Positions 1 through 64,000 of a DNA stretch of 64,000 nucleotides are shown here, piece after piece (positions within the stretch are counted from its first letter, which is position 1; each line of letters opens with the position of its first letter). The position numbers and the translations under genes were made by a program. Source of the stretch: an uncultured candidatus Porisulfidus sp. GTDB lineage: Bacteria > Pseudomonadota > Gammaproteobacteria > Poriferisulfidales > Poriferisulfidaceae. Under the pieces are notes generated by a model, which was not told where the DNA came from, searched no databases, and saw only the letters and a list, made by a program, of their open reading frames with translations. The stretch covers positions 1,107,893 through 1,171,892 of the forward strand of contig OZ244883.1 in assembly GCA_965221375.1 (NCBI GenBank), written 5' to 3'.

Positions 1-382
1 TTCAGCATGTGCCGCAAACATCCCTGGGTCAGTTGGAAGGTCCCGCGCAGATTGGTCGCATACACCTCGTCCCACTCGGCATCCTTCATGCGTAGCAATA
101 AATTGTCGCGAGTGATGCCGGCATTGTTGACCAGAATGGTCGGCAATCGCTGCTGCTCACCCAGCCGCTCAAGCAATGCATCCACGGAGCCCGAATCCTG
201 CAGGTGCAGCAACTCCGCACTGGCCTGTGGGCTTACTTCTTGTAAAGTCGCCGCCAACTTCTCCACACCCTGCTCGGTGGTGGACGTTCCGGTCACGCAC
301 GCGCCCTGCCGAGCCAGCGCCAAAGCAATCGCCTTGCCGATGCCTCGACTGGCGCCCGTCACCAATGCGTGTTCATTCTCCA
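1..382 (-). CDS. fabG: 3-oxoacyl-[acyl-carrier-protein] reductase FabG, N-terminal ~127 codons (gene runs off the window start)
   Basis: Hand translation of the minus strand from ATG 382..380 gives [32 protein letters not shown]...ILVNNAGITRDNLLLRMKDAEWDEVYATNLRGTFQLT (SDR TGxxxGIG and NNAG motifs). Start overlaps the fabD stop (ATGGAGAATGA). Order matches the canonical fabD-fabG arrangement. Not in the ORF track because it is truncated by the window edge. Confidence 0.8.
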
Positions 383-1317
383 TCTGCAGTCGCCTCAAGA
401 GCCTGTTCCAAGGTTTCCGGAGTCTCTACACTCCACGCCGACGCGCCTTTGGCGATCCGCCGGTTCAAGCCTGTCAAAACGCGCCCGGGTCCCAGTTCCA
501 CCAATGTGTCGACGTTTTTCTCGATCATTTTGAGTATACCATCGAACCAGCGTACCGGCGCACAAAGTTGTCGAAACAAAGCATCGCGAATCCGGTCGGA
601 ATCAGTTTCGATTTGTACATCGACATTGTTGATGACAGCAACCTCCGGTGCTGCAAACGAAGTCTTCTCCAACGTCTGCTTAAAACGTTCCGCGGCCGAC
701 AGCATCAGACTGGAATGCGACGGCACACTGACATCCAGCACCACGGCACGACGAGCTCCCTTCTCGCGGCACACCTCGACCGCTTTCTCGACCGCCGTGA
801 CATGGCCCGACAGAACCACCTGCCCCGGCGCATTGAAATTGACCGCCTCCACAATATCCTCGGCAGTTGATAGACTCGCGCAGATTTCGCGAACGGCCTC
901 GTCGTCCAGACCCAGCACCGCCGCCATGCCTCCCACTCCCGGCGCGACCGCTTCCTGCATTAATTCACCGCGCCGACGCACCAACGCGACGGCATCCTCG
1001 AACGTCAAGACTCCCGCAGCCACCAAAGCCGTGTATTCCCCCAGACTGTGTCCGGCGAAATACTGGGGACGACCGCCTCCCTGTTCACACCATACCCGCC
1101 AGACCGAAATGCCCGCAGCCAGCAACGCCGGCTGGGTATTGTGAGTTTGATTCAGTTGCTCCTCCGGGCCTTGACTTGCCAGTTGCCACAGATCCTCATT
1201 CAAGACTTCCGAGGCTTCCGCAAACGTCTCGGACACCCGCGGATACGCCTCCGCCAAATCGGCCAACATGCCCACCCGTTGAGCACCTTGACCGGGAAAC
1301 AAGCAGGCAAAACTCAT
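373..1317 (-). CDS. fabD: malonyl CoA-acyl carrier protein transacylase
   Basis: 314 aa; [11 protein letters not shown]...GHSLGEY (active-site GHSLG) ...VPSHS, typical FabD. Followed by fabG. Confidence 0.9.
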
Positions 1318-1390
1318 GCGGATATTGGGGTTGGGTTGAGATTCAGAGCAATTCGCCTGATAATGTAGCCTTGATTTTCAAGCGGATTAG

Positions 1391-1610
1391 TATGCCGAAA
1401 GAAGAACACATTGAAATGGAAGGAGAGGTGACCGAGACCTTGCCGAATACGATGTTTCGGGTCAAACTGGAAAACGGTCACGTGGTAACCGCCCATATCT
1501 CAGGACGTATGCGCAAGCATTATATTCGCATCCTGACCGGAGACAAGGTAACCGTGGCATTGACTCCTTACGACTTGAGTAAAGGACGTATCGTCTACCG
1601 CGTACGCTAA
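1391..1610 (+). CDS. infA: translation initiation factor IF-1
   Basis: 72 aa [72 protein letters not shown], near-identical in pattern to enterobacterial InfA. Lies inside a longer spurious + frame ORF (867..1610). Convergent with clpA as in E. coli. Confidence 0.92.
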
Positions 1611-3880
1611 CTGACGGCCGGCACCAGGGCCGCAGAGGCCCGCGGTTTTGCCGTGATTTTCAGACCCGACTTGTTGGCGCTCAAACGCACCACCCCGCCC
1701 TCTTCCAGCAAACCGTCCAACAGTTTGTCGGCCAACGGCGCCCGCACGTGCTCGCGCACGACACGTTCCATCGGTCGCGCCCCCAACACCGGATCAAACC
1801 CCTCTCGCGCCAGCCAGCGACGGGCCCGCACATCCACCCGCAAATCAATGCCGCGCGGCTTCAATGACGCCTGTAGTTCTCCGACGATTTTGCCCACCAC
1901 CGCCAAAGTGCTGTCTTCATCCAGCGATCCAAACTGCACGATTGCATCCAGGCGATTGCGAAATTCCGGAGCAAATATCCGCTTCACTTCCTGAGTGTTT
2001 TCCTCGCCGTTGTCGGCCGGCGTAAAGCCCATGCGAGCTTGCTCGGCTGCACTGGTGCCGGCATTGCTGGTCAGCGCAATAACGAGATTGCGGAAATCCA
2101 CTTCGCGCCCGTTGCTGTCCGTCAAGCGTCCGTAATCCAAAACCTGCAGCAGCACATTCATCACATCCGGGTGGGCTTTCTCCGCTTCATCCAAAAGCAA
2201 CACCGCATGAGGTTGCCGGATGACCGCTTCCGTCAACAGGCCGCCTTCCTCATGGCCCACATAACCGGGCGGCGCTCCGATCAAACGAGCCGCCGCATGG
2301 CGTTCCATGTATTCCGACATGTCAAAGCGAAGCAGTTTCACCCCCATCGCCAAAGCCAACTGTCGGCACACCTCTGTTTTACCCACACCGGTCGGACCGC
2401 AAAACAAGAAAGAACCGATTGGCCGTTGCTCGGGATTCAATTTGGCACGCGCCACGCTCAGCGCCTGCATGAGTTGCGCAATGGCCGGATCCTGTCCGAA
2501 CACTGTCTCTTTTAGATGTTGCTCGATATGGAGTAAAGATTGCTGGGCAGAAACGCTCACCGTGTCTTGCGGAATACGCGCCATCAACGCCACGGTATGC
2601 TCCACATCCTGAAACTGCACGTCCAATACATCCTCATCCGCAGATTCCATTCGACATCGGGAGCCGGTCTCGTCCATGATGTCAATCGCCTTGTCCGGCA
2701 GACGCCTTCCCGGCAAATGCTTCACGGAAAGATCCACCATGCTCTGAATGACCTCTTTTGCGTAGTGGACCTGGTGATGCTGCTCATAACCCTCTTTCAC
2801 ACCCATCAGAATCTGACCGGTTTCTTTTACCGTCGGCTCCCGCACGTCAATGCTCTGAAAGCGACGCGCCAAAGCCGCATCCGGTTCAAACACGCGACGA
2901 TATTCACGCCAGGTGCACGCCCCAATGCAGCGTAATTCACCCGTGGTCAGGAACGGCTTTAGAAAATCAGCGGCGTCCATGGCCGTACCATTCGCCGCCC
3001 CCGCACCGATCAGCGTATGAATCTCATCGATAAACAGAATCGCATCGGAACGCCGGCGCAGGTCGCCCAATAGATTTTTCATGCGCTCTTCAAAATCCCC
3101 TCGATACCGCGTCCCTGCAACCAGGCCATTCAGATCCAACGACAACAACGTGGCATTGGCCAGTGCCGGAGGCACCTCATTGCGCTCAATATTCCAGGCC
3201 AATCCTTCCGCCAGAGCGGTCTTGCCCACACCCGGTTCGCCGACTAACACGACATTGTTTTTGCGACGGCGCCCCAATATCTGAATCATGCGTCGCATTT
3301 CGTCTTGCCGGCCGATCAGAGCCTCGATGGCGCCCTTTCGAACCTGCTGATTCAAGTTTGTGACGAAATGAGGAGCCGCCGCTTTCTTGCGGGCCGGCAC
3401 CCTCGCTTTTTGGGTGCCGCCTTCCTGTTTGACATCTTCTGCCTGATTCACACCGAAACGTGCGCGATCTACCCGCGCACGCAACTCCGATACCTGATCA
3501 CGATCAATCCCATGCTTGCGCAATAGCTGCACGGCGTAGGAATGCGGTTCCTCGAACAACATCTCCAACACATGAACTCCCGTCGGGATTTCAAAAATCA
3601 TCTGCGCCCGCGCCTGCACGCGACTCGCCCCACGAGTTTCCTCCATTTTTTGAACCGCCCGCTCGCCCCTCGGTGTATAACGCTCAATGAATTCCAGCAA
3701 CTCATCCTGAAAGATGGCGACCGACACATCGTTTTGCTGAAACAGCCCATGGGTCGCCGGCTCCTCCAGGGCGGCCAACACCACATGCTCCAAAGTCACG
3801 TAGTTGTGCCCGCGGGTCGCTGCTAGTCGCCGAATCTTGGCCAGCGAACGCTCAAAAGGTTCGCTAAATGTGCCGCTCAT
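1607..3880 (-). CDS. clpA: ATP-dependent Clp protease ATP-binding subunit ClpA
   Basis: 757 aa from ATG 3880 ([13 protein letters not shown]...), preceded by GGAGAGGG RBS. Two AAA+ modules (GEPGVGKTA and GPTGVGKTE Walker A). The ORF-track start at 3913 adds an 11-aa extension that is probably not translated. No clpS ORF of at least 60 aa upstream. Confidence 0.9.
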
Positions 3881-4046
3881 TCCACCCTCTCCTCGACACG
3901 AGCCTGCACCCACTTGATCCGCCTTATCCGTGTCAGTGTCATGGTCTATTCACCCGCACTCCATTTGACCTTTCGATTCGGAGCGCATCATAAAATATGC
4001 TTTCACTCTAGCATATTCATCTGCTGCTTGCCACACGATTCCTGTC

Positions 4047-4505
4047 ATGAGTTGGACCCCGCATCTGACGGTCGCCGCCATTGCCGAACGAGACGGCAAA
4101 TTTTTACTGGTCGAGGAACGTGTGGGAGATGCCGTGGTGATTAATCAGCCCGCGGGACACGTGGAAGCCCACGAATCTTTGGTTGAAGCCTGCGCTCGAG
4201 AAATTCGCGAAGAAGCCGCCTGGGACTTTCGACCGGAAGCGTTGGTCGGCATTTATCAATACGAACCTCCCAGCACTGCCGATCAGCACATGTATCTGCG
4301 TTTTGCTTTTTGTGGCCGCCTGCTCCAAGATTACCCTGAGCAAAGCTTGGATGACACCATCATGCGGGCCTTATGGTTGACACGCGACGAAGTCGCGAGC
4401 CTGCCGGAACAACAAAAACGCAGCCCCATGGTTTTGCAGTGCATCGATGATTATCTGTCCGGCACTCGACATCCACTGACCTTGCTGCACACCCAAGCGC
4501 CCTGA
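4047..4505 (+). CDS. NUDIX hydrolase (NudJ-like)
   Basis: 152 aa with Nudix box GHVEAHESLVEACAREIREEAAW. Sits immediately upstream of mnmA, as nudJ does in E. coli. Confidence 0.75.
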   Translation: MSWTPHLTVAAIAERDGKFLLVEERVGDAVVINQPAGHVEAHESLVEACAREIREEAAWDFRPEALVGIYQYEPPSTADQHMYLRFAFCGRLLQDYPEQSLDDTIMRALWLTRDEVASLPEQQKRSPMVLQCIDDYLSGTRHPLTLLHTQAP

Positions 4506-4509
4506 AGTC

Positions 4510-5586
4510 ATGACCGCGACCCTCCTGGTCGGACTCTCCGGTGGCGTGGATTCGGCGGTGGCCGCCTGGAAGTTGCGCGAGGCTGGCCACTCCGTCGAGG
4601 CCCTCTTCATGAAGAACTGGGAAGAGGACGATACGGAGGAATATTGCGCAGCCGCCACCGATCTGCACGATGCGCAACAAATCTGCGAACAACTAAACCT
4701 TCGCCTTCACACCGTTAATTTTTCAGCCGATTACTGGGAGCGTGTGTTTGAGCAGTTTCTGGCCGAATACGCCGCCGGGCGCACACCCAATCCCGATATC
4801 CTGTGCAACCGCGAAATTAAGTTTCGTGCGTTTCTGGACTACGCACGCAACCTCGGAGCTCAAAGCATCGCCACCGGTCACTATGCGGGGATTCGCCCCG
4901 GCACTCCGACGCAACTCATCCAGGCAAAAGACGCCGCTAAAGATCAAACCTACTTCCTACATCTTCTCAATCAGGAACAACTGAAAGCCAGTATGTTCCC
5001 GCTGCAGCCCTTGCTCAAACAGGAAGTCCGCGAGATCGCCCGAAAATTAAAACTGCCGGTACATGACAAGAAAGACAGTACTGGAATCTGTTTTATTGGC
5101 GAGCGCAGGTTTCAGGATTTTCTAGCGCAATACATCCCTTCCGACCCCGGACCCATCGTCGATGACGCCGGTCAGGTGCTCGGTGAACATATCGGTCTCC
5201 CCTTCTACACACTGGGCCAGCGTACTGGTCTGGGCATCGGCGGAGTGGCCGGTGCCCGGGAAGCCCCGTGGTATGTCGTCGGCAAAGACTCCAGTGACCA
5301 GCGCCTGATGGTGACCCAAAATCGCCAGCACCCTGTACTAAATATCCGCAAACTGCAGATTAACCCGCCACACTGGATTGCGGAAACACCGCCCTATACA
5401 AACTCACTCCAGGTACGCATTCGACACCGACAACCCCTTCAGACCTGCACGCTGGAACTGGATCAAAGCCAGCCCATCGTGCATTTCGATCTGCCCCAAT
5501 GGGCGCCCGCTCCTGGACAGTCAGTGGTCTTTTATCAGGACGATATTTGCCTGGGGGGAGGCGTGATTACCCGAAATCTGTACTGA
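4510..5586 (+). CDS. mnmA: tRNA-specific 2-thiouridylase MnmA
   Basis: 358 aa; PP-loop VGLSGGVDSAV, conserved CNREIKF, C-terminal beta-barrel region; MnmA/TrmU family. Confidence 0.9.
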   Translation: MTATLLVGLSGGVDSAVAAWKLREAGHSVEALFMKNWEEDDTEEYCAAATDLHDAQQICEQLNLRLHTVNFSADYWERVFEQFLAEYAAGRTPNPDILCNREIKFRAFLDYARNLGAQSIATGHYAGIRPGTPTQLIQAKDAAKDQTYFLHLLNQEQLKASMFPLQPLLKQEVREIARKLKLPVHDKKDSTGICFIGERRFQDFLAQYIPSDPGPIVDDAGQVLGEHIGLPFYTLGQRTGLGIGGVAGAREAPWYVVGKDSSDQRLMVTQNRQHPVLNIRKLQINPPHWIAETPPYTNSLQVRIRHRQPLQTCTLELDQSQPIVHFDLPQWAPAPGQSVVFYQDDICLGGGVITRNLY

Positions 5587-5601
5587 ACGCTCTCGGCGAC
5601 T

Positions 5602-5621
5602 TTTTCGCATGTATGCGAAAA
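5602..5621. promoter_or_regulatory. 20-bp inverted repeat TTTTCGCATGTATGCGAAAA between mnmA and acnA (candidate operator or weak terminator)
   Basis: Read directly: 9-bp arms TTTTCGCAT / ATGCGAAAA with a 2-nt centre, 16 nt after the mnmA stop and ~80 nt before the acnA start. Confidence 0.35.
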
Positions 5622-5698
5622 TATGCGCCTCATTTCAGTGGGACATAATGCCCAAGCCTACAGGACAACCAATAAAAATTTGATGAGAAAACAATATT

Positions 5699-8368
5699 AT
5701 GGTAAATAGTTTTGAAACAAAATCTACGTTGAAAATCCACGGAGAAGACTATCAGATCTATCGCTTGAGCGGCCTTGAAGGTGCCGAACGACTGCCCTTC
5801 TCGCTGAAAATTTTGCTGGAAAACCTGTTGCGCTTTGAAGACGGCCGCACCGTCACCCGCGACGATATTGAGGCCCTGCTGAACTGGAACCCGACGGCGG
5901 ACTCCAATCAGGAAATCGCCTTTCGACCGGCCCGCGTCCTAATGCAGGACTTTACCGGCGTACCGGCCGTTGTCGATCTCGCCGCCATGCGCAGCGCCAT
6001 CAGCTCCCTGGGAGGAAACCCGGAGCGTATCAACCCACTACAGCCCGCGGAACTGGTAATCGACCACTCGGTACAAGTCGACCAGTTCGCTAACGACCAG
6101 GCATTCGACCTCAATGCCAAACTGGAATTCGACCGGAATCAGGAACGCTACCGATTCCTGAAATGGGGACAGGACGCCTTCAGCAATTTCAAGGTCGTTC
6201 CCCCCGACACCGGCATCGTTCATCAGGTCAACCTGGAATATCTGGCGCGAGTGATTTTTGCCCAGGAACGCGATGGCGTTCTGGAAGCTTATCCTGACAC
6301 CCTGGTGGGCACCGACTCGCACACCACCATGATCAATGGCATTGGCGTATTGGGCTGGGGCGTCGGCGGCATTGAGGCAGAAGCTTCGATGCTGGGCCAA
6401 CCGATCTCCATGCTGATTCCCCGAGTCGTCGGTTTCAAATTAACCGGCGCTCTGCCGGAGGGTGCGACCAGCACGGATTTGGTGTTGACGATTGTGCAGA
6501 TGCTGCGCGCCCATGGGGTTGTCGGCAAGTTTGTGGAATTCTACGGAGACGGACTGGATCATCTCTCTATCGGCGATCGCGCCACCATCGCCAACATGGC
6601 CCCCGAATATGGCGCCACTTGCGGGCTGTTCCCTATTGATGGGGAAACACTGGAATATCTGCGCCTGACCAACCGCGATCCTAACTTGATTGCCCGTGTG
6701 GAAGCCTATGCGAAAGAACAAGGCATGTGGCGAGGAATCCAGGATGACGCCGTTGTCTACAGCGAGGCGCTGGAATTGGAACTGGGCACAGTAGAACCCA
6801 GCCTGGCCGGACCCAAGCGTCCTCAGGACCGCGTGCCGCTGCGCGAAGCCGCCCAACAATTCCAGACGCAATTGACGGAAATCAATCAGCAGCGAGGCAA
6901 AACCGAAGCCGCCCGCACCCACGCTGAACTGGGTGGAGAGTCTTGCGAAATTGGAGACGGGATGGTGGCGATTGCAGCCATCACCTCCTGCACTAACACC
7001 TCGAACCCCGCCGTGATGATCGGAGCGGGGCTGGTCGCGAAAAAAGCGGTGGAGCTGGGCCTGAAAACACAACCCTGGGTCAAAACGTCATTGGCCCCCG
7101 GCTCACGTGTCGTCACCGATTATCTGGAGAATGCGGGTTTGATGGACGCCTTGGAAACACTCGGCTTTCATTTGGTCGGGTACGGCTGCACGACCTGCAT
7201 CGGCAACTCCGGCCCCCTGCCGGAGGAGATTTCCGAACTGATTTCCGAAAACAATCTGACCGCGGTTTCCGTGTTGTCCGGCAACCGAAATTTTGAAGGC
7301 CGCATTCATGCGCAAGTCCTGATGAACTACCTGGCCTCTCCGCCGCTGGTCGTTGCCTACGCCATCGCCGGCAGTATGGACTTGGATCTGTACAACGACG
7401 CACTGGCGACCACTGAAGACGGCAAAGAAGTTTTCCTGAAGGATATATGGCCAACGCAGCAGGAAATCTCGGAGGTCATGAATAATGCCCTGGATGCCGC
7501 ACAGTTTCAGAAAAGCTACCAGAGCGTCTTCGAAGGCGATCAGAATTGGGGCGAATTAGCCTCGGCTGCAAGTCGACTGTATGAGTGGCCCGACTCCACT
7601 TACGTCTCCCATCCGCCGTACTTTGAAAACATGTCCATGGAAATTGGCGATGTCACGGACATCACCGGAGCGCGCGTACTCGCCTATTTAGGCGATTCCG
7701 TCACGACCGACCATATTTCACCCGCCGGCGCCATCGCCGAAGACAGCCCCGCCGGAAAGTATCTAAAAGAACGCGGCGTCCTGCCCGCCGACTTCAACTC
7801 TTACGGTTCACGACGGGGCAACCACGAAATCATGATGCGTGGTACTTTCGCCAATATCCGCCTGCGCAATCAACTGGCCAACGGCGTGGAAGGAGGAGTC
7901 ACCTGTCACCTCCCCAGCGGTGAACTGATGCCGATTTTTGATGCAGCCATGAAATACCGGGAAGAAGGTACTCCCTTAATCGTGCTTGCAGGCCAAGAGT
8001 ACGGATGCGGCTCTTCCCGCGACTGGGCGGCCAAAGGCCCTCGTCTGCAGGGAGTGCGCGCCGTTATTGCCGAAAGCTATGAACGTATTCACCGCTCCAA
8101 CCTGATTGGCATGGGCATCCTGCCATTGCAGTTTTCAGAAGGTGAGAGCGCGGAATCTTTGGGACTCAGCGGCAAAGAGCACTTCGACATCACCGGGCTT
8201 TCCGACGCTCAGGAAATGCCCAAGCAATTGACTGTGACCGCCCGCTCCGGAAATGGCAGCGAAGACAAATCATTTTCGGTCGTCGTGCGCATTGATACGC
8301 CGCAGGAAGTGGAGTACTACCGCCACGGCGGCATTCTGCACTACGTGCTCCGGCAGCTGGCTGCCTGA
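5699..8368 (+). CDS. acnA: aconitate hydratase A
   Basis: 889 aa; AcnA/IRP family pattern including the Fe-S ligand region [10 protein letters not shown] ... [10 protein letters not shown] and the C-terminal swivel domain. Confidence 0.92.
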
Positions 8369-8373
8369 GCGAA

Positions 8374-9759
8374 TTATTCGCGGATGCCGCCCTGCGTCAG
8401 CGCAACGGCATCCAGTAAGCGGCGTAAATCATCTTCCGATAAATCCGTCTGCTCGCGTGCGACATCCAGCACCGGGCGCATTTCCGCATACGCCTGCTTC
8501 GCGATCGCCGCACCTTTCTCATAGCCGATCACCGTATTGAGCGCCGTCACCAAAATCGGATTGCGCTCCAAAGGCTGCTGTAAAGCCATTTCATTGACGG
8601 TAAAACCGGCAATCGCCCGGTCCGCCAGAATGCGTGAAGCATTACCCAATATCTCAATGCTTTGTAAAAGGTTATAGGCAATCACCGGCAGCATGACATT
8701 GAGCTGAAAATTCCCGGATTGACCCGCCACCGTAATGGTGGCGTCATTGCCGATCACTTGTGCTGCCGCCATCGCCACAGATTCCGGAACCACCGGGTTG
8801 ACCTTCCCCGGCATGATGCTGCTACCGGGCTGTAATGCCGGTAAGCATATTTCGCCCAGCCCTGCCAAAGGCCCGGAATTCATCCAACGCAGATCGTTGG
8901 CGATTTTCATCAGACTCACCGCAACCGTTTTCAGTTGCCCGCTCATCTCGACTGCCGCGTCTTGAGCCGCCAGACCTTCGAATTTGTCCGGTTTTGAGGA
9001 AAACCGAACCCCGGTGTTTTCTTGGAGAACTGCAACAAAGGTCGCGGCGAATTCTTCCGGGGCATTAATTCCACTGCCGACCGCCGTGCCTCCCTGTGCC
9101 AGCTCATGCAGGCGTGTCAAAGCATTTTCCACGCGGTCGATGCCGTAGCCGATTTGATGCTTCCAGGCATGCACTTCCTGTGACATGCGAACCGGCATCG
9201 CATCCATCAGATGCGTGCGGCCCGTCTTGACATATTTCTCCAACTCCTCCGCCTTGGTCTGCAGGGTCTGTTGGAGGTGGGCCAAAGCCGGCAGCATCTG
9301 CTTGTCAATCAAAATACAGGCGCTCACGTGGATGGCCGTCGGAATCACGTCATTTGAACTCTGACTCATATTCACGTGATCGTTCGGATGTATTCCAGTT
9401 CCCGCCAATTGGGCAATCACTTCATTCACATTCATATTCGTGCTGGTGCCGGAACCGGTTTGAAACACATCCACCGGAAAGTGCTCATCATGCAGTCCGT
9501 CCGCTACTTCTTGCGCGGTCTTTGCAATAGCCGCCGCCTGTTTATGGGACAGGAGATCCAATTTCTCGTTCGCCTGCGCGCAGGCGCGTTTTACTTCACC
9601 CAAGCCACGCAGGAAACTGCGGGGCATCCGTAATCCGCTCACCGGGAAATTTTCGACAGCGCGCTGGGTCTGCGCACCATAAAGCGCATCTTGGGGCACT
9701 TCCACTTCGCCCATGCTGTCCTTTTCAATTCGAGACGCGGCCATAGTCCTGACACTCAA
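8374..9759 (-). CDS. fumC: class II fumarate hydratase (aspartase/fumarase superfamily)
   Basis: 461 aa; RIEKDSMGEVEVP...GAQTQR N-terminus, GSSIMPGKVNP signature, VTALNTVIGYEKGAAIAKQA C-terminal motif typical of FumC rather than AspA. Start could instead be the Met 5 codons in (MAASRIEK). Confidence 0.8.
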   Translation of the reverse strand: MSVRTMAASRIEKDSMGEVEVPQDALYGAQTQRAVENFPVSGLRMPRSFLRGLGEVKRACAQANEKLDLLSHKQAAAIAKTAQEVADGLHDEHFPVDVFQTGSGTSTNMNVNEVIAQLAGTGIHPNDHVNMSQSSNDVIPTAIHVSACILIDKQMLPALAHLQQTLQTKAEELEKYVKTGRTHLMDAMPVRMSQEVHAWKHQIGYGIDRVENALTRLHELAQGGTAVGSGINAPEEFAATFVAVLQENTGVRFSSKPDKFEGLAAQDAAVEMSGQLKTVAVSLMKIANDLRWMNSGPLAGLGEICLPALQPGSSIMPGKVNPVVPESVAMAAAQVIGNDATITVAGQSGNFQLNVMLPVIAYNLLQSIEILGNASRILADRAIAGFTVNEMALQQPLERNPILVTALNTVIGYEKGAAIAKQAYAEMRPVLDVAREQTDLSEDDLRRLLDAVALTQGGIRE

Positions 9760-9812
9760 AGTTGTATGTGCGGAAAGTATAATAAACCTTTATTGCCGAA
9801 ACCGCCTTACTT

Positions 9813-11186
9813 TTGTTGGAACTCTCACCGTTGACCGCCCTGTCGCCAGTGGATGGGCGCTATTTCCAAAACAGCGGAAACCAACTCCGCCAACTCTTCT
9901 CCGAATTCGGATTAATCAAACACCGCCTGGAAATTGAGGTCGCATGGCTAATTTCTTTGTCTGATCACCCGAACATTTCTGAAGTCCCCGCGCTTGCCGA
10001 AACAGGCCGAGAAAAACTGCAGGCTTTAGTCGCGCAGTTTTCTGTGGAGCAGGCGCAAACAGTCAAAAATATCGAGAAAGACACCAACCACGATGTCAAG
10101 GCGCTGGAATACTATCTGCGCCAGCACTTGGTTGAAGACCCCGAACTGGCTCCCCTGGAAGGTTTTATTCATTTCGCTTGTACCTCCTGGGATGTCAACC
10201 ATCCCGCCTATGCGCTGATGCTCAACCGCGCGCGCAGCGAGGTGTTGCTGCCGGCACTGGAACAATTGACCCAGCAAATTCGTGACATGGCCCATGCCCA
10301 CGCAGACCAGCCCACGCTGTCACGCACCCATGGGCAACCGGCATCTCCCACCACGTTGGGCAAAGAATTGGCCGTCACCGTTGCCCGTCTGCAGCGGCAA
10401 CTGCAACATCTACACGAAATGCAATTCCTGGCCAAGATGAGTGGCGCCACCGGTAACTACAACGCGCACCTGGCCGCCTATCCGGAAATAGACTGGCCAG
10501 CCCACGCCGCGCAGACCCTGCAGTCGTTGGGACTCGAAATGAATCCGTGGACCACACAAATCGAACCCTACGACCAGTTTGCGGAATTCTTTCATGCCCT
10601 GATTCGTATCAACAATGTATTGACCGATTTTGCTCGTGACATTTGGCAATACATCTCCTTGGGTTATTTCCAGCAGAAGACCAAAGAAGGCGAAGTGGGC
10701 TCCTCCACGATGCCCCACAAAGTCAACCCGATTGATTTTGAAAACGCGGAAGGCAATCTGGGATTGGCCAACGCCGAACTGAATTACTACGCAAGCAAAC
10801 TGCCCATCTCACGCCTGCAACGGGACTTGAGTGACTCTACCGTGCTGCGCAACATGGGTACCACATTGGCCTCCAGTGTCAACGCCTATGGAGCGCTGTC
10901 GCGCGGCCTCAACAAGTTGGAAGTCGATGCGGCAGTGCTTGAGAAGGACTTGGCGGACTGTCCTGAAGTCTTGGCCGAGGCCATACAAACCGTAATGAAA
11001 CGCTATGGCTTGCCGGATCCCTATGAACAATTAAAAACCTTCACGCGAGGCCAGCGCATCACTTTAGAAAGTCTCCACGAATTGATCGCCACATTAGAGT
11101 TGCCGGATGATGTCAAGGAACGGCTCATGAAAATGGAAGCAAAAGATTACATCGGCCACGCCGCCGAGCTCGCACGTAAGATCTGA
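9813..11186 (+). CDS. purB: adenylosuccinate lyase
   Basis: 457 aa; MLELSPLTALSPVDGRY N-terminus, SRTHGQPASPTT, GSSTMPHKVNPIDFEN signature; collinear with E. coli PurB. Confidence 0.93.
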   Translation: MLELSPLTALSPVDGRYFQNSGNQLRQLFSEFGLIKHRLEIEVAWLISLSDHPNISEVPALAETGREKLQALVAQFSVEQAQTVKNIEKDTNHDVKALEYYLRQHLVEDPELAPLEGFIHFACTSWDVNHPAYALMLNRARSEVLLPALEQLTQQIRDMAHAHADQPTLSRTHGQPASPTTLGKELAVTVARLQRQLQHLHEMQFLAKMSGATGNYNAHLAAYPEIDWPAHAAQTLQSLGLEMNPWTTQIEPYDQFAEFFHALIRINNVLTDFARDIWQYISLGYFQQKTKEGEVGSSTMPHKVNPIDFENAEGNLGLANAELNYYASKLPISRLQRDLSDSTVLRNMGTTLASSVNAYGALSRGLNKLEVDAAVLEKDLADCPEVLAEAIQTVMKRYGLPDPYEQLKTFTRGQRITLESLHELIATLELPDDVKERLMKMEAKDYIGHAAELARKI

Positions 11187-11224
11187 AAGCACGCCCACGG
11201 CCTGGGCGCAAAAATATATGGCCC

Positions 11225-12349
11225 TTAGGCCTGCATTTTTCCTCCAATCACTTCCTCTATATTCGCAAGTGTCGGCTCGACACTGAGCAATTCAACGCCC
11301 TCCACCACACTGGGGTCCTTCAGACCATGCCCCGTCAAAGTGCACACCACGGTACTGCCATCTTCAATCTTTCCACTTTTAATATCACGCATCGCACCGG
11401 CCACTGACGTGGCGGAAGCCGGTTCGCAAAAAATACCCTCCCGACTCGCCAATTGGCTTTGCATGTCCAAGATTTCTTCATCGGTGCATTCATCAAACCA
11501 GCCTTCGGATTCGCGACTGGCCGCCCACGCATAATCCCAACTTTGAGGATGCCCGATGCGAATCGCCGTCGCACGTGTTTCCGGTTTATCCACCCAAGTC
11601 CCGCGCAAAAACGGTGCACTGCCAGCCGCCTGGTAACCCAACATGCGCGGACGTGAATCGGTTTTCTGAAAAGGCGTGAACTCACAGACGTCCTGGCAAA
11701 ACATGCAGGCTTCCGTCGCTGGGTCCCGTTGCCCAACCAGTTCACAATAGCCAATCCAATGCGCCGTAATATTCCCGGCATTACCCACCGGCAGGCAGTG
11801 ATAATCCGGAGCCGCACCCAAAGCGTCTGCAATCTCAAACGATGCGGTTTTTTGACCTTGCAGCCGATACGGATTAATCGAATTGACAATCGTCACCGGC
11901 ATAGATTCGGAAACCTCGCGCACCAGGCGCATGCCATCGTCAAAGTTTCCTTTAATTTGCAAAATGGTGGCACCGTGCATGATTGCCTGAGCAATCTTCC
12001 CCAACGCCACATTCCCTTCCGGAATGAGCACGAAACATTCCATGCCCGCCCGAGCCGCGTAAGCGGCTGCGGACGCGGAAGTATTTCCGGTCGAAGCACA
12101 GATAATCGCTTTGCTGCCTTCCTCGTAGGCCCGTGTCACCGCGACCGTCATGCCCCGGTCCTTAAAAGAACCGGTGGGATTCAATCCCTCGAATTTGGCA
12201 AACACCTTGCAGGTCGTGCCCCACAGGCGCGGCAGGTTCTTCAACTCGATTAGAGGGGTGTCCCCTTCACACAAAGTCACCGCCGGGGTGTCTTCGCGAA
12301 TCGGCAATACGGCCCGATAACGGTCAATCAGTCCGGTGTAATGAGCCAT
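11225..12349 (-). CDS. thrC: threonine synthase
   Basis: 374 aa; PLP-lysine motif [10 protein letters not shown], short-type ThrC; downstream of hom in the aminotransferase-hom-thrC arrangement. Confidence 0.88.
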
Positions 12350-12361
12350 GCCACTTGCTTG

Positions 12362-13684
12362 TCAGCGCAACGTTTCGATACGAATTCTCTGCACTTGAGA
12401 AACCACATCATCCAATTCCTCAATCCGCGCAATCGCCTTGTTGATGCGCTCTTCCGGCACCTTATGCGTCAGGAAAATGACCGGGACGCCCTGCTGAGTT
12501 TCCCCATTTTCGGGCTCCTGTTGGCGAATCGCTTCGATGCTGATCTCCAGGTCGCCCAAAATATGAGTCACCGCAGCCAACACGCCCGGGCGGTCCATTG
12601 CCAACAGTTTTAAGTAACAAGGCGTGTCGACTTGCCCCATTGGCACAACCGGCAAGTCATCCAGCGCATGAGGCTGGTAGGCCAAGTGAGGAACCCGATT
12701 CTCAGCGTCAGTGGTCAGAGTACGAACAACATCCACCAGGTCGGCGATCACCGCCGAAGCGGTAGGGTCTCCTCCGGCTCCCGCGCCGTAATACAGGTGG
12801 GCACCCGCGGCATCCGCTTTGACAACGACCGCATTCATCACCCCGTCGACGTTCGCGATCAGGCGCGAACGCGGAATCAAGGTTGGATGCACTCGTAACT
12901 CCACTCCGTCATCCACACGTTTGGCGATCCCCAAGTGCTTGATCCGGTAACCCAGGTCTCGGGCATCTGCAATGTTCTCGGTGGTGATGGCTTCGATTCC
13001 TTCCACATAGACGCGCTCGAAAGATAACGGAAACCCAAAAGCGATGGATGCCAGGATGGTCAGTTTATGCGCGGCATCCGTACCGTTGACATCGAACGCC
13101 GGGTCCGCCTCCGCATATCCCAACCGCTGCGCCTCCCGCAGAATCTCGTCATAAGAGCTTCCCTGGCGTTCCATGGCCGTCAGCATGTAGTTGCAGGTGC
13201 CATTGATGATTCCCGCAACCCACTCAATGCGATTGCCGCTCAAACTCTCACGAATGTTTTTGATGATGGGGATACTGCCGGCAACCGCCGCTTCAAAAGC
13301 CACATTGATCCCTTGCTGCTCGGCGCACGCAAAGATTTCGCTTCCATGCAGAGCAATCAAATGCTTGTTCGCCGTAATGACCGGCTTGTTGTTCTCAATC
13401 GCGCGAAGCACCAGCTCCCGCGCCGGCTCCACGCCTCCAATCAATTCGATGACCACATCAATTTCAGGATCATTCACAATCTCCCAGGGATCCTGAGTCA
13501 ACCGAACCTCTGTCAGATCACAGTCGCGCTGCTGCTGCAGGTCACGCGCACAGGCTGCCGTAATGCGCAGATGCCGACCGGCGCGCCGCTCGATTTCCTC
13601 CTGATTGCGGGTCAACGCACGAATGACGCCGCTGCCGACGCATCCCAGGCCAAGAAGTCCCACCCGCATCATGTTCGCTGTCAT
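12362..13684 (-). CDS. hom: homoserine dehydrogenase
   Basis: 440 aa; MRVGLLGLGCVGSGV NAD-binding N-terminus, catalytic core, C-terminal ACT domain. True start probably the MMRVG Met 4-5 codons downstream of the ORF-track start. Confidence 0.88.
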   Translation of the reverse strand: MTANMMRVGLLGLGCVGSGVIRALTRNQEEIERRAGRHLRITAACARDLQQQRDCDLTEVRLTQDPWEIVNDPEIDVVIELIGGVEPARELVLRAIENNKPVITANKHLIALHGSEIFACAEQQGINVAFEAAVAGSIPIIKNIRESLSGNRIEWVAGIINGTCNYMLTAMERQGSSYDEILREAQRLGYAEADPAFDVNGTDAAHKLTILASIAFGFPLSFERVYVEGIEAITTENIADARDLGYRIKHLGIAKRVDDGVELRVHPTLIPRSRLIANVDGVMNAVVVKADAAGAHLYYGAGAGGDPTASAVIADLVDVVRTLTTDAENRVPHLAYQPHALDDLPVVPMGQVDTPCYLKLLAMDRPGVLAAVTHILGDLEISIEAIRQQEPENGETQQGVPVIFLTHKVPEERINKAIARIEELDDVVSQVQRIRIETLR

Positions 13685-14865
13685 TATGCGTTCCTCAGCA
13701 TGGCTTTGATATTGCGCAATGCCTGTCGCGTACGTTGCGTGTTTTCAATCAAACTGAAACGCACGTGTCCGTTACCATTTTGGCCGAAGCCGACCCCCGG
13801 AGACACCGCAACGTGTGCATGCTTGAGCAGGCGCTTGCTGAATTCCAAGGATCCCAAATCAGCGAATTCCGGCGGAATGGGTGCCCATACAAACATCGTA
13901 GCGCGAGGCTTCTCAACTTGCCAACCCATGGCGTTGAGCCCCTCGCACAAGACATCGCGCCGTCGCTGGTACATCTGGCGGATTTCCTGCACACAATCCT
14001 GCGGACCTTCGAGCGCGGCGATGGCGGCCACTTGAATCGGGGTGAAAAGACCATAGTCAACATAAGATTTAATGCGGGCCAACGCACTCACCAGTCGAGT
14101 ATTCCCGCACATAAAGCCGACCCGCCAACCCGGCATGTTATAGGACTTGGACAAGGTGTAGAACTCCACCGCAACTTTTTTCGCATCCTTCACCTGCAAA
14201 ATGGAAGGCACCTCGTAGTCATCGAACGTCAGCTCCCCATATGCAATATCCTGAACCACCCACATTTTATGTTCCCGCGCAATGTCGACAACCGCTCGAT
14301 AAAAATCCAGCCCCACGCAATGTCCCGTCGGATTGCACGGGAAATTAAGCAGTAACATTCTCGGACGCGGCCAGCAGTTTTCAATGGTCTTCTGCAACGA
14401 TTCCAGAAACTGCTCCTCATCCTCATCAATAGGCACGTAATTGAGTTCGGCGCCGGCGATTACACAACTGTAGGGGTGGATGGGGTACGCGGGATTCGGC
14501 ACCACCGCCGTATCGCCCGGCGACAACACCGCCTGCGCCAAGTGCGCCAATCCTTCCTTGGAGCCAATCGTCACAATCGCTTCGCGTTCCGGGTCAATCT
14601 CAACATCGAATTTGCGTCGGTACCAGTTCGCCACCGCCGAACGCAACCGCGGAATGCCCCGCGAACTGGAATAGCGGTGCGTGTCGCCCCGTGCAACCGT
14701 TTCACAGAGCTTGTCAACAATATGCTGCGGCGTGGGCTGATCCGGATTGCCCATGCCAAAATCAATGACATCTTCGCCTCGTTGGCGGGCTTGAGTTCTT
14801 AAGTCGCTGACTATGCTGAATACATAGGGAGGCAAGCGCGAGATGCGCTGAAATTCTTCAGTCAC
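13684..14865 (-). CDS. class I pyridoxal-phosphate aminotransferase (AlaC-like alanine/aspartate aminotransferase)
   Basis: 393 aa; FGMGNPDQPTP, NPxNPTG-like (NFPCNPTG), PLP-lysine YTLSKSYNMPGWRVGF; gene immediately precedes hom-thrC as in many beta/gamma-proteobacteria. Confidence 0.8.
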   Translation of the reverse strand: MTEEFQRISRLPPYVFSIVSDLRTQARQRGEDVIDFGMGNPDQPTPQHIVDKLCETVARGDTHRYSSSRGIPRLRSAVANWYRRKFDVEIDPEREAIVTIGSKEGLAHLAQAVLSPGDTAVVPNPAYPIHPYSCVIAGAELNYVPIDEDEEQFLESLQKTIENCWPRPRMLLLNFPCNPTGHCVGLDFYRAVVDIAREHKMWVVQDIAYGELTFDDYEVPSILQVKDAKKVAVEFYTLSKSYNMPGWRVGFMCGNTRLVSALARIKSYVDYGLFTPIQVAAIAALEGPQDCVQEIRQMYQRRRDVLCEGLNAMGWQVEKPRATMFVWAPIPPEFADLGSLEFSKRLLKHAHVAVSPGVGFGQNGNGHVRFSLIENTQRTRQALRNIKAMLRNA

Positions 14866-14951
14866 GGAGCCAAGCAGTCCAAAATTTTGCTAAGTACAAT
14901 GGGAGAAAGGCGGCAAACACCTTATTTAACTGCCATTATAGTCAAATCACC

Positions 14952-15326
14952 ATGCGTTTCGCAGAAGATCGCGCCCCGGCAGATTTTGTGATTCAGTCCT
15001 GCTCTTCGGACGGACTCATCATCAATGATCAACGCCATACGGAAAGCGTGTTGCTTCTGCCCGCCCAGCCCTTGCAGGTCTGGCCGGCCCAGGCGGACAC
15101 GCTGTTGACTCTGCAGCACTTTTCATCCGTTCTTGCCTGCCAGCCTGAATTGCTCCTTCTCGGCACCGGCCCTACCCTGAAATTGCCGGACCCGGAAATT
15201 TATGGAACCCTGCTGGAGCAAAAAATCGGTTTGGAGGCCATGACCACCGCCGCCGCCTGCCGCACCTACAACCTGCTCGCCCAAGATGGCCGAAAAGTCG
15301 CCGCCGGCCTCATCTTGCCGGCCTGA
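14952..15326 (+). CDS. Mth938-like / DUF498 family small protein
   Basis: 124 aa; LLLGTGPTLKLP...LEQKIGLEAMTTAAACRTYNLLAQDGRKVAAGLIL matches my memory of the Mth938-like fold family consensus. Confidence 0.55.
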   Translation: MRFAEDRAPADFVIQSCSSDGLIINDQRHTESVLLLPAQPLQVWPAQADTLLTLQHFSSVLACQPELLLLGTGPTLKLPDPEIYGTLLEQKIGLEAMTTAAACRTYNLLAQDGRKVAAGLILPA

Positions 15327-15348
15327 CCCAGACCGCATTTTGCGCTGA

Positions 15349-16107
15349 TCAGCGCTTAGGCAGGTATTTCAAAGGATTGACCGGCGTTCCTTTACGCCGC
15401 ATCTCAAAATGCAACTGCGGCCGATCCGCGCCTGTCTTGCCCATATAGGCAATGGTTTGTCCTGCTCGGATTTGTTCACCCTCGGCCACCAATAGACGAT
15501 CATTGTGGGCATATGCAGTTAAGAATTCATTGGCATGCTGCACGATGACCAGACGCCCGTACCCAATCAGCCCTTCACCGCTGTAGACCACCGTCCCTCC
15601 TGCGGAAGCCACGATCTTTTGATTCATTTTCCCGGAAATAAGAATGCCCTGCTTGCCGGATGATTTGGGTGAAAATTTTCGAATCACCTTGCCTTGGGTC
15701 GGCCAAAGCCAAGTGATTTTTCCGGAAGAAGATCCCCCGCTCGATGCATAGGCAGGTTGCTTGGGCTTTTGGCTCTTGGGCTTTTGTGGCTTGCTGGCAA
15801 CATTCCATGTTTTCGCCGGAATTGTCAACTTCTGTCCGGCTTTTAATTTGTCAGGTTGCTTGATTTTGTTATAACTCGCAATGCGGTGCCAGTCCGTTTT
15901 AAAACATTGCGCAATCTCACTGAGGGTATCGCCTTGGCGAACAACGTAGGCAATAGGTTTATTCCCAACCGGGCGACACGTCACAGCAGAAGGCTCCAGC
16001 ATGTCTTCAATAAAATTTCGAGTGTCGGACCAAAGTGAACATCCGGAAGTGCTGGCGAGCAGCATCACTAGGAATAGGTTCCGGAAAACTCTTGAAATCA
16101 CTGCCAT
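15349..16107 (-). CDS. nlpD: LysM + M23 peptidase lipoprotein (NlpD-like murein hydrolase activator)
   Basis: 252 aa; signal peptide ending LLASTSGCS (lipoprotein-like), LysM (YVVRQGDTLSEIAQCF), Pro/Lys-rich linker, C-terminal M23 domain (HANEFLTAYAHN...GQTIAYMGKTG). Confidence 0.8.
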   Translation of the reverse strand: MAVISRVFRNLFLVMLLASTSGCSLWSDTRNFIEDMLEPSAVTCRPVGNKPIAYVVRQGDTLSEIAQCFKTDWHRIASYNKIKQPDKLKAGQKLTIPAKTWNVASKPQKPKSQKPKQPAYASSGGSSSGKITWLWPTQGKVIRKFSPKSSGKQGILISGKMNQKIVASAGGTVVYSGEGLIGYGRLVIVQHANEFLTAYAHNDRLLVAEGEQIRAGQTIAYMGKTGADRPQLHFEMRRKGTPVNPLKYLPKR

Positions 16108-16667
16108 TCATGCAGCAGGATGACTGCAACCAGCAACCCGGCCAACAACCAACCAATCCACTCGATGTGACGCCGTAGCCAAGGCTCAAAGCGCCCGCCC
16201 ACCCAACGCAACAATCCCGCAACCAGAAAATAGCGGGCACCACGCCCGACGATGGAAGCAATGACAAACAGCGGGAGCGACAACGACATGACGCCGGCGC
16301 TGATCGTAAACGCTTTATAAGGAATCGGCGTGAATGCCGCCACCAGCACAATCCAAACTCCCCATTCGATAAACATCTGCTGAGCCTGAACGAAATGACT
16401 GCCCGTCAGCCAAGGCTCCAACCATCCAAAAACCAACACCCCCAGAAAATAACCGACGACCCCACCGAGGACAGAGGTCACTGTCGCCAGCGCGGCATAT
16501 TCAATCCATCGCCTTGAGTGTGCCAGTACCATCGGCGCAAGCAGCACATCGGCAGGAATCGGAAAAAAAATAGCCTCGACAAAGCTGACCCCACCCAAAA
16601 ACCAACGAGCGCGTTTATGTGCGGCCCAGCTAAGCGTTCGCTCATAAAGAGGATTGAATATGCGCAC
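16098..16667 (-). CDS. yqaA: YqaA-family inner membrane protein (DedA/VTT-related, COG1238)
   Basis: 189 aa; LYERTLSWAAHKRARWFLGGVSFVEAIFFPIPADVLLAPM plus four or more hydrophobic helices; 10-nt overlap with the nlpD-like start suggests co-translation. Confidence 0.7.
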   Translation of the reverse strand: MRIFNPLYERTLSWAAHKRARWFLGGVSFVEAIFFPIPADVLLAPMVLAHSRRWIEYAALATVTSVLGGVVGYFLGVLVFGWLEPWLTGSHFVQAQQMFIEWGVWIVLVAAFTPIPYKAFTISAGVMSLSLPLFVIASIVGRGARYFLVAGLLRWVGGRFEPWLRRHIEWIGWLLAGLLVAVILLHEWQ

Positions 16668-16791
16668 TACAAACTAGTCTTTCCCCCGGAAATATGTAAG
16701 CAAAGCCAAGTGGTTTTGGTGAGGGTGGACTCGGCGGTGGAGCCGCCGAGCACCCAAATCTTCCAGATGATTGCCGAAATTAAGCCAAGTT

Positions 16792-17520
16792 TTACTGGAG
16801 CTGTGTAATAAATGTCAGCGCCGCAATCACCAAACTCGCGGAAATGAAAGAGTACCACATAATCAAAGCTTGCATTTTCGAACTCACCGCGTCAATCTTC
16901 GTATCCATACTTTGGATTTTCCCAGTCATGTCTGCACGCAACGTCTGGATTTCTCCAGTCATGTCTGCGCGCAACGTCTGGATTTCTCCTCGCAGCTCTT
17001 TATGCGCACCGTCCATATCCGAACGTAATGTCTGGATTTCTCCTCGCAGCTCTTTATGTGCACCGTCCATATCCGAGCGCAACGTCTGGATTTCTCCTCG
17101 CAGCTCTTTATGCGCACCGTCCATATCCGAGCGTAATGTCTGGATTTCCCCAGTCATGTCTGTGCGCAACGTTTGGATTTCCCCAGTCATGTCCGCTCGC
17201 AACGTTTGGATTTCCCCAGTCATGTCTGCGCGCAACGTTTGGGTTTCCCCAGTCATGTCTGCGCGCAACGTTTGGGTTTCCCCAGTCATGTCTGCGCGCA
17301 ACGTTTGGGTTTCCCCAGTCATTTCCGAGCGCAACGCTTCAATTTTGCTATCCAAGTGGCGAACATTTTCTTTGGTGGCCAAATGCGGAATCTGTGCCTC
17401 AATACTCGTCAAGCGTTCCGAGATATTGATCACCGCGGCCGATTCAGCCACCAGCTCGGGCACCGGTTCTTGCGAAGACATTGAGGGATTGGCGGGTTGG
17501 GGTTGTGAGGTCATGACCAT
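16792..17520 (-). CDS. membrane-anchored coiled-coil protein, DUF1640-like, with expanded internal tandem repeats
   Basis: ORF-track start 17547 is a TTG; the most likely start is ATG 17520 (MVMTSQ), which has GGAG 7 nt upstream. N-terminus LATKENVRHLDSKIEALRSEM and C-terminal hydrophobic anchor ALIMWYSFISASLVIAALTFITQL resemble bacterial DUF1640 (CCDC90/MCUR1-like) proteins. The middle is 11-aa (TQTLRADMTGE) and 18-aa (IQTLRSDMDGAHKELRGE) repeats. Confidence 0.6.
   Translation of the reverse strand: MVMTSQPQPANPSMSSQEPVPELVAESAAVINISERLTSIEAQIPHLATKENVRHLDSKIEALRSEMTGETQTLRADMTGETQTLRADMTGETQTLRADMTGEIQTLRADMTGEIQTLRTDMTGEIQTLRSDMDGAHKELRGEIQTLRSDMDGAHKELRGEIQTLRSDMDGAHKELRGEIQTLRADMTGEIQTLRADMTGKIQSMDTKIDAVSSKMQALIMWYSFISASLVIAALTFITQLQ
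16922..17340. repeat. in-frame coding tandem repeat array: 2 x 33 bp, 3 x 54 bp, then about 5-6 x 33 bp units
   Basis: Read directly on the + strand: CCAGTCATGTCTGCGCGCAACGTCTGGATTTCT (33 bp) and CCTCGCAGCTCTTTATGCGCACCGTCCATATCCGAACGTAATGTCTGGATTTCT (54 bp). Units differ by only a few point substitutions, with a gradient of divergence. Confidence 0.9.
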
Positions 17521-17885
17521 TTTCTCCATAGGCAAGGCCAAAGTCAAGAGAAGCGCATGGCTGTGGACCTGAGTCTCGCCACTGGGGCGCTTCCGATTAT
17601 ACCCCGCCGCACGAAGCGAATCTTCGGCGAAGGGGAGGATTCCTCATCCTATGTCAGTGATAATCCGAAGTCCAGAAAAAACGGTCAGACCAACCTGCAC
17701 ATTTTTTTTTCACATTTAAATCAATAGATTAACCTTGTTTTTAAGGTTCTGTAGAGACAGATTTTGGCAAGAATGGGCGCGAAAATGCGCTTTTTCAGGG
17801 TGTTCGAGAATATGTCCGAACCCGTTTCAACTTGATTCGTTCAAGTGACACAGGGAAAGGCGGCCCGAATTTGATGGCGTGGCAC

Positions 17886-18566
17886 TTATTTATGGGACAT
17901 GGCATTCGCCTCCCGTACCAAAGGCACAAACAATACATCCGCCAACACTTGCCGCGCCATCCCAGTCTTTCTGCGGGTGTAGCGCACTAGCACTTGTGTC
18001 TCGTGCGGATGCCCTTCCGGCATTACCAAGCATCCGTCTGGCGCCAGTTGCTCGACCAGCGCTTTCGGGATTTTGGGTGTCGCCGCGGTTAGCATAATCG
18101 CATCAAAAGGAGCCCTCTGGGGCCACCCTTCACTCCCATCACCCAACCGCGTAACAACATTACGCAAACCGAGCTCCTTCAGCTTTGAAGTTGCCTGCTG
18201 ATAAAGCTGCGGAATGCATTCGATACTGTAAACCCGCGAGACCAGCTGCGCCAAAATAGCGCATTGGTAACCGGAACCTGTACCAATTTCCAATACTTTT
18301 TTAGGAATCTTCGACTCAAGCAGGGCTTGGGTCATCAGCGCCACAACATAAGGCTGAGAAATCGTTTGCTCATACCCGATCGGCAAGGCGCTGTCCCGGT
18401 ATGCATGATGGGCAACCGCGTCATTTAAAAACCGGTGGCGCGGGGTGCTCAGTATGGCCTGCAGAACCGCTTCATTCGTAATCCCCTTTTTACGTAAGCG
18501 CTCAACCAATCCTTCGCGATGCCGCCGGGCAGTCATCCCGATGCCTTCGTCACGCAATCGCTTCAT
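17886..18566 (-). CDS. pcm: protein-L-isoaspartate O-methyltransferase
   Basis: 226 aa; SQPYVVALMTQAL, SAM motif VLEIGTGSGYQCAILA; 4-nt overlap with surE (surE-pcm operon). Confidence 0.9.
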   Translation of the reverse strand: MKRLRDEGIGMTARRHREGLVERLRKKGITNEAVLQAILSTPRHRFLNDAVAHHAYRDSALPIGYEQTISQPYVVALMTQALLESKIPKKVLEIGTGSGYQCAILAQLVSRVYSIECIPQLYQQATSKLKELGLRNVVTRLGDGSEGWPQRAPFDAIMLTAATPKIPKALVEQLAPDGCLVMPEGHPHETQVLVRYTRRKTGMARQVLADVLFVPLVREANAMSHK

Positions 18567-19318
18567 AACGCGATCTGCCGCAACCAGCCCGCCATTGAAT
18601 CCAGTTCGCTATGCCTCGTTAAATCGACTTTCAAGGGCGTAACAGACACAAACCCCTCACGCACAGCATGAAAATCCGTACCTTCTCCTCCATCCTTGTC
18701 CGCGCCGGGCGGTCCCACTCGCCACACTTGATCACCGCGACCGTCGCGGGTGCAAACAGCCGGTTCAGCGCGGTGTCGATGACCCAAGCGTGTGATGGTC
18801 ATGCCCTTTAGCGCAGATAAAGGCAAATCCGGCACATTGACGTTCAAAATAATTTCGGAAGGCAGTGCGTGTCTTGCCAATTGCCGCACCAGACAATAGG
18901 CGATATGAGCCCCAGTGTCATAGTGCTGGGGTTCAAAAGAATTCATGGAGATTGCGATGGCCGGCAACCCCAAAGTGCGCCCTTCCATGGCCGCCGCGAC
19001 GGTCCCCGAATAAATCACATCATCCCCCAGATTGGGGCCGCTGTTGATGCCGGATACGACCATGTCCGGATCGGATTCCAACAACCCGGTGATTCCCAGG
19101 TGGACACAATCCGTCGGCGTGCCTTCTTCGACGTAATAAAACCCGTTGCTCGCCTCGCGAATATATAAATCCCGGCCCAGTGTCAAAGAATTACTGGCGC
19201 CACTGCGATCGTGCGACGGCGCGATGACAGTCAATTTCGCCAGTTCCTCCAGTCGCTCTGCCAGGCACTCCAGACCCGGCGCGTCATAACCATCATCGTT
19301 ACTGAGCAAAAGATACAT
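18563..19318 (-). CDS. surE: 5'/3'-nucleotidase SurE
   Basis: 251 aa; MYLLLSNDDGYDAPGL N-terminus (DDG metal site), SGINSGPNLGDDVIYSGTVAAAMEG; SurE family. Confidence 0.9.
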   Translation of the reverse strand: MYLLLSNDDGYDAPGLECLAERLEELAKLTVIAPSHDRSGASNSLTLGRDLYIREASNGFYYVEEGTPTDCVHLGITGLLESDPDMVVSGINSGPNLGDDVIYSGTVAAAMEGRTLGLPAIAISMNSFEPQHYDTGAHIAYCLVRQLARHALPSEIILNVNVPDLPLSALKGMTITRLGHRHRAEPAVCTRDGRGDQVWRVGPPGADKDGGEGTDFHAVREGFVSVTPLKVDLTRHSELDSMAGWLRQIAL

Positions 19319-19506
19319 CGCGTCGAATTATCCAAAAAACTACTTGAGCATAACGTATGCAGAAAAAACTAAGGAAGCCCTCAAATAAGTGAGTCGGCGG
19401 GCACAAATCACGCATCCATACGCAACAAATACCGCCTGTCTCAAGTATAGCATTGACCCGCCCTTCAACCCTTATTCCCGTATGATATGTTTGGCGAAGC
19501 CATAAC

Positions 19507-20046
19507 ATGGATGTCGCGATGACTTATGACACGGATGACGATCACGCCACATTTGAAAAAGCCATGGAAGACGTGGCGCCGCTTGGCCAGCGTTCTAAAT
19601 CCGCTCGCTCAGGACACCCTCTCAAAGCGCCTCCGGTCACATCCAAACCGAGTTTCTCTTCACCCGGCCTGCAGGTTGATTTACGCCGCGTTTCACCCAT
19701 TGCAGGGGATTTGATACTGGACTGGAAACGCGCTGGGCTGCTCAACAAGGAGTACCATAAATTGTGCACCGGGCGGCTGACGCCCTCACCCAAAGAATTC
19801 GACCTGCATGGACTGCATATGCACGAAGTCGTGGAACAAATCCACCAGGCAATCTTCGAAACCCACCAGGCGCGGCGACACTCGTTGTGCCTGGTGCATG
19901 GCAAAGGCCTGCGGTCGGGTACAGGCGACTCGCTGGCCAAAGGCGTCGTGGTCGCCGTACTACGCACGCATCCCGAAGTGATGGGCTTTCATAGCGTGCC
20001 GCGCAATACCGGGGCCGTGAATGTCCTGCTGCGGAGACCACGATGA
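19507..20046 (+). CDS. Smr-domain protein (SmrA-like)
   Basis: 179 aa; C-terminal Smr domain DLHGLHMHEVVEQIHQ...LCLVHGKGLRSG; N-terminus low-complexity. Stop overlaps the moeA start (ATGA). Confidence 0.75.
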   Translation: MDVAMTYDTDDDHATFEKAMEDVAPLGQRSKSARSGHPLKAPPVTSKPSFSSPGLQVDLRRVSPIAGDLILDWKRAGLLNKEYHKLCTGRLTPSPKEFDLHGLHMHEVVEQIHQAIFETHQARRHSLCLVHGKGLRSGTGDSLAKGVVVAVLRTHPEVMGFHSVPRNTGAVNVLLRRPR

Positions 20047-21308
20047 AACAGACTTCCCCGGCAGCCAGCTGCATGGACGATTTTGATGCGCAATCGATTT
20101 TGCCCGAACAAGCGCATGCCCATATTCAAGCCTCGGTACAACCTGTCGGTGACACCGAAAAGATCCCGATTGGAGACGCACTCGATCGTATCCTCGCCGT
20201 GGAGGTGCATTCGGGAATTGATGTGCCCGGTGATGTCAATTCAGCCATGGACGGGTACGCCTTGCGTGGGCAGGATCTACCGGAACAATCACCGGCCTCC
20301 TTCAAACTGATCGGTTCCTCCTTTGCAGGACATCCTTTTGAAAGCCCCGTAGGCCAAGGCGAGTGCGTGCGCATTATGACGGGCGGCATCATGCCGGACG
20401 AGACCGATACGGTGGTCATCCAAGAGCGAGTGCGTGTGATCGATCCCGAGACCATAGAAATTCCTGCCACGGAGTCGGCAGGTCAAAACGTTCGCGGCGC
20501 GGGTGAAGATATTGCCGCCGGTCATGTAATTCTCCCTCAGGGACGCCAATTGACACCTGCAGACCTCGGATTGCTGGCCTCCACCGGGATTACCCATGTC
20601 GAAGTGAATCGACGACTGCGCGTGGCGTTCTTTTCTACCGGCGATGAGCTCCGCGAAATTGGAGAACCGCTGGATAAAGGATGCATCTACAACAGCAATC
20701 GCTACACCCTGCGAGGCATGCTGCAGAGGCTGCATGTAGAACCACTTGACCTCGGAACAGTCCCGGACCGACGTGAGGCCGTCGCAGAGACTCTGCATCA
20801 GGCGGTCGAGCAAGCCGATATGGTTATCACCTCGGGTGGTGTATCCGTGGGCGAGGCCGATTATGTCACGGACGTCTTGGAAGAATTGGGCCAAGTTAAA
20901 TTCTGGAAAGTCGCCATCAAACCAGGACGACCTTTGACCTTTGGGTGGCTTGGATCGGCTTGTTTTTTTGGACTACCGGGAAATCCCGTGTCCGTGATGG
21001 TGACGTTTTACTTGTTTGTGCGCCCTGCTTTGTTGCGCATGATGGGAGCGCAGGAATCTGCCCCACTATCACTGACCGTGCCTGTCTCGACGCCTTTGCG
21101 GAAGCGTCCCGGAAGAGTCGAGTACCAGCGAGGCATCCTCAGCCGTGATGCTGAAGGGAATTACACAGTCGCGCGCACCGGAGCTCAAGGCTCCGGCATC
21201 TTGACCTCTATGAGTCAAGCCAATTGCTTTATCGTCTTATCTCTGGAACAGGATAACGTTGATGTGGGAACGAAAGTCGAAGTGATTCCTTTCGACAGTA
21301 TCGCTTAA
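20043..21308 (+). CDS. moeA: molybdopterin molybdotransferase MoeA
   Basis: 421 aa; DVPGDVNSAMDGYALRG, MoeA/gephyrin-E core GGVSVGEADY; the first ~10 aa may be an extension (alternative start MDDFD). Confidence 0.88.
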   Translation: MKQTSPAASCMDDFDAQSILPEQAHAHIQASVQPVGDTEKIPIGDALDRILAVEVHSGIDVPGDVNSAMDGYALRGQDLPEQSPASFKLIGSSFAGHPFESPVGQGECVRIMTGGIMPDETDTVVIQERVRVIDPETIEIPATESAGQNVRGAGEDIAAGHVILPQGRQLTPADLGLLASTGITHVEVNRRLRVAFFSTGDELREIGEPLDKGCIYNSNRYTLRGMLQRLHVEPLDLGTVPDRREAVAETLHQAVEQADMVITSGGVSVGEADYVTDVLEELGQVKFWKVAIKPGRPLTFGWLGSACFFGLPGNPVSVMVTFYLFVRPALLRMMGAQESAPLSLTVPVSTPLRKRPGRVEYQRGILSRDAEGNYTVARTGAQGSGILTSMSQANCFIVLSLEQDNVDVGTKVEVIPFDSIA

Positions 21309-21318
21309 AGATTCGTAT

Positions 21319-21765
21319 TCATCCGGGGGTATTGTTCTTGACCCACCGGTGGCTGCCATCCTCAAGTTCTTCGCGTTTCCAAAAAGGCGCATGAGATTTT
21401 AATTCTTCCATAATCAGACGATTGCTTTCATAAGCCGCCTTGCGGTGCGCCGCCCATGTCGCAACCAGCACAATCGAATCGCCAGGCTGCAGATCTCCGA
21501 CACGGTGTCGCAATAATACGGCTCCCAGATCATATTGTTGCTGGACTTGAGCAACCATTTCTTCCAGATAGGACTGCGTCATTTTGGAGTAGTGATCCAA
21601 AAACATAGACCGCACCGTATCGCCCTCGTTATGGTCGCGCATCGTGCCGACGAAAACCGCCATGGCCCCGCATTCCGCAGCCAAATGACTGTGTTTTTTC
21701 TGAAAATCATGAATTTCTTGCCACACTTCAAGAAGTTCTTCGACCAGCTGGATATCTGCAATCAT
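21319..21765 (-). CDS. moaE: molybdopterin synthase catalytic subunit MoaE
   Basis: 148 aa; VGTMRDHNEGDTV ... HAPFWKRE; MoaE family. No moaD ORF of at least 60 aa adjacent. Confidence 0.85.
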   Translation of the reverse strand: MIADIQLVEELLEVWQEIHDFQKKHSHLAAECGAMAVFVGTMRDHNEGDTVRSMFLDHYSKMTQSYLEEMVAQVQQQYDLGAVLLRHRVGDLQPGDSIVLVATWAAHRKAAYESNRLIMEELKSHAPFWKREELEDGSHRWVKNNTPG

Positions 21766-21828
21766 TATCTATTTATTTTCATATCCTCTTTATATTTCAT
21801 TGAATTCCCTTTCAGTCGCGCAAGATAA

Positions 21829-23058
21829 TCAGGAGCTCAATTTTTGACGGACCTCGCTGCGTCCGAGTTCAGGCTTCTGAAAATGGCGCAGGAGCGCCGA
21901 TGGCCCCTGTGCTTGAAACTCTTCGAGTGAAGGCCCCTTGTACTGGCAGTAGGACGTGCTGGTTTCGTGAATTTCCAATTCTTCCAGAGCCGGCAAATAA
22001 TCAATCAATCGCTCCCATATCCATGCGGCCAGGAATTCGGTACTGGAGCGCCATGCCAATTCCGGCGCCGCATAGTTGAGCGTATGATGATCCAAGGCGC
22101 GGATGACACGTGCATCGATGATGTGCTTGAGGATACCGTAATCCATCACAAAGCCATGGGCGGGATCGATGCGGTCATGAATCTTGAAATGCGCCGCATA
22201 GTGCCCCCCATGAAGATTGGCGCATGATCCGGGATGATCCGTGATGAAATGCGCTGCATCGAAGCCTCGCTCCTTGACAACGGTTGCCCGTGGCCCGTCA
22301 CCGCAGAATCGGTCGTCTTGTCCGGGGATTTCCCGCAACGACGTCTGCAGCGCCTGACACAATCGTTGTGTGTCCTCCAAACTTCGGGTCCGCAACCATA
22401 CCCGGTCGTCCAACGGCTCCAGTTTCTGGAGGTTGACACCGTGCTTATCCAGCAACCACTGACATAAGGCATCAAACTCTTGACTGGCCGGTGCTTGGAA
22501 AAAAATGTAACCCGCCTGAGGTGACGCACAGCACGTCACCACCACCGCTACGTAGCGGTCGCGGTCTTCGTCGGATAATTCAGCAAACTCCACCGGGGTA
22601 ATGGCTTCCTGATTGGATCGTTTCAATACGTTGCGGGCAACCATCCGATGGCTTCCGCCGGCGATGGAGTATTCCTGGCGAAACACAAAACCCAACGGCT
22701 GCAGATGTTGCTGCATCCACAAAAGCGCATCAAGGCTGCGAATTTCCCCCGGAATCACTTGCCAGACCTCGTCTTCATCCAAACGGCCTGCCGTTCGGGC
22801 CGCTCCCAAAACAATACGTCCGTCGTGATGGTTTGGATCGGAGGCGTGCGGGTAATCCTCAGGATTTTCTTCCTGATCTGCCTTGTGCGCCGGAACCAAC
22901 GTATCCAGCATCACACCGTGGCGCAGAGCATATTCCTGCAGTGTCAAGCCGCAACATGCGAGCAAATGCTCGTCCAAAATTTCAATATCTGTCTGGCATT
23001 CGGGGCATTTCATAAGCACAAATCCGCAGGGGACGCCTTTCGTTTCATTGTACGGCAA
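21829..23058 (-). CDS. fusion protein: N-terminal uncharacterised domain (Cys-rich zinc-ribbon-like start) + C-terminal 6-pyruvoyl-tetrahydropterin synthase (PTPS/QueD-fold) domain
   Basis: 409 aa. The last ~125 aa (FDAAHFITDHPGSCANLHGGHYAAHFKIH...LDHHTLNYAAPELAWRSSTEFLAAWIWERL) carry the PTPS/QueD signature (His triad, LDHxxLN). The first ~270 aa start MKCPECQTDIEILDEHLLACCG, a family I do not recognise. Lies at the edge of the H4MPT gene block. Confidence 0.6.
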   Translation of the reverse strand: MPYNETKGVPCGFVLMKCPECQTDIEILDEHLLACCGLTLQEYALRHGVMLDTLVPAHKADQEENPEDYPHASDPNHHDGRIVLGAARTAGRLDEDEVWQVIPGEIRSLDALLWMQQHLQPLGFVFRQEYSIAGGSHRMVARNVLKRSNQEAITPVEFAELSDEDRDRYVAVVVTCCASPQAGYIFFQAPASQEFDALCQWLLDKHGVNLQKLEPLDDRVWLRTRSLEDTQRLCQALQTSLREIPGQDDRFCGDGPRATVVKERGFDAAHFITDHPGSCANLHGGHYAAHFKIHDRIDPAHGFVMDYGILKHIIDARVIRALDHHTLNYAAPELAWRSSTEFLAAWIWERLIDYLPALEELEIHETSTSYCQYKGPSLEEFQAQGPSALLRHFQKPELGRSEVRQKLSS

Positions 23059-23075
23059 AGGTCACCGGCAGACCT

Positions 23076-23107
23076 AAAAAAAAGCGCCGCATAAGCGGCG
23101 CTTTTTT
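23076..23107 (-). terminator. rho-independent terminator after fae (bidirectional-type hairpin)
   Basis: A8 - AGCGCCGC - ATAA - GCGGCGCT - T6 read directly; sits 19 nt downstream of the fae stop on the minus strand. Confidence 0.8.
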
Positions 23108-23125
23108 CCGAACGAATCGGCGGGC

Positions 23126-23650
23126 TTAGAAGCCTTGGAAGGGGTGATCGGTGCTGTCTTTGGCAGAAAGCACATCATCAACCGAAGGAGTTCCAGCAAC
23201 AGCATTTGCAATCGCCTGCTTGGTCGCCTTGTAGTTGTTTTCATAAATCGCCGCATCGCTGGCTGCTTCCCAGTGAATGAAGACACCTACGCACACGTAG
23301 AGATTGTCACATTCATCTTTGGGGATAACGCCTGCTTCCACGGAATCCGCGACTGCCATGGCCACAGCTTTCTGTGCGGGGCCAAACATTTGCACGGCTT
23401 GCTTTGCGCCTTTGATCGTCACCTTGTTGTACATCATGGTGTCGGGTTTGCACGGCAGGTTCGGGCCAACCACAGCCAGCAGGGTGGTGAAACCGTCCTT
23501 GTTGTTCACCAAGCCATTGCAGAATGCGGTTTCCGCCGCGGAGCCGCGCGGTCCAATGATGAGATCGATGTGGGCGATTTCGGCCATAGTCCCGGAGGGA
23601 TCATTGTCATTGACCAAAGCCTCGCCAACGAGAACTTTATCGATTGCCAT
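23126..23650 (-). CDS. fae: formaldehyde-activating enzyme (5,6,7,8-tetrahydromethanopterin hydro-lyase)
   Basis: 174 aa from ATG 23650 (GGAG 8 nt upstream): [16 protein letters not shown]...[44 protein letters not shown]...[17 protein letters not shown]...IHWEA, collinear in my memory with Methylobacterium Fae. The ORF-track start at 23680 adds a spurious 10-aa extension. Confidence 0.9.
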
Positions 23651-23670
23651 TATTAAAACTCCAAAAATTT

Positions 23671-23684
23671 TTGTTTGCAAACAA
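23671..23684. promoter_or_regulatory. perfect 14-bp palindrome TTGTTTGCAAACAA in the fae 5' region
   Basis: Read directly, 21-34 nt upstream of the fae ATG and 29 nt downstream of the orf7-like stop; flanked by AAAAATTTTT. Confidence 0.4.
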
Positions 23685-23712
23685 CGGGCACGCAGTTTTA
23701 AGACGCCCCCGA

Positions 23713-24630
23713 TTAGATTCGAGAATCACTTCCCGAGGTCAGGACATCGCTGTCCCGATCATCGCTCCACCCCGCAAGCCGCGCCGCAAACACTCCTGCG
23801 AGTGTTAAATCCGCCGTGGTTCCGGGGCTGATACCGGAGCTTTTCCACAAAGCATCCAGTTCCAGGAGCCGTGACTGATAAGTTTGCGGAACTTTTGCAT
23901 CGCAAAACTTATCTGCCAGCGACTTAATCTTACCACTAATTGCGTCCGCCGTAGCCGCACCATGCACACGGGCGACATGAGAATCCGGATAATGCGCCAG
24001 CATATGCAGAAACGTTCCGACCATCGCCCAGCGCGGGTCTTTCCAACGTTGGCACAAGTTTTCCCACTGCGGCTGCGCTTGATTTAGAACAAGTTCGAAG
24101 CCGTTGCAGTACTCGGCTGCGATGCGATCGCGGGACGACGCCAACTCCATCGCGGCGCGCAAAGAAATCCTGGGCGCGTCCTGAATATCCGCTTTTTCAA
24201 CCTGACCCAGGCCCACCGGCTGCATGAGTCGGATGGCGCGATAAACATCGCGTGCATCGGTCACTGTGGTCGCCTCCAATACCTGGGGAAGACATTTCGA
24301 CCACTTTTCTTCGGCACAGCGGTAATACGCCTCCACCATGGGAGCAACCAGCAGCAATATGCCGATATTCGTATTGCAGCCCACGACTTCCCAGGTCGCT
24401 TGCGCGGCTTGCCACACACGCTTCCCCAAAGTCCAGTTCGGCCGAGTCACCAACTCTGCGGAGGCTTGGGCACTTTGCCGAAAATCTCGACATGTTTTAC
24501 CGTGCCCTTCTCCATGCAAGCCGACATTCCCTGGTTTTAGCGACTGCAAATCAAGCAAACAGGCGTAAAGGTATTGACGTGAAACAAACCGCCACGTCGG
24601 TTCATAGTGAGCACGCAGATAACGAAACAC
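23713..24630 (-). CDS. triphosphoribosyl-dephospho-CoA synthase (CitG/MdcB)-like protein of the H4MPT cluster (Orf7-like)
   Basis: 305 aa; family assignment is from the overall CitG-like pattern and its fixed position between fae and the RimK-like ATP-grasp gene in methylotroph H4MPT islands. Weaker than neighbouring calls. Confidence 0.55.
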
Positions 24631-24641
24631 TGCAGAAAACT

Positions 24642-25544
24642 TTACGCTTCCTTATGACAATGCGCCAAGAAACCTTCAATCAACAATTCGGAAATATCCT
24701 GCTGACTGACTTGCTGGAGACCCCGCCATGCCGGAATGCTATTGATTTCGGTCACCCAAAACGCACCCTCCCGATCCTGCATCAGGTCGACTCCCGCATA
24801 GGACATGTCCACGGCCGATGTCGCGCGCTGGGCCAAATCCGACAACTGACTATCCAGAGCGGCAGGATAGCCTTGACCTCCATTGGCGATATTGCTGATC
24901 CAATCATTCCCTTCTCTTCGCATCGCTGCCTGTGCCCGGCCTTTCACCACCAACACCCGCCAGTCGCAACTGCCCGAAGCTGCCGACTCAATGTATTCCT
25001 GCAGATAGTACATGCCGTGATACAAATCATAATTCGGATGCGGCGTCTCACGGGTCAACCGCATCAATCCTTTGCCTTGAGATCCAAAGATAGGTTTCGC
25101 AACAATACTCTCGTGAGTCTCAAACCAATGCGCCAGGAAGGCGCGAGTTTGGCGAAGACTTCGGGCCACGAAAGTGCGCGGAGTCGGAATGCCGTGGTGG
25201 GCGAATAAAAAACTGGCGCGTACTTTGTCTACACTGCGCTCAATCGCACCGGCATCGTTGTAGACACCAATGCCCTTGGCCTCCAAGGCGTGAAGCACAT
25301 CCAAATAAAAAATAACCTCTTCAAGAGTGCCTCCCGGCACTTCTCGAACAAAAACACCTGCCGGCAATTGACCGTCGAAACCGGGCAAGTCAATGTGCGC
25401 GCCTTTGTGATCAATCTCGATACGGCACTCGCGCAAACTGACAAAACAGCTGTCCCGATCATGTCGCTTGAGCGCCTGCTGAAGTTGTTGCCCGTGCCAG
25501 CCCGGATGGTCCGTTACGATGGCGTAACGCCCAGGTGCGGTCAT
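24642..25544 (-). CDS. RimK-like ATP-grasp ligase, tetrahydromethanopterin:alpha-L-glutamate ligase-like (Orf5/MptN-like)
   Basis: 300 aa; ATP-grasp features IVAKPIFGSQGKGLMRL, DWRVLVVKGRAQAAMRR, WISNIANGG, GVDLMQD...WVTEINSIP; overlaps the mch start by 4 nt. Confidence 0.75.
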   Translation of the reverse strand: MTAPGRYAIVTDHPGWHGQQLQQALKRHDRDSCFVSLRECRIEIDHKGAHIDLPGFDGQLPAGVFVREVPGGTLEEVIFYLDVLHALEAKGIGVYNDAGAIERSVDKVRASFLFAHHGIPTPRTFVARSLRQTRAFLAHWFETHESIVAKPIFGSQGKGLMRLTRETPHPNYDLYHGMYYLQEYIESAASGSCDWRVLVVKGRAQAAMRREGNDWISNIANGGQGYPAALDSQLSDLAQRATSAVDMSYAGVDLMQDREGAFWVTEINSIPAWRGLQQVSQQDISELLIEGFLAHCHKEA

Positions 25545-26500
25545 TCTTCAAACGACTGCTTCAAAAGATCAGCATCCAAGGCTCCGGCCGCAAAGGAGCG
25601 GCCCGTCTGAATATTACTGACCAGTACCCGTGCCGGACTGAATAACATCGGATCGATTTTGAAAAAGTCGTATTCGTAATCTTTGAATATCGTGGCAAAA
25701 GGCTTGCCGTAATCGCGCGAAGTACTGCTCGGTAATTGTGTTGCTAAACGCTCCGCTTCCTCATCGCTCGATTGGACAAACAGTTTGACCTGTCCGCCGA
25801 ACAAAATCGCATCGTTGGTGCGACCCATCATTTTCACCATATCGGAACTATTCAGGGGTGGGACCGGCGCACTGCCGATGCCATCGATGACCTGTTGCAG
25901 ATCAAACCCCAATACATGCGTTTTATGCAGCGCCACTTCCAATACCCGACCCACAACCTGCACCGTGCCCGCGAGACTGGTGGTAGGTGTCAAAATCAAT
26001 GTGAGATTTTCGGGTTCGACATTACAGTCTCGACAGATTTTCTGGCGCACGGAAAGCGGCGGCACCCGGTCCACTTCCATCACCAGAGTCGTTGTGTCGT
26101 GCTCATCCCGATAGTCGAGCTCACTAAACAACTCTTCACGCTGCGCCAGGCAACGCGCCGGACCCGAGCCCAAGGCATGAAATTTTTCTTCCGAATCGTT
26201 CAAGCTCCAGCCGGCATACTGGCTCGCCAGGCAAGCCAATACCGGATGCTGGGTATGTATGTGAATGGACAACGGCCAATCATCCGGACGATCATAGGTG
26301 AAGGTCGCCTGTCCCAACCCGCCTAGACAAATTTCAGTAATTTGACGACCGGCTTCAATACCGCCCACCGTCTCAATGCCCGCATCAATAATCCGTACAC
26401 CTTCTTCCGTCCGGGATTTTTTGATGCGTAAATTTTCGGCATCCTCCACTAAATGACACACCAATGGATCGGCCAGTTGATTAATGCTAATGCGCGACAT
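25541..26500 (-). CDS. mch: methenyltetrahydromethanopterin cyclohydrolase
   Basis: About 319 aa from MSRISINQLADPLV; RIIDAGIETVGGIEAGRQITEICLGGLG matches Mch. The ORF-track start at 26533 adds 11 aa and lengthens the overlap with the upstream gene. Confidence 0.88.
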   Translation of the reverse strand: MSRISINQLADPLVCHLVEDAENLRIKKSRTEEGVRIIDAGIETVGGIEAGRQITEICLGGLGQATFTYDRPDDWPLSIHIHTQHPVLACLASQYAGWSLNDSEEKFHALGSGPARCLAQREELFSELDYRDEHDTTTLVMEVDRVPPLSVRQKICRDCNVEPENLTLILTPTTSLAGTVQVVGRVLEVALHKTHVLGFDLQQVIDGIGSAPVPPLNSSDMVKMMGRTNDAILFGGQVKLFVQSSDEEAERLATQLPSSTSRDYGKPFATIFKDYEYDFFKIDPMLFSPARVLVSNIQTGRSFAAGALDADLLKQSFEE

Positions 26501-27647
26501 GGACAACCTCTTGTGGTAGCTGTGCGGAGTCAAAATGTGCGGATAATTTTTCCAATACGTCGGCGCGCAAATCTTCTAATTCGGCAAGCACCGTGTCGGC
26601 ATCACTCCCGCGGCTGTGTACCGTGCATAAGGGATTCCCTTTTGACACTCTGGTTTGGGCGTGCGGCCGGTCTGCGGCCGCATCCGGCCACTGACAATGT
26701 GCGGAAATAATGACTTCTTGGGGCGCATAGACAACCCGCATCCCGTTCACGCCGCCTGCGTCAGGCACCAACACATCCCGCGCGATGTTCTTATCAAGAC
26801 ACGTTTGGATATGTGCTTGCATATAACCGTGCAGAAAACGTTCCTGATACAGCTCGCATGTTGCAGTTAAGCGGGGATTGAGATCAAGCATGAAGATACG
26901 GTGATCAGAAGTGAGAACAAAATCAAAGCCACAAAGGCCAAGCAAGCCCAAATCACACGTCAGATTGTCAGCAATCCATTGTACTTGCTCCAGCGCTTCG
27001 GGCGGCAATTCCACCGACCCAATGGCGCCGCCCCACATATAAGGCGTTGCCGCCTCTTCCGCCGCCAGCAGGCGGCTGACCCCAATCAATTCCGCCTCGG
27101 TCCCACCCGCCAAAAACAAGGCTGAATGTACGTCTCCCTCGCAATAACGCTGCCAATAAATCTCTTGATCGCGCCCCTCATACGAATCTGCCGGATGCAC
27201 ATGCGCTCCACCCGAACGCCGGTTACGTTTGACTAACCAACCCGATTGTGACTCGGGTGCAGTGTGACGCATCTCCGGCATCGGTATCTGCAAAACATCG
27301 CAGCGCGAAGTCAGTGATCGTGCATCCGTGCACTGGCGCAGGACTTCCTCGGAATTTCCAAGCACGTTGACATGCCTTTTCAGTTGAGTCAAGAGTCCCG
27401 GGTCTGCTTCGAAGCCCGAGCCGTAGATCAGCCGGTCGCCCGATTGGCTGCGCTCGCTGACCTGCCGCACAATTTCCGCAGTGAATTGCCCTTCCCGCAA
27501 CGGCACGACACGGCACTCATCGGCCTGCAGATCTTCGTCTGCAAACCCATCCAAAGCAATCACTGGACAATGCAGGTGCGCGGCCGCCTGGGCATGCGCC
27601 CGCGCTGAAGCCGACAGCACAAACAGGCGGCTTATTTGGCTGCGCAC
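26487..27647 (-). CDS. ATP-grasp superfamily protein of H4MPT-linked C1 clusters (OrfY/COG2232-like)
   Basis: 386 aa; ATP-grasp-like central region (LVKRNRRSGGAHVH, GLCGFDFVLTSDHRIFMLDLNPR). Position between mch and mtdB is typical for methylotroph H4MPT islands. Family assignment is moderate. Confidence 0.55.
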   Translation of the reverse strand: MRSQISRLFVLSASARAHAQAAAHLHCPVIALDGFADEDLQADECRVVPLREGQFTAEIVRQVSERSQSGDRLIYGSGFEADPGLLTQLKRHVNVLGNSEEVLRQCTDARSLTSRCDVLQIPMPEMRHTAPESQSGWLVKRNRRSGGAHVHPADSYEGRDQEIYWQRYCEGDVHSALFLAGGTEAELIGVSRLLAAEEAATPYMWGGAIGSVELPPEALEQVQWIADNLTCDLGLLGLCGFDFVLTSDHRIFMLDLNPRLTATCELYQERFLHGYMQAHIQTCLDKNIARDVLVPDAGGVNGMRVVYAPQEVIISAHCQWPDAAADRPHAQTRVSKGNPLCTVHSRGSDADTVLAELEDLRADVLEKLSAHFDSAQLPQEVVHVAH

Positions 27648-28531
27648 TGGCGCGCTACTTCAAACGCATGTTCGAAATGGTAATACACCGGCTCGTCCGT
27701 TTCGCGCATCTGTCGCAACAAAGTCTGTTGCGTCTGGTACTTCACATTGCCAATCGCCAAAGCGCCGATACCGACAGCGCCACTGCCGGAGTCCTCGATG
27801 GGTTTCGCATCATCCATCACCCCCAGGCCATGAATTCCCGAAGGCGGAACCGCATTGACATCCGCCGCCACTTTCAGACGTGGTGCACTTGCAATCTGTT
27901 CTTTTGACATCAATTGAATGCCTGCCGCGGCAGATGCAAAAATCACATCCGTCTCATTGAGCAAGGTATCCAACTGATCGTTGGCCTCACCGTCAATCGA
28001 CGTGCCGGCTTCGTATTTCTGATTGCATAGCTGCGCCGCCTGCTCACTTTTTTCTTTCTTGCGCCCCAAAATGGTGACGTGTGCGCCTGCGTCTGCGGCA
28101 ATGACCGCGGCGGCGGAGCCGACCGGTCCAGTGCCCCCGAGAGCCAAAATGCGCTGGTCTGAAAGTTCTGTGCCATGTACATCGCGAAGTGATTTTTCGA
28201 CTTTTGCGACCATGGCCGCTGCCGTCGTAAATGCCCCACTGGGATCCGCGAAAGCGGAAATCACAAAAGGCGGAACCATGGATTTCTGGCAGATTTCCAG
28301 CATTTCCATGGCCTGATGCATGTCACGACCGCCAATAAACAGCCCGGTCCGGCGCACGCCGCTGGGCCCGCGTGAAAAAATTGCATCTTCCACCAGTCCT
28401 TTGGTGTCTTCCACTTCCACCTGGATATACGGAATGCAGGCATCCCAGCCTGCGTCGTAAGCCATGTTGGCGTCAAAGGGGCTCAGATTCTTCGCAGAAG
28501 TGAGCATATGCAGTAAATATTTTTTGTCCAT
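27632..28531 (-). CDS. mtdB: NAD(P)-dependent methylene-tetrahydromethanopterin dehydrogenase
   Basis: 299 aa; GGRDM, LGGTGPVGSAAAVIAADAGAHVTILGRK Rossmann segment, overall collinear with MtdA/MtdB. Confidence 0.85.
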   Translation of the reverse strand: MDKKYLLHMLTSAKNLSPFDANMAYDAGWDACIPYIQVEVEDTKGLVEDAIFSRGPSGVRRTGLFIGGRDMHQAMEMLEICQKSMVPPFVISAFADPSGAFTTAAAMVAKVEKSLRDVHGTELSDQRILALGGTGPVGSAAAVIAADAGAHVTILGRKKEKSEQAAQLCNQKYEAGTSIDGEANDQLDTLLNETDVIFASAAAGIQLMSKEQIASAPRLKVAADVNAVPPSGIHGLGVMDDAKPIEDSGSGAVGIGALAIGNVKYQTQQTLLRQMRETDEPVYYHFEHAFEVARQCAAK

Positions 28532-28563
28532 AAAAAATGTATTCGAAAATTGAAGAGGTAATT

Positions 28564-29550
28564 TTAAGAAATTTGGCGCTGCAGCGGAATCCCTTCCGCC
28601 ATCTCACCTGTCATGACCTGGTGCCCATGGTTGCAGGCACGCACAACATGAACCAACACGTCCGGTTCCGCAAGCTGCAATTCGCGGGAAAGTTTTTGCG
28701 CCTGGGTTTCGCTCTCGGTCAACACAAACCCCGTGGGGCCCCACGAACTTTGTCCTATGCCGGCGAAGCCCAACTGTTCTGCTTTATTCAAACTCGAAGC
28801 AATGGCCGGATGGGTGAAGCGGCCTCCTTGAACCGGAGCGAAATGATCTCCGACCGTCTTCTGCAACTCACCGATGCCCTGCGCAAAGGGTTCGAAATTC
28901 CCCTCAAACAACGCCGGTAAAACACGCATCAAGGTCAACCGACATAGGTGGGCGGCTTTTGCTTCCGGAAGTTTCGGCAAATCATCAAAAGCGGTCCGCT
29001 CCGCGGTTCCCGACAATCCTTCCTCGCCACTTTTTGCTTGCAGCAATACAATCCGCCAATGCTCGGGAAAAGTCTGGCGCACGATAATGGGAGGCAATTT
29101 GGCAGGCTCGCCCCGGCCCCCATCCAGCAAAAATCCTCCTTGCTGAAACGCACCCCATCCAATGCCCGACCTGGATCCTCGGCCCAGTTCAATGCTGATA
29201 TCCCGAAGGCTCATCTCAATGTCAAACAGATATTTAATCGCTGCACCCACGGCCAATGCCAACTGCGTCCCGGATCCTAGTCCCACATGCCCCGGAATGG
29301 CTTCATGCATATGAATTTGGACCGCACCCGGACAATGATAATGCTGCATGACTCGACGCGCATAGTCACAGGCTCGCTGCGCATCCGGGCCGGTCGCTGA
29401 GAATTCGCCGGCAGGCTCGCAGGACAAGTGCGTGCAAAGTTCGCTCAGTGCTACCCCCATGCTTCCGAAATGCCGCCCCAGTCCCCCATGCATATCCAGA
29501 AAACCAAGGTGTAGTCGACCTTGAGTCTTGATTTGAACCGCTTTATTCAT
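28564..29550 (-). CDS. mptG: beta-ribofuranosylaminobenzene 5'-phosphate synthase (H4MPT biosynthesis), GHMP-kinase fold
   Basis: 328 aa; GHMP motif IPGHVGLGSGTQLALAVGAA; fixed member of the H4MPT island. Confidence 0.75.
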   Translation of the reverse strand: MNKAVQIKTQGRLHLGFLDMHGGLGRHFGSMGVALSELCTHLSCEPAGEFSATGPDAQRACDYARRVMQHYHCPGAVQIHMHEAIPGHVGLGSGTQLALAVGAAIKYLFDIEMSLRDISIELGRGSRSGIGWGAFQQGGFLLDGGRGEPAKLPPIIVRQTFPEHWRIVLLQAKSGEEGLSGTAERTAFDDLPKLPEAKAAHLCRLTLMRVLPALFEGNFEPFAQGIGELQKTVGDHFAPVQGGRFTHPAIASSLNKAEQLGFAGIGQSSWGPTGFVLTESETQAQKLSRELQLAEPDVLVHVVRACNHGHQVMTGEMAEGIPLQRQIS

Positions 29551-29667
29551 CGATCCGAGGAATGCGTCATCCGGAAATGATACCGGCGCGATTATGGAAA
29601 TATCCTAGCATAGTAGGACTCCCTCAACAATTCTAAAAATGAACGTGGCAACGCGGTAGTTCCGAGA

Positions 29668-32600
29668 TCAAGCCACCCAAGCCCGAGCATTTCGAAATAA
29701 CCGCAGCCAAGGTGCTTCGTCGCTCCATTCCGAGGGATGCCAAGAGTGCTGCACAGTTCGAAAAACACGTTCGGGATGCGGCATCATAATCGTAAAACGC
29801 CCATCCGTATTGGTGAAAGCCGTCAAACCGCCCGCAGACCCATTGGGGTTGTGGGGGTAGTGCTCCGTCGCCTCGCCGTGCGCATCAACGAACCGCAGGC
29901 AAGCCGACACATTTAGGCGTTGCTTTTCGTCTGAAAAATCCGCACACCCTTCTCCGTGAGCCACCACAATGGGTACGCGGCTCCCTGCCATGCCCTGGAG
30001 CAGAATTGACGGAGATTCAAGAATCTCAACCTGACTCAATCGGGCTTCGAACTGTTCACTGGAATTTTTCACGAACCGCGGCCAGCACTCGGCACCCGGA
30101 ATAATATCCTTCAACTGGGACATCATCTGGCAACCATTGCACACCCCCAGCGCGAAAACATCAGGCCGCTCAAAAAACCTCTGAAATAAGTCACGCAATT
30201 TATTGTGAAACAATATATTTTTAGCCCACCCTCCTCCAGCCCCCAAGACGTCACCGTAGGAAAATCCGCCACAGGCCGCCAAACCGACCGTATCTTCAAG
30301 CAGCTCCGGAGAGGCCTGTAGATCGTTCATACATACGTCACGACATTCAAAACCAGCCTGGGCGAAAGCGGCCGCCATCTCAACCTGGCCATTGACACCC
30401 TGCTCCCGAAGAATGGCCACAACCGGCTTGGCTCCCACACCGACGTGAAGTGCTGCGGGGTTTTCGCAAGGATCAAAAGAGACTTCGGCAAATAAAGGCG
30501 GTCGACCCCACGTGCGACTCTCCTCATATTCGCTCCGCGCACACTCTTCATTGTCCCGACGACGCGCGATTTCATAACTGGTGCGGCTCCACAATTGATG
30601 CAGGTCCGTAAGCGACCATGTACGCACGTGGTGTCCTTGGCAATGCAAACTCAATTCCGGAGACTGCTGTATCTCCCCAATTCGCTCGCAAACAAGCCCT
30701 ACCTGTTCAAAACGACGGCAAATCGTCTCTACCTCCGCATCGCGCACTTGCACCACTGCCCCGATCTCTTCGTTGAATAAATAGCTCAAGACATCCTTTT
30801 CATCAGTGGGAATATCCAGGCTCAAACCCAATCGAGCGGCAAAGGCGCATTCGCACAGGCAGGCCCACAAACCTCCATCGGAGCGATCGTGATACGCCAG
30901 TAATTGATCCTCTTCCAGCAATGCCTGAACCAGATCAAAAAAAGCGGCCAATTGTTGCGCGTCTTCAACATCGGGAGTATCGGACCCCACTTGGGCATAG
31001 GCTTGCGCCAGAGCGGATCCCCCTAGGCGGCGCTGCTCATCCAGCGCAATGAGCAACAGACTGGTACTTTCCTCGTCGCGCAATTGAGGCGTAATATGGC
31101 GACGTACATGGTCGACAGGTGCGAATGCCGAGATCACCAACGAAACAGGCGAAAGCACGCGCTGATCGCCCCAAGCTGCTTGCATGGACAAGGAATCTTT
31201 GCCTACCGGAATGACAATCCCCAACTGGGGACAAAACTCCATGCCGACAGTCTCCACCGCGGCGCGCAATCCCTGAAGAGACTCGGTGTCGGAACTGGCG
31301 GCCATCCAGTTGGCCGACAAACAGATTCTTTGACGATTCCGAACTTTGACACTTGCCATATTGGTCAGGGCTTCCGCGACCGCCATGCGGGCGGATGCTG
31401 CCGGCTGGTGGATAGCAAGCATCGGACGCTCTCCCATGGACATGGCCTCTCCGGAAAACCCTTGAAAATCACTGGCGGTGACCGCCGCATCAGCGACCGG
31501 GACCTGCCACGGTCCAATCATCTGATCGCGAACGGTCAGTCCTCCGACCGAGCGATCGCCGATGGTAATCAAAAATGCCTTCGAGCCGACACTGGGCATC
31601 GCCAGTACCCGATCGACTGCTTCCTCGAAAACAATACCGACGCTATCGAAGGGGGTAGCTGTTTTTGTGGTGGACTTGATATCCAGATGAAGATTCGCCG
31701 ATTCTCCGAATAAAACAGACAACGGCATATCAATCACCACATTTTTCAGCATGCGGTCGGATAACCGCAGACGACCGGCGTCGGTCGCGTAGCCGACGAC
31801 CGCATAAGGACTGCGTTCGCGTTGGCAAATTTTCGCGAAATCGTCCAACGACTCGGGCCGAATCGCCAGCACATAACGCTCCTGCGCCTCATTGCACCAA
31901 ATTTCGCGTGGCGACATGCCGCTGTCGGCACAGGGAATATCCCGCAATTCCAGCTCAGCACCTCCCGGTTTTCCATCGACCAATTCCGGAATTGCGTTCG
32001 ATAACCCGCCCGCACCCACATCATGGATCGACAAGATCGGATTCTTTTCACCATGGGCCACACACTGCTCAATTACTTCCTGGGCTCTGCGCTGCATCTC
32101 CGGATTACTGCGCTGCACCGAGGCAAAATCCAGTTCTTCGTGGCTGGCCCCAGTATGCTGTGATGATGCCGCCCCTCCTCCCAGCCCAATCAGCATGGCC
32201 GGGCCTCCCAGCACAACAATCGCAGCCCCTTCGGGAATGGTTTGTTTGTGGATATGACCTGCTTGGATGCTGCCCAATCCGCCGGCAATCATGATTGGCT
32301 TGTGATAACCATAAGTACGTCTGCCTGAAGAGGACGGCACCTCCATCTCCAGTGTGCGGAAATAACCACTCAAGCACGGTCGGCCGAATTCGTTATTAAA
32401 GGATGCCGCACCGATAGGACCTTCAATCATGATGTCAAGCGGTCGCGCCATACGAGGAGAATGTCCCCGTTCCGGACGCTCCCACGGCTGTATCCAATTG
32501 GACAGGTTCAGATTAGACACTGTGAAACCGCATAACCCAGCCTTAGGTCTCCCACCACGGCCGCAAGCCGTCTCGTCACGAATTTCTCCCCCACTCCCGG

Positions 32601-33516
32601 TTGCTGCCCCCGGAAAAGGCGAAATGCCCGTGGGGTGGTTATGGGTCTCAACTTTAATCACGATGCCATATTCACCGTCTGACGATTTCCACAAGCGGCT
32701 CTCTGGGTCCACCGCCATGCGGCTGTAGCGGCCCGCCTGCATCACTGCCGCATTGTCTTGATAAGCCGACAGAACACCCTCCGGGGAAACCTCGAAGGTA
32801 TTGCGAATCATGTCAAACAAACTTCGCTCAATAGGCTTGCCGTCGATTGTCCAAGATGCGTTGAAAATCTTGTGGCGGCAATGTTCGGAATTGACTTGAG
32901 CAAACATCATCAGCTCTGCATCCGTTGGATATTTCCCTATTTTTTCATAGGCTTGATGCAAATAGGCAATATCCGCTTCAGATAAGGCCAAACCATAACG
33001 CGCATTCGCGTCACGCAAGATCGATACCCCATCATTCTGAAAATCAACGGTTTCAAGGGGCTGAGGCTCAGAGGACTGAAACAACTGAGCAATTTCCTTC
33101 ACATCCGCCAAAATGGTCTCGGTCATCGGATCGTGCAGCATGAGCAACAATTCCGGCTTCAGCCGTTCCACTCCTTCGATGCGATATTCAATGCCCCGCT
33201 CGATGCGCCTCACCGTTGTCAGGCCGCAAACACGAAAAATCTCTGTTGCTTTACTGGACCAGGGCGAAATCGTGCCCAGCCGCGGAATCGCAAAACATGG
33301 GGATCCGGAAGTTATTTCCTCACTCGCCGGAGCGTAATCAAGCAAAGCGCCCAATACGAGTTCTTCGCTTTGGGTGAAATCTGCGTCGCAATCTACAAAA
33401 TGATAGTACCGGGCACTGACAATAGTGCCGGAATGCTTTGCCGTAAGTCTCGCATTGAGTTTGCGGAGAAAACTACCGGACAGTGCCTGGCCGCCTGGAT
33501 AGATGCGTACGGGCAT
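29668..33516 (-). CDS. purL: phosphoribosylformylglycinamidine synthase (single-chain large PurL)
   Basis: 1282 aa; N-terminal domain, FGAM synthase PurM-like repeats, C-terminal class-I glutamine amidotransferase (GVCNGCQ). Confidence 0.93.
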   Translation of the reverse strand: MPVRIYPGGQALSGSFLRKLNARLTAKHSGTIVSARYYHFVDCDADFTQSEELVLGALLDYAPASEEITSGSPCFAIPRLGTISPWSSKATEIFRVCGLTTVRRIERGIEYRIEGVERLKPELLLMLHDPMTETILADVKEIAQLFQSSEPQPLETVDFQNDGVSILRDANARYGLALSEADIAYLHQAYEKIGKYPTDAELMMFAQVNSEHCRHKIFNASWTIDGKPIERSLFDMIRNTFEVSPEGVLSAYQDNAAVMQAGRYSRMAVDPESRLWKSSDGEYGIVIKVETHNHPTGISPFPGAATGSGGEIRDETACGRGGRPKAGLCGFTVSNLNLSNWIQPWERPERGHSPRMARPLDIMIEGPIGAASFNNEFGRPCLSGYFRTLEMEVPSSSGRRTYGYHKPIMIAGGLGSIQAGHIHKQTIPEGAAIVVLGGPAMLIGLGGGAASSQHTGASHEELDFASVQRSNPEMQRRAQEVIEQCVAHGEKNPILSIHDVGAGGLSNAIPELVDGKPGGAELELRDIPCADSGMSPREIWCNEAQERYVLAIRPESLDDFAKICQRERSPYAVVGYATDAGRLRLSDRMLKNVVIDMPLSVLFGESANLHLDIKSTTKTATPFDSVGIVFEEAVDRVLAMPSVGSKAFLITIGDRSVGGLTVRDQMIGPWQVPVADAAVTASDFQGFSGEAMSMGERPMLAIHQPAASARMAVAEALTNMASVKVRNRQRICLSANWMAASSDTESLQGLRAAVETVGMEFCPQLGIVIPVGKDSLSMQAAWGDQRVLSPVSLVISAFAPVDHVRRHITPQLRDEESTSLLLIALDEQRRLGGSALAQAYAQVGSDTPDVEDAQQLAAFFDLVQALLEEDQLLAYHDRSDGGLWACLCECAFAARLGLSLDIPTDEKDVLSYLFNEEIGAVVQVRDAEVETICRRFEQVGLVCERIGEIQQSPELSLHCQGHHVRTWSLTDLHQLWSRTSYEIARRRDNEECARSEYEESRTWGRPPLFAEVSFDPCENPAALHVGVGAKPVVAILREQGVNGQVEMAAAFAQAGFECRDVCMNDLQASPELLEDTVGLAACGGFSYGDVLGAGGGWAKNILFHNKLRDLFQRFFERPDVFALGVCNGCQMMSQLKDIIPGAECWPRFVKNSSEQFEARLSQVEILESPSILLQGMAGSRVPIVVAHGEGCADFSDEKQRLNVSACLRFVDAHGEATEHYPHNPNGSAGGLTAFTNTDGRFTIMMPHPERVFRTVQHSWHPSEWSDEAPWLRLFRNARAWVA

Positions 33517-33600
33517 AAAAAATTGCTAAATTACACCAAGAATGACGCGCATATTACCAAGATTACTGAGTAAATGCCGAAGTAGACAGCTTTTTGCCAT

Positions 33601-33630
33601 CTTGCTCTTTGCTGTTGTTCCTATGTATAA
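33601..33630 (+). promoter_or_regulatory. sigma70-type promoter for ssrA (TTGCTC -35, 18 nt, TATAAT -10)
   Basis: Read directly; the -10 ends 21 nt upstream of the mature tmRNA 5' end. Confidence 0.6.
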
Positions 33631-33651
33631 TTACTGTTGATAAGTTCGACT

Positions 33652-34006
33652 TGGGGGTGACCCGGTTTCGACGGCGGTTACGGACTCCAAGGCGCATGCC
33701 GAGGCGGTAGCGACCTCGTAAAAAATGGCTGCAAAACATTAGTTGCCAACGACGACAACTACGCACTAGCGGCTTGATCCGCTAGTCATCCTTCCGGGAG
33801 ATGCTTGTGGATCCTGTTTGGATGTCGACTACACAAGCTCGCCTTGCAACCTGCCTGGAGTTGAAAGGTTAAACGAAACATCCAGACTGGCGATCATTAA
33901 GTCCTGTCCGTCGGGCGTTGATCGTAAGATAAAAGACGGTGCTAAGCATGTAGTGCCGAAGAGAAAGAACTGTTGGACGCGGGTTCGATTCCCGCCACCT
34001 CCACCA
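33652..34006 (+). ncRNA. ssrA: transfer-messenger RNA (tmRNA, SsrA)
   Basis: 5' GGGGGUGAC...UUCGACGG and 3' GGACGCGGGUUCGAUUCCCGCCACCUCCACCA form the tRNA-Ala-like acceptor/T-arm. Resume codon region GCAUGCCGAGG...; tag ORF GCC AAC GAC GAC AAC TAC GCA CTA GCG GCT TGA = ANDDNYALAA*. Collinear with E. coli ssrA. Confidence 0.93.
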
Positions 34007-34030
34007 ATCACCGGCTTCAAGAATTTCCAT

Positions 34031-34066
34031 AAGGCCTCGTAAAAAAGCTTTGCGAGGCCTTATCTT
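34031..34066 (+). terminator. rho-independent terminator after ssrA
   Basis: AAGGCCTCG - loop TAAAAAAGCTTTG - CGAGGCCTT followed by ATCTT, read directly. Confidence 0.7.
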
Positions 34067-34188
34067 ATGTGACTAGCGCGCAATATAGGCTTAAGGCATC
34101 CTTCTATATTTTGCATTTTAATAATATAAATGGTAATATTCTTCCATGTTATAATTTTTAAACATATAAGACCCAATTTGGGGTCCTT

Positions 34189-35346
34189 ATGTCAAAATCT
34201 AGTCAAATGGAACGAAGTGGCCACTTTCGGCATGTGCCTGCGGGGTATAGAGCATTCTTTCCTGCACTACTGCCACCCACGCCCCCTATTGCGATTGAGG
34301 GTAGCCTGCAACAGCTCCTTTCGAAGGCTGATCAAACCATGAGCGTGTTAAATGTGGTTTTTAGTGTTCTGCCTAACCCCGACCAATTAGTAGGAATGTT
34401 CATGCAGAAAGAGGCCTTGCTCAGCTCGCAGATTGAGGGTACCCAATCGTCCCTGATAGATGTGCTGGGAGTCGAAGAAGGTAATCCTCCAACAGCAGAT
34501 GTGGGAGAGGTCTTGAACTACCTGGCCGCCATGCGTCATGGCATGCAGCGTCTGCAAAAAAACGAACTTCCTCTGTGTGCTCGCCTGCTCAAAGAATTAC
34601 ATCTGAAATTGATGGCAGAGACAAGAGGAGGCGGCCCTCATCTCACTCCAGGTGAATTTCGCACTATGCAGAACTGGATTGGCGGCAGTAGCCCCGCCAA
34701 CGCTCGCTTTGTGCCACCCCCGGCCGATGAACTGGGCGTAATGTTCGGAGAGCTGGAGAAGTATTTCCATACCGAGAATGATACGCCGCCATTGGTGCAG
34801 TGTGCCCTGATTCACTACCAGTTTGAAACCCTGCATCCCTTCAATGATGGCAACGGGCGCTTGGGACGTTTGTTAATCAGCCTGTTTTTGTTAAGCAGAG
34901 GTGTGTTGGATCAGCCCATGCTGTATCTCAGCGCCTACCTGAAAATTCATCAACAAGAATATTACGATCGCCTGCAACAAGTGCGCACTGACGGTAGTTA
35001 TGAGAAATGGTTGACCTTTTTCTTGGAAGGTATTGTGGCTGTTAGTGATATGGTCATTGACACTACCCGCCGGATTCAAGCATTAGAGCGCAGTGATACA
35101 GACGCGATGACCACTGCCGGAACTGGCAGCGAAAGCATTGCCTTTATTCGTGCCCTGCTACAGCAGCCTGTTGTTTATGTAAGGGATATTGAAAGGCACT
35201 TGAACATCTCTTATGCCAAGGCCAATCAAATGGTGGCGTTGGCCGAAAAGATGGATATCCTGAAGCAAATCAGTCATGGCAAACGAAACCGGAAATACGG
35301 TTATCAAAAATATATTGAAATTTTGTCTGAAGGAACCGAAATCTAA
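34189..35346 (+). CDS. Fic-family protein (AMPylator-type, class II with N-terminal inhibitory motif) with C-terminal winged-helix domain
   Basis: 385 aa; Fic motif HPFNDGNGRLGRLL; inhibitory-helix-like SSQIEGTQ ((S/T)xxxE(G/N)) upstream of the active site; C-terminal ~70 aa HTH-like. Preceded by an AT-rich 120-bp spacer. Start could be ATG 34207. Confidence 0.85.
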   Translation: MSKSSQMERSGHFRHVPAGYRAFFPALLPPTPPIAIEGSLQQLLSKADQTMSVLNVVFSVLPNPDQLVGMFMQKEALLSSQIEGTQSSLIDVLGVEEGNPPTADVGEVLNYLAAMRHGMQRLQKNELPLCARLLKELHLKLMAETRGGGPHLTPGEFRTMQNWIGGSSPANARFVPPPADELGVMFGELEKYFHTENDTPPLVQCALIHYQFETLHPFNDGNGRLGRLLISLFLLSRGVLDQPMLYLSAYLKIHQQEYYDRLQQVRTDGSYEKWLTFFLEGIVAVSDMVIDTTRRIQALERSDTDAMTTAGTGSESIAFIRALLQQPVVYVRDIERHLNISYAKANQMVALAEKMDILKQISHGKRNRKYGYQKYIEILSEGTEI

Positions 35347-35542
35347 TGCCAAGGCCGCACTTTATATTCCTGGATAAATTACCCCTGTTTCCAAGTGCTT
35401 CACAGAATTGTCATAAAACATAAAACACATATAATAAATGAGCCGTCAACTTATCTGGTTACAGCGCTAGGAGAGTTTCTGCAGCAACTTAATTAGCTTC
35501 CTGCAGGCATAAACGTCAGGTGCTTTATCCAAGAGGTCCCTT

Positions 35543-38074
35543 ATGAAAAACAAACCGACAAAACACTGCAGCCGGACTGGACTTTTCTATGTCCTAGGCT
35601 ATCTGCTACTCGCTATAGCCCCTCCCCTTCACGCCGAGGAAGCTGAAAACGAGGAAGCCGCGGAAACTCCCGTTATCCCAATTAAAGTGGAAGCCGCTGA
35701 GATCAGCACCCAGCCTGGCCATACGAAATATGACGCCGAAGTAATTCAGAACATGCCTACGGGAGACTCTCACCTGTCCGACCTGTTGCGCCTGAATCCG
35801 GCTGTGGACTTTTCCCGAGAAAGCGACATATCCGGCAGTGCCACTCTACGTCCCGACGAAATTTCCATACATGGACAACGGTTTTACCAGAACCTTTTTC
35901 TTATTGACGGCATTGATACTACCAACGACTTGAATCCTGCATCGACTAATGACATTTTCAGTAACCCCAGTCTCTTCTTTCCGAATGGGGGAAGTTCCCC
36001 CCAGGGGTATTACGTTGACGTAGAACTGCTAGATAATGTCCAAGTTTTCGACAGTAATATTCCAGTCGAGTACGGGGGCTTCACCGGTGGAGTAATCTCT
36101 GCCGAACTGAAATCCTACGAGGGCGAAGACAAGTTTTCATGGCGCTTTGGAATAAAGCGAGATGAATGGGAGAGATATCATGTCAATGAGGGCGACCTTA
36201 CAGCTGCAGATTACTACGGTGGAGTCTACACACCCGACTATCAAAAAACCAATTTTAGAGTTAATGTGCAGCGGGAGATTGCTGAGAATTGGGGTTTAAA
36301 CTTAAGCGTGTCGCGACGTGTTTCACGCTTTGATCAGCGTTACGACAAAATAATTTCTGCAACAGGCCCTGTAGAAGACCGTACTGATAGACGGACCATC
36401 GAATACGAGGATAGAGTCGACAATATTCTCGGGCGAGTGGACACCGTGTGGGAAGGGAAAAAACTCGGACTCTCGTTCCGCTACGCTCGACGTCGACACG
36501 ATGGTCTAACCGCAACAAATTACGATGGGAGATTCGAGAAAGACCACGACGGTTACGGAATAACTGCTGACCTTGAAGGTGAGCGACCTTCCGGCCTATG
36601 GAAACTTAAGTTTGGCGCCGATCAGTTATCCGATGAATTAGACAGCGAGGACAATCTCTTTAGCTCCCATGAATCTGCGGAAGCGAGCCTGCTAGACTTG
36701 CAATACGAAGGTTCATACGGTGACACCAAGCAGAGGCAAACACGTCTCACTTTGAAACCGAAGTGGATTTTTAATACGCAGCATTTTTCTGGTGCCGAGC
36801 ACGACATTACTGCAGGTGGCGAAATGCGCTATACGAAAAGTTTCTACGAACGGCCGAGCAAGGTCGTCTATGAAAAATACGATTGCCGAACAGATAGTGC
36901 CGACCGTCTCGGTTGCCAAGACTATGATGGAGATGGTATCAGTGACCGTGGCGACGAATACCTTGCCCGAGTTGTCGACTATCTTCCCGGTAAAGTGAAT
37001 CTCAGCTACGGTGAATGGGCACTCTATGCTGAAGATCGGATGAACTTTGGACGGTTAAAGGTCAACGCTGGTTTGCGGGCAGATCGTAACAGCTTTCTCG
37101 AAAATCTGGATGTAGCACCACGCCTTTCCTTGGACTGGAACGTCTTTGGCGATGGACGAACTCACATCACTGCCGGTGCCAATCGCTACTATGGGCGTAG
37201 TTTCATGCGCCTTCAGCTGAACGATGCGATCTATGGGTGGCGAGAATGGCGTGATTACAACCAAGACGGCTCTTTAAGGCGTCTCCGCACCTACGACAAC
37301 AGAAGCGGAGCTTCGGACTTGGACACCCCCTATTCAGATGAGTGGATGCTCGGTTGGAGCCAAATATTCGGCCCGCTTACTCTCCGCATGCAGTATGTTG
37401 ATCGTAAAAGTCGGGATGGGATAACTCGCCGATATGAAAATATCGATGATGACAGTGCCCGCGAATACTACTACACAAACGACGGACGCAGTTCGACTGA
37501 AAGTACGACATTTGAAGTGACCACTGAAACCCCCAAAAGCCCTGGCGCTGCTTGGACCCAATTCACACTGGCGTTGAATTACAAAGATTCTGAAAGCAAC
37601 TCCCAAGATGACGCTGGCTACGACGAAGCAATCGACGAAGAACTCATTTATTACAAAGGTCGAGTGATTTCATTTGACCAACTCCCAGCATGGGATTACA
37701 ACATTCCATTCGGAGCTCGTTTGTTTGCAACGACCCATATCCCCCAGTGGAACGTGGTTTGGTCGAACTTTTTCAACCTGCGCCGGGGTGGAACCATTGC
37801 CCAAGATTCACGTAGGGACTGCGACGATAGAGACCCAGTTACAGGTGAAGTTTATTGTGACGGCGATTATGACATCTACGAAGATACTGACTTCAAAAGT
37901 TTGGTCATCGTAGACACCAAAATTCAATGGCAACCCCGTATCCTCGACCAGTCATTCTACGTGAAAGTTGAAGTCAAAAACGTGTTTGATAAAGTCATCA
38001 ACGTCAGCACCACCACTCGCAGATCCTACACAAGTGGGCGACTTTGGTGGATTGAGACGGGCATGGATTTCTGA
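35543..38074 (+). CDS. TonB-dependent outer-membrane receptor
   Basis: 843 aa; signal peptide ...APPLHA, TonB-box-like ETPVIPIKVEA, plug motif VEYGGFTGGVISAELKS, long beta-rich body, C-terminal aromatic residue (..GMDF). Spot GC count ~40%. Confidence 0.8.
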   Translation: MKNKPTKHCSRTGLFYVLGYLLLAIAPPLHAEEAENEEAAETPVIPIKVEAAEISTQPGHTKYDAEVIQNMPTGDSHLSDLLRLNPAVDFSRESDISGSATLRPDEISIHGQRFYQNLFLIDGIDTTNDLNPASTNDIFSNPSLFFPNGGSSPQGYYVDVELLDNVQVFDSNIPVEYGGFTGGVISAELKSYEGEDKFSWRFGIKRDEWERYHVNEGDLTAADYYGGVYTPDYQKTNFRVNVQREIAENWGLNLSVSRRVSRFDQRYDKIISATGPVEDRTDRRTIEYEDRVDNILGRVDTVWEGKKLGLSFRYARRRHDGLTATNYDGRFEKDHDGYGITADLEGERPSGLWKLKFGADQLSDELDSEDNLFSSHESAEASLLDLQYEGSYGDTKQRQTRLTLKPKWIFNTQHFSGAEHDITAGGEMRYTKSFYERPSKVVYEKYDCRTDSADRLGCQDYDGDGISDRGDEYLARVVDYLPGKVNLSYGEWALYAEDRMNFGRLKVNAGLRADRNSFLENLDVAPRLSLDWNVFGDGRTHITAGANRYYGRSFMRLQLNDAIYGWREWRDYNQDGSLRRLRTYDNRSGASDLDTPYSDEWMLGWSQIFGPLTLRMQYVDRKSRDGITRRYENIDDDSAREYYYTNDGRSSTESTTFEVTTETPKSPGAAWTQFTLALNYKDSESNSQDDAGYDEAIDEELIYYKGRVISFDQLPAWDYNIPFGARLFATTHIPQWNVVWSNFFNLRRGGTIAQDSRRDCDDRDPVTGEVYCDGDYDIYEDTDFKSLVIVDTKIQWQPRILDQSFYVKVEVKNVFDKVINVSTTTRRSYTSGRLWWIETGMDF

Positions 38075-38142
38075 CCACGGGTATGCTGCTGGCGACAGCA
38101 GAGACACAGCTTTGATTTGGATGTATGCTCGGCAGAGCATGA

Positions 38143-39117
38143 TTGGCTAGATGCCAAACATCATGCCCCGCTGAACTCAAATTTAATTTTCGGCTGGCAT
38201 TTATGAATATTCCAAGTGATTTGAGTGCCGGCACTAAAGGCGCAATCGCCTCTCGCCACTGGTTTGCCTCCACCGCAGCGGCAAGTTTGCTGCATATATG
38301 CGTCTTGGGGTTACTCTCTTTGACCACTGTCGAGGGAGCCGAAGATCAAGGCGAACAAGGTGTTGAAATTGACTTCGGCATGCTTGGCGACATGGGCGAA
38401 ATGGTGGAAACTTTAGCGCAGAGCCAAGCCGCCGCCGAAGCCTATTCGAAGGTGATGCCCGAAGAAAAAATTGAAGAGCCCATAGACCCGCCTAAAGCAC
38501 CCGAGCCTGTGCCTGAACCGGAAACCGAGACTAAACCCAAAGAAGAAAAAAAGATAGTCAAAAAGGCGGAAGTCGTCCAGCCCGTCATAGAATCGGTTCA
38601 AAAAAAGAAATCCGAAAAAAACATTAGAAAGCCTGTCCCGGAGTTTGTACATAAACCTGCCCCACCATGGCCAAAGACGCATACCCAACCCGCCAAACCG
38701 GTAACCGCACGTCAGAAGCCGGCACAAACACCGAGCCGGCCTGCGATCGATTCGCCTGCCGTAGCGAAAATATCTACCGGACAGGCCCAGGCAAAATCGA
38801 TGGGAGGTAACCCCGGTGCGGAACGCGCCTATCTTGCCTTGCTGGCCGCCAAATTGCGTAGCAAGAAATTTTATCCGCTATCGGCAAGACTCAACAAAGA
38901 TGAAGGGGAAGTAACTCTGCTCCTTACGCTCGGCCGCGATGGGCAGGTCCTGGATGCACGCATCGGCAGAAGCTCCGGGATTTCTGTGCTCGACGAATCT
39001 GTTCTGCAGATGCTGGAGAAAGCCAAACCCCTGCCCCCTTTCCCGTCGAGCATGCAGCAATCAAGATTTACTGTACGTATTCCTGTTTCTTTTAAACTGG
39101 ACCAGTTTTTTAACTAG
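38143..39117 (+). CDS. tonB: TonB energy-transducer
   Basis: 324 aa (or ~304 from MNIPSD at 38203); N-terminal TM with SxxxH (ASLLH), Pro/Glu/Lys-rich spacer (PEPVPEPETETKPKEEKK), C-terminal TonB domain (YPLSARLNKDEGEVTLLLTLGRDGQV). Confidence 0.8.
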   Translation: MARCQTSCPAELKFNFRLAFMNIPSDLSAGTKGAIASRHWFASTAAASLLHICVLGLLSLTTVEGAEDQGEQGVEIDFGMLGDMGEMVETLAQSQAAAEAYSKVMPEEKIEEPIDPPKAPEPVPEPETETKPKEEKKIVKKAEVVQPVIESVQKKKSEKNIRKPVPEFVHKPAPPWPKTHTQPAKPVTARQKPAQTPSRPAIDSPAVAKISTGQAQAKSMGGNPGAERAYLALLAAKLRSKKFYPLSARLNKDEGEVTLLLTLGRDGQVLDARIGRSSGISVLDESVLQMLEKAKPLPPFPSSMQQSRFTVRIPVSFKLDQFFN

Positions 39118-39185
39118 CGGAATCGGGTCCAAGCGATTTGGCGTCAGGTCTCTGGCGGAATCCTACCTTGCCCGTGTCTATGTAA

Positions 39186-40271
39186 CTAGCGCCCTGGTAG
39201 TTGAGGGGGTCTCACAATGTGGGGACGGCGACCTAGCGTGCCGAGAAAAGCTTCGAGGGCCTGAATTTCGCTTTCTTCCAAGTCCAGAGGCCTGATAAGT
39301 GGAGAAAGTTCAGGTTCCTCGGGAACTCTTTTTTTTGAAAACGAGATGCCGCGGTTATACATGCGAAGAATACCCGTGAGATTGTCAAACAATCCGTTAT
39401 GCATCCAAGGCCCGGTAAATGCGAGGTCCCGCAATGAGGGGGTGCGAAATTTGCCGCGGTCGCTCACTTCACCAGTTACGTAAAAGCGGCCCAAATCCTC
39501 AAACCGACGACCGGTATAACTGAGTCCTGTGTGATGAAATTGGCCATCCGAAAACAGCGAGCCATGATGGCAGTTCATGCATCGCGCCTTGGTGCGAAAT
39601 AAATGCAGTCCTTCAATTTCCTGATCTGATAACCGGTCGTATTCCCCTCGGACGAATTGATCAAACGGACTGGTCCGAGACCGAATCGTTCGGATAAATG
39701 CGCTCATTGCTTGAGCGATGCGATCGAGATTAATTTCGGGAGTGCCAAACGCATTTTGAAATTCCGTAGCGTAACCATCAATCTTGGATATCCGCTCGAT
39801 CACGTGATCCAAGTTTGCCTTCATCTCAATAGAACTTGCAATCGGTATGGGAATCAATGACAGCAGGTCGTCCGCCCGCCCGTCCCAAAAGAGCTTGTCG
39901 AAATACGCCACATTCAGGAGCGTCATCGTATTGCGGCGTCCGGAGAGGCGATCGTGTCCGAAAGCCACTTCTCGGCCATCAGTCCAGCCAAGTTGTGATT
40001 CGTGGCAGTTCGCACAAGCAATCTGTTGGGAGCCCGACAAGCGTGGGTCAAAAAACAGGATTCTGCCAAGTCGCTCAATTTCTTTAGTCTGCCACGAGAC
40101 TTTAGCTGGGGGTTGAAGTTCTCCCAACTCGACAGCATGGACCCCCGCATCTACTTCAAAAGGAGGCCATGCCTCGACACCTTGTCGATACTGATCTACC
40201 AGACCTGCCGAAAGCCCAGTGCAGGCCGATAGGCATACATGAAACAAAATCAGTTTATGTACAAATTTCAT
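39186..40271 (-). CDS. di-haem cytochrome c peroxidase family lipoprotein (CCP/MauG/MbnH family)
   Basis: 361 aa; lipoprotein signal ...CLSAC, two CxxCH haem sites (CANCHE, CMNCHHG), conserved PSLRD and W/M residues of bacterial CCPs. Confidence 0.85.
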   Translation of the reverse strand: MKFVHKLILFHVCLSACTGLSAGLVDQYRQGVEAWPPFEVDAGVHAVELGELQPPAKVSWQTKEIERLGRILFFDPRLSGSQQIACANCHESQLGWTDGREVAFGHDRLSGRRNTMTLLNVAYFDKLFWDGRADDLLSLIPIPIASSIEMKANLDHVIERISKIDGYATEFQNAFGTPEINLDRIAQAMSAFIRTIRSRTSPFDQFVRGEYDRLSDQEIEGLHLFRTKARCMNCHHGSLFSDGQFHHTGLSYTGRRFEDLGRFYVTGEVSDRGKFRTPSLRDLAFTGPWMHNGLFDNLTGILRMYNRGISFSKKRVPEEPELSPLIRPLDLEESEIQALEAFLGTLGRRPHIVRPPQLPGR

Positions 40272-40411
40272 GATTGTCCGCAGTTCCTGCGCTGCTTACT
40301 CGCGTAACACCTCGCTACTCCATGCACATCTTTATTTTACTTTCAAACGTATGAAAGCGTCTCGACCGCCTCAACTGTACCTGCAAAACCCCCATAGAAA
40401 AGAACCGCACA

Positions 40412-40834
40412 TCAACTTTCTTCCGGCCTGCTGAATAAAGTAACTTTAGAAATTTGAAGCTGGCGCAGAATCTCGAACAATCGGTCCAGATTTTTAGCCT
40501 TAACCTCTTTATCTGCTTTCACGATGACCCCTTCTGAACCTGCATTTGTTGCTCCCAAAATATCCGCATCCAAAGATTCGTACGTGACAGGCTTGCCATT
40601 GATACTGAGTGAATTATCTGTTTCCAGAATCAGCACAACCGGAGCATGTACTAATGGTTTTTTACTACTTGAAACCGGAGGATCAATATTACGTCCTCGA
40701 GGATCCGTAATCTGCCCAGCAATCATATAAAACACCAGCATCAAAAACACGATGTTGACAAGTGGAATCATGTTATCGTCACCACCACGTTTAGAACGTG
40801 GCGTATATAACTCGTTCGAAAACATACCGCCCAC
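40412..40834 (-). CDS. exbD: ExbD/TolR-family biopolymer transport protein
   Basis: 140 aa; N-terminal MIPLVNIVFLMLVFYMI TM, periplasmic ExbD domain. Confidence 0.8.
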   Translation of the reverse strand: MGGMFSNELYTPRSKRGGDDNMIPLVNIVFLMLVFYMIAGQITDPRGRNIDPPVSSSKKPLVHAPVVLILETDNSLSINGKPVTYESLDADILGATNAGSEGVIVKADKEVKAKNLDRLFEILRQLQISKVTLFSRPEES

Positions 40835-40841
40835 AATGAAC

Positions 40842-41264
40842 TTATTCAGTTTTTTCAGAGAATGAGTTCCCCAAGGTCACATGTTTGAGACCAATCCTCT
40901 TGAGACTTTCAATGGCGGAGAGGATGGTTTGCAGATTTGCATTTTCTTCCGGCAAGACGACATGGGACTTTTCGAATTCGAACTCAAAAATGCTTGGGTC
41001 TGTGAGTTCTTTGTAGTGCGCAACTGAAAAAGTGCTGTCGTGGAACCTCAGGCCACCCACTTCATCCAGCCACACAATTTGCGGCAACTGAACATCCTCA
41101 CTAAAACTTGAAGTCGGAGAATGAAGGTCTACTGCCCGCCATTGAGTAAACGTAAAGGACAGCATGAAAAACAGCAATAATATGAATACTACGTCAATTA
41201 GCGCGGTTAAACTGATTGTGTGACGCCTTGCGCGATAAAGCGGCTCCGCATTCATAGATGCCAT
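40842..41264 (-). CDS. exbD: ExbD/TolR-family biopolymer transport protein (second paralogue)
   Basis: 140 aa; LTALIDVVFILLLFFML TM segment; tandem ExbD as in ExbB-ExbD1-ExbD2 systems. Confidence 0.78.
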   Translation of the reverse strand: MASMNAEPLYRARRHTISLTALIDVVFILLLFFMLSFTFTQWRAVDLHSPTSSFSEDVQLPQIVWLDEVGGLRFHDSTFSVAHYKELTDPSIFEFEFEKSHVVLPEENANLQTILSAIESLKRIGLKHVTLGNSFSEKTE

Positions 41265-41279
41265 CTCAAATCACGTCAC

Positions 41280-41948
41280 TTACTGCCCATTGGCTCTTGC
41301 CTGGATCGTAAACAGGCGTTCCAAATCATCTTGTATCCCCGCAGCATACCGCTCAACCCGGCGCTCAAACCAACTATGAGCCAGCGCAACCGGGATGGCG
41401 ACTGCCAAACCCACCGCCGTCGTCAACAGAGCCTTCCATATCCCTCCGGAGAGTACTGCAGGATTAACTTGCGAACCGGCTGCCTCCATAGCCTGAAAAG
41501 CCTCAATCATGCCCAGAACCGTGCCAAATAACCCCAAAAGCGGGGATAAAGTGAAAATCACTTCGAGCGGACGCAGATAATTCCCTAATTTCCGAATCAC
41601 CGTTTTAGCAACGCGCATGGACTCCGCTCTTACTTCGTCCAAGGAAAGATTCGAATTTTCAAAAAGCTTCAAAGTTTCATATGAAATATACGCGCGCGGG
41701 TCCTTTTGCCCCTGCAGCAGTAACATCGCCTGTGGTCTGTCTCCACTTTCAATAAGGTCGAGGGCTTGAGTGCTATCCGTCTTCGAAGTTTGCCTTATCG
41801 AAAAAAATTGCCAAAATTTGACCAGACTGATAGTAAGGGCAACTACTGAAAAACAACCTAATAGCCAAACAACGGGTCCCCCGAGAACCAAAAATTTACT
41901 AAGGTTTTCAAACATGACATGCATGTAAGCCATAATGAAACTTGCCAA
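41280..41948 (-). CDS. exbB: ExbB/TolQ/MotA-family proton-channel protein
   Basis: 222 aa; three TM segments, LSPLLGLFGTVLGMIEAF signature. Confidence 0.82.
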   Translation of the reverse strand: MASFIMAYMHVMFENLSKFLVLGGPVVWLLGCFSVVALTISLVKFWQFFSIRQTSKTDSTQALDLIESGDRPQAMLLLQGQKDPRAYISYETLKLFENSNLSLDEVRAESMRVAKTVIRKLGNYLRPLEVIFTLSPLLGLFGTVLGMIEAFQAMEAAGSQVNPAVLSGGIWKALLTTAVGLAVAIPVALAHSWFERRVERYAAGIQDDLERLFTIQARANGQ

Positions 41949-42174
41949 ATGCGGGTTTGTCTAAGAAAAAATAGGAATTATTTAACTAAAAGAACGAGAA
42001 TAGCTCTTTTCAGTACAAGTATTATAGATTGCGTTTCGCCAGATCCGTGGAATGCCGATGAAGATACTGCTTCTTTTCTCTAGTTTCCGGGATAGAGAGG
42101 CTTACATTTTCTCCGAAATTATTAAAATACGCAATAACGCCAATTCCTCACGTCTCTATAAGAAACCTCGCGCT

Positions 42175-42498
42175 ATGACTTTTGTTGTGACCGAAGACTG
42201 CATCAAATGCAAATACACCGATTGTGTAGAAGTCTGCCCGGTCGAATGCTTCCATGAAGGCCCGAATTTTCTCGTCATAGACCCGGAGGAATGCATTGAC
42301 TGTGCACTGTGTGTGCCGGAATGTCCGATTGATGCGATTGTGCCGGAGAAAGACTTGCCTGAAAATCAAAAAGACTTCCTTGAACTGAATGCCAACCTCT
42401 CAAAAGAATGGCCGGTGATCGCTCTGCAGAAGCCTCCCCCTCCCGATGCGGACGAGTGGCGCAACATACCAAATAAAAGAGACTTGCTTGAGGCTTGA
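42175..42498 (+). CDS. fdxA: 7Fe ferredoxin (Azotobacter FdxA-type)
   Basis: 107 aa from ATG 42175: [51 protein letters not shown], i.e. CxxCxxxC...CP and CxxCxxCxxxCP. The ORF-track N-terminal 41 aa (from 42052) do not look like coding sequence. Confidence 0.85.
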
Positions 42499-45357
42499 GT
42501 GAAACTGCTCATATGCCCCACGCACCAATTACTGAGTGCTTATTGCGCGGAAACGATTATTAACCGGCATGCCGAACTGCTGCCGGACCTGACTCGATTA
42601 ACGCTGCTCACTCCAAATGCAACCTCGGCTGTTGCTTTTCGACGGGCCTTACTTCTCGAAGCTCAAAAAAGAGACTTTACCGGGTTGATATTGCCCGATA
42701 TTCAGCCTCTGCGCACTTGGGTCCAAACGAGTCAAGACGCCCCCAAAGCTGAAAGCTCTTTGTCCGAACTGTTGGATTTGTGGCAGGCGTTGCGCACTTC
42801 TCCACATGTGCTCAACCAGTCTAATCCTTGGGCCACCGCTCGCGAACTACTCACACTGTTCGAAGGCCTTTGGCTAAGCGACGATTATTTTCTGCAGGAT
42901 GAGGACCAGATGACAGCTCGGTTGCAGCAAGCCTATGGCATTCCTGACAGCTCCTCTGTAAAGTTCCGAAATGAAACCCATGTTGTCCACAATCTGTGGC
43001 GGGCCTGGGAAGCTGGATCAAAAGAACTGCTAAGTTCCAGTCAGCAATATCGTGAAGCCCTTCGAAAGGTCCCGGAAGCAGTAGAGACGGAAGCTTTATA
43101 CCTGTGCGGCTATGAACGATTGATGCCTGCGGAAATACAAGCGCTGCAGCAAATAAGCCGAAACATACCCGTGACCTGTCTGACGCGACCGCGTCATTAC
43201 ATTCGATCAGATCTGCCTGTGGAGGAAATTTCTGCGGCCCCTTCGCCGTATGCGTATGCCCTTGAGCAGGCATTTAATCTTGGTAGCGAGGAAAATTTGA
43301 GAAAGCGGGCACAGGCCTGCCGAAAAATCTACCCTCAAAGCCCTCTCTCCGGTCGATTGCATTTTTTTGCCGCTGAGCAAGCCGAGCCTCATGCCAGTGC
43401 AATTACACTCCAAATCCGCCGCTGGATTCACGAAAAGAGGCAAAACATCGGGCTTGTAACCGAAGACCGAAAACTGGCACGCCGGATACGTGCTCTTTTG
43501 GAACGCCACGACATTTACGTCAATGATTTTGCGGGTTGGGCTCTGTCGACCACGAGTGTCGCCGGTGTCATCGTGCATTGGCTGGATTGCCTTGATCAAG
43601 ATTTTTACTATCGCGTGATGCTCGATGTATTGAAATCACCATTTGTGAAATTCAAGAATATTAAGCCCCATCATCTAAAACAGGTCAAAGAACTGGAAAC
43701 GCTGCTGCACAGAAACCACACCTCCCAAGGTTGGGCGCATTATGAATGTCTGGCAACTCAAAAACCGGAACTGCAGAATTTATTGCGTGCGGTAAACCAA
43801 GCTGCCGAGCCTTTAACAACCCTTCGATCAAACCCCACCGGGCCCGAATACATCACTGCCCTACTCAAAAGCCTTGACCGGCTGGGTTGCATCGCGAGTT
43901 TTTCTGATGACGAGGCGGGTCGTCAAGTTTTGGAGAAGCTTGAAGCCATTCGTTTTCAGTTAACCGACAACACCGCAAATTTGCCCAAACATCAGTGGCG
44001 TTCAATTATTTGCCATTTCCTGGAAAACCAGGATTTCCGGCCTGAAACTTCACAGCCTGGCGTGTCTTTGATTAATCTCAATCAATCCCATATGGCTCAA
44101 TTCGATTATTTGATTGTTGCCGGTATGGATGCTCGGCATTATCCTCACACTTCTTCATCTTTCATTTTTAACGACACCGTCCGGAAAGATTTGGGCTTGC
44201 CAACTGAAGCTGAACAGCGGGAACTGGATTTGCAGCGCTTTTCAGCCTTGCTGATGTCCACCGAAAAAGTGTTGATGACATATCAGAAAAACGAGGAGGA
44301 CGAGCCTTTGCTGCCAAGCACCTGGTGGACTCAAATAAAGGTTTTCAACAAACTTGCTTACAAGAAACCGCTGGACGATCAATGGCTTCCCTCCATGCTC
44401 TCCTGGCAAACAAATGAATCTCTCTACCCACCCCAGAAAGCCCCTCGCCCTGATTCCGTCCAATCCATGCCGCAGCCTGCAGCATGTGCGGACTTGCTCC
44501 CCGAAAAAATATCAGCGAGGGCTCACCAGGACCTAATCCACTGCCCTTATCGTTTTTATGTGCATTACATGCTGGATATTCGAAAGATTGACACGATCCG
44601 TGAAGAAATGAATCCCGCAGATTTTGGCAACTTTGTCCATAGATGTCTTGAAGCTTTTCACAAGGATGTTCCAGGCCTTCCCGGACCTTGGGAAAAGCCT
44701 ATCACCGGGAATGAAGGTGATGCGCTGGATACGCTGGAAAAAATTGGTCGGCACAGTATCGAACGCCATGATGACAACCTTCCCCGAAAAGTTTTTTTGG
44801 AACGCTGGAGACAAATTTCACGACGTTATCTGGAAATGCAGAAAAATATCGAAACCGAAAGAAGTATTGTTGAAGTTGAAAATAAATCCGAGCGTGACCT
44901 TGGGGGCCTCACTCTGCATGGGCGCATTGATCGCATCGACCAGACTCGGAATTCAAACAAAATTGTGATCGACTACAAGACCGGAAGTACTCCCATTAAA
45001 AATCCAGAAATACAAGCGGGAGAAGACGTTCAGTTAATCAGCTATACCTTGATACACGATGCGATTGATCAAGTCGAATATTGGTGGCTCAATTCCAGCA
45101 ACACGTACACATCTCATGAACGCACTACCCTATCGAACAAAACATTGCTCGATGTGCGCAACAAAGTTTGCGACCGGCTGTTAAGCCTCTACCAGCGCCT
45201 GCAGGAAAACGCGAGTCTCCCGGCGAACGGCAGTCAAGAAGCATGTAAGTATTGCGATGCGAAAGGCATTTGCCGAAAAGATGTCTGGCAAGATCAAGAC
45301 CAGACAATAAAGCAAGCAGGAATAACTATTGAGACGAAGACGGCAACTCTTCCATGA
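42499..45357 (+). CDS. AddB-like PD-(D/E)XK nuclease with Fe-S 'iron staple', N-terminal inactivated-helicase-like region
   Basis: 952 aa starting with GTG directly after the fdxA stop (TGA GTG). No Walker A seen. C-terminal RecB-type nuclease motifs (GRIDRID...IVIDYKTG) flanked by Cys before (HCPYRFY) and CxxCxxxxxC after (CKYCDAKGIC), the AddB four-Cys arrangement. No AddA/UvrD-like partner in the window. Confidence 0.65.
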   Translation: MKLLICPTHQLLSAYCAETIINRHAELLPDLTRLTLLTPNATSAVAFRRALLLEAQKRDFTGLILPDIQPLRTWVQTSQDAPKAESSLSELLDLWQALRTSPHVLNQSNPWATARELLTLFEGLWLSDDYFLQDEDQMTARLQQAYGIPDSSSVKFRNETHVVHNLWRAWEAGSKELLSSSQQYREALRKVPEAVETEALYLCGYERLMPAEIQALQQISRNIPVTCLTRPRHYIRSDLPVEEISAAPSPYAYALEQAFNLGSEENLRKRAQACRKIYPQSPLSGRLHFFAAEQAEPHASAITLQIRRWIHEKRQNIGLVTEDRKLARRIRALLERHDIYVNDFAGWALSTTSVAGVIVHWLDCLDQDFYYRVMLDVLKSPFVKFKNIKPHHLKQVKELETLLHRNHTSQGWAHYECLATQKPELQNLLRAVNQAAEPLTTLRSNPTGPEYITALLKSLDRLGCIASFSDDEAGRQVLEKLEAIRFQLTDNTANLPKHQWRSIICHFLENQDFRPETSQPGVSLINLNQSHMAQFDYLIVAGMDARHYPHTSSSFIFNDTVRKDLGLPTEAEQRELDLQRFSALLMSTEKVLMTYQKNEEDEPLLPSTWWTQIKVFNKLAYKKPLDDQWLPSMLSWQTNESLYPPQKAPRPDSVQSMPQPAACADLLPEKISARAHQDLIHCPYRFYVHYMLDIRKIDTIREEMNPADFGNFVHRCLEAFHKDVPGLPGPWEKPITGNEGDALDTLEKIGRHSIERHDDNLPRKVFLERWRQISRRYLEMQKNIETERSIVEVENKSERDLGGLTLHGRIDRIDQTRNSNKIVIDYKTGSTPIKNPEIQAGEDVQLISYTLIHDAIDQVEYWWLNSSNTYTSHERTTLSNKTLLDVRNKVCDRLLSLYQRLQENASLPANGSQEACKYCDAKGICRKDVWQDQDQTIKQAGITIETKTATLP

Positions 45358-46009
45358 CTTCACACAAAAACATAAGGTCCGCAAACGATTGAGCCTTGTT
45401 GCGAGGACTTCGAATCAAATAAGCCGGGTGGTAGGTCGGAACCACGAAAATATTTGAGTCCGGCAAAGCGTGAGCTTGGCCACGTAATTTCCCGATCGGT
45501 GTTTGCACATCCAGAAGATTTTGGGCGGCGATGGCGCCGAGCGCCAAAATAACTTTCGGTTTGATCAGTTCGATTTGCTGGTTGAGGTGCTTACGGCATT
45601 GATGGGCTTGTTCGGGTGTAGGGTTTGCATTATGGGGAGGACGGCATTTCAAAATATTCGCGATATAAACCTGCTCCCGCTTCAAACCGATGGCTTTGAG
45701 CATGCTGTTGAGCAGTTGGCCGGCTCGTCCTACAAACGGTTCACCTTGAGCATCTTCATCGGCTCCAGGTGCTTCACCCACCAGCATCAACTGGGCATTT
45801 TGATCCCCTACTCCGAATACCGTGTTTTTCCGCTCCCTATGCAGTTCGCAGTCCACACAAGACTCTACTTCCCTCTGCAGTTTGCGCCAGTGTCGCAACG
45901 GCAGCATTTCGGGGTCCAGGGTCAGCGTGGACGACCCGCGACGTTTCCATCGATTGAGTTCCAATTCGCGCAAGTGCGCATCCGTCGGAGCGCGTTGAGG
46001 CTCTGGCAT
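45326..46009 (-). CDS. family-4 uracil-DNA glycosylase (4Fe-4S type)
   Basis: 227 aa; CVDCELH...VFGVGDQNAQLMLVGEAPGADEDAQGEPFVGRAGQLL...HPAYLIR, signature of UdgA-type UDGs. The N-terminal ~35 aa may be an extension. Convergent 32-nt overlap with the AddB-like gene. Confidence 0.85.
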   Translation of the reverse strand: MPEPQRAPTDAHLRELELNRWKRRGSSTLTLDPEMLPLRHWRKLQREVESCVDCELHRERKNTVFGVGDQNAQLMLVGEAPGADEDAQGEPFVGRAGQLLNSMLKAIGLKREQVYIANILKCRPPHNANPTPEQAHQCRKHLNQQIELIKPKVILALGAIAAQNLLDVQTPIGKLRGQAHALPDSNIFVVPTYHPAYLIRSPRNKAQSFADLMFLCEVMEELPSSSQ

Positions 46010-46017
46010 ACTACGAT

Positions 46018-47556
46018 TTATATGTGATCCAATTGCGGATGAGTCCGTTCGGCAGCACGCGCCAATTTCCTGATCGCATTCAGGTAGGATTGCGCTGAAG
46101 CAATCACGATATCGGTATGTGCGCCGTTTCCATTGACAACGGCGCCATCTTTCTGAAGACGAACGGTGACCTCGCCCTGCGCATCGGTTCCAGTCGTAAT
46201 GTTATTGACCGAATAAAGCAGCAACTCGGATTCGGAATGCACCACATCCTCAATCGCTTTGAATGAGGCGTCCACGGGGCCTCCTCCGGATGCCTCACCA
46301 TGGTACTGCTGGCCATTTTTCTCCAGCACAATGTGGGCCACGGCTGTCTTTCCTACTTTTGAGGTGACCTCCAAATCCACCAAATAGTAGAGATCCTGGT
46401 CCGGAGCGTCGACTCCCTGTCTGGCCAAACTGCGCAGATCTTCATCAAAGATCTGATGCTTTCGATCTGCCAGTTCTTTGAAATCGGCAAAGAACTGGTC
46501 CAATTCACCTTCGTTGATGTGGATATCCAATTTTTGGATATGATCCATAATCGCTCGGCGTCCGGAATGTTTCCCCAACACGATGCGGTTGGCGGACCAA
46601 CCCACATCCTGCGCACGCATGATTTCGTAGGTTTCACGAGATTTTAAGACACCGTCCTGATGAATGCCGGATTCATGGGCAAACGCATTGGCCCCCACGA
46701 TTGCTTTATTGGGCTGCACCGGAAATCCCGTCACACTCGCCACGAGACGCGATGTCGGCACGATTTGTGTCGCATCAATGGTCGTATTACATGCAAATGT
46801 ATCCTGGCGCGTACGCACTGCCATGACGATTTCTTCTAGCGCGGCATTCCCTGCACGTTCCCCCAAACCGTTGATGGTACATTCCACCTGGCGTGCGCCG
46901 TGCTGCACTGCGGCCAGTGAATTCGCAACCGCCAACCCCAAGTCATTGTGGCAATGCACTGAAAAAACGGCCTGATCGGAATTGGGCACACGCTCAATCA
47001 GTTGCCCGATGCGCTCGCCGAATTGAAACGGCAAACTGTAGCCGACCGTATCCGGCACATTAATCGTCCGTGCGCCTGCGGCGATGACCGCTTCAATGAC
47101 ACGGCACAAAAAATCGATATCCGAACGTCCGGCGTCTTCCGGCGAAAATTCCACATCATCGGTATAGCGCTGTGCACGTTTTACCGCGGCCACCGCGTGC
47201 TCAATGACTTCATCCGGCTGCATTCGCAGTTTTTGCTCCATATGAATCGGTGACGTTGCGATAAACGTATGAATACGACCACGAGCCGCAGTTTTAATCG
47301 CCTCACCGGCTCGATCGATATCCTTGTCAAGAGCGCGAGCCAACCCGCACACGGTGCTATCCGTGATTACTTTGCCAATCTCTCGCACGGATTCAAACTC
47401 GTCGGGGCTGGCGATAGGAAACCCTGCCTCGATAACATCCACACGCATCTTCTCCAACGCGCGGGCAATATTCATTTTCTCCTCGCGCGTCATTGACGCA
47501 CCGGGGCTTTGCTCACCGTCACGAAGCGTCGTGTCAAAAATAATTAACTTGTCCAT
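46018..47556 (-). CDS. leuA: 2-isopropylmalate synthase
   Basis: 512 aa; [23 protein letters not shown], HxH metal site ([13 protein letters not shown]), C-terminal LeuA regulatory domain. Confidence 0.93.
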
Positions 47557-47663
47557 GTTCGTCTCAAATCAAACCGCGCATTCTTGTCGTAGAGCGCAGC
47601 GTTAATGTCTGTTGATTGGGCGTCTAGGTGCGCCAGCCCTTGGTGTATGAATAAGTGAATCTT

Positions 47664-47768
47664 TTATGCCGCTAGCCGCGGCAGGAGAAGTTCAGCCAGG
47701 GTAAAGGATAGCGCCACGGTTCGGGGTGTCGCCGTCGTAGAGTTCAAAAAAGTGTTCCTGAATTGCAT
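47664..47768 (-). promoter_or_regulatory. candidate leucine-rich leader peptide ORF in the leuA 5' region (34 codons, 7 Leu including CTT-CTC-CTG run)
   Basis: Hand translation of the minus strand: MQFRNTFLNSTTATPRTVALSFTLAELLLPRLAA*, ending 107 nt upstream of the leuA ATG. No convincing terminator hairpin found downstream. Confidence 0.3.
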
Positions 47769-47851
47769 TTTTCCTGCAGATTCGGTCAATTCAACCGAGG
47801 TGCATAGATTACCGCATATTTTCAGCTTTGCCTAATGGCACTCAAAGGGTC

Positions 47852-48649
47852 TTATGCAAATGAAGGACGACGACGGTGGTAGTGTTTTACATCCCGAAAG
47901 TTCCCGCTTTCGGATCCCAAGTACAGCTCTTTCACATCTGCGCGGTCCAACAAATCCTTGGCATCGCCGCGCAACATGACGCGCCCATTTTCCACCACAT
48001 ACCCTTCGGTGGCATAGCGCAGGGCAATCATGGCATTCTGCTCGGCAACCAGGAAACTGACGCCCTCTTTTTTGTTGAGGTTGTTGACAATTTCAAATAC
48101 CTCTTCGACCAACTGGGGCGCGATTCCCATTGAAGGCTCATCAAGCAAAATCAACTGCGGCCGCGACATCAATGCGCGACCGATTGCGATCATCTGCTGT
48201 TCCCCGCCCGAAGTGAAACCGGCCTGGCTTTTGCGTCGTACTTTAATGCGCGGGAAATATTCGTAAATCAGTTCCAAGTCTTTTTTTGCTTCCGAACGAT
48301 TCTGGCGGATGAACGAGCCGGACAGCAGGTTCTCTTCAACTGTCAAGTGCGCAAAGCAGTGACGACCTTCCAACACCTGCACCATGCCGCCTTTCACCAA
48401 ATCGTAAGCGCTCATGCCGGCAATATCTCTGCCCATGAATTCAATGGAGCCCTTGCTGACTTGCCCGCGCTCAGCAGGCAACAGGTTGGAGCACGCCTTG
48501 AGGGTGGTCGTTTTGCCGGCGCCATTGGCGCCCAACAGAGAAACGATACTACCCTTTTTCATTTGCAGACTGATTCCACGCAACGCCAAAATGACGCGGT
48601 TGTAGGTCACTTCAATGTTATTGATGGAAAGCAGCAAATCGTCGCTCAT
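47852..48649 (-). CDS. HAAT-family ABC transporter ATP-binding protein (LivF-like)
   Basis: 265 aa; Walker A GANGAGKTT, signature SGGEQQMIAIGRAL, Walker B LILLDEPS; last gene of the operon. Confidence 0.85.
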   Translation of the reverse strand: MSDDLLLSINNIEVTYNRVILALRGISLQMKKGSIVSLLGANGAGKTTTLKACSNLLPAERGQVSKGSIEFMGRDIAGMSAYDLVKGGMVQVLEGRHCFAHLTVEENLLSGSFIRQNRSEAKKDLELIYEYFPRIKVRRKSQAGFTSGGEQQMIAIGRALMSRPQLILLDEPSMGIAPQLVEEVFEIVNNLNKKEGVSFLVAEQNAMIALRYATEGYVVENGRVMLRGDAKDLLDRADVKELYLGSESGNFRDVKHYHRRRPSFA

Positions 48650-48827
48650 GGGGTTCCTTTTTGTATGAGTGATATTTGGAAAATCAGGAGTCTGAGGCGA
48701 AGCAGGTCATGCTTGGCGTCAGAGACATTGGTTCGATATAAAGTTGTCTTGTTCGGTAGAAAAAGATGCGGCGGGAGGTTGGACCTTCCCGCCGCTCTTT
48801 TCAGCTTTTCAGCTTAAACGCATTTGA

Positions 48828-50183
48828 TCAGACATCAAAGTTGTCTCGATCTCCCTCGTCGTTGCAGTCACGCGGAGTGATCTCCTCATCGTTGATGGCG
48901 CGTTCCGCCTTCGCATCGATGAGAGACTGCGACAGTTCAACGTCGCCGTCAATCCAGTCGGTCACAACCCGCCACTGGGTAGCGGAGTAGTCCCACTGAA
49001 TGAACTTGGCCTGGTGGCCGCCCACGTGGTCCATGCAGTTGGTCTTGATTTCCGGAACCAGACCATTTGCACCCAACTCAGTCAGGCGCGCGGTGTCCAG
49101 GTTCAGGTTCTCAAAGCCCCAACGCACTTGCGCGGAGTTGACGTCTGCACCAAAACGAGCCTGCGCCACGCGAACCGCCTCAAGGTGGATCACGCCAGCC
49201 ATCACGCCCAGATTCCAGTAGTTGGAACCAATACGCGATTTGTCCTGCAGGTCGCCCTTGCCGGCGCCATACACTTTGCTGTCGATTTCATCAATGAGCG
49301 GTGCCACACGACCCGTCGGGTGGGTGGTGATGGCCTGATAACCATTGGCAGAAGAGCCAGCCGGTTTCACGTCACCATCGTCATTGCTCCAGATGTTACC
49401 GATCAGGTTGTTGATGTCGAAGCCCATGCGCACACCGGTCTGCATTGCCACCGGGTTCATGACACCCCAGCCGCGCAGCAGCACGTAGTCAGGCTTCATG
49501 CGGCGAATTTTCAGCCACTGTGAAGTCTGCTCGTTACCCGGATGCGGTACTTCGATAGCGTGGTGTTCGCAACCATGCTTCTCGCACAGCATGTCCATGA
49601 AGTCAATAGCTTCACGACCATACGGCGAACCGTGGTACAGCATTGCCACTTTCATGCCGGCCAACTTGTCCATGCCGCCTTCCAACTGACCAATGTAGGC
49701 CATCATGATGGAATGCTCGTCATAGGTGTTGATGCCAGGCATGAAGTAGTACGGGAACACGTCCCCGCGCTGACCTTCGGTACGACCATGGTTGACTGCG
49801 ATGATTGCGATCTTGTCCTTGCGGCCCTGAGAAATCAGAGCGGACGAGATACCAACAGACAGCGGATCGAAGAACAGAGCTTGTTTGCCCTGATATTCTT
49901 TCATCCGGTGATAGCACTCAACGCCTTTTTGTTGGTTGTATTCCGTTTCGCACTCATTCCAGATGATTGTCTTACCGCCAATACCGCCCTGCGTCATGTT
50001 GATCAGGGTGTAGTAGTCGATAATACCGCCAAAATAGCCGCTACCGCCAGTTGCGTAGGGACCAATCCGGTAGACCGGCATCGGGATATAGACTTCTCCC
50101 TCAGCGGCCACGGGCCCCGTCGCAGACATGGCAACCGCCATCGCAACGCCTGTTACCCAAAGTTTAGTTTTCATAGTTTTCAT
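48828..50183 (-). CDS. periplasmic substrate-binding protein, type-I PBP of HAAT (LivK/amide/urea-like) family
   Basis: 451 aa; N-terminal signal peptide (MKTKLWVTGVAMAVAMSATGPVAA), PBP type-1 pattern. Larger than canonical LivK; substrate unknown. Confidence 0.7.
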   Translation of the reverse strand: MKTMKTKLWVTGVAMAVAMSATGPVAAEGEVYIPMPVYRIGPYATGGSGYFGGIIDYYTLINMTQGGIGGKTIIWNECETEYNQQKGVECYHRMKEYQGKQALFFDPLSVGISSALISQGRKDKIAIIAVNHGRTEGQRGDVFPYYFMPGINTYDEHSIMMAYIGQLEGGMDKLAGMKVAMLYHGSPYGREAIDFMDMLCEKHGCEHHAIEVPHPGNEQTSQWLKIRRMKPDYVLLRGWGVMNPVAMQTGVRMGFDINNLIGNIWSNDDGDVKPAGSSANGYQAITTHPTGRVAPLIDEIDSKVYGAGKGDLQDKSRIGSNYWNLGVMAGVIHLEAVRVAQARFGADVNSAQVRWGFENLNLDTARLTELGANGLVPEIKTNCMDHVGGHQAKFIQWDYSATQWRVVTDWIDGDVELSQSLIDAKAERAINDEEITPRDCNDEGDRDNFDV

Positions 50184-50330
50184 GCCCTCCTATAAGAGGC
50201 TTTTAATTTAGACTTGCAGTTAACTGCTTTATCAGCAAGTCCCTTTTACACCCAAAATCGGTTTTTGGCAAGAACCCAAACGCCGATTTTGTGAGTCTTT
50301 TGCTTCAGCCATTGAAGAATAACTGAAAAA

Positions 50331-51425
50331 TCAATGCGGAAACGGCCATGTCCGCAGCTTCTGTTTAATATTCAGCCACAGGGCCGCCAAACCGCCCGGC
50401 TCCCGAATCAACAACGTAATGATCAAAATTCCGTACAGGATTTTGGCCACGTTCTGCACCACGGCAGTGTCGAAAGCGCCGGCGAAAACGTAGTCGCCGA
50501 GCCACGAGAAGAAGATCGGAAATTCATAGACCAGTATGGTCCCGTAGAACGAACCGGCAATAGAGCCCAGCCCGCCGATGATTACCATAAAGAGAACCGT
50601 GAAGGAACGGTCCATTTCAAAGGTTCGAATACTGAGACTGTTCAGGTACGCATAGCAGAACAGTGCGCCCCCCACGCCGCAGTAGAAACAGCTGACGAAA
50701 AACGCCAGCATTTTAGTACGCACGACTCGAATCCCAATCACACTGGCGGCAATGTCCATGTCGCGCACGGCCATGAAGTTGCGTCCCGTTGCACTGCGCA
50801 TTAAATTCTTGGCAAACCAAGTCAGCATCACCACCATGACCAGCGACAGCAAATATTTGGCCTCGTAACTGGCCATGTCGACCCCAAAGGTATCCCCGAT
50901 GTAGAAGTAGTCATACATCCGGTCCGGGAAGACCACGTAGGCGGTCGCATAATTCATGAAGTACGGATAGGAGCGGAAGAACCACAACGCAAAATACTGC
51001 GCCGCAAGGGTCGACACCAACAGATAAAACCCTTTAATACGAATGCTCGGCAAGCCGAAAATAACGCCCATGATTCCGGAGACCACCCCACCCAACAGCA
51101 TGGCCACCGGCCAACTGATGAACGTATCCGGAATTCGCAACAGGAAGTTGTACGTTGCAAAGGCGCCAAAACACATGAAACCCGCCGTGCCCAATGACAA
51201 CTGGCCCGTCATGCCGGTCAGCAGATTGAGCCCCAAGGCCGCACAGCCATAGGCGAGAATCGGAATCAGGTGGGCCGCCAGCCAATAATCGGTCGCGATA
51301 AAGGGAACGACGAATGCCATAAACGCCAGAAAAACCGCAATCGCCCATTTGTCGAACGGGATCGAAAAGATACCGCGGTCGTCCAAATAATTGGTGCTGT
51401 AGGTGCCGGTTTCGCGGTAAAACAT
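50331..51425 (-). CDS. HAAT-family ABC transporter permease (LivM-like)
   Basis: 364 aa polytopic membrane protein with LivM-like pattern (GYAGQLSLG-like GMTGQLSLGTAGFM). Confidence 0.8.
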   Translation of the reverse strand: MFYRETGTYSTNYLDDRGIFSIPFDKWAIAVFLAFMAFVVPFIATDYWLAAHLIPILAYGCAALGLNLLTGMTGQLSLGTAGFMCFGAFATYNFLLRIPDTFISWPVAMLLGGVVSGIMGVIFGLPSIRIKGFYLLVSTLAAQYFALWFFRSYPYFMNYATAYVVFPDRMYDYFYIGDTFGVDMASYEAKYLLSLVMVVMLTWFAKNLMRSATGRNFMAVRDMDIAASVIGIRVVRTKMLAFFVSCFYCGVGGALFCYAYLNSLSIRTFEMDRSFTVLFMVIIGGLGSIAGSFYGTILVYEFPIFFSWLGDYVFAGAFDTAVVQNVAKILYGILIITLLIREPGGLAALWLNIKQKLRTWPFPH

Positions 51426-51427
51426 GT

Positions 51428-52369
51428 TCAGACCCTCTCAATATGCTTCAGACCAAATATCCCGGAGGGTCGGAATAACAAAAAGATCAAGGCAATGAAA
51501 TAGGAGAACCAGATCTCAATCCCCTGCTCACCAATCAGGTCGCCAATGTAAATTTCGCCAAGTTTCTCGCCGACGCCAATAATCAAGCCACCCACAATAG
51601 CGCCGGGGATGGAGGTCAGACCACCGATCAAAATCACCGGTAACGCTTTCATCACCGCCTCAACCAACGTGAAGGAGACACTGACACGCTCCGCCCATAG
51701 CAGTCCGGCGATCAAGGCAATGATGCCGGTCACCGCCCACACCAGCGCCCATACTCGGGACAACGGAATCCCCACCGCCATCGCCGCCAAGTGATCATCG
51801 GAAACAGCGCGCAACGACATGCCGGTCGCGGTCTTTTGGAAGAAAACCGCCAACACCAGAATCATTGTGCCGGCAACGATAGAGGCAAAAATATCAAATT
51901 TTGAAATCAGGATATCCAGCCAACTGATGTAATCCGACACGAAAATGGTCATGTTGACCGGGTCCAACAGGGCCAGATCAAGAAAATCCGCCAACTGCAG
52001 GCCATGGATGGCAGAATCCCAAACATACTGCGACATTCCTTCGATCAGGGTTGCCAAGCCGACTGTCGCCATAAATAACGACAGCAGGGACTGGTTGGCC
52101 AGCGGGCGCATCATAAAGCGCTCCACCAGCATGCCCAAGACCACCATGGTCGCCATCGTGACCAGCAGGGCCACCCAGAAGTTGACTCCTCCCTCCGTCA
52201 TCTTGACGAAGGTCAAAGCCGCAAACAACAGCAACGTGCCCTGGGCAAAATTGAAGATGCCGGAAGATTTATAAATAAGCACGAAGCCGATCGCAACCAG
52301 CGAATACATCACGCCGGACAGCAATCCGCCGACGATGACCTCAATAAAAAAGACCCAGTCAAATCCCAT
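51428..52369 (-). CDS. HAAT-family ABC transporter permease (LivH-like)
   Basis: 313 aa; LivH-like N-terminus (GLLSGVMYSLVAIGFVLIYKSSGIFNFAQG). Confidence 0.8.
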   Translation of the reverse strand: MGFDWVFFIEVIVGGLLSGVMYSLVAIGFVLIYKSSGIFNFAQGTLLLFAALTFVKMTEGGVNFWVALLVTMATMVVLGMLVERFMMRPLANQSLLSLFMATVGLATLIEGMSQYVWDSAIHGLQLADFLDLALLDPVNMTIFVSDYISWLDILISKFDIFASIVAGTMILVLAVFFQKTATGMSLRAVSDDHLAAMAVGIPLSRVWALVWAVTGIIALIAGLLWAERVSVSFTLVEAVMKALPVILIGGLTSIPGAIVGGLIIGVGEKLGEIYIGDLIGEQGIEIWFSYFIALIFLLFRPSGIFGLKHIERV

Positions 52370-52380
52370 GATGTCCCCGC

Positions 52381-53163
52381 CTAGTGGCTTACACCCAGGT
52401 AAGCGTCAATCACCTTCTGATTGCTTTTCACTTCTGCTGGCGTGCCATCCCCAATCTTCTCGCCGTAGTCGAGCACAACGACATGGTCGGAAATGTCCAT
52501 CACCACACTCATGTCATGCTCAATCAGCACGATTGTGGTTCCAAACTCGCGGTTGACCTCCAGAGCAAAGCAAGCCATGTCTCTTTTCTCTTCCAGATTC
52601 ATACCTGTCATGGGCTCATCCTGAAGCAGCATCACCGGCTCCGAAGCGAGGGCTCGCGCCAACTCCACACGTTTCTGCAGTCCATAGGGAAGTTTGCTCA
52701 CCGGCGTTTTACGAATTTCCTGCAGATGCAGGAATTCAATAATTTCTTCGACGGCCTGACGATTTTCAATTTCTTCGCGTCGCGCCCGTCCGATGTTCAA
52801 GCCTTGCTCAACCCAGGTCGACTTGATCTTCAAATTGCGACCGGTCATGATATTTTCCAGCACGGTCATCCCCTGGAACAAGGCAATGTTTTGGAAGGTA
52901 CGGGCCATTCCCATTTCAGCAATTTTTCGAGGGCGTTTGCGCGTGCATTCCACCCCTTGAAAAATAACCCGCCCTTTTTGCGGCACATACACGCAGTTGA
53001 TCACATTCAGCATGGAACTTTTGCCAGCGCCGTTCGGGCCGATCACTGCACAAATCTCGCCCTTTCTGACATTGAAGCTGATGTCATCCAAGGCCGTCAC
53101 ACCACCGAACGCCAGGGTGATGTTATGAATTTCCAGAATCTGCTCGTGCTCAGCCATGTTCAA
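52381..53163 (-). CDS. HAAT-family ABC transporter ATP-binding protein (LivG-like)
   Basis: 260 aa; Walker A GPNGAGKSS, signature, Walker B MLLQDEP; 4-nt overlap with the upstream acyl-CoA synthetase gene. Confidence 0.85.
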   Translation of the reverse strand: MNMAEHEQILEIHNITLAFGGVTALDDISFNVRKGEICAVIGPNGAGKSSMLNVINCVYVPQKGRVIFQGVECTRKRPRKIAEMGMARTFQNIALFQGMTVLENIMTGRNLKIKSTWVEQGLNIGRARREEIENRQAVEEIIEFLHLQEIRKTPVSKLPYGLQKRVELARALASEPVMLLQDEPMTGMNLEEKRDMACFALEVNREFGTTIVLIEHDMSVVMDISDHVVVLDYGEKIGDGTPAEVKSNQKVIDAYLGVSH

Positions 53164-55022
53164 ACGTTCTCCAATCGAATGGTGTACGAGCGATTGTCCA
53201 CCGCGTCTTCATAAGTGTACTCCGTCGCTTCACTATACAGGGCGTCGATGAGTTCTCTTTGTTGCTCGGCAATCGTCGCCCAGCGCAGTTTGCGTGACAT
53301 GGAGATTTCTCCGGTACGCTCCCGGAATTCCCGATTGAGAATCGCAAAGCGACGCACCTGCATCCCCCGGGTCTGTTCATCTTCCGCCAACAACGCATTG
53401 ACTTCGTGCATTTGTGCACGAATCAGATCCTGCACTTCGGCATGCGCCGTCAAATCCGCATATCCGGTATAGCGCAGGTTGCGTCGGTCTGCCCATGTCT
53501 GCGTGATGACACCATCCACGGAAATAATCGCCGCTACTGAGTCGCGGCTGTCTCCGAAAGCAATCGCATACTTGATAAAGGGCGAAGAACGCAGTTTGCT
53601 TTCCACCACTTCCGGTTGAAACGCACTCCCGTTGGTCAAGGCGCCTCGCCGGTGAATTTTGCCCTGCACATGGAGGCGGCCTTCGGCATCGATATGACCC
53701 ACATCAGAGGTGCGGACCCAACCATCCTCGGTCACCCGTCGAGCCGTCTCTTCCGGATTCTTGTAAATGCCTTTCATGCGCCCGGCGCTTCGAAACCAAA
53801 TCTCACTGTTCTCATCCACCCGCAATTCCGTATTAGGCAGAGGTTGACCCACCGATTCGGAATTCCAGTCTTCTCCCATCTGCACGGTCAGACAGGCATT
53901 GCTTTCGGTCAATCCGTAGGTTTCACGCAAATCGATGCCAATCGCCCGGAAAAAATGAAAAACGGTCGGTGCAATCACCTGACTGCCGCACAAGGCCAAG
54001 CGAATGTTGCTCAAGCCGTAGACATTGCGAAACGGATTGAAGGTCGTGATGCGAGCCAAACCGGCCAATAGTCGCACCAGGAACGGGGCCGGTTTGTCGT
54101 CAATGTGATAACGGACCTCGTTCATCACCGCCTGATACGCCCACTTGTAGATTTGGGTATCCACAGCCTCTGCGCTCTCAATTCGATTGGAAGCGTGCGT
54201 GAAAATGTACTTGTATACATAGGCCGGCCCATACATCACGGTCGGCCCAATTTCCTGCATGTTCTCCAGCACGGTCTCTTCACTTTCCGGACAGTTCATG
54301 CAGCAGCCGGAGGTCATCGTCAACGCATAAGCAAAAGTCAAATCCCCAACTGAAGAAAGGGGCAAATAGGCCATCACATTATCTTTGGGGGTAATGGATT
54401 TGCACTCTACGATGCCGCGAGCGGTTGCGATCAGGCCTTCTTGTGAAAGTTCCACCAGGCAGGAGTTCGGGCTGGATCCCGACGTCGACACAATCGCTGC
54501 ACATTGATCGGCCTGGAGTTGGGTTTGTAAATCTTGAAGATAGTCTGTTGAAGGTTCGATGCCTTCCAAAATGGTATCCAGCAAGACCATTTCGGAATGT
54601 TGATAACCGTCCATGCCTCGGGGGTTGCTGTAATAAATCTCACGCACACGCCCTTGACCACATTCCAGCAAGGCATCAACATGTTGCTGTTCTACCGACA
54701 TCACGAGCTCGACATCCGCACCTTCCACCAAAGTCTTCAAATCGATTCCATAAGTGCTGGTACTGATCGGCACCACCACGGCCCCCAAACTGTGGGCGGC
54801 CAAATAAGTTACGTACATGTCATCACGGTTCGGTCCGAAGACGCCGAGATGAGTCCCGGAGCCCACACCGCGTCGACTCAAGGCCTGCGCCATTACCGAA
54901 ACTCGGTCGCGCAACTGCGCCCATGTCAACTCCACCCATATCCCCAAACGCTTGGAACGTATCGCAGGCGCTTGCGGTTGACGGTCCGCCTGCTCCAACA
55001 ATAAAGAAAGAAACGTATCCAT
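53160..55022 (-). CDS. AMP-forming acyl-CoA synthetase / long-chain-fatty-acid-CoA ligase-like (first gene of the ABC operon)
   Basis: 620 aa; adenylate-forming enzyme pattern (Ser/Thr/Gly-rich P-loop-like IVSTSGSSPNS, ETYGLTES, VRTSDVGHIDAEGRLHVQGKIHRRG). Confidence 0.75.
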   Translation of the reverse strand: MDTFLSLLLEQADRQPQAPAIRSKRLGIWVELTWAQLRDRVSVMAQALSRRGVGSGTHLGVFGPNRDDMYVTYLAAHSLGAVVVPISTSTYGIDLKTLVEGADVELVMSVEQQHVDALLECGQGRVREIYYSNPRGMDGYQHSEMVLLDTILEGIEPSTDYLQDLQTQLQADQCAAIVSTSGSSPNSCLVELSQEGLIATARGIVECKSITPKDNVMAYLPLSSVGDLTFAYALTMTSGCCMNCPESEETVLENMQEIGPTVMYGPAYVYKYIFTHASNRIESAEAVDTQIYKWAYQAVMNEVRYHIDDKPAPFLVRLLAGLARITTFNPFRNVYGLSNIRLALCGSQVIAPTVFHFFRAIGIDLRETYGLTESNACLTVQMGEDWNSESVGQPLPNTELRVDENSEIWFRSAGRMKGIYKNPEETARRVTEDGWVRTSDVGHIDAEGRLHVQGKIHRRGALTNGSAFQPEVVESKLRSSPFIKYAIAFGDSRDSVAAIISVDGVITQTWADRRNLRYTGYADLTAHAEVQDLIRAQMHEVNALLAEDEQTRGMQVRRFAILNREFRERTGEISMSRKLRWATIAEQQRELIDALYSEATEYTYEDAVDNRSYTIRLENV

Positions 55023-55131
55023 GAATTGCGTGGTGGTGACCCTTAGTTAAGCAAAACCCGTCCTCGTTGCTACCGGCATTTGCCTAAAGGACTAATGGGG
55101 GCGCATTATACCCCAAAGTGGAGTGATGGCA

Positions 55132-55593
55132 TCAACGTCGCGCTTGAAAGAAATTTTGTAAGCGGGCTGCGCAGAGCTCCGCGCAAACACCCGAGACGAC
55201 CTCAAATTGGTGATTGAGAAATCCCAGCGTCCGGGCGTCAAACGCGCCCCCCAGGCAGCCGGCTTTCGGATCCACAGCGCCGAATACCAAGCGTGCCACC
55301 CGAGCCTGCACCGCGGCACCGACACACATCAGGCACGGCTCCAGCGTGACATACAAAGTCGCACCTGTTAAACGATAATTGCCGACACGGGCGCCCGCAT
55401 CACGCAAGGCCACAATTTCGGCATGTGCGGTTGCATCCGCATCCTGAATACTCCGGTTGTAGCCTGTCCCAATAATCGCATCGTCGTGCACCAGCACCGC
55501 CCCCACCGGCACCTCTCCCTCGGCAGCCGCTTGGTCCGCCAGTGCCAATGCCTTGTGCATCCATAGCTCATCGTTGGTTTGTGTAGATGTCAT
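55132..55593 (-). CDS. tadA: tRNA-specific adenosine deaminase
   Basis: 153 aa; HAEIVAL and PCLMCVGA zinc-ligand motifs. Confidence 0.9.
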   Translation of the reverse strand: MTSTQTNDELWMHKALALADQAAAEGEVPVGAVLVHDDAIIGTGYNRSIQDADATAHAEIVALRDAGARVGNYRLTGATLYVTLEPCLMCVGAAVQARVARLVFGAVDPKAGCLGGAFDARTLGFLNHQFEVVSGVCAELCAARLQNFFQARR

Positions 55594-55660
55594 ACCCGCT
55601 GGATTTTAAACGACTCCAAAAAAATAATTTAACGGGATGGGTTTTGTGCAGGTCTAGCAT

Positions 55661-56920
55661 TTAAGCAAGAGAAAGCGCCTCTCTGAGGTCATCATGCTCG
55701 AAGGCCGAGGCCATACGATCAATCTCTGCTTTTGCAAGACCCATCCGCATTGCCTCTTCACGCCAAGTTGCCACGGCCTGCCCCACTTCGGCGGCAATAG
55801 TTCGTGCCTTATTTTCATCCAGTTCAAAGTAACCAGTCACACTCCTCGCCAGGCCGAGCGAGGCCGAGGTGTTATCGAGATCAATAGCCGTCGTCAGAAT
55901 TCGCGGCTTGATGTCTGTAGGTGTCGGATTGAGATCATAAGCTGGAGCCAATCGCCAACCGCCCGCATCGGCATGAAGAAAAGCATGATTGCGTAAATGG
56001 TCATCGGTATTGGAAATCAGAATATTGAAAACGATACGTCGCCAAAGATTATGCATATCCTGTTTTGGGCTTGCGCCATAGCGGCGCAACGCATCAACAA
56101 ATTCCAGATAACTGCGCGATTCATTATCGCTGGCCCCCAACATGCTCATGGCAGAAAGAAAGGGGATGCGCTGATCTTGCATCCGATCGAAGCGACGCAA
56201 TAGCAGTACCGGCTTGTTCGCGACAGGCTCAATGCGCCAATCCGGTATCGGGATGCCGGCTTTTGCCGCAAGCCGAAGCGCGACCGCCTCCCACAAGACC
56301 ACATTATTCTCATCGTCTTTATGCGGAAACTTGACAATCGCCAGATGCCCATCCCGATCACGAACGGATGCTTTGGGACGCGTCCCGCCCAATGACGAAC
56401 CGGGCGCCAACAACAGTCGCAGATCCTCGTCGCTGTCCGTATCACCCGCAACATGCTCCGCTGCCGAAAGTAATCGCGGCAAATCAATCAGAGGTGGGAT
56501 GCAAGCACCTTCATATTCAGCAAGAAATGGACCCTCCTCCCGTCTGGAGAAGCGCAAAGCGCCCAGGCGGGCTTCATCATCGACCATGAGCAGGTAGTCA
56601 ATCTCCATCAAGGTCCGCGGCGTCTCGCCCGCGCGTTCTGCTCGGCGCCGTTCTGCCCGACGCATCAGAACCCGTCCCCAACGGTCCGGAGCTGAGTCAC
56701 CTATGGCGCCATAGAGGGGTCTACCTGGAGGTGTATGGAAAGGACCCGCGCCAAGCATGAGAGCCGGCTCCAGTGAGAAATGCTCGGCATCCTCAATCCA
56801 ACTTGAATCATATTCGAAGGTGGAGCTTTCTTTGCTCTTGCGTACATGGGCCCACAGTCTCCCGACCAAATGCGGCGCGCCCGCAATATCCATGTAGACA
56901 AGCACTTCTGTTTCCATCAC
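55661..56920 (-). CDS. hipA: HipA-family serine/threonine kinase toxin (long, three-domain form)
   Basis: 419 aa; N-terminal HipA coupling domain, catalytic motif ISNTDDHLRNHAF, AYDLNP; 4-nt overlap with the upstream hipB. Confidence 0.88.
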   Translation of the reverse strand: MMETEVLVYMDIAGAPHLVGRLWAHVRKSKESSTFEYDSSWIEDAEHFSLEPALMLGAGPFHTPPGRPLYGAIGDSAPDRWGRVLMRRAERRRAERAGETPRTLMEIDYLLMVDDEARLGALRFSRREEGPFLAEYEGACIPPLIDLPRLLSAAEHVAGDTDSDEDLRLLLAPGSSLGGTRPKASVRDRDGHLAIVKFPHKDDENNVVLWEAVALRLAAKAGIPIPDWRIEPVANKPVLLLRRFDRMQDQRIPFLSAMSMLGASDNESRSYLEFVDALRRYGASPKQDMHNLWRRIVFNILISNTDDHLRNHAFLHADAGGWRLAPAYDLNPTPTDIKPRILTTAIDLDNTSASLGLARSVTGYFELDENKARTIAAEVGQAVATWREEAMRMGLAKAEIDRMASAFEHDDLREALSLA

Positions 56921-57288
56921 GCCTTGTCCTTGTTGCGATCATCGGGGCGGGTGGAGCTGAATTTGCTCCGGCGCGATCTGCGAATGCGCTGCGGTAAACG
57001 CTGTTCTTCGAGCCCAAGACCCACTGCGTCCGTTGTAACGTCCGCCAATTCACCCAATCGCTCCGCCATTCCCAAAACAAAGAGCACATTGGCGTAGTTC
57101 CCAAGAGAAACGCCCGGGTCTCCCTTTTCGATTTTGTTCAGGGTCGTCCGGCTGATAGAAGCCCTTTCCGCCATGATGGCGGTAGGAATGCGCCGCCTGA
57201 GTCGGGCATCTCGAATATCCTGGCCGAGCTTACGCAGAGCCCGCCGGACCGGAATCGGCAACATCAAATCCAGTTGCGTTTCTCTCAT
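56917..57288 (-). CDS. hipB: HipB-like XRE-family HTH antitoxin
   Basis: 123 aa; HTH IPTAIMAERASISRTTLNKIEKG, basic C-terminal tail. Confidence 0.75.
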   Translation of the reverse strand: MRETQLDLMLPIPVRRALRKLGQDIRDARLRRRIPTAIMAERASISRTTLNKIEKGDPGVSLGNYANVLFVLGMAERLGELADVTTDAVGLGLEEQRLPQRIRRSRRSKFSSTRPDDRNKDKA

Positions 57289-57309
57289 TTTTCGTCCATT
57301 TTTATAATC

Positions 57310-57326
57310 ACAATATATATTATTGT
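57310..57326. promoter_or_regulatory. inverted repeat ACAATA-TATAT-TATTGT upstream of hipB (candidate operator)
   Basis: Read directly in the AT-rich hipB 5' region, 22 nt from the hipB start. Confidence 0.4.
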
Positions 57327-57387
57327 ATATAATAATGGACGATATGTATATCTATTTCCTGCCCTTTCCAACTCTAAATATAACTTT

Positions 57388-57407
57388 ACGTCTATTATAT
57401 TAGACGT
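57388..57407. promoter_or_regulatory. inverted repeat ACGTCTA-N6-TAGACGT upstream of hipB (candidate operator)
   Basis: Read directly; 7-bp perfect arms, 100 nt upstream of hipB. Confidence 0.4.
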
Positions 57408-57546
57408 AATATGATTTTATACCTAGAATAATGCCTTGCGCATCCACAACTCATCGCGGGTCTGTAGGGTGTCCTCAAAACCTTTCGTCAATGCCATCCT
57501 GTCATCTCTTGTCGCTTCCGAGCGAACATCATGAGACGTGGACATA

Positions 57547-58236
57547 TCAATAGTGAAAATCGCTCTTCTTCAATCTGAAAAACACAAAAAGATTTACGTC
57601 TGTCACCGGCACAAACAAAGGGAAGTAACTGCCTTTTACATTTGTGTAAGCCCTCATGATTCGGATCAGGTTTTGGCAAGAATTGACATGTTCCCGAGTC
57701 ATCATCAAATCAATATCTCTCGACGACTTCCCATGCAACCTCATTGCTTTTTTTCTGCCGACCAGCTGCCCGAGTCTCCACGCCCAGCCCGGGTCACAAG
57801 GAATCGCGATATCTAACTGACCCTCTTCCTCCAACAGACCCACCCATTTCAGCAGGGTCCCCTCCGGGTCATCTACATGCTCCCATACATGCGAAGCAAT
57901 AACTCTTGAAAACAACATCCCTTTTTCACTGAAGAATTTGTAGTCCGGATCCTCCTCAAAGAAATGTTTCTTAATCTCCATATCCGAAATGTCGGTGTTT
58001 TTATCAAAAACCTCGTGCGAATCACTCATCCAATATTCCTCAACACCTTCCAGAGAAACCACCGAACCATGGGGTTTCGCGGCACCGCCTATTTCCAAAA
58101 TCTTTCTGTTGACTTCGTTGGGAACATTTTTCGACAGGATTCGATGGTTTTGACGCATCGCCAATCCCTGCAGACCTGTATACAAGTAGTCATCGTATAC
58201 ATCGAAATGAAAATTCTTTTTTTCTGTAGAAATCAC
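57547..58236 (-). CDS. class I SAM-dependent methyltransferase (low-GC, likely acquired)
   Basis: 229 aa; motif I-like LEIGGAAKPHG, post-I acidic, VIASHVWEHVDDP. Markedly AT-rich codon usage compared with neighbours; flanked by AT-rich spacers. Confidence 0.6.
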   Translation of the reverse strand: MISTEKKNFHFDVYDDYLYTGLQGLAMRQNHRILSKNVPNEVNRKILEIGGAAKPHGSVVSLEGVEEYWMSDSHEVFDKNTDISDMEIKKHFFEEDPDYKFFSEKGMLFSRVIASHVWEHVDDPEGTLLKWVGLLEEEGQLDIAIPCDPGWAWRLGQLVGRKKAMRLHGKSSRDIDLMMTREHVNSCQNLIRIMRAYTNVKGSYFPLFVPVTDVNLFVFFRLKKSDFHY

Positions 58237-58349
58237 GAGTGCCCTTCCGCTGAATTGCGCAGGATATAGCTTTTATTTTACTTAACCAACACCATGCCAA
58301 TAAATCCACATATCCCCAAGACTATGGGCAAAGATCGCGCTATTGCCTG

Positions 58350-59906
58350 TCACTCCCATTCCACCGTCGCCGGCGGTTTGCTGGAGATGTCATAGCACAC
58401 GCGCGCAATGCCATCCACTTCATTAATAATGCGTCGGGCGCAGCGGTCGAGAAATTCATCCGGCAAGCGCGCCCAACGGGCGGTCATAAAATCCTGTGTC
58501 TCTACCGCACGCAAACTGACAACGTAATCGTAACGGCGCCCATCGCCCATGACGCCGACCGCCCGCACCGGTAAAAACACCACAAAGGCTTGTGCAACCT
58601 GATCATAGAGATCAGCGGCATGCAACTCCTCGATGAAAATACGATCGGCCGCGCGCGCCAATTCCGCATATTCGGCTCGCACTTCACCCAGAATGCGCAC
58701 CGCCAGTCCCGGTCCCGGGAACGGATGACGACCGATCAATTCCGCCGGCAACCCCAGCACCCGACCGATTCGCCGCACCTCATCCTTGAACAATTCGCGC
58801 AACGGCTCCACCAACTTCAGATGCAACGTCTCGGGCAGCCCTCCGACGTTGTGGTGCGATTTAATTAAATGAGCCTTGTTGGTCGCAGCAGCAGCAGATT
58901 CGATTACATCCGGGTAAATCGTGCCCTGAGCCAACCAGCGCACATTGGGCAGTTGCTCGGCCTCCTCCTGAAACACATGAATAAATTCACGACCGATAAT
59001 CCGTCGTTTCTCTTCGGGCTCCTCGACACCGGCCAATGCCTGAAGGAACCGTTCCCGTGCATTGACCTGGCGTACTTGGACGCCGAGTTCCCCGAAGGTT
59101 TGCATGACCTGCTCCGCCTCTCCGGCACGCAGCAGACCGTTATCCACGAACACACAGGTTAATTGCGAGCCGATGGCCCGACCCAGCAACGCCGCCACCA
59201 CCGAGGAGTCCACACCTCCCGACAACGCCAGCACCACTCCGTCTTCTCCCACTTGGGCACGTACTGCCTCGATGCGGTCCTCCACAATCGCGTCCGGCTG
59301 CCACAGGCCATGACACTGGCATTGCGTGCGAACAAAATGCTCGATTAATCGGGGACCCCCGGGGGTGTGCGTGACTTCCGGATGAAACTGCAGACCAAAC
59401 CAGGGCTTGGATTCGTGGGCAATTGCCGCGATGGGTACGCTTTCCGTCGCCGCCAACACCCGAAAACCTTCCGGCAAGGTGTCGACATGATCGCCATGCG
59501 ACATCCATACCGGTACTGAGTCTTCCTCACCGAGGGCATCAAGTAGCGCGTGGGGTCCCTGCCGCTGCAGGGTGGCATGGCCGAATTCTCGGCGTCGACC
59601 GGCATGGACCTGAGCCCCAAAACGCCGGGCCAAAGCCTGCATGCCGTAGCAGATTCCCAGAATCGGCACCTCCGACTCCAATACCACTTCCGGCACTGGT
59701 GGGTGAGCATCGGAGGTGGTGGTCTCGGGGCCGCCGGACAAAATAACTCCGCGCGGCTGAAAATCACGAATCCGCTGCGGCTCTGCGTCGCAGGCGTAGA
59801 TTTCGCAGTAGCAACCGGCTTCCCGGATTCGCCGTGCAATTAACTGAGCATATTGCGAGCCGAAATCCAAGACCAGGATCCGCTCCCCATGAATGTCCAC
59901 CGACAC
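58350..59906 (-). CDS. guaA: GMP synthase (glutamine-hydrolysing)
   Basis: 518 aa; GATase ICYGMQ, PP-loop SGGVDSSV, C-terminal KPPATIEWE. Confidence 0.95.
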
Positions 59907-59908
59907 AA

Positions 59909-61390
59909 TCAGATCTCGGTACGGTAGTTTGGCGCCTCTTTGGTAATCAGCACGTCATGTGCATGGCTTTCACGCAAGCCTGCCGAAGTCACTCGCACCA
60001 GCTTCGCCTGGCGATGCAGATCGTCTAGCGTGTGGGCGCCCACATAGCCCATGCCGGAACGCAAGCCTCCGATCAGTTGGTGCACCACGCCCGAGAGCGG
60101 CCCTTTATAAGGCACTCGACCTTCAATGCCTTCCGGCACCAGTTTCGTGCGCTCGGTGCCATCCTGGAAATAGCGCTCTCCGGAACCCTGCTGCATGGCT
60201 CCGATTGAACCCATGCCTCGATACAACTTGTAGGAACGCCCCTGAAACAGTTCCACTTCACCCGGGGCTTCGCGAACCCCTGCCAACAGGCTGCCAATCA
60301 TGACAGTGGAAGCTCCGGCGGCCAATGCTTTGACGGCATCGCCCGAATAACGCACACCGCCATCCGCAATGACCGGAATCTTTCGTTTCTTCAACGCCGC
60401 ACAGGCTTGGGTGATTGCCGTAATCTGCGGTACTCCGACTCCCGCCACCACCCGCGTCGTGCAGATGGAGCCCGGGCCGACTCCGACTTTGACGGCATTG
60501 GCGCCGGCATCGGCCAAAGCGGTCGCCCCTTCCCCGGTGGCCACATTGCCCGCGATAATCGGCATTCCCGGATAAGCGGCGCGAATGTCGCGCACCCGCT
60601 GCAGAACCCCTTCGGCATGACCATGCGCACTGTCGACCACCACGACATCCGCCCCGGCAGCCACCAGCGCGTCGACTCGATCCATGCCCGATGTGTCGGC
60701 TCCGGCTGCCGCCCCCACACGCAAGCGCCCCTGCTCATCCTTGCAGGAGTTCGGATAGTCTTTGGCCTTTTGAATATCCTTGACCGTCACCATGCCGCGG
60801 AGGTGAAAATCCTGATCCACCATCAACAGTTTTTCAATGCGGTGTTCGCGCAGAAGATCCTGCACCGTTTCCAAATCGGTTCCTTCAGGTGCGGTCACCA
60901 GACGCTCTTTGGGCGTCATGACCGTATCCACCGCACGATCCAGATGGGTTTCGAAACGAACATCGCGATGCGTGACGATTCCGACCAATTCATCGCCATC
61001 GACGACCGGCACTCCGGAAATATTGTGGGCCCGTGTCAGTTCCAGCACTTCGCCGATGGTCGCCGAAGAGTGAATGGTCAACGGTTCGCGAATGACCCCG
61101 CTTTCGAATTTTTTGACGCGGCGCACCTCATCCGCTTGCGCCTCAACACCCAAATTTTTATGAATGATTCCCAAGCCGCCTTCCTGCGCCATCGCAATGG
61201 CCAACTCCGCTTCCGTCACCGTATCCATGGCCGCCGACACGAACGGCATATTCAGTTCGATTTCCGCCGTGAGCGGCGCAATCAGATTGACATCACCAGG
61301 CAAAACCTTCGAGTAACCGGGCACCAGCAACACGTCATCAAACGTCAGCGCTTCTTCCAAAGGTTGAACCATACGCTCCGATTCCATCAA
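59909..61390 (-). CDS. guaB: IMP dehydrogenase
   Basis: 493 aa (possibly starting 6 codons in at [13 protein letters not shown]); CBS pair, catalytic GSICTT loop. Confidence 0.93.
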
Positions 61391-61470
61391 AAACTATAAA
61401 TTCGTGCGGGTATCATAGTCTATCCGTAGAAAATACGCCGTCTCAAGCCTCTGCAAACCCGGCCTTCATC

Positions 61471-62349
61471 ATGCCCATTTCCGCTCCTCTGACCGCTGTT
61501 ATCCGCCTGGTTCGCCTGGATCGCCCCATCGGCATCTGGCTGCTGCTGTGGCCACCCCTGTGGAGCCTGTGGCTGGCCGCCGAAGGAATGCCGCCTTTGG
61601 ATTTGCTGGTGATTTTCGTGCTCGGAGTGGTGTTGATGCGCTCCGCCGGCTGCGCGATTAATGACTATGCCGATCGGGATTTGGACCGCCGGGTCGCGCG
61701 TACCCGCGACCGCCCTCTGGCGCGAGGCGACTTAAAACCCGAGACGGCTTTATGGGTTACCGCCGCCCTGTTGCTGGCAGCGTTGGGGCTGGCATGGCTG
61801 CTGCCTCTTCTCAGTCTGGTGCTGGCGGTGCCGGCTGCGTTGCTTGCACTCACCTATCCGTTCGCCAAACGTTTTCATCACCTTCCGCAGCTTCATCTGG
61901 GCATTGCCTTTGCCTGGTCCATTCCCATGGCCATCACAGCGGTCACCCATGCCTGGCCGCCGGTCTGGGGCTGGTTGCTGTTTACCGCCACCGTGCTGTG
62001 GGTGGTCGCCTATGACACGTTGTACGCGATGGCGGATCGCGCCGAAGATCTGATCGCCGGCAACCGCTCCACCGCCATTTTGCTGGGGGAGGCCGACTTA
62101 GCCGCGGTGGCGCTGCTGCAGAGACTTTTCATGATCGCCCTGATTTTGCTGGGCCTGCAGTTGCACTTGGGTATCGCCTATTACCTTGGACTCGGCGTCG
62201 CCGGCGCCTGCATCGGCTGGCAGTTGCGCATTGCCCGCAGCCGGCAATCGGCCCACTGCTTCAAAGCGTTTACGAACAATGCCTGGGTCGGCGCCGCGAT
62301 TTGGGTCGGCCTGGTTGCAGCCTTGTGGGACACTCCGTCGGGTATGTAG
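61471..62349 (+). CDS. ubiA: 4-hydroxybenzoate polyprenyltransferase
   Basis: 292 aa; NDYADRDLD Asp-rich motif, multiple TM helices. Confidence 0.9.
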   Translation: MPISAPLTAVIRLVRLDRPIGIWLLLWPPLWSLWLAAEGMPPLDLLVIFVLGVVLMRSAGCAINDYADRDLDRRVARTRDRPLARGDLKPETALWVTAALLLAALGLAWLLPLLSLVLAVPAALLALTYPFAKRFHHLPQLHLGIAFAWSIPMAITAVTHAWPPVWGWLLFTATVLWVVAYDTLYAMADRAEDLIAGNRSTAILLGEADLAAVALLQRLFMIALILLGLQLHLGIAYYLGLGVAGACIGWQLRIARSRQSAHCFKAFTNNAWVGAAIWVGLVAALWDTPSGM

Positions 62350-62381
62350 GCGCACATATAATGACAAGCGCAATTTGACCC

Positions 62382-63374
62382 TTGCTTCCCATGCCCGCCT
62401 CCCCTCCTTTGCGTTACGACTGGACCTCTCAAGAGATTCAGAAACTCCTGGGGCTGCCCTTCAATGATTTAATTCATCAGGCCCAGACACTGCACCGCCG
62501 TCGTCACGATCCCAACCGAGTACAAATCAGCACCCTTCTGTCCATTAAAACCGGAGGCTGCCCCGAGGACTGCGCCTACTGCCCGCAAAGCGCCCATTAC
62601 ACCACGGGACTTGAACGCGAAAAACTGCTGGACCTGGACGCCGTGCGCGTCGCCGCCCGTCGCGCAGCGGATCAAGGGGCCGAACGTTTCTGCATGGGGG
62701 CGGCCTGGCGCGCCCCGACCGATCAGGACCTGGACGAAGTGATTCAAATGATTGAGGTCGTCCGCCAGGAAGGCCTGGAGACCTGCGTGACGCTGGGCAT
62801 GTTGACCCAGCCCCAGGCCGAACGTCTGGCCGACTGCGGATTGGATTACTACAACCACAACCTTGACACCTCCCCGGAGTTCTACGGCGAGATCATTACG
62901 ACCCGTACCTACCAGGCGCGCCTGGAGACGCTGCAGCATGTGCGCGAAGCCGGCATCCGGGTCTGCTGCGGAGGAATTTTGGGCATGGGCGAGTCCCGCG
63001 CCGACCGCGCCGGTCTGCTCATGCAGCTTGCCACGCAAAACCCCCATCCGGAATCCGTGCCGATCAATATGCTGATCCGGGTCGAAGGCACGCCTTTGGG
63101 AGAAGCCGCCGCTTTGGATCCGTTGGAATTTGTGCGCACCGTCGCCACGGCGCGTATCGTTATGCCCGACTCGACGGTACGCCTGTCCGCCGGACGGGAA
63201 GACATGAGCGACGAACTGCAGGCCTTGTGCTTTCTGGCCGGCGCCAACTCCATCTTTTACGGCGAAACCCTGCTTACCACCCCCAACCCCAACATGCACC
63301 GCGACCAGGCCTTGTTTTCCCGCCTCGGCCTCAATGCCCCGCTCGATGAGATGTCAGCGGCCACGGATGCATAA
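62382..63374 (+). CDS. bioB: biotin synthase
   Basis: 330 aa; radical-SAM [19 protein letters not shown]. Confidence 0.93.
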
Positions 63375-63464
63375 CTGTTTTTCTGCTGGATGTCACACCC
63401 AAAAATCGCTTGACTCCCTGCCCTGTGTGATAAAAACGGCCGAGGCATCCTTGCCTTGCCGACC

Positions 63465-64000
63465 ATGAAAGACTGGCACCAGCCGCGCCCCACCTCCATG
63501 CAAAGGCAACGCCTGTTGCGGGGCACATCCGATGCACACGCCGACAGCTACGACGGCTCCCCGTCCCTGACTTTCTGCGACAACGACTACCTAGGATTCA
63601 GCCGTGATGCTCGCGTGTGCGAGGCCATGATTCAGGCGACTCGCCGCTACGGGGCCGGCTCCGGTGCATCGGCCTTGATTACCGGTTATACCGACCTCCA
63701 CCGGCAGCTAGAAGAACACCTGGCAGCATTTACCGGACGCGATCGGGCACTGGTCTTCTCCTCGGGCTATCTGACTAACCTCGGCATCCTGCAGGCCTTG
63801 GCAGAACGCCATGATCGACTGGTGGAAGACCGCCTGAATCACGCTTCGCTTCTGGATGCCGCGCGTTTGTCCCGAGCCCGTTGCTGGCGCTTTCAACATG
63901 CCGACGCAGCCGATGCTGAACGATTGGTGCAGACCCATCAAGCTCAATTTTTGGTGACGGACGGAGTCTTCAGCATGGATGGCGATGAAGCTCCCATCAC
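63465..64000 (+). CDS. bioF: 8-amino-7-oxononanoate synthase, N-terminal part (runs off window end)
   Basis: Hand translation from ATG 63465: MKDWHQP...FCDNDYLGF...SGASALITGYTDLHRQLEEHLA...VFSSGYLTNLGILQAL...FSMDGD, class-II aminotransferase BioF pattern; follows bioB. Not in the ORF track (no stop in window). Confidence 0.85.
   Translation, partial: MKDWHQPRPTSMQRQRLLRGTSDAHADSYDGSPSLTFCDNDYLGFSRDARVCEAMIQATRRYGAGSGASALITGYTDLHRQLEEHLAAFTGRDRALVFSSGYLTNLGILQALAERHDRLVEDRLNHASLLDAARLSRARCWRFQHADAADAERLVQTHQAQFLVTDGVFSMDGDEAPI

What the first reader, a model, noticed from the sequence alone, without database searches (positions are those of the whole stretch)
16792..17547. Repeat-expanded, membrane-anchored coiled-coil protein (DUF1640-like) inserted between pcm and yqaA-nlpD
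The minus-strand ORF has an N-terminal coiled-coil start (LATKENVRHLDSKIEALRSEM) and a single C-terminal transmembrane anchor. To me this resembles the short bacterial DUF1640 (CCDC90/MCUR1-like) proteins. Here the middle has been inflated by about 11 copies of an 11-residue unit (TQTLRADMTGE) and 3 copies of an 18-residue unit (IQTLRSDMDGAHKELRGE). At the DNA level these are near-perfect 33 bp and 54 bp direct repeats, about 420 bp in all, with a gradient of divergence along the array. Such arrays mutate by slipped-strand or recombinational gain and loss of units, so the protein length is probably variable between strains. An 11-mer periodicity suggests an amphipathic 11/3 helix, a geometry used by lipid-surface-binding proteins. 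The gene, together with yqaA, interrupts the otherwise conserved surE-pcm-nlpD stationary-phase cluster. The alternative + strand ORF across the same repeats (242 aa) is a shadow reading frame.
Basis: partly seen in the sequence, partly recalled or inferred. Interest (0 to 1): 0.7.

Follow-up and report, generated by a model that had tools for sequence, protein, structure and literature searches.

The report
Repeat-lengthened membrane-anchored coiled-coil rod gene
A small bacterial gene for a rod-shaped protein anchored in the membrane by its tail has been lengthened about 2.5-fold by tandem DNA repeats whose sizes keep the rod's helical pattern intact. This is a tidy example of a known kind of protein and a known kind of repeat evolution, not a new system.

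Summary
The minus-strand ORF is a real gene, most likely 17514..16792 (240 aa). It carries 426 bp of near-perfect in-frame repeats: 7 good and 1 degenerate 33-bp unit, plus 3 units of 54 bp.

The protein has a disordered N-terminal tip and a short helix. An IPHLATKEN element follows, which matches solved trimeric beta-layer coiled coils. Then comes one predicted helix of about 190 residues with a single hydrophobic seam (3.63 residues per turn), ending in one C-terminal transmembrane segment.

A copy that is 98% identical outside the repeats (P0001, 138 aa) has one unit of each type. I could not tell whether it is an allele or a recent paralog.

The DUF1640 label is only partly right:
- The above-threshold Pfam score is inflated by the repeats (45.1 bits, against 25.9 for P0001 and no hit for paralog P0156).
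- The head domain is missing.
- The beta-layer motif, the stalk and the tail anchor fit.

yqaA is not part of the insertion. Nine related loci have pcm directly followed by yqaA, so only the coiled-coil gene was inserted.

The lipid-binding 11/3-helix idea is disfavoured.

Function is unknown. The best guess is a cytoplasmic trimeric spacer or scaffold rod of variable length. It is ordinary to mildly interesting.

The parts
16792..17514 (-). Coding sequence of the tail-anchored coiled-coil protein. It is 240 aa plus the stop codon, with the most likely start at ATG 17514. The longest ORF starts at TTG 17547.
   Evidence: ORF list. P0001 and P0156 both begin MTSQ. Codon-usage log-likelihood ratio is +0.254 per codon. 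Candidate starts are listed.
17524..17527 (-). GGAG Shine-Dalgarno sequence, 9 nt upstream of ATG 17514.
   Evidence: Sequence read directly.
17458..17514 (-). N-terminal tip rich in Pro, Ser and Gln (aa 1-19), predicted disordered. It is conserved in paralog P0156.
   Evidence: AlphaFold2 pLDDT about 45 and no secondary structure. Alignment A3.
17392..17457 (-). Short helix upstream of the beta-layer element (aa 20-41, ...VINISERLTSIEAQ).
   Evidence: AlphaFold2 helix 20-41. Highly conserved between P0001 and P0156.
17365..17382 (-). LATKEN (aa 45-50), a beta-layer motif. The consensus is [aliphatic]-A-T-K-[polar]-[D/E]; here N replaces D/E.
   Evidence: Motif scan. Consensus from PMC4786415. 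A profile anchored on the motif hits 6H9L at E=8.6e-11 and the Tcar0761 construct 5APZ at E=4e-4. AlphaFold2 breaks the helix at residues 42 and 47.
17128..17325 (-). Six tandem 33-bp units encoding (E/D)MTGE(T/I)QTLR(A/T/S). These are hendecads with I/T, L and M at positions a, d and h.
16966..17127 (-). Three tandem 54-bp units encoding DMDGAHKELRGEIQTLR(S/A). Each has 18 residues (18/5 periodicity, i.e. 11 + 7).
16900..16965 (-). One good and one degenerate 33-bp unit (DMTGEIQTLRA, DMTGKIQSMDT).
16807..16863 (-). The single C-terminal transmembrane segment (aa 218-236, IMWYSFISASLVIAALTFI). Only four residues (TQLQ) follow it.
   Evidence: Kyte-Doolittle 19-residue window mean of 1.97. The maximum elsewhere is 0.70.
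16844..17572 (+). Antisense shadow ORF (242 aa), not a gene.
   Evidence: No family hit. No Shine-Dalgarno sequence. Codon-usage log-likelihood ratio is -0.20 per codon. It shares third-codon positions with the real frame.
17548..17885 (-). 338-bp non-coding spacer between the pcm stop and the ORF. It is part of the inserted segment. Its GC content is lower (0.43-0.47) and it contains a TATAAT box.
   Evidence: No Rfam match. Fold z-score -2.8.
16668..16791 (-). 124-bp spacer between the gene's stop and the yqaA GTG start. It has a GC-rich hairpin (about 16723-16755) with no T-run after it.
   Evidence: The z-score for the whole spacer is only -1.18.
17886..18566 (-). pcm, the upstream flank of the insertion.
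   Evidence: PF01135, 207.9 bits.
16098..16667 (-). yqaA (DedA/VTT family), the downstream flank. It lies directly after pcm in all nine related loci.
   Evidence: PF09335. Loci L001-L009. Alignment A2.

Best explanation
**What it is.** This is a real, lineage-specific gene for a small C-tail-anchored rod protein.

**Shown:**
- The protein has a disordered but conserved N-terminal tip, then a short helix.
- An IPHLATKEN element follows, which matches the beta-layer motif of solved trimeric alpha/beta coiled coils.
- Then comes one uninterrupted predicted helix of about 170 cytoplasmic residues. Its hydrophobic residues form a single narrow seam at 3.63 residues per turn.
- One C-terminal transmembrane helix ends the protein.
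- The middle of the stalk is encoded by tandem 33-bp and 54-bp units. These are 11- and 18-residue units, i.e. the 11/3 and 18/5 coiled-coil periodicities, so adding or losing a unit changes length without breaking the core register.
- A copy that is 98% identical outside the array has one unit of each kind and is 102 residues shorter.

**Inferred:**
- The protein is inserted N-in and forms a parallel homotrimeric, almost unsupercoiled rod on the cytoplasmic face of the inner membrane.
- The rod would be about 25 nm long here and about 10 nm in the short copy.
- The conserved tip would be the interaction site and the stalk a spacer or scaffold. This is by analogy with the matrix-facing mitochondrial DUF1640 scaffolds MCUR1, CCDC90B and Put6/7.
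- The array grew by unequal recombination or replication slippage. Only register-preserving unit lengths are tolerated.
- Its position inside surE-pcm-yqaA-nlpD is an insertion and does not imply a shared function.
For: **Gene and strand:**

**Repeat anatomy:**

**Structure**
- AlphaFold2 gives a single helix over residues 48-239 at pLDDT above 90, with breaks at residues 42 and 47.
- The hydrophobicity power spectrum of residues 48-215 peaks at 3.63 residues per turn (power 114, against 11 at 3.5). I, L and M sit at positions a, d and h. One transmembrane segment lies at 218-236.

**Beta-layer motif**
- The consensus and its presence at the start of the DUF1640 stalk come from PMC4786415.
- A profile of 19 'headless' relatives, anchored on the motif, hits three solved entries:
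  - 6H9L, three chains, E=8.6e-11;
  - the Tcar0761 alpha/beta coiled-coil construct 5APZ, E=4e-4;
  - 5APX, E=0.022.

**Length variation**
- P0001 compared with the window protein.
- Among 174 homologs of 400 aa or less, 128 have internal repeats. Their periods are 11 (63 proteins), 18 (25), 22 (11), 29 (17), 36 (3) and 40 (4). Only 3 have periods of 7 or 14.
- Near-identical pairs differ by exactly 11, 22 or 23 residues.

**Other points**
- The first 63 residues are about 79% identical between paralogs P0001 and P0156, while the stalk is about 30% identical.
- Differences between units are mostly synonymous: 9 against 6 in the 33-bp units and 5 against 1 in the 54-bp units.
- Insertion status: nine related loci lack the gene and have pcm and yqaA 1-9 nt apart.
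Against: - Oligomeric state, topology and function are not measured. The AlphaFold2 run was a monomer from a single sequence, which makes almost any such sequence a long helix.
- The motif has N where the consensus has D/E.
- The family's head domain is absent, so the analogy with MCUR1 and CCDC90B is loose.
- PF07798 is below threshold once the repeats are collapsed.
- The homolog set used for the period statistics was gathered with a query that itself carries 11- and 18-residue repeats, so it is biased toward such repeats.
- P0001 may be a paralog rather than an allele. Strain-level length polymorphism at this locus is therefore not proven, and no DNA for P0001 could be fetched.
- The synonymous/non-synonymous pattern is identical in the antisense frame. 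It shows constraint but does not tell the strands apart.
Confidence: 0.6

Rival explanations
1. One reading: the 11-residue repeats form a monomeric amphipathic 11/3 helix that lies on a lipid surface. This would resemble apolipoproteins, perilipins, alpha-synuclein or group-3 LEA proteins, perhaps with a stationary-phase or stress role.
For: - The best Pfam hit by score is Apolipoprotein A1/A4/E (64.9 bits, E=1e-17) over residues 42-227.
- The repeat has 11-residue periodicity.
- The gene sits in a stationary-phase gene cluster.
Against: - The hit is below Pfam's threshold of 90 bits and drops to 17.8 bits in unexpanded P0001, so it reflects periodicity multiplied by copy number.
- Only 3 of 11 residues are hydrophobic, giving a narrow a/d/h seam. 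The rest are charged or polar, with a net acidic stalk (23 K+R against 32 D+E). Surface-binding helices have a broader apolar face, usually flanked by lysines (general knowledge).
- The beta-layer motif just upstream matches solved trimeric coiled coils.
- The position in the cluster is a lineage-specific insertion.
Confidence: 0.12
2. The expansion has no functional meaning. This would be a dispensable, fast-evolving orphan-like gene in which a minisatellite expanded neutrally, tolerated only because 11- and 18-residue units do not break the helix. Length is then not a selected property.
For: - Close relatives are very rare. Only P0001 and P0156 were found among 5.8 billion clusters, both on one contig.
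- The gene is absent from nine related loci.
- Units 2 and 3 are identical in DNA, so part of the array is very recent.
Against: - Older units have diverged mainly at synonymous sites (14 synonymous against 7 non-synonymous differences, and 3 of those 7 are one shared I/T difference).
- Codon usage over the repeats is gene-like at +0.31 per codon.
- The same kind of whole-unit variation recurs in several unrelated members. That fits a tolerated or selected property of the class, not decay.
- This rival overlaps the best explanation; it differs only on whether length matters.
Confidence: 0.2
3. The gene is a remnant of a phage or mobile-element membrane protein, such as a lysis-module coiled-coil protein like XhlA or a DUF2730/Mu gp25-type protein, dropped between pcm and yqaA.
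For: - There are weak sub-threshold hits:
  - DUF2730, 21.9 bits against a threshold of 24.9, for P0001;
  - XhlA, E=0.005, for P0156;
  - phrog_736, E=1.3e-5, over the region containing the motif.
- The gene is an insertion with its own 338-bp upstream spacer of lower GC content.
Against: - All of these hits are below threshold and cover generic coiled-coil or motif segments. P0156 has no PHROG hit at all.
- No integrase, transposase or flanking repeats were found around the insert.
- There is no defence-system match beyond coiled-coil noise.
Confidence: 0.05
4. The + strand ORF (16844-17572, 242 aa) is the real gene, or the region is non-coding.
For: - The ORF is as long as the minus-strand one.
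- It shows the same synonymous/non-synonymous pattern, because the two frames share wobble positions.
Against: - Codon-usage log-likelihood ratio is -0.20 per codon, against +0.25 for the minus frame.
- It has no Shine-Dalgarno sequence and no family hit.
- Its product, a W/P/C-rich repeat, has no recognisable features. The minus-strand product has a conserved motif, a transmembrane segment and hundreds of homologs.
Confidence: 0.02

Closest known systems
DUF1640 / CCDC90-like family (Pfam PF07798: MCUR1, CCDC90B, yeast Put6/Put7 and prokaryotic members)
   Same: - A C-terminal membrane anchor.
- A long coiled-coil stalk that begins with the [aliphatic]-A-T-K-x-[D/E] beta-layer motif (PMC4786415).
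- PF07798 is the best specific family hit for P0001 (E=1e-5) and is above threshold for the window protein.
- The eukaryotic members face the matrix, the equivalent of the bacterial cytoplasm (PMC7519068).
   Different: - There is no head domain. The upstream part is a disordered tip plus a short helix ending in ...IPH. Headed members instead have G-F-x-E-x-Q-A-E-A-type heads.
- The Pfam score is below threshold without repeat inflation, and paralog P0156 has no hit.
- The motif ends in N, not D/E.
- The stalk is built from perfect tandem units.
Alpha/beta coiled coils with beta-layers (Tcar0761 of Thermosinus carboxydivorans; PDB 5APZ, 5APX and 5APY; PDB 6H9L)
   Same: - The LATK(E/D)x element matches these solved structures in a profile search.
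- These structures are trimeric (6H9L has three chains).
- Tcar0761 also has a tandemly repeated unit (14 nonads), and 6H9L repeats ATKEDIEALRK with an 11-residue spacing.
   Different: - Here the repeated unit does not contain the beta-layer motif, which occurs only once.
- The repeats are plain hendecads and 18-mers, predicted to be fully helical.
- Tcar0761 is related to DUF3782 endonuclease stalks and is not described in that paper as a tail-anchored protein.
Length-variable repeat proteins made by in-frame minisatellites (general class, for example streptococcal M and alpha-C proteins, or the stalks of trimeric autotransporter adhesins; from general knowledge)
   Same: - In-frame tandem units.
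- Copy-number differences between near-identical genes.
- A gradient of divergence along the array.
   Different: Those are surface-exposed and vary under immune or phage pressure. This rod is predicted to be cytoplasmic (N-in tail anchor), where no such pressure is obvious.
Apolipoprotein A1/A4/E-type 11/22-mer amphipathic repeats (PF01442)
   Same: 11-residue periodicity. It is the highest raw Pfam score, 64.9 bits.
   Different: - The score is below the gathering threshold of 90 bits and depends on copy number (17.8 bits in P0001).
- The hydrophobic seam is narrow.
- There are no proline punctuations.
- A membrane anchor and a beta-layer motif are present.

Membership tests
DUF1640 / CCDC90-like (PF07798) | Pfam model score above the gathering threshold (33.5 bits). 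| tested here: inconclusive
   The window protein scores 45.1 bits in two stretches. Unexpanded P0001 scores 25.9 bits and paralog P0156 has no hit. The pass is therefore due to repeat multiplication.
DUF1640 / CCDC90-like (PF07798) | N-terminal head domain before the stalk. | tested here: not met
   Pfam matches cover only profile positions 58-137 (window protein) and 78-146 (P0001) of 175. AlphaFold2 gives a disordered stretch 1-19 and one short helix 20-41. The upstream sequence is unlike the headed members, which have G-F-x-E-x-Q-A-E-A.
DUF1640 / CCDC90-like (PF07798) | Beta-layer motif [aliphatic]-A-T-K-[polar]-[D/E] at the start of the C-terminal stalk (PMC4786415). | tested here: met
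   LATKEN at aa 45-50 lies directly before the long helix. The last position is N instead of D/E. The same LATKEN is found in P0001, P0156 and P0302.
DUF1640 / CCDC90-like (PF07798) | C-terminal transmembrane anchor. | tested here: met
   Residues 218-236 have a Kyte-Doolittle mean of 1.97, and this is the only hydrophobic segment.
Alpha/beta (beta-layer) trimeric coiled coils | Sequence match of the motif region to solved beta-layer structures. | tested here: met
   Profile A4 against the PDB: 6H9L at E=8.6e-11, 5APZ (Tcar0761 construct) at E=4e-4, 5APX/5APY at E=0.022.
Alpha/beta (beta-layer) trimeric coiled coils | Parallel homotrimer. | not testable with these tools
   Only monomer prediction was available. 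A multimer prediction, or SEC-MALS or crystallography, would be needed.
Hendecad-type (non-heptad) coiled coil | Continuous hydrophobic seam with periodicity near 11/3-18/5, not 7/2. | tested here: met
   The power spectrum of residues 48-215 peaks at 3.63 residues per turn (114, against 11 at 3.5). I, L and M occupy a, d and h in the 11-mer. I, L, M, A/H and L occupy positions 1, 4, 8, 11/12 and 15 in the 18-mer.
Apolipoprotein A1/A4/E (PF01442) / surface-binding 11-mer amphipathic helices | Pfam score above the gathering threshold (90 bits). | tested here: not met
   64.9 bits for the window protein and 17.8 bits for P0001.
Apolipoprotein A1/A4/E (PF01442) / surface-binding 11-mer amphipathic helices | Broad apolar face. 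| tested here: not met
   Only 3 of 11 residues in the unit are hydrophobic.
Length-polymorphic (minisatellite) gene | Different unit numbers in otherwise near-identical copies. | tested here: met
   P0001 is 98% identical and 102 residues shorter: it lacks five 11-mers, two 18-mers and one 11-mer. Whether it is an allele or a paralog is unresolved.
Phase-variable contingency locus (on/off switching) | Unit length not a multiple of three, so that gain or loss shifts the frame. | tested here: not met
   The units are 33 and 54 bp, both multiples of 3. Only length can change.
Conserved member of the surE-pcm-(yqaA)-nlpD cluster | Present at this position in related genomes. | tested here: not met
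   Nine related loci (SurE 66-79% identical) have pcm and yqaA 1-9 nt apart and no homolog of the gene within 5-16 kb.

The most novel reading that the evidence does not exclude
Stalk length may be a selected, quickly adjustable property of a widespread but uncharacterised class of bacterial tail-anchored rods, built from a beta-layer followed by hendecad repeats. These rods would act as cytoplasmic molecular rulers or spacers. Their reach would be reset by gain and loss of whole units of 11, 18, 22 or 29 residues.

On this reading the window gene (about 25 nm) and P0001 (about 10 nm) are two settings of the same device. The conserved N-terminal tip would be the docking site. In a methylotroph-type organism (Fae and H4MPT pathway genes are in the window), the spaced partner could be another membrane or a large cytoplasmic assembly.
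Probability: 0.15. Interest if true: 0.55.

Novelty: new member of a known kind. Interest (0 to 1): 0.3.

Why it matters
- **Annotation caution.** Tandem expansion multiplied profile scores. PF07798 went from 25.9 to 45.1 bits, Apolipoprotein from 17.8 to 64.9 bits, and the LmuB match from E=0.006 to E=4e-8. Family calls on repeat proteins should therefore be checked on a collapsed copy.
- **Structural constraint on a minisatellite.** Among the relatives, the repeat unit lengths are almost only 11, 18, 22, 29, 36 and 40 residues. [quoted passage not shown]
- **A possible handle on function.** Prokaryotic DUF1640-like proteins have no known function. If length matters functionally, natural length series such as this one could help to study them.
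- **Limits.** None of this overturns current understanding.

Tried and rejected
1. **Synonymous/non-synonymous test for strand.** I counted differences between repeat units to decide the coding strand. The test cannot discriminate, because the + ORF shares wobble positions and gives identical counts. I replaced it with a codon-usage likelihood test.
2. **Genome-contig scans.** One scan used Pcm and one used the alignment of the window protein with P0001.
3. **Metagenome-contig scan** with the P0001 + P0156 alignment found nothing.
4. **The look-up of encoding contigs** for P0001, P0036, P0156 and the window's Pcm and YqaA returned no record. The DNA context of P0001 and P0156 could therefore not be obtained.
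5. **Exact look-ups of the window ORF.** I tried seven minus-strand starts and three starts of the + strand shadow ORF, plus a second + strand ORF (17028-17429). None is in the collection. Yet 9 of 11 flanking proteins are identical to proteins on the 1,637,768-bp contig that carries P0001 and P0156. The allele-or-paralog question stays open.
6. **First homology search.** The full repeat protein as query was dominated by repeat words and missed paralog P0156. I repeated it with the unexpanded sequence.
7. **PHROG and PADLOC scans** gave only generic coiled-coil matches.
8. **Rfam** on the locus and both spacers gave nothing.
9. **Search for target-site duplications or terminal repeats** around the insert found nothing convincing. 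The relatives are too diverged to define the exact junction.
10. **A fold search with the model was not run**, because a single long helix gives meaningless matches.
Full report
**1. Observation**

The minus-strand ORF 17547..16792 is present.

Tandem Repeats Finder reports 33-bp and 54-bp arrays between 16913 and 17336 with 92-94% matches. The repeat finder recovers the same families.

Read codon by codon, the array is:
- six 33-bp units (17325-17128) encoding (E/D)MTGE(T/I)QTLR(A/T/S);
- three 54-bp units (17127-16966) encoding DMDGAHKELRGEIQTLR(S/A);
- one good and one degenerate 33-bp unit (16965-16900).

The total is 426 bp.

There are 7 good 11-mers, 1 degenerate one and 3 units of 18 residues.

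A gradient of divergence exists. Units 2 and 3 are identical in DNA. The other 33-bp units differ from them by 1-6 bases, and the degenerate unit differs by 10.

**2. Which strand codes**

The 242-aa + strand ORF shares third-codon positions with the minus frame. Synonymous and non-synonymous counts between units are therefore identical in both frames: 9 against 6 in the 33-bp units and 5 against 1 in the 54-bp units. This test cannot separate the strands.

A codon-usage likelihood ratio can. I trained it on 26 long genes of the window, comparing sense against wobble-matched antisense.
- The minus ORF scores +0.254 per codon. The training genes score 0.305 +/- 0.036, with a minimum of 0.243.
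- The minus frame is positive in the N-terminal part, the repeats and the C-terminal part separately.
- The + ORF scores -0.20 per codon.

Other evidence points the same way.
- ATG 17514 has a GGAG sequence 9 nt upstream. The + ORF has no Shine-Dalgarno sequence.
- The relatives P0001 and P0156 both begin MTSQ.
- Only the minus-strand product has homologs or family hits.

The gene is therefore 17514..16792 (-), 240 aa, in the same orientation as surE, pcm, yqaA and nlpD.

**3. Anatomy of the protein**

AlphaFold2, run on the single sequence, gives:
- a disordered stretch at residues 1-19;
- a helix at 20-41;
- breaks at residues 42 and 47, inside IPHLATK;
- one helix from 48 to 239 with pLDDT above 90.

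The only hydrophobic segment is 218-236, followed by TQLQ. The protein is thus a C-tail anchor and is most likely N-in. That orientation is inferred from three points: there is no signal sequence, lysines precede the segment, and the mitochondrial homologs face the matrix (PMC7519068).

The hydrophobicity spectrum of the stalk (residues 48-215) peaks sharply at 3.63 residues per turn, with power 114 against 11 at 3.5.
- In the 11-mer, I, L and M fall on hendecad positions a, d and h.
- In the 18-mer, I, L, M, A/H and L fall on positions 1, 4, 8, 11/12 and 15.

The two unit sizes are exactly the 11/3 and 18/5 coiled-coil periodicities described in PMC4786415. The hydrophobic seam is continuous through the whole array.

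At 0.15 nm per residue the cytoplasmic helix is about 25 nm long. Without the extra 102 residues it would be about 10 nm.

**4. The motif**

LATKEN (aa 45-50) fits the beta-layer consensus [aliphatic]-A-T-K-[polar]-[D/E], except for the final N. PMC4786415 states that DUF1640 membrane proteins carry this motif at the start of their C-terminal stalk.

I built a profile of 19 'headless' relatives aligned on the motif region. Against all PDB sequences it hits:
- 6H9L, three chains, with repeated ATKEDIEALR, at E=8.6e-11;
- the GCN4-Tcar0761 alpha/beta coiled-coil construct 5APZ at E=4e-4;
- 5APX/5APY at E=0.022.

The Tcar0761 and GCN4-fusion constructs are trimeric according to the paper. This is the main basis for proposing a parallel trimer. 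The oligomeric state itself was not testable here.

**5. Family membership**

PF07798 (CCDC90-like, DUF1640) scores 45.1 bits for the window protein against a threshold of 33.5. For P0001, the same protein with one unit of each type, it scores 25.9 bits. Paralog P0156 has no hit. The pass is therefore an effect of copy number.

The same inflation appears in other matches:
- Apolipoprotein: 64.9 against 17.8 bits;
- PADLOC LmuB: E=4e-8 against E=0.006;
- several PHROGs.

The DUF1640 head is absent.

The protein is best described as a headless relative of the DUF1640 class: short helix, P-H-L-A-T-K-x-(D/N), non-heptad stalk, C-terminal transmembrane segment.

This architecture is common among the homologs collected. 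Of 174 homologs of 400 aa or less, 105 have a C-terminal transmembrane segment, 57 have the motif and 54 have both.

**6. Lability of the repeats**

P0001 (138 aa) is 98% identical to the window protein outside the gaps and lacks 102 residues. The missing part corresponds to five 11-mers, two 18-mers and one 11-mer.

The apparent E64D change is explained by which unit is retained. The true substitutions are A8T, V51F and S56G.

P0156 (126 aa, 56% identical to P0001) lies on the same 1,637,768-bp contig as P0001 and is therefore a paralog.

Exact look-ups gave an unexpected result.
- Nine of 11 flanking window proteins (3,624 aa, including the 1,282-aa protein from 29668-33516) are identical to proteins on that same contig.
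- No version of the window's coiled-coil product or of the shadow ORF is in the collection.
- The first homology search found no self-hit either.

Two readings remain.
- **Allele.** P0001 is the allele at this locus in a nearly identical genome. NlpD, which has a low-complexity linker, was also not found as an exact match. That weakly favours two distinct genomes.
- **Paralog.** P0001 is a recent paralog elsewhere on the same chromosome.

I put the allele reading at roughly 55%. Either way, two copies that are 98% identical differ only by whole units.

The same behaviour appears elsewhere in the class:
- P0302 and P0303 are 100% identical except for one 23-residue unit. That unit contains the motif itself.
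- P0014, P0024, P0028 and P0029 differ by 11 or 22 residues.
- P0305 and P0307 differ by 11 + 22 residues.

Across the homolog set the internal repeat periods are 11 (63 proteins), 18 (25), 22 (11), 29 (17), 36 (3) and 40 (4). Only three proteins have periods of 7 or 14. A caveat applies: the set was collected with a query that itself carries 11- and 18-residue repeats.

**7. Genomic context**

I fetched nine related loci through YqaA homologs. Their SurE is 66-79% identical, and they come from marine and other metagenome assemblies. All show smr, surE, pcm, yqaA, nlpD, DUF498, an aminotransferase, hom and thrC. In all nine, pcm and yqaA are 1-9 nt apart, and no homolog of the coiled-coil gene is present.

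yqaA is therefore a resident of the cluster in this lineage. The insertion is about 1.2 kb: a 338-bp spacer, the gene and a 124-bp spacer. Only the window lineage has it.

Other checks on the insert:
- No mobile-element genes or flanking repeats were found.
- GC content dips only in the upstream spacer.
- Rfam finds nothing.
- No second copy exists in the 64-kb window.

The association with stationary-phase genes is best read as incidental.

**8. Mechanism and alternatives**

The most likely reading is a cytoplasm-facing, tail-anchored, probably trimeric and nearly straight rod. Its conserved tip does the binding and its stalk is a spacer.
- The tip (residues 1-63) is about 79% identical between paralogs, while the stalk is about 30% identical.
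- The array grows and shrinks by unequal recombination or slippage, and only register-preserving units survive.
- Purifying selection since the duplications is suggested by the mostly synonymous divergence between units and by gene-like codon usage over the repeats.

Function remains unknown. The scaffold idea rests on analogy with MCUR1, CCDC90B and Put6/7.

Rivals:
- a lipid-surface amphipathic helix, disfavoured by the narrow seam, the trimer-type motif and the sub-threshold, copy-dependent Apolipoprotein hit;
- a neutral expansion in a dispensable gene, which cannot be excluded and overlaps the main reading;
- a phage or lysis-protein remnant, supported only by weak sub-threshold hits;
- coding on the + strand, which is rejected.

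**9. Verdict**

The feature is real and correctly located, and part of its interpretation is correct. It is a new, repeat-expanded member of a known but functionally uncharacterised class.

Interest is modest. The main value lies in the clean link between the minisatellite unit sizes and coiled-coil register, in the evidence for labile stalk length, and in the caution about repeat-inflated family scores.

Noticed in passing
window 4510-33516 (flanking genes) compared with the contig carrying P0001 and P0156: Nine of 11 flanking window proteins, including the 1,282-aa protein from 29668-33516, are 100% identical to proteins on one 1,637,768-bp NCBI/ENA contig. The coiled-coil product itself is absent from the collection in every start variant tried, and so is NlpD with my chosen start. 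The look-up of encoding contigs has no record of that contig.
   Followed up: partly
window 33653-34006 (+) and 34189-35346 (+): A tmRNA gene (216 bits) is followed directly by a Fic/DOC-family gene (Fic_N + Fic). tmRNA genes are common integration sites, so this may be the edge of an island.
   Followed up: no
window 55661-56920 (-) and 56917-57288 (-): A HipA-like kinase toxin gene (HipA_C, 172.6 bits) is preceded by an overlapping 123-aa ORF with no Pfam hit. This is probably a hipBA-type toxin-antitoxin pair with an unusual antitoxin.
   Followed up: no
window 21829-29550 (-); L001-L003 and L007-L008: Fae sits at 23126-23680 and a PTPS-domain gene at 21829-23058. Fae, MCH, CitG and ATP-grasp genes (the H4MPT pathway) lie in the syntenic relatives. 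The organism therefore looks like a methylotroph or methanotroph. The relatives have small chromosomes (contigs of 1.35-1.85 Mb).
   Followed up: partly
L001 9861-11862 compared with L002 9730-9810: Two otherwise syntenic relatives differ by an inserted GmrSD_N (DUF262-type) gene plus a 45-aa ORF between DUF498 and the aminotransferase. This is another variable spot in the same conserved block.
   Followed up: no
P0302 (155 aa) compared with P0303 and P0304 (132 aa): In this relative the duplicated 23-residue unit (IAAQ[IL]PHLATKE[ND]LKEVKGQVSA) contains the beta-layer motif itself. Copy number there changes the number of predicted beta-layers (3 against 2), not only the stalk length.
   Followed up: partly
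window 16723-16755 (-): A GC-rich hairpin (GCUCGGCGG-CUCCA-CCGCCGAG plus an outer stem) lies just downstream of the gene's stop with no U-tract after it. It could be an RNA-stability element or a terminator variant. The spacer as a whole does not fold better than shuffled sequence (z = -1.18).
   Followed up: partly
P0157 (3006 aa), P0160, P0166, P0176, P0185 and P0267 (800-2200 aa): Very large proteins carry many stretches that match the same hendecad stalk (up to 14 stretches in P0157). They were not examined.
   Followed up: no
window 16098-16667 (-) and P0036: In the public collection the identical YqaA is called as a 144-aa protein starting at an internal Met. All nine relatives align with the GTG start used here (189-193 aa), so the database copy is probably truncated at its N-terminus.
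   Followed up: partly
window 42499-45357 (+): A 952-aa protein with a C-terminal PD-(D/E)XK nuclease domain (AddB-like) sits next to an ExbB/ExbD/TonB-like set of small membrane genes (39186-41948) and a TonB-dependent receptor (35543-38074).
   Followed up: no

Follow-up and report, generated by a model that had tools for sequence, protein, structure and literature searches.

An eight-gene block for methanopterin-linked formaldehyde oxidation

We analysed a 64 kb stretch of DNA (hereafter the window) and identified eight co-directional, partly overlapping minus-strand ORFs at 21829-29550, as the first-pass annotation had described. The mtdB and orfY genes overlap by 16 nt, mch and orf5 by 4 nt, and orfY and mch by 14 or 47 nt, depending on the start codon chosen for mch. 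Profile searches with the eight ORFs gave family matches with E-values from 1e-9 to 1e-125, which excludes chance, and all eight family assignments proposed earlier were upheld by matches at or above the curated family-level cut-offs. The island in the window consists of these eight genes, bounded by purL and moaE, and the flanks purL and moaE-moeA are common to the window and to Candidatus Porisulfidus genomes. The order mptG-mtdB-orfY-mch-orf5-orf7-fae was found again, with mptG at its head, in about 40 gammaproteobacterial loci.

Three of the genes encode enzymes of the pathway itself. The fae gene (23126..23650, minus strand) encodes a formaldehyde-activating enzyme of 174 aa. Its mechanical ORF spans 23126-23680, and the ATG at 23650 is most likely the true start, because the fae ORF of L015, the closest relative, also encodes 174 aa. 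The product scored 215 bits with the Fae profile PF08714 and 230 bits with TIGR03126 (equivalog cut-off 118), which places it in the Fae family; over 164 residues it shares 68% identity with the crystallised Fae of M. extorquens (1Y5Y), and it is 98% identical to the L015 orthologue. The mch gene (25541..26533, minus strand, starting at TTG 26533 or ATG 26500) encodes a methenyl-H4MPT cyclohydrolase that scored 417 bits with MCH PF02289 and 412 bits with the equivalog TIGR03120 (cut-off 229), covering profile positions 1-313 of 313, and archaeal Mch structures (PDB 1QLM) matched it at E 1e-80. The third gene (27632..28531, minus strand) encodes an NAD(P)-dependent methylene-H4MPT dehydrogenase with an Mpt_N domain (PF09176, 116.5 bits) and an NAD-binding (Rossmann) domain, which is 84-87% identical to its Porisulfidus orthologues and 31% identical (E 2e-35) to the MtdA structures 6TLK and 1LU9. 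In about 30 loci the gene is flanked by mptG and orfY. Its two domains, its distinctness from MtdA and its place in the island point to an MtdB-type enzyme; the curated profile search matched no curated MtdB/MtdC subclass model, and we leave the two subclasses unsplit under this putative label. With these values, Fae, Mch and the dehydrogenase fall in the families expected of them and not in unrelated ones.

Four further genes are connected with cofactors. The mptG gene (28564..29550, minus strand) encodes a GHMP-fold protein of the beta-ribofuranosylaminobenzene 5'-phosphate (beta-RFAP) synthase family. It scored 143.7 bits with the subfamily-level model TIGR00144 (cut-off 113.5), and both GHMP_kinases_N and GHMP_kinases_C were found; its 174 bits with the archaeal equivalog NF040726 lie below the cut-off of 328, making it a member of the family and not a strict equivalog. 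The orfY gene (26487..27647, minus strand) encodes a myfA-like ATP-grasp protein (ATP-grasp_3 PF02655, E 3e-12) whose location between mtdB and mch is conserved across loci. No other gene of the block evolves as fast: it has 47-51% identity to the Porisulfidus loci and only 22-34% to other lineages. The orf5 gene (24642..25544, minus strand), whose place between mch and orf7 is likewise conserved, encodes a myfB-like RimK-family alpha-L-glutamate ligase, with 158.7 bits for TIGR00768 (cut-off 143.4) and 198 bits for MptN_Meth NF040720, below its cut-off of 350. The two ATP-grasp genes had been assigned to methanopterin biosynthesis, but this view is outdated: OrfY and Orf5 are MyfA and MyfB, glutamate ligases that add glutamates to methylofuran (PMC8141765). 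The window proteins are putative orthologues of the studied MyfA (Mfla_1659) and MyfB (Mext_1832), judging by family and position rather than by direct sequence comparison. Finally, orf7 (23713..24630, minus strand) encodes a CitG-like protein of the triphosphoribosyl-transferase family (CitG PF01874, 202 bits) and occupies a conserved slot between orf5 and fae. CitG proper was ruled out, as TIGR03125 gave 28 bits against a cut-off of 272, and orf7 is a cofactor-biosynthesis gene with an undefined step.

Downstream of fae we identified an intrinsic terminator (23076..23107, minus strand), composed of an A run, the stem GCGCCGC-TTAT-GCGGCGC and eight T. Its predicted fold has -30.7 kcal/mol and a z of -3.4, and none of 200 shuffles folded equally well. 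A consensus terminator scanner did not list it. Among 22 non-redundant loci, at least 14 have a similar motif of A run, GC stem and T run downstream of fae. The first seven genes, mptG through fae, are closely packed and are probably a single operon closed by this strong terminator. The eighth gene lies on its far side, which suggests that it is a transcription unit of its own, apart from the operon.

The block is maintained by purifying selection

The nearest relatives of the organism are the Candidatus Porisulfidus sponge symbionts, which are sulfur-oxidising and have genomes of 1.4-1.8 Mb. The organism's own genome is roughly 1.64 Mb, and we infer that it is a reduced-genome relative of these symbionts. 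We then considered whether the block is a relic in decay, the partial remains of a cluster in a shrinking symbiont genome that has lost the pathway. Such a reading would fit the presence of only part of the pathway in the window, the partial clusters of Nitrosococcus that suggest recent loss (PMC5020050), and the fact that the eighth gene is already gone from close relatives. However, all eight reading frames are intact and the family-invariant residues are present, and the block is retained at the identical chromosomal site in six related reduced genomes. The dN/dS values against L015 were 0.011 for fae, 0.038 for mtdB and 0.062 for mch, compared with 0.079 for purL; these values are rough, as dS is saturated for most genes. 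The block genes are under purifying selection, which on fae, mtdB and mch is equal to or stronger than that on purL, and a relic is therefore very improbable.

A partial pathway with a likely role in formaldehyde oxidation

The block had been called complete, but the 64 kb window holds only part of the pathway, which in published accounts comprises about 19 genes spread over several islands (PMC3615186). A scan of ORFs of at least 150 aa in the window found no FTR, FTR_C or GXGXG match that would indicate fhcCDAB, the genes of the Fhc complex and fourth enzyme of the pathway, and the cofactor genes orf9, orf17, orf19-22, pabB, dmrA and afpA were not found there either. Because the genes for Fhc, the other cofactor steps and the oxidation of methanol, methane or methylamine are absent from the window, flux to formate in this genome is hypothetical. 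The block is a genuine copy of the well-known bacterial H4MPT/methylofuran formaldehyde-oxidation island, an ordinary one and not a complete one.

Judging by their families, Fae would condense formaldehyde with (dephospho)tetrahydromethanopterin, the MtdB-type dehydrogenase would oxidise methylene-H4MPT to methenyl-H4MPT with NAD(P), and Mch would hydrolyse the latter to formyl-H4MPT. MptG would make the aminobenzene-ribose precursor of methanopterin, the first committed step towards (dephospho)methanopterin, and the CitG-like Orf7 would carry out its undefined cofactor step. MyfA (OrfY) and MyfB (Orf5) would build the polyglutamate tail of methylofuran, with MyfB elongating the chain, and methylofuran would serve as the formyl acceptor for the Fhc complex. 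Formate production would require fhcCDAB and more cofactor genes, necessarily elsewhere in the genome.

The first-pass annotation had also taken the block to fix the lifestyle of the organism, which is too strong. A true methylotroph or methanotroph growing on methanol, methane or methylamine would be expected to carry Fae, MtdB and Mch, the core of methylotroph formaldehyde oxidation, and in related thiotrophic symbionts the pathway is accompanied by a PQQ methanol dehydrogenase (PMC6712303). Nevertheless, the window contains no gene for mxaF/xoxF, PQQ, pmo/mmo, methylamine oxidation or assimilation, and the nearest relatives are small-genome sulfur oxidisers of sponges. Moreover, the pathway occurs widely outside the methylotrophs, with a role there that has been called enigmatic, and partial clusters that seem to be decaying are known from other Gammaproteobacteria (PMC5020050). 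We thus regard a methylotrophic lifestyle as unlikely. The likeliest role would be formaldehyde oxidation or detoxification, with possible energy gain from C1 compounds, rather than classical methylotrophic growth, as the reduced genome and its kinship with sulfur-oxidising sponge symbionts suggest. Taken together, the block is very likely functional and kept by selection, a copy of the bacterial "archaeal-like" C1 island.

The block thus adds one more lineage, small-genome relatives of sulfur-oxidising sponge symbionts, to those that keep the methanopterin-linked formaldehyde pathway, and it bears on the question of what this pathway does in non-methylotrophs. That a genome of about 1.6 Mb keeps these 7.7 kb, and under strong selection, suggests that C1 units, whether formaldehyde or others, matter in the sponge habitat. 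The pathway was already known in thiotrophic symbionts, and the unexpected part is the eighth gene.

The last gene encodes a zinc-finger/LAGLIDADG/QueD fusion

The last gene of the block (21829..23013, minus strand) encodes a three-domain protein of 394 aa. Its mechanical ORF spans 21829-23058 with the start at the ATG at 23013, and its public record (P0001, 100% identical) also has 394 aa. The earlier label of a PTPS fusion was right in that the fusion is real, and it left the protein unexplained: PTPS PF01242 (97 bits) covers the C-terminal third only, and the protein is neither Orf17 nor a plain PTPS. Orf17 belongs to the HisA/HisF family (PF00977; PMC8141765), and the fusion matched PTPS with no PF00977 match; at two loci (L058 and L059) a distinct PF00977 gene adjoins the fusion gene. 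Plain QueD/PTPS (COG0720) was rejected since the third zinc histidine is gone and the QueD equivalog gave 67.7 bits against a cut-off of 89.25.

The N-terminus (residues 1-40, 22894..23013, minus strand) carries a zinc finger CxxC-x9-H-x3-C of putative Ros/MucR type, whose ligand spacing fits the Ros/MucR pattern C-x2-C-x9-H-x3-4-H/C. Across the 114 family members C6, H16 and C20 do not vary, and 113 of the members have C3. The profile of the fusion family reaches bona fide ROS_MUCR proteins, and phage relatives matched PF05443 (Ros/MucR) at E 4e-5 to 8e-3; the window's own sequence did not match PF05443 in the profile search, and Ros87 (2JSP) aligned weakly over 45 residues (E 0.15). Next follows a LAGLIDADG-like double domain (residues ~63-238, 22300..22827, minus strand). 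The homing endonucleases of this type (PF03161) have two helices that each end in a catalytic Asp/Glu, and here both catalytic acidic residues are gone. The domain is predicted to be catalytically dead and has also lost its positive charge, yet it is still conserved. The third part (residues ~245-360, 21934..22281, minus strand) is a QueD/PTPS T-fold domain with C-x3-H-G-G-H replacing C-x3-H-G-H. The catalytic Cys, Asp-His and Glu and two zinc histidines are invariant, and the third zinc histidine is an invariant glycine; because this ligand is missing, catalysis by the fusion is uncertain. On these features of the sequence, we regard the last gene as a fusion, so far undescribed, that joins a dead homing endonuclease to a pterin enzyme domain.

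The gene occurs in hundreds of Gammaproteobacteria from the environment, and at least one of its carriers, Thioalbus denitrificans, is a cultured species. The gene is absent from five Porisulfidus loci and from the Methylococcaceae and Burkholderiales loci, and therefore the pathway does not need it. This dispensability would also suit a DNA-binding, pterin-responsive regulator of the island, either a "trigger enzyme" like BirA or PutA or a WhiA-like factor, that binds DNA through the zinc finger and the LAGLIDADG fold. Both N-terminal modules come from DNA-binding families and are conserved even though the nuclease residues are gone, the zinc ligands varying little or not at all, and the gene is a separate transcription unit adjoining fae, the most highly expressed gene of the pathway. 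However, the N-terminal modules of the bacterial clade are acidic (median pI 5.3 for the zinc finger and 6.0 for the endonuclease-like part; charges of -5 and -7 in the window copy), in contrast to the basic ones of phage relatives (pI 8.7-9.4). The sequences upstream of mptG, fae and the fusion gene gave no operator-like motif in common; the only words enriched there were terminators, ribosome-binding sites, coding starts and stretches specific to a clade. The catalytic residues of the T-fold also remain invariant, and we consider a regulator doubtful. The fusion would most likely serve the H4MPT pathway as an accessory enzyme that handles pterins, in which the dead endonuclease module has found a new use as scaffold or interaction domain.

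We tentatively propose, as a possibility short of an even chance, that the last gene represents an undescribed protein class, in which a zinc-finger/LAGLIDADG homing endonuclease joined to a QueD-like pterin domain, with relatives among the fusions of uncultured phage contigs, was domesticated by marine and sulfur-oxidising Gammaproteobacteria as a dedicated part of the methanopterin/methylofuran island, as a new pterin-processing enzyme or a pterin-sensing regulator. For protein evolution this gene weighs more than the rest of the block, as it resembles a clear example of a homing endonuclease taken over for a cellular role. As a conserved companion of fae that has gone unstudied, it may hint at a step or control point missing so far from cofactor metabolism.

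Comparison with known systems

The islands of Methylorubrum extorquens, Methylosinus trichosporium and Methylobacillus flagellatus share Fae, MtdB, Mch, mptG, orfY/myfA, orf5/myfB and orf7 with the window. Their sub-order mch-orf5-orf7-fae also matches, which agrees with the published island (PMC3615186) and bears out the earlier description of an archaeal-like C1 module. Unlike these islands, the one in the window is reduced to eight genes, with no fhcCDAB, orf9, orf17 or orf19-22 nearby, and the gene after fae is the zinc-finger/LAGLIDADG/QueD fusion and not the HisA/HisF-type Orf17. Closer in kind are the thiotrophic lucinid symbionts Candidatus Thiodiazotropha, which carry the H4MPT C1 pathway and a reported methanol dehydrogenase (PMC6712303). 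They are also sulfur-oxidising gammaproteobacterial symbionts, and their cluster has the same order, including the fusion gene after fae, with protein identities of 34-69% between locus L006 and the window. However, Thiodiazotropha additionally has fhcCDAB divergently upstream, and ATP-grasp, hydantoinase-like, pabB and amino-acid-kinase-like genes downstream; the window lacks all of these, and the methanol dehydrogenase as well.

Compared with QueD/6-pyruvoyl-tetrahydropterin synthase (COG0720, PF01242), the fusion has an invariant H-G-G in place of H-G-H and an N-terminal module of 240 residues. WhiA, a transcription factor with a degenerate LAGLIDADG fold, is 12% identical to the fusion and has a C-terminal helix-turn-helix and no T-fold, whereas the fusion is acidic and combines a zinc finger of putative Ros/MucR type with a QueD domain. 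Deposited phage genomes gave no full-length match. Six fusions on uncultured phage-like contigs (P0261, P0266, P0268, P0270, P0272 and P0288) have the same domain order at 25-29% overall identity, an H-G-G-R-Y motif in five of the six and N-terminal profile matches at E 1e-10 to 1e-30. They share ancestry with the window's gene, which may have moved in either direction. Unlike the window copy, the phage copies retain both LAGLIDADG motifs, LLGDxY and WYMDDG, and their N-terminal part is basic. Their neighbours are replication and 7-deazaguanine-type genes and not fae, next to which the gene of the bacterial clade is always found.

An eight-gene block for H4MPT-linked formaldehyde oxidation

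We assigned gene families in the block from Pfam and NCBIfam profiles. The region 21829-29550 carries eight ORFs on the minus strand, all in one direction and with short gaps or overlaps. The first, mptG (29550-28564), encodes a GHMP-fold protein of the beta-RFAP synthase family (TIGR00144, 143.7 bits against a cut-off of 113.5), and the second an MtdB-type dehydrogenase (28531-27632), in which a Rossmann domain accompanies the Mpt_N domain (116.5 bits) found in methylene-H4MPT dehydrogenases. These are followed by genes for an ATP-grasp_3 protein (orfY, 27647-26487), Mch (26533-25541; TIGR03120, 412 bits), a RimK-family ligase (orf5, 25544-24642; TIGR00768, 158.7 bits), a CitG-family protein (orf7, 24630-23713; 202 bits) and Fae (23680-23126; TIGR03126, 230 bits). 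The eighth ORF (23058-21829) carries a PTPS/QueD domain (97 bits) in the final third of its protein. Comparison with solved structures gave 68% identity between the block Fae and that of M. extorquens and 31% identity between the block dehydrogenase and MtdA, while archaeal Mch structures matched the block Mch at E 1e-80. Since the family matches agreed with the solved structures, and no best match fell in an unrelated family, the eight-gene block described in the first-pass annotation is confirmed and is correctly identified at the family level.

The block is flanked by purL (29668-33516) on one side and by moaE (21319-21765) and the adjacent moeA (20043-21308) on the other. The rest of the surrounding chromosome consists of ordinary gammaproteobacterial housekeeping genes, including surE-pcm-nlpD, clpA, aconitase, fumC, purB, thrC, hom, leuA, guaAB and tmRNA. 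A scan with Mch, using one genome per species, identified 57 loci. The closest (70-76% Mch identity) were found in MAGs of Candidatus Porisulfidus, Gammaproteobacteria or Chromatiales, and share the purL-block-moaE-moeA arrangement with the window. In the closest relative (L015), a D12-class adenine methyltransferase gene and a NotI-like restriction endonuclease gene lie between the fusion gene and moaE (14833-16670); the window has neither. The order mptG-mtdB-orfY-mch-orf5-orf7-fae is retained in about 40 loci, including those of Candidatus Thiodiazotropha and of MAGs labelled Thiotrichales, Thiothrix, Methylococcaceae and Burkholderiales. In one Thiotrichales MAG (L011, ~6500-6800), tandem copies of AGAAACTTAAGCT come after a stretch of N just ahead of mptG; this may reflect misassembly or a repeat.

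Elsewhere in the window, the tmRNA gene (33653-34006) is followed, up to 46000, by ~12 kb of lower G+C (0.46-0.52 vs 0.54-0.58 upstream). Its genes are for a Fic protein, TonB with ExbB and a TonB-dependent receptor, and a di-haem cytochrome c peroxidase/MauG-like protein, and it has two ORFs of 140 aa besides. The region 33653-46000 may be an island; no second copy of the tmRNA 3′ end that could serve as an attachment site was found, and no integrase was seen in the stretch. A gene for a HipA-like toxin kinase (55661-56920, minus strand; HipA_C, E 1e-50) is next to one resembling tRNA adenosine deaminase genes. Two further ORFs, at 7-870 (plus strand, 287 aa) and 57547-58236 (minus strand, 229 aa), had no Pfam match at E 1e-5.

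The eighth gene encodes a predicted three-domain chimera

A strong predicted intrinsic terminator, in which an A run leads into a GC stem of 7 bp and then eight T, was identified after fae at 23076-23107 on the minus strand (predicted fold -30.7 kcal/mol, z -3.4). Of 22 non-redundant loci, at least 14 have a comparable terminator 3′ of fae. A consensus promoter and terminator scanner, which returned site counts at chance level, missed the one in the window. Because the terminator directly follows fae, the eighth gene is read as a transcription unit of its own; its protein, of 394 aa, starts at the ATG at 23013.

The name "PTPS-fusion" given to this gene at first was right about the PTPS domain, which is real, but a plain fusion is too simple a description. 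Judged from its sequence, the protein is a putative three-domain chimera, in which a zinc finger of the Ros/MucR type is joined to a catalytically dead LAGLIDADG fold and a T-fold like that of QueD. The candidate zinc finger (residues 1-40) has the pattern C-x2-C-x9-H-x3-C, with no variation at C6, H16 or C20 and with C3 kept by 113 of 114 sequences. Pfam returned nothing useful for the N-terminal 241 residues of the window protein at E up to 10, and Ros87 matched at only E 0.15 in a PDB profile search; the predicted zinc finger is supported mainly by an N-terminal profile search and by the Pfam matches of relatives. A search of 1.84 billion proteins with the 240-residue N-terminal profile gave only 70 representatives, and the profile also matched true multi-repeat ROS_MUCR proteins. 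In the T-fold, the catalytic Cys, the Asp-His pair, the Glu and two zinc histidines are invariant, and the third zinc histidine is replaced by an invariant glycine, so that the motif reads H-G-G and not H-G-H.

Homologues of about 400-410 aa number more than 560, and every one is annotated solely as QueD or PTPS. Our literature search found no published description of the family and no paper tying a PTPS gene to the methanopterin island. In reverse look-ups of bacterial family members, all four adjoined fae. The exact product is on record from one 1,637,768-bp contig only, and its nearest relatives come from contigs of 1.4-1.8 Mb. The gene is absent from the Methylococcaceae and Burkholderiales loci and from five Porisulfidus loci (L001-L005), where the moaE-moeA flank and the genes from mptG to fae are still present; in L001, ~1.6 kb (~13380-14970) takes its place. 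Identity with Orf17 was rejected, as Orf17 is HisA/HisF-like (PMC8141765) and a separate PF00977 gene adjoins the fusion in Thioalbus denitrificans (L058) and in another gammaproteobacterium (L059).

Relatives of the fusion on phage-like contigs keep the LAGLIDADG motifs

Profile-matched relatives of 443-493 aa carry Pfam matches to ROS_MUCR (weak), LAGLIDADG_2 (80-105 bits) and PTPS. Both LAGLIDADG motifs, LLGDxY and WYMDDG, are kept in all six relatives, and the window protein reads RTAGRL and CCASPQ at these positions. Two of the six could be traced to contigs, both phage-like in appearance (L060, 10001-11332; L062, 3263-4681); each has intact motifs and a basic N-terminal part. Neighbouring genes on these uncultured contigs encode DNA polymerase A with an intein, primase, dUTPase, GTP cyclohydrolase (PF02649), a Vut_1 transporter and a pyrimidine-dimer excision enzyme; the intein within the L060 polymerase carries LAGLIDADG_3. 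The GTP cyclohydrolase and Vut_1 neighbours suggest a 7-deazaguanine pathway on the phage-like contigs. No full-length fusion was found in deposited phage genomes. The endonuclease-QueD fusion, apparently domesticated, is the one surprising element of the block.

We considered two roles for the fusion protein. Both N-terminal modules derive from DNA-binding families and are conserved, as would be expected of a regulator or trigger enzyme. However, the modules are acidic in the bacterial clade (median pI 5.3 and 6.0; charges of -5 and -7 in the window copy), in contrast to the basic phage relatives (pI 8.7-9.4). Moreover, no shared operator-like motif was found upstream of mptG, fae or the fusion gene across 21-36 non-redundant loci, where the searches yielded only terminators, ribosome-binding sites, coding starts and clade-specific stretches. 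A regulatory role is thus improbable. The acidic modules and the lack of a shared motif favour an accessory pterin-handling enzyme, to which we give an even chance, and in which the dead endonuclease module would act as a scaffold or interaction surface. In L059, a stand-alone PTPS with the motif C-E-x-x-H-G-H (C-E-N-L-H-G-H) is encoded beside a flavoprotein and a pterin-binding-domain protein, and a sigma-54 activator follows. We take this motif to mark the PTPS-III type, which forms 6-hydroxymethyl-dihydropterin; in that case L059 may already have the ordinary pterin branch in place.

The block points to formaldehyde handling

All reading frames of the block are intact. Compared with L015, dN/dS was 0.011 for fae, 0.038 for mtdB, 0.062 for mch and 0.079 for purL, rough values given that dS is near saturation. 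Partial clusters are known in other organisms (PMC5020050), as would fit a relic, but six reduced genomes retain the block at one common site, which counts against this explanation. The pathway's role in non-methylotrophs has been called enigmatic (PMC5020050), and the pathway has also been described in thiotrophic lucinid symbionts (PMC6712303). Porisulfidus is itself a known gammaproteobacterial sponge symbiont, used as an outgroup for the SUP05 sulfur oxidisers. The block thus shows an organism predicted to handle H4MPT-bound formaldehyde. It does not establish methylotrophy, and treating the block as diagnostic of lifestyle was an overstatement. No methanol or methane oxidation genes were found in the 64-kb window, and a literature search on formaldehyde metabolism in Porisulfidus or AqS1 returned nothing.

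Comparison with published islands

The full pathway comprises about nineteen genes across five islands, and the sub-order mch-orf5-orf7-fae-orf17 is a known island (PMC3615186). OrfY and Orf5, named MyfA and MyfB since 2021, are dispensable for methanopterin, and methylofuran, which carries the formyl group for the Fhc complex, needs both to gain its polyglutamate tail (PMC8141765). The block therefore joins catalytic, methanopterin and methylofuran genes: three of the four catalytic steps (Fae, MtdB type and Mch), one or two methanopterin genes (mptG and perhaps orf7) and two methylofuran genes. Its description as complete does not hold, as neither FTR, GXGXG and Fhc-type amidohydrolase genes nor cofactor genes beyond those of the block were found in the 64-kb window. 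The island of Candidatus Thiodiazotropha (L006) differs in having divergent fhcCDAB-like genes upstream and, on its downstream side, pabB together with an ATP-grasp, a hydantoinase-like and a kinase-like gene. A fuller island in L059 (16008-19741) adds a 4HFCP synthase (MfnB type), DUF447, a flavoprotein and a protein that combines DUF6513 with a pterin-binding domain, with a tyrosine-decarboxylase-like gene upstream. Set against these systems, the block is the standard island, and its host lineage is new.

What the first reader, a model, noticed from the sequence alone, without database searches (positions are those of the whole stretch)
21829..23058. Unusual fusion: novel Cys-rich N-terminal domain joined to a PTPS (QueD-fold) domain at the edge of the H4MPT cluster
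The C-terminal ~125 aa carry the His-triad and LDHxxLN signature of 6-pyruvoyl-tetrahydropterin synthase-type enzymes. The first ~270 aa begin with MKCPECQTDIEILDEHLLACCG, resembling a zinc ribbon, and match no family I recognise. Stand-alone PTPS homologues are known in pterin and queuosine pathways. A fused extra domain inside a methanopterin block suggests a specialised pterin-side-chain step for H4MPT (or dephospho-H4MPT) biosynthesis, or a regulatory or partner-binding module.
Basis: partly seen in the sequence, partly recalled or inferred. Interest (0 to 1): 0.6.

Follow-up and report, generated by a model that had tools for sequence, protein, structure and literature searches.

The report
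Tamed homing endonuclease fused to pterin enzyme
The gene is a real, conserved fusion whose "unknown" front half is a zinc finger plus a catalytically dead homing-endonuclease (LAGLIDADG) scaffold, apparently inherited from a phage-type queD gene, joined to a QueD/PTPS-like pterin enzyme that has become a fixed, selected part of the methanopterin (formaldehyde-oxidation) gene island of sulfur-oxidising bacteria.

Summary

AT-rich, phage-like relatives have the same three-part architecture with intact LAGLIDADG_2 motifs. They sit next to FolE, QueE or YhhQ-like genes (hhalign E 2e-83).

The bacterial form is rare: 36 clusters among 1.84 billion proteins. In 75 of 80 species it lies within 5 kb of H4MPT genes, and fae is directly upstream in 62. 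All modules are under purifying selection. The N-terminal module has turned acidic.

Best reading: a domesticated endonuclease::QueD-like enzyme serving the pterin branch of H4MPT metabolism. The reaction it catalyses is unknown. It is a new variant of a known kind; interest 0.6.

The parts
21829..23013 (-). Coding sequence of the fusion protein (394 aa plus stop).
   Evidence: ORF list; sequence; 100% identical 394-aa database protein P0001; homologues start at M-x-C-x-E-C.
22879..23013 (-). Residues 1-45: a beta-beta-alpha zinc finger of Ros/MucR type. Ligands are C3, C6, H16 and C20, followed by the near-invariant core GLTLQEYALRH. Net charge is -4.
   Evidence: C20 and H16 are invariant; C3 and C6 are present in 72 of 76. 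26 of 33 members match Pfam ROS_MUCR at E<=1, best 2.2e-5. The best PDB match of the family profile is Ros 2jsp, with ligands in register. Phage-type relatives score up to 24.1 bits. Charge.
22828..22878 (-). Residues 46-62: an acidic, poorly conserved linker.
   Evidence: dN/dS 0.41, one of the two highest values in the protein (mid-segment 136-147 is 0.43); net charge -6.
22324..22827 (-). Residues 63-230: two-lobed (pseudo-dimeric) LAGLIDADG homing-endonuclease fold with both catalytic acidic residues lost. The motif helices are residues 66-76 and 156-168. The first half-saddle (strands 110-117 and 124-133) is strongly conserved: F109, R112, Q113, E114, Y115, H122, R123, N128, K131.
21934..22293 (-). 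Residues 241-360: PTPS/QueD T-fold domain. It keeps C264, D308-H309, E350, H255 and H268, but has H-G-G in place of H-G-H.
21832..21933 (-). Residues 361-394: family-specific C-terminal helical tail (GPSLEEFQ...LLxxF...LG.S..R).
   Evidence: Helices 363-369, 373-379 and 387-393 in the model. G360, P361, L363, F378 and R389 are invariant. dN/dS 0.28.
23076..23107 (-). Intrinsic terminator directly after fae: A-run, GCGCCGC stem, TTAT loop, GCGGCGC stem, then 8 T. It insulates the fusion gene from fae transcription.
   Evidence: Read from the sequence. Equivalent hairpin plus T-run in most orthologous loci. The consensus scanner did not list it.
23047..23052 (-). TACAAT, a possible -10 box 34 nt upstream of the ATG. 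This is a weak call.
   Evidence: Sequence. TATAAT-like boxes sit in the same place in many loci. The promoter scan did not call it because there is no good -35.
23126..29550 (-). Upstream H4MPT-pathway block on the same strand: fae (23126-23680), orf7/CitG-like (23713-24630), orf5/RimK-MptN-like (24642-25544), mch (25541-26533), ATP-grasp (26487-27647), mtdB (27632-28531), GHMP-kinase-fold mptG-like (28564-29550).
   Evidence: Pfam and NCBIfam. The same gene order recurs in Thioalbus and in most of the 80 loci.

Best explanation
SHOWN. The protein has four parts: a Ros/MucR-type zinc finger, an acidic linker, a two-lobed LAGLIDADG homing-endonuclease fold that lacks both catalytic acidic residues, and a QueD/PTPS-I-like T-fold domain with a short helical tail. 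The same collinear architecture occurs in AT-rich, phage-like contigs. There it has intact LAGLIDADG_2 motifs and a basic surface, and it sits beside 7-deazaguanine genes (FolE, QueE, YhhQ-like). The bacterial form is a rare family fixed inside the H4MPT (formaldehyde-oxidation) gene island of sulfur-oxidising Gamma- and Betaproteobacteria. Every module is under purifying selection.

INFERRED.
(1) Origin: a free-standing phage-type homing endonuclease became fused in frame to the 5' end of a queD-like gene. The fusion was then captured by an H4MPT island and the endonuclease was domesticated: its nuclease residues and most of its positive charge were lost, while the fold was retained.
(2) Present function: the C-terminal half is still an enzyme. 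It probably acts on GTP-derived 7,8-dihydroneopterin triphosphate, or a closely related 6-substituted pterin, using the conserved Cys264/Asp308-His309 machinery and a remodelled metal site. The metal site would use H255 and H268 plus a family-specific ligand, with D259 or H260 as candidates. The enzyme would feed or maintain the pterin moiety used for H4MPT. This parallels the way PTPS-III/VI paralogues supply 6-hydroxymethyl-dihydropterin for H4MPT or folate in some Archaea.
(3) The exapted zinc-finger/LAGLIDADG module no longer cuts DNA. It most likely serves as a structural or partner-binding platform, through the conserved polar/basic half-saddle R112-Q113-E114-Y115 / H122-R123-N128-K131.

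The exact reaction and product are not known.
For: Architecture:
- Pfam PTPS.
- Full-length AF2 model with pLDDT 91.8 and pTM 0.89.
- Ros/MucR matches.

Homology to intact endonuclease fusions:
- P0095, P0106, P0109 and P0110 carry ROS_MUCR + LAGLIDADG_2 (80-105 bits, cutoff 25) + PTPS with the same NLHGGRY motif.
- hhalign gives probability 100%, E 2e-83, 376 collinear columns.
- Their neighbours are a QueE-like gene (phrog_2076, 1.4e-43), GTP cyclohydrolase I, Vut_1/YhhQ-like, T4 endoV-like and dUTPase.

Loss of nuclease residues: A75 and A163 lie opposite the phage Asp residues; no Asp or Glu is among the counted residues in those columns (position 163: Ala/Gly/Ser in all 76; position 75: Ala/Cys/Gly/Val/Ser in 73 of 76 counted).

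Enzyme competence: H255, C264, N266, H268, D308, H309 and E350 are invariant in 76 of 76. PTPS has the lowest dN/dS, 0.14.

Selection on the N-terminal module: dN/dS is 0.18 (LAGLIDADG half I) and 0.22 (zinc finger), against 0.41 for the linker.

Link to H4MPT:
- fae directly upstream in 62 of 80 loci.
- orf19 or pabB directly downstream in 66 of 80.
- Any H4MPT gene within 5 kb in 75 of 80.
- Where fae is absent, the gene still abuts the biosynthesis block.
- The linkage holds even in a 22%-identical AT-rich member.

Precedent for PTPS paralogues in H4MPT pterin synthesis: PMC5041015.
Against: - No biochemical or genetic datum exists for any member.
- The third zinc ligand is missing, so catalysis is not assured. 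The active-site loop (residues 251-270) is the least confident part of the model, with pLDDT 59-68.
- The motif fits none of the published functional signatures: PTPS-I CxxxHGH, PTPS-II CxxxxxHGH, PTPS-III ExxHGH. Position 265 is Glu in only 4 of 76, so a FolB-bypass (PTPS-III) activity is not predicted by signature.
- The phage-type relatives point to QueD chemistry, whose product (6-carboxy-tetrahydropterin) has no known place in H4MPT biosynthesis.
- The gene does not appear in the published Methylosinus island gene lists I could read, and none of the 80 best loci is from a Methylo* genus. It therefore looks non-essential for H4MPT synthesis in general.
- Strong conservation of two nucleic-acid-binding-type modules could equally mean a regulatory role.
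- Synteny across related islands may partly reflect inheritance of the island as a block.
Confidence: 0.45

Rival explanations
1. Pterin-responsive nucleic-acid-binding regulator. The zinc finger and the dead LAGLIDADG saddle still bind DNA or RNA, as in the degenerate-LAGLIDADG transcription factor WhiA. The PTPS-like T-fold acts as a sensor for a pterin (an H4MPT precursor or H4MPT itself), or as an enzyme/repressor hybrid in the manner of BirA or PutA. The protein would control fae and H4MPT island expression.
For: - Both N-terminal modules belong to DNA-binding kinds.
- The zinc finger and the first half-saddle are almost as constrained as the enzyme domain (dN/dS 0.22 and 0.18).
- Conserved basic residues lie on strands beta3 and beta4: R112, R123, R127, R129, K131.
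- The gene usually has its own promoter-like region behind a terminator, which would give low, independent expression as expected of a regulator.
Against: - The N-terminal module is acidic. Net charges in the window protein are: zinc finger -4, linker -6, LAGLIDADG half I +1, inter-lobe segment -3, LAGLIDADG half II -4. The phage-type relatives that presumably bind DNA are +1 to +3 and +4 to +12.
- By eye, no shared operator-like motif appears in the fae-fusion intergenic regions of 66 loci. No formal motif search was run.
- Catalytic residues that a mere sensor would not need (C264, D308, H309) are invariant.
- There is no HTH like the one WhiA uses for DNA binding.
Confidence: 0.2
2. It is simply the organism's QueD (6-carboxy-tetrahydropterin synthase) for queuosine or 7-deazaguanine synthesis, as databases name it. 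The dead endonuclease is harmless baggage, and the gene's place in the H4MPT island is historical hitch-hiking.
For: - The Cys spacing is of PTPS-I type, C-x3-H.
- Phage-type relatives with the same HGG motif sit beside QueE, FolE and YhhQ-like genes.
- Public pipelines call it 6-carboxytetrahydropterin synthase.
Against: - It scores below the NCBIfam QueD equivalog cutoff (67.7 against 89.25 bits).
- No que genes appear beside it in any bacterial locus inspected.
- The family is confined to H4MPT-island carriers (75 of 80 loci) and is very rare (36 clusters in 1.84 billion proteins), although queuosine synthesis is widespread.
- The N-terminal module is under purifying selection, so it is not baggage.
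- The linkage survives to 22% identity.
Confidence: 0.15
3. It is still an active, selfish homing endonuclease gene that has inserted next to or into a PTPS gene and spreads between islands.
For: LAGLIDADG fold. Relatives with intact motifs occur in phage-like DNA. ZnF-LAGLIDADG_2 proteins are abundant on viral contigs.
Against: - Both catalytic acidic residues are replaced by Ala or Gly across the family.
- The DNA-binding charge is lost.
- The gene keeps a fixed position in 75 of 80 species, with no sign of presence/absence polymorphism.
- Purifying selection acts over a divergence down to about 30-40% identity.
Confidence: 0.03
4. Annotation or assembly artefact: really two genes (an N-terminal protein and a stand-alone PTPS).
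For: Two database entries (P0070, P0078) lack the PTPS part.
Against: 76 of 78 homologues are continuous. P0070 is a frameshift with the PTPS ORF overlapping it. The AF2 model is a single confident body (pTM 0.89). The architecture is collinear in the distant phage-type branch.
Confidence: 0.01

Closest known systems
QueD / PTPS-I (6-carboxy-5,6,7,8-tetrahydropterin synthase; E. coli QueD, PDB 3qn0/4ntk; COG0720, PF01242)
   Different: The third zinc His is replaced by an invariant Gly (HGG). The loop before the Cys is shorter and carries a family-specific T-D-H-P. There is a 240-aa N-terminal zinc-finger/LAGLIDADG module and a 35-aa C-terminal tail. The genomic context is the H4MPT island, not que genes. 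The score is below the NCBIfam QueD cutoff.
PTPS-III / PTPS-VI paralogues that make 6-hydroxymethyl-dihydropterin for folate, and in some Archaea for tetrahydromethanopterin (PMC5041015)
   Same: A COG0720 paralogue recruited to a pterin-cofactor pathway other than biopterin or queuosine. It is physically clustered with that pathway's genes. This is the best functional analogy for a PTPS gene in an H4MPT island.
   Different: The defining ExxHGH signature is absent: position 265 is Ser/Ala, and Glu occurs in only 4 of 76. The known PTPS-III/VI proteins are single-domain, archaeal or folB-lacking bacterial, and carry no endonuclease module.
WhiA (DUF199): degenerate LAGLIDADG transcription factor of Gram-positive bacteria (PDB 3hyi/3hyj, 8dy9)
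   Different: WhiA has a C-terminal helix-turn-helix for DNA binding and no enzyme domain. This protein has an N-terminal zinc finger, an acidic surface and a C-terminal PTPS enzyme. There is no detectable sequence similarity (7-13% identity).
Free-standing phage LAGLIDADG_2 homing endonucleases with an N-terminal zinc finger (PF03161; many IMG/VR contigs)
   Same: The same zinc finger + double-LAGLIDADG layout. The link to them is profile-level, through the intact-motif PTPS fusions P0095, P0106, P0109 and P0110.
   Different: Those proteins keep the LLGDG and MDDG catalytic motifs and a basic surface. They are mobile, and most are not fused to an enzyme.
Ros/MucR prokaryotic zinc-finger domain (PF05443; Ros87, PDB 2jsp)
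   Same: The C-x2-C-x9-H-x3-(C/H) ligand pattern, followed by the (T)xxEY...LP helix. The family profile's best PDB hit is Ros, with the ligands aligned.
   Different: Scores stay just under the Pfam cutoff (best 24.1 against 25.4 bits). The fourth ligand is Cys. The domain is acidic here, whereas Ros/MucR domains are basic DNA binders.

Membership tests
PTPS/QueD superfamily (PF01242, COG0720, T-fold) | Sequence match above the curated Pfam threshold | tested here: met
   97.4 bits against a cutoff of 22.4, covering profile positions 2-120 of 121. 76 of 76 family members match.
PTPS/QueD superfamily (PF01242, COG0720, T-fold) | T-fold (beta-beta-alpha-alpha-beta-beta) structure | tested here: met
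PTPS/QueD superfamily (PF01242, COG0720, T-fold) | Three-His zinc site (H...HxH) | tested here: not met
   H255 and H268 are invariant. The third position is G270 in 76 of 76. The next residue is Arg in 67 and His in 9.
PTPS/QueD superfamily (PF01242, COG0720, T-fold) | Catalytic Cys, Asp-His pair and pterin-anchoring Glu | tested here: met
   C264, D308, H309 and E350 are invariant in 76 of 76 and align to the corresponding residues of PDB 2oba. Catalytic activity itself cannot be tested here.
PTPS-I / QueD (queuosine pathway) | Signature CxxxHGH (PMC5041015) | tested here: not met
   The motif is C-x-N-L-H-G-G. The Cys spacing is right but the last His is missing.
PTPS-I / QueD (queuosine pathway) | NCBIfam equivalog TIGR03367 score above cutoff | tested here: not met
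   67.7 bits against a cutoff of 89.25. TIGR00039 scores 78.4 against 125.5.
PTPS-I / QueD (queuosine pathway) | Clustering with queC, queE or folE | tested here: not met
   No que or folE genes were seen next to the bacterial genes. The feature is met only in the phage-type relatives.
PTPS-II (biopterin) | Signature CxxxxxHGH | tested here: not met
   The Cys lies 3, not 5, residues before the His, and HGH is absent.
PTPS-III (FolB bypass; H4MPT pterin in some Archaea) | Active-site Glu, signature ExxHGH | tested here: not met
   Position 265 is Ser 33, Ala 27, Val 8, Glu 4, Thr 3. Motif definition.
LAGLIDADG homing endonuclease | Alpha-beta-beta-alpha-beta-beta-alpha fold, two lobes forming a saddle | tested here: met
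LAGLIDADG homing endonuclease | Sequence membership (Pfam LAGLIDADG_1/2/3) | tested here: inconclusive
   0 of 76 bacterial members hit PF03161 even at E<=1. However, collinear homologues (hhalign E 2e-83) score 76-105 bits.
LAGLIDADG homing endonuclease | Conserved acidic residue at the end of each LAGLIDADG helix (metal binding, catalysis) | tested here: not met
   The motif 1 Asp aligns to position 75 (Ala 51, Cys 11, Gly 4, Val 4, Ser 3). The motif 2 Asp aligns to position 163 (Ala 37, Gly 35, Ser 4).
LAGLIDADG homing endonuclease | Mobility: sporadic presence, insertion into a target gene or intron/intein | tested here: not met
   The position between fae and orf19 is fixed in most of 80 species. 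No Hint or intein domain and no intron-like RNA were found.
Ros/MucR zinc-finger domain (PF05443) | C-x2-C ... H ... H/C zinc ligands with the following helix core | tested here: met
   C3, C6, H16 and C20 are conserved and align with the Ros ligands in PDB 2jsp.
Ros/MucR zinc-finger domain (PF05443) | Pfam score above the gathering threshold (25.4 bits) | tested here: inconclusive
   The window protein scores 12.4 bits. 26 of 33 members match at E<=1, best E 2.2e-5. Phage-type P0095 scores 24.1 bits. All are just below the cutoff.
Ros/MucR zinc-finger domain (PF05443) | Basic DNA-binding surface / DNA binding | tested here: not met
   Median net charge of residues 1-45 is -3 (window -4). DNA binding itself cannot be tested here.
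WhiA-type domesticated LAGLIDADG regulator | Degenerate LAGLIDADG domain plus C-terminal helix-turn-helix | tested here: not met
   A degenerate LAGLIDADG is present but no HTH. The C-terminal partner is a PTPS domain.
Known bacterial H4MPT-island genes (orf1, 5, 7, 9, 17, 19-22, orfY, mptG, pabB, afpA, dmrA) | Listed as part of methylotroph H4MPT gene islands | tested here: inconclusive
   The island gene lists in PMC3615186 include no PTPS-type gene. The key paper (Kalyuzhnaya et al. 2005) is not held. None of the 80 best loci is from a Methylo* genus.

The most novel reading that the evidence does not exclude
A selfish homing endonuclease has been exapted into a working part of a central C1-cofactor system. 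The dead zinc-finger/LAGLIDADG module would act as a specific recognition device, either for DNA or RNA of the island or for a partner enzyme or cofactor tail. It would couple a QueD-derived pterin-binding or pterin-converting domain to control or assembly of the H4MPT pathway. That would make this the first dedicated regulator or scaffold of bacterial H4MPT islands, and the first LAGLIDADG domestication fused to a metabolic enzyme. A sub-variant is that the HGG-type T-fold carries out a pterin reaction not yet described, for example one of the steps of bacterial H4MPT synthesis for which I know of no assigned enzyme.
Probability: 0.2. Interest if true: 0.8.

Novelty: new variant of a known kind. 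Interest (0 to 1): 0.6.

Why it matters
Three reasons.

First, evolution. Domestication of homing endonucleases is known from very few cases, WhiA among them. Here a LAGLIDADG scaffold plus its zinc finger has been kept under purifying selection as the N-terminal half of a metabolic-type enzyme. An apparent "before" state, with intact endonuclease motifs in phage-like 7-deazaguanine clusters, is still observable. That gives a rare, traceable route from a selfish element to a cellular gene.

Second, annotation. Databases label these 400-aa proteins "6-carboxytetrahydropterin synthase". That label ignores 60% of the protein, the broken zinc triad and the H4MPT context, so it is probably a mis-annotation of function.

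Third, physiology. The H4MPT formaldehyde-oxidation island of sulfur-oxidising symbionts and free-living thiotrophs (Thiodiazotropha, Thiobacillus, Ca. Porisulfidus) carries a conserved extra gene that the published methylotroph gene lists I could read do not include. Finding its reaction or target could reveal a lineage-specific step or control point in bacterial methanopterin metabolism, several steps of which, to my knowledge, still lack assigned enzymes.

Tried and rejected
- **Direct family scans of the N-terminal 245 aa.** Pfam and NCBIfam gave nothing significant. A family-profile search of PDB sequences found only PTPS chains. The module became identifiable only through structure prediction and through distant relatives.
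- **Exact look-up of the window's own protein.** It returned no contig, so the source genome could not be inspected. The closest species-level locus is Ca. Porisulfidus at 63% identity.
- **Literature.** Kalyuzhnaya et al. 2005 (H4MPT islands) and Phillips et al. 2012 (COG0720 promiscuity) are not held. Searches for 'methanopterin + 6-pyruvoyl + methylotroph' and 'LAGLIDADG + 6-pyruvoyl' found nothing.
- **Promoter/terminator scanner.** It missed the obvious terminator after fae, which I read by eye instead.
- **Conserved operator search.** Inspecting the fae-fusion intergenic regions of 66 loci by eye showed no shared motif, only terminators and -10-like boxes. No formal motif search was run.
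- **Riboswitch test (preQ1, THF).** No credible Rfam hit near the gene. A multi-locus Rfam call exceeded the size limit.
- **Annotated phage genomes.** There is no full fusion, only separate LAGLIDADG or QueD hits. BFVD likewise has none. The DNA signature for C-x-N-L-H-G-G-R-Y has 0 hits in IMG/VR.
- **Search with the PTPS half alone.** It returned mostly truncated fragments of the same family on short contigs and no convincing independent stand-alone HGG lineage.
- **AFDB fold search.** The library was unavailable.
- **First dN/dS run.** It timed out. A second run used saturated pairs. The reported values come from 34 pairs with dS 0.05-0.7.
- **Rejected readings.** An active selfish endonuclease, a two-gene artefact, PTPS-II and PTPS-III membership (see the rival explanations and the membership table).
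Full report
**1. What is in the sequence**

On the minus strand there is one uninterrupted ORF, 21829..23058 (409 aa from a TTG). Homologues start there too: Met at position 1 in 63 of 76, followed by C-x-E-C. A 394-aa database protein is 100% identical (P0001). I therefore take 21829..23013 as the gene.

Pfam finds PTPS (PF01242) at 97 bits over the last third of the protein and nothing else. NCBIfam finds only sub-threshold PTPS/QueD models: TIGR03367 QueD scores 67.7 against a cutoff of 89.25.

Upstream on the same strand lie, in order away from the gene:
- fae
- a CitG-like gene (orf7)
- a RimK/MptN-like ATP-grasp (orf5)
- mch
- a second ATP-grasp
- mtdB
- a GHMP-kinase-fold mptG-like gene
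- purL

Downstream are moaE and, on the other strand, moeA.

Between the fae stop codon and the gene there is a textbook intrinsic terminator (23076-23107: GCGCCGC-TTAT-GCGGCGC followed by eight T). A TACAAT box lies 34 nt before the ATG.

**2. The fusion is real and conserved**

A search with the N-terminal 245 aa alone returned 78 proteins. Of these, 76 are 400-418 aa long and carry PF01242. One of the two short ones, P0070, sits in the usual fae / gene / orf19 position with a 175-aa PTPS ORF overlapping its out-of-frame tail, so it is a frameshift.

A full HMMER scan of 1.84 billion representative proteins found only 36 clusters with E <= 1e-3. The family is small.

A scan of one genome per species returned 163 relatives. 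The 80 best come from sulfur-oxidising Gamma- and Betaproteobacteria: Ca. Porisulfidus (closest, 63% identity), Ca. Thiodiazotropha, Thiobacillus including T. denitrificans DSM 12475, Oxydemutatoraceae, Arenicellales, Thiotrichales and Chromatiales. None is from a Methylo* genus. Thioalbus denitrificans also carries the gene. Public pipelines name the proteins "6-carboxytetrahydropterin synthase" or "PTPS family protein".

**3. The C-terminal half**

The family alignment (76 sequences), together with the HMMER alignment to PDB PTPS/QueD chains, shows that these residues are invariant:
- H255 and H268, the first two zinc ligands
- C264, the catalytic Cys, with the C-x3-H spacing typical of QueD/PTPS-I
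- D308-H309
- E350, the Glu that anchors the pterin ring

The third zinc ligand is replaced by an invariant Gly. The motif is C-x-N-L-H-G-G-(R/H)-Y. The His that follows in the window protein is Arg in 67 of 76 relatives.

The published signatures are CxxxHGH (PTPS-I/QueD), CxxxxxHGH (PTPS-II) and ExxHGH (PTPS-III) (PMC5041015). None is met. The PTPS-III Glu position is Ser or Ala, with Glu in only 4 of 76. Loss of the third His has a precedent in a CxxxHGY cluster (PMC5445326).

The loop before the Cys is two residues shorter than in QueD and carries a family-specific invariant T258-D259 followed by H260 (75 of 76). I suggest D259 or H260 as a replacement metal ligand. This is an inference.

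**4. The N-terminal 240 residues are not a novel domain**

The secondary structure of the model shows a small beta-beta-alpha unit followed by two alpha-beta-beta-alpha-beta-beta-alpha halves.

The first 45 residues (C3, C6, H16, C20, then GLTLQEYALRH) resemble the Ros/MucR prokaryotic zinc finger:
- 26 of 33 members hit PF05443 at E <= 1, with a best E of 2.2e-5.
- The family profile's best PDB hit is Ros itself, with the ligands in register.

**5. Stepping-stone relatives and origin**

Among the weakest hits of the representative search are 450-490-aa, Lys/Asn-rich proteins: P0095, P0106, P0109 and P0110. Pfam annotates them directly as ROS_MUCR (up to 24.1 bits) + LAGLIDADG_2 (80-105 bits, cutoff 25) + PTPS. 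They have intact GSLLGDG and W(F/Y)MDDG motifs and the same NLHGGRY signature.

hhalign between the bacterial family and these four gives probability 100%, E 2e-83 and 376 collinear columns across all three modules. It places the two catalytic Asp residues opposite window A75 and A163. The family has Ala/Cys/Gly/Val/Ser at position 75 and Ala/Gly/Ser at position 163.

Their contigs look like phage DNA:
- GC is 28% (L087).
- Genes are tightly packed, small and unannotated.
- There is a T4 endonuclease V-like gene and a dUTPase.
- Next to the fusion are a QueE-like radical-SAM gene (phrog_2076, E 1.4e-43), GTP cyclohydrolase I, or a Vut_1/YhhQ-like gene.

More than 470 ZnF/LAGLIDADG_2 relatives occur on IMG/VR contigs. 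One 131-kb viral contig has an independent HTH-LAGLIDADG-QueD fusion with a canonical CGRFHAH motif, beside a QueE-like ORF (identified by eye).

No annotated phage genome, BFVD model or IMG/VR contig carries the HGG-type fusion itself.

The simplest history is this. A phage-type homing endonuclease fused to the 5' end of a queD-like gene. That fusion was captured by an H4MPT island, and the endonuclease then decayed catalytically. The direction is an inference, based on intact against degenerate motifs.

**6. Is the N-terminal module a relic?**

No. Pooled Nei-Gojobori dN/dS over 34 orthologue pairs with dS 0.05-0.7:

| Region | dN/dS |
|---|---|
| PTPS | 0.14 |
| LAGLIDADG half I | 0.18 |
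| Zinc finger | 0.22 |
| C-terminal tail | 0.28 |
| LAGLIDADG half II | 0.31 |
| Linker | 0.41 |

The most conserved surface is the first half-saddle: F109, R112, Q113, E114, Y115, H122, R123, N128, K131.

The module has, however, lost the positive charge expected of a DNA binder. Net charges in the window protein are: zinc finger -4, linker -6, half I +1, inter-lobe segment -3, half II -4. The phage-type relatives have +1 to +3 for the zinc finger and +4 to +12 for the LAGLIDADG part.

**7. Genomic linkage**

In the 80 species-representative loci:

| Linkage | Loci (of 80) |
|---|---|
| fae directly upstream on the same strand | 62 |
| fae within 5 kb upstream | 67 |
| HisA/F-like orf19 (opposite strand) or pabB directly downstream | 66 |
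| Both of the direct linkages | 57 |
| Any H4MPT-pathway gene within 5 kb | 75 |

Further points:
- Where fae is missing, the gene still abuts the orf19 / ATP-grasp / hydantoinase-A-like / pabB / AA-kinase-like block.
- A member only 22% identical in the N-terminal part, from an AT-rich MAG and lacking the CxxC, is still in an orf5-orf7-fae-gene arrangement.
- In the window's lineage the second block is replaced by moaE/moeA.
- Most loci, including the window, have a terminator hairpin after fae and a TATAAT-like box before the gene. The Thiobacillus loci have only 13-19 nt between the genes.
- No riboswitch is detected.
- The H4MPT C1-oxidation cluster of Thiodiazotropha symbionts is described in the literature without mention of this gene (PMC6712303).
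- The island gene lists for Methylosinus contain no PTPS gene (PMC3615186).

**8. Interpretation**

The architecture, the homology to intact endonuclease-QueD fusions, the loss of nuclease residues, purifying selection on all modules, and the tight linkage to H4MPT genes are shown. The function is inferred.

I favour an enzyme (confidence 0.45). The full catalytic set apart from one metal ligand is invariant. The PTPS domain is the most constrained part. PTPS paralogues are already known to supply the pterin moiety for H4MPT or folate in other organisms. The acidic N-terminal module is a poor candidate for DNA binding and fits a structural or partner-binding role better.

The rivals are:
- A WhiA-like, pterin-sensing nucleic-acid-binding regulator (0.2).
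- A plain QueD whose island location is historical (0.15).
- An active selfish endonuclease (0.03).
- A two-gene artefact (0.01).

About 0.16 is left for roles not listed. The discriminating experiments are listed under the decisive next steps.

**9. Verdict**

This is a new variant of a known kind: a COG0720 enzyme with an unprecedented, selected, endonuclease-derived N-terminal half, mis-annotated in databases. Interest is 0.6.

Noticed in passing
window 33653-34006 (+) and 34000-46000: A tmRNA gene (tag peptide ANDDNYALAA) lies just past purL. It is followed by a block of lower GC (0.46-0.50 against about 0.54). The block encodes a Fic protein, a TonB-dependent receptor, TonB, ExbB/ExbD x2, a di-haem cytochrome c peroxidase, a ferredoxin, a PD-(D/E)XK (AddB-like) nuclease and a uracil-DNA glycosylase. 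It may be an island inserted at ssrA, but no integrase was seen.
   Followed up: partly
window 23076-23107 (-), and the equivalent position in most of 66 orthologous loci: A GC-rich hairpin plus T-run directly after fae is conserved across very divergent species. Often a TATAAT-like box follows. This suggests that very high fae transcription is deliberately insulated from the downstream fusion gene. The Thiobacillus loci lack it, with a 13-19 nt gap.
   Followed up: partly
L090 9677-10999 (+), IMG/VR contig IMGVR_UViG_3300025163_000238 (131 kb): An independent viral fusion: two HTH-like repeats, an intact LAGLIDADG (LLGDAS / WYMDDGT) and a canonical QueD (CGRFHAH). It lies next to an ORF (7946-8620) that I judged QueE-like by eye. 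Fusion of a homing endonuclease to queD therefore seems to have happened more than once.
   Followed up: partly
L086 6001-7226 (protein P0070): A frameshifted copy of the fusion gene in an otherwise intact island. It is called as a 249-aa ORF and a 175-aa ORF that overlap. It is either a sequencing error or a recent pseudogene.
   Followed up: yes
window 19507-21765, and L004-L006: In the window's lineage (Ca. Porisulfidus-like), the gene is followed by molybdopterin genes moaE (21319-21765, -) and moeA (20043-21308, +). In most other species the orf19 / ATP-grasp / hydantoinase-A-like / pabB / AA-kinase-like H4MPT biosynthesis block follows instead. That second block is absent from the whole 64-kb window.
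   Followed up: partly
L084 11233-11910 (Oxydemutatoraceae MAG): In one of the few loci without H4MPT neighbours, the gene overlaps by 4 nt a transaldolase/fructose-6-phosphate-aldolase family gene (PF00923) and follows an HflX-like GTPase gene. The significance is unknown.
   Followed up: no
protein P0102 (189 aa; representative-search hit): A Ros/MucR-like zinc finger similar to the one here (56% identity over 43 residues) is joined to a sulfatase C-terminal-like domain (SGSH_C). This suggests that this small zinc finger is a mobile module found in other fusions.
   Followed up: no
window 25541-27647 (-): As mechanically called, the upstream island ORFs overlap or abut. The ATP-grasp ORF (26487-27647) overlaps the longest mch ORF (25541-26533) by 47 nt. 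The mch ORF overlaps orf5 by 4 nt. mtdB overlaps the ATP-grasp ORF by 16 nt. This is consistent with translational coupling in one operon. The start codons were not refined.
   Followed up: no
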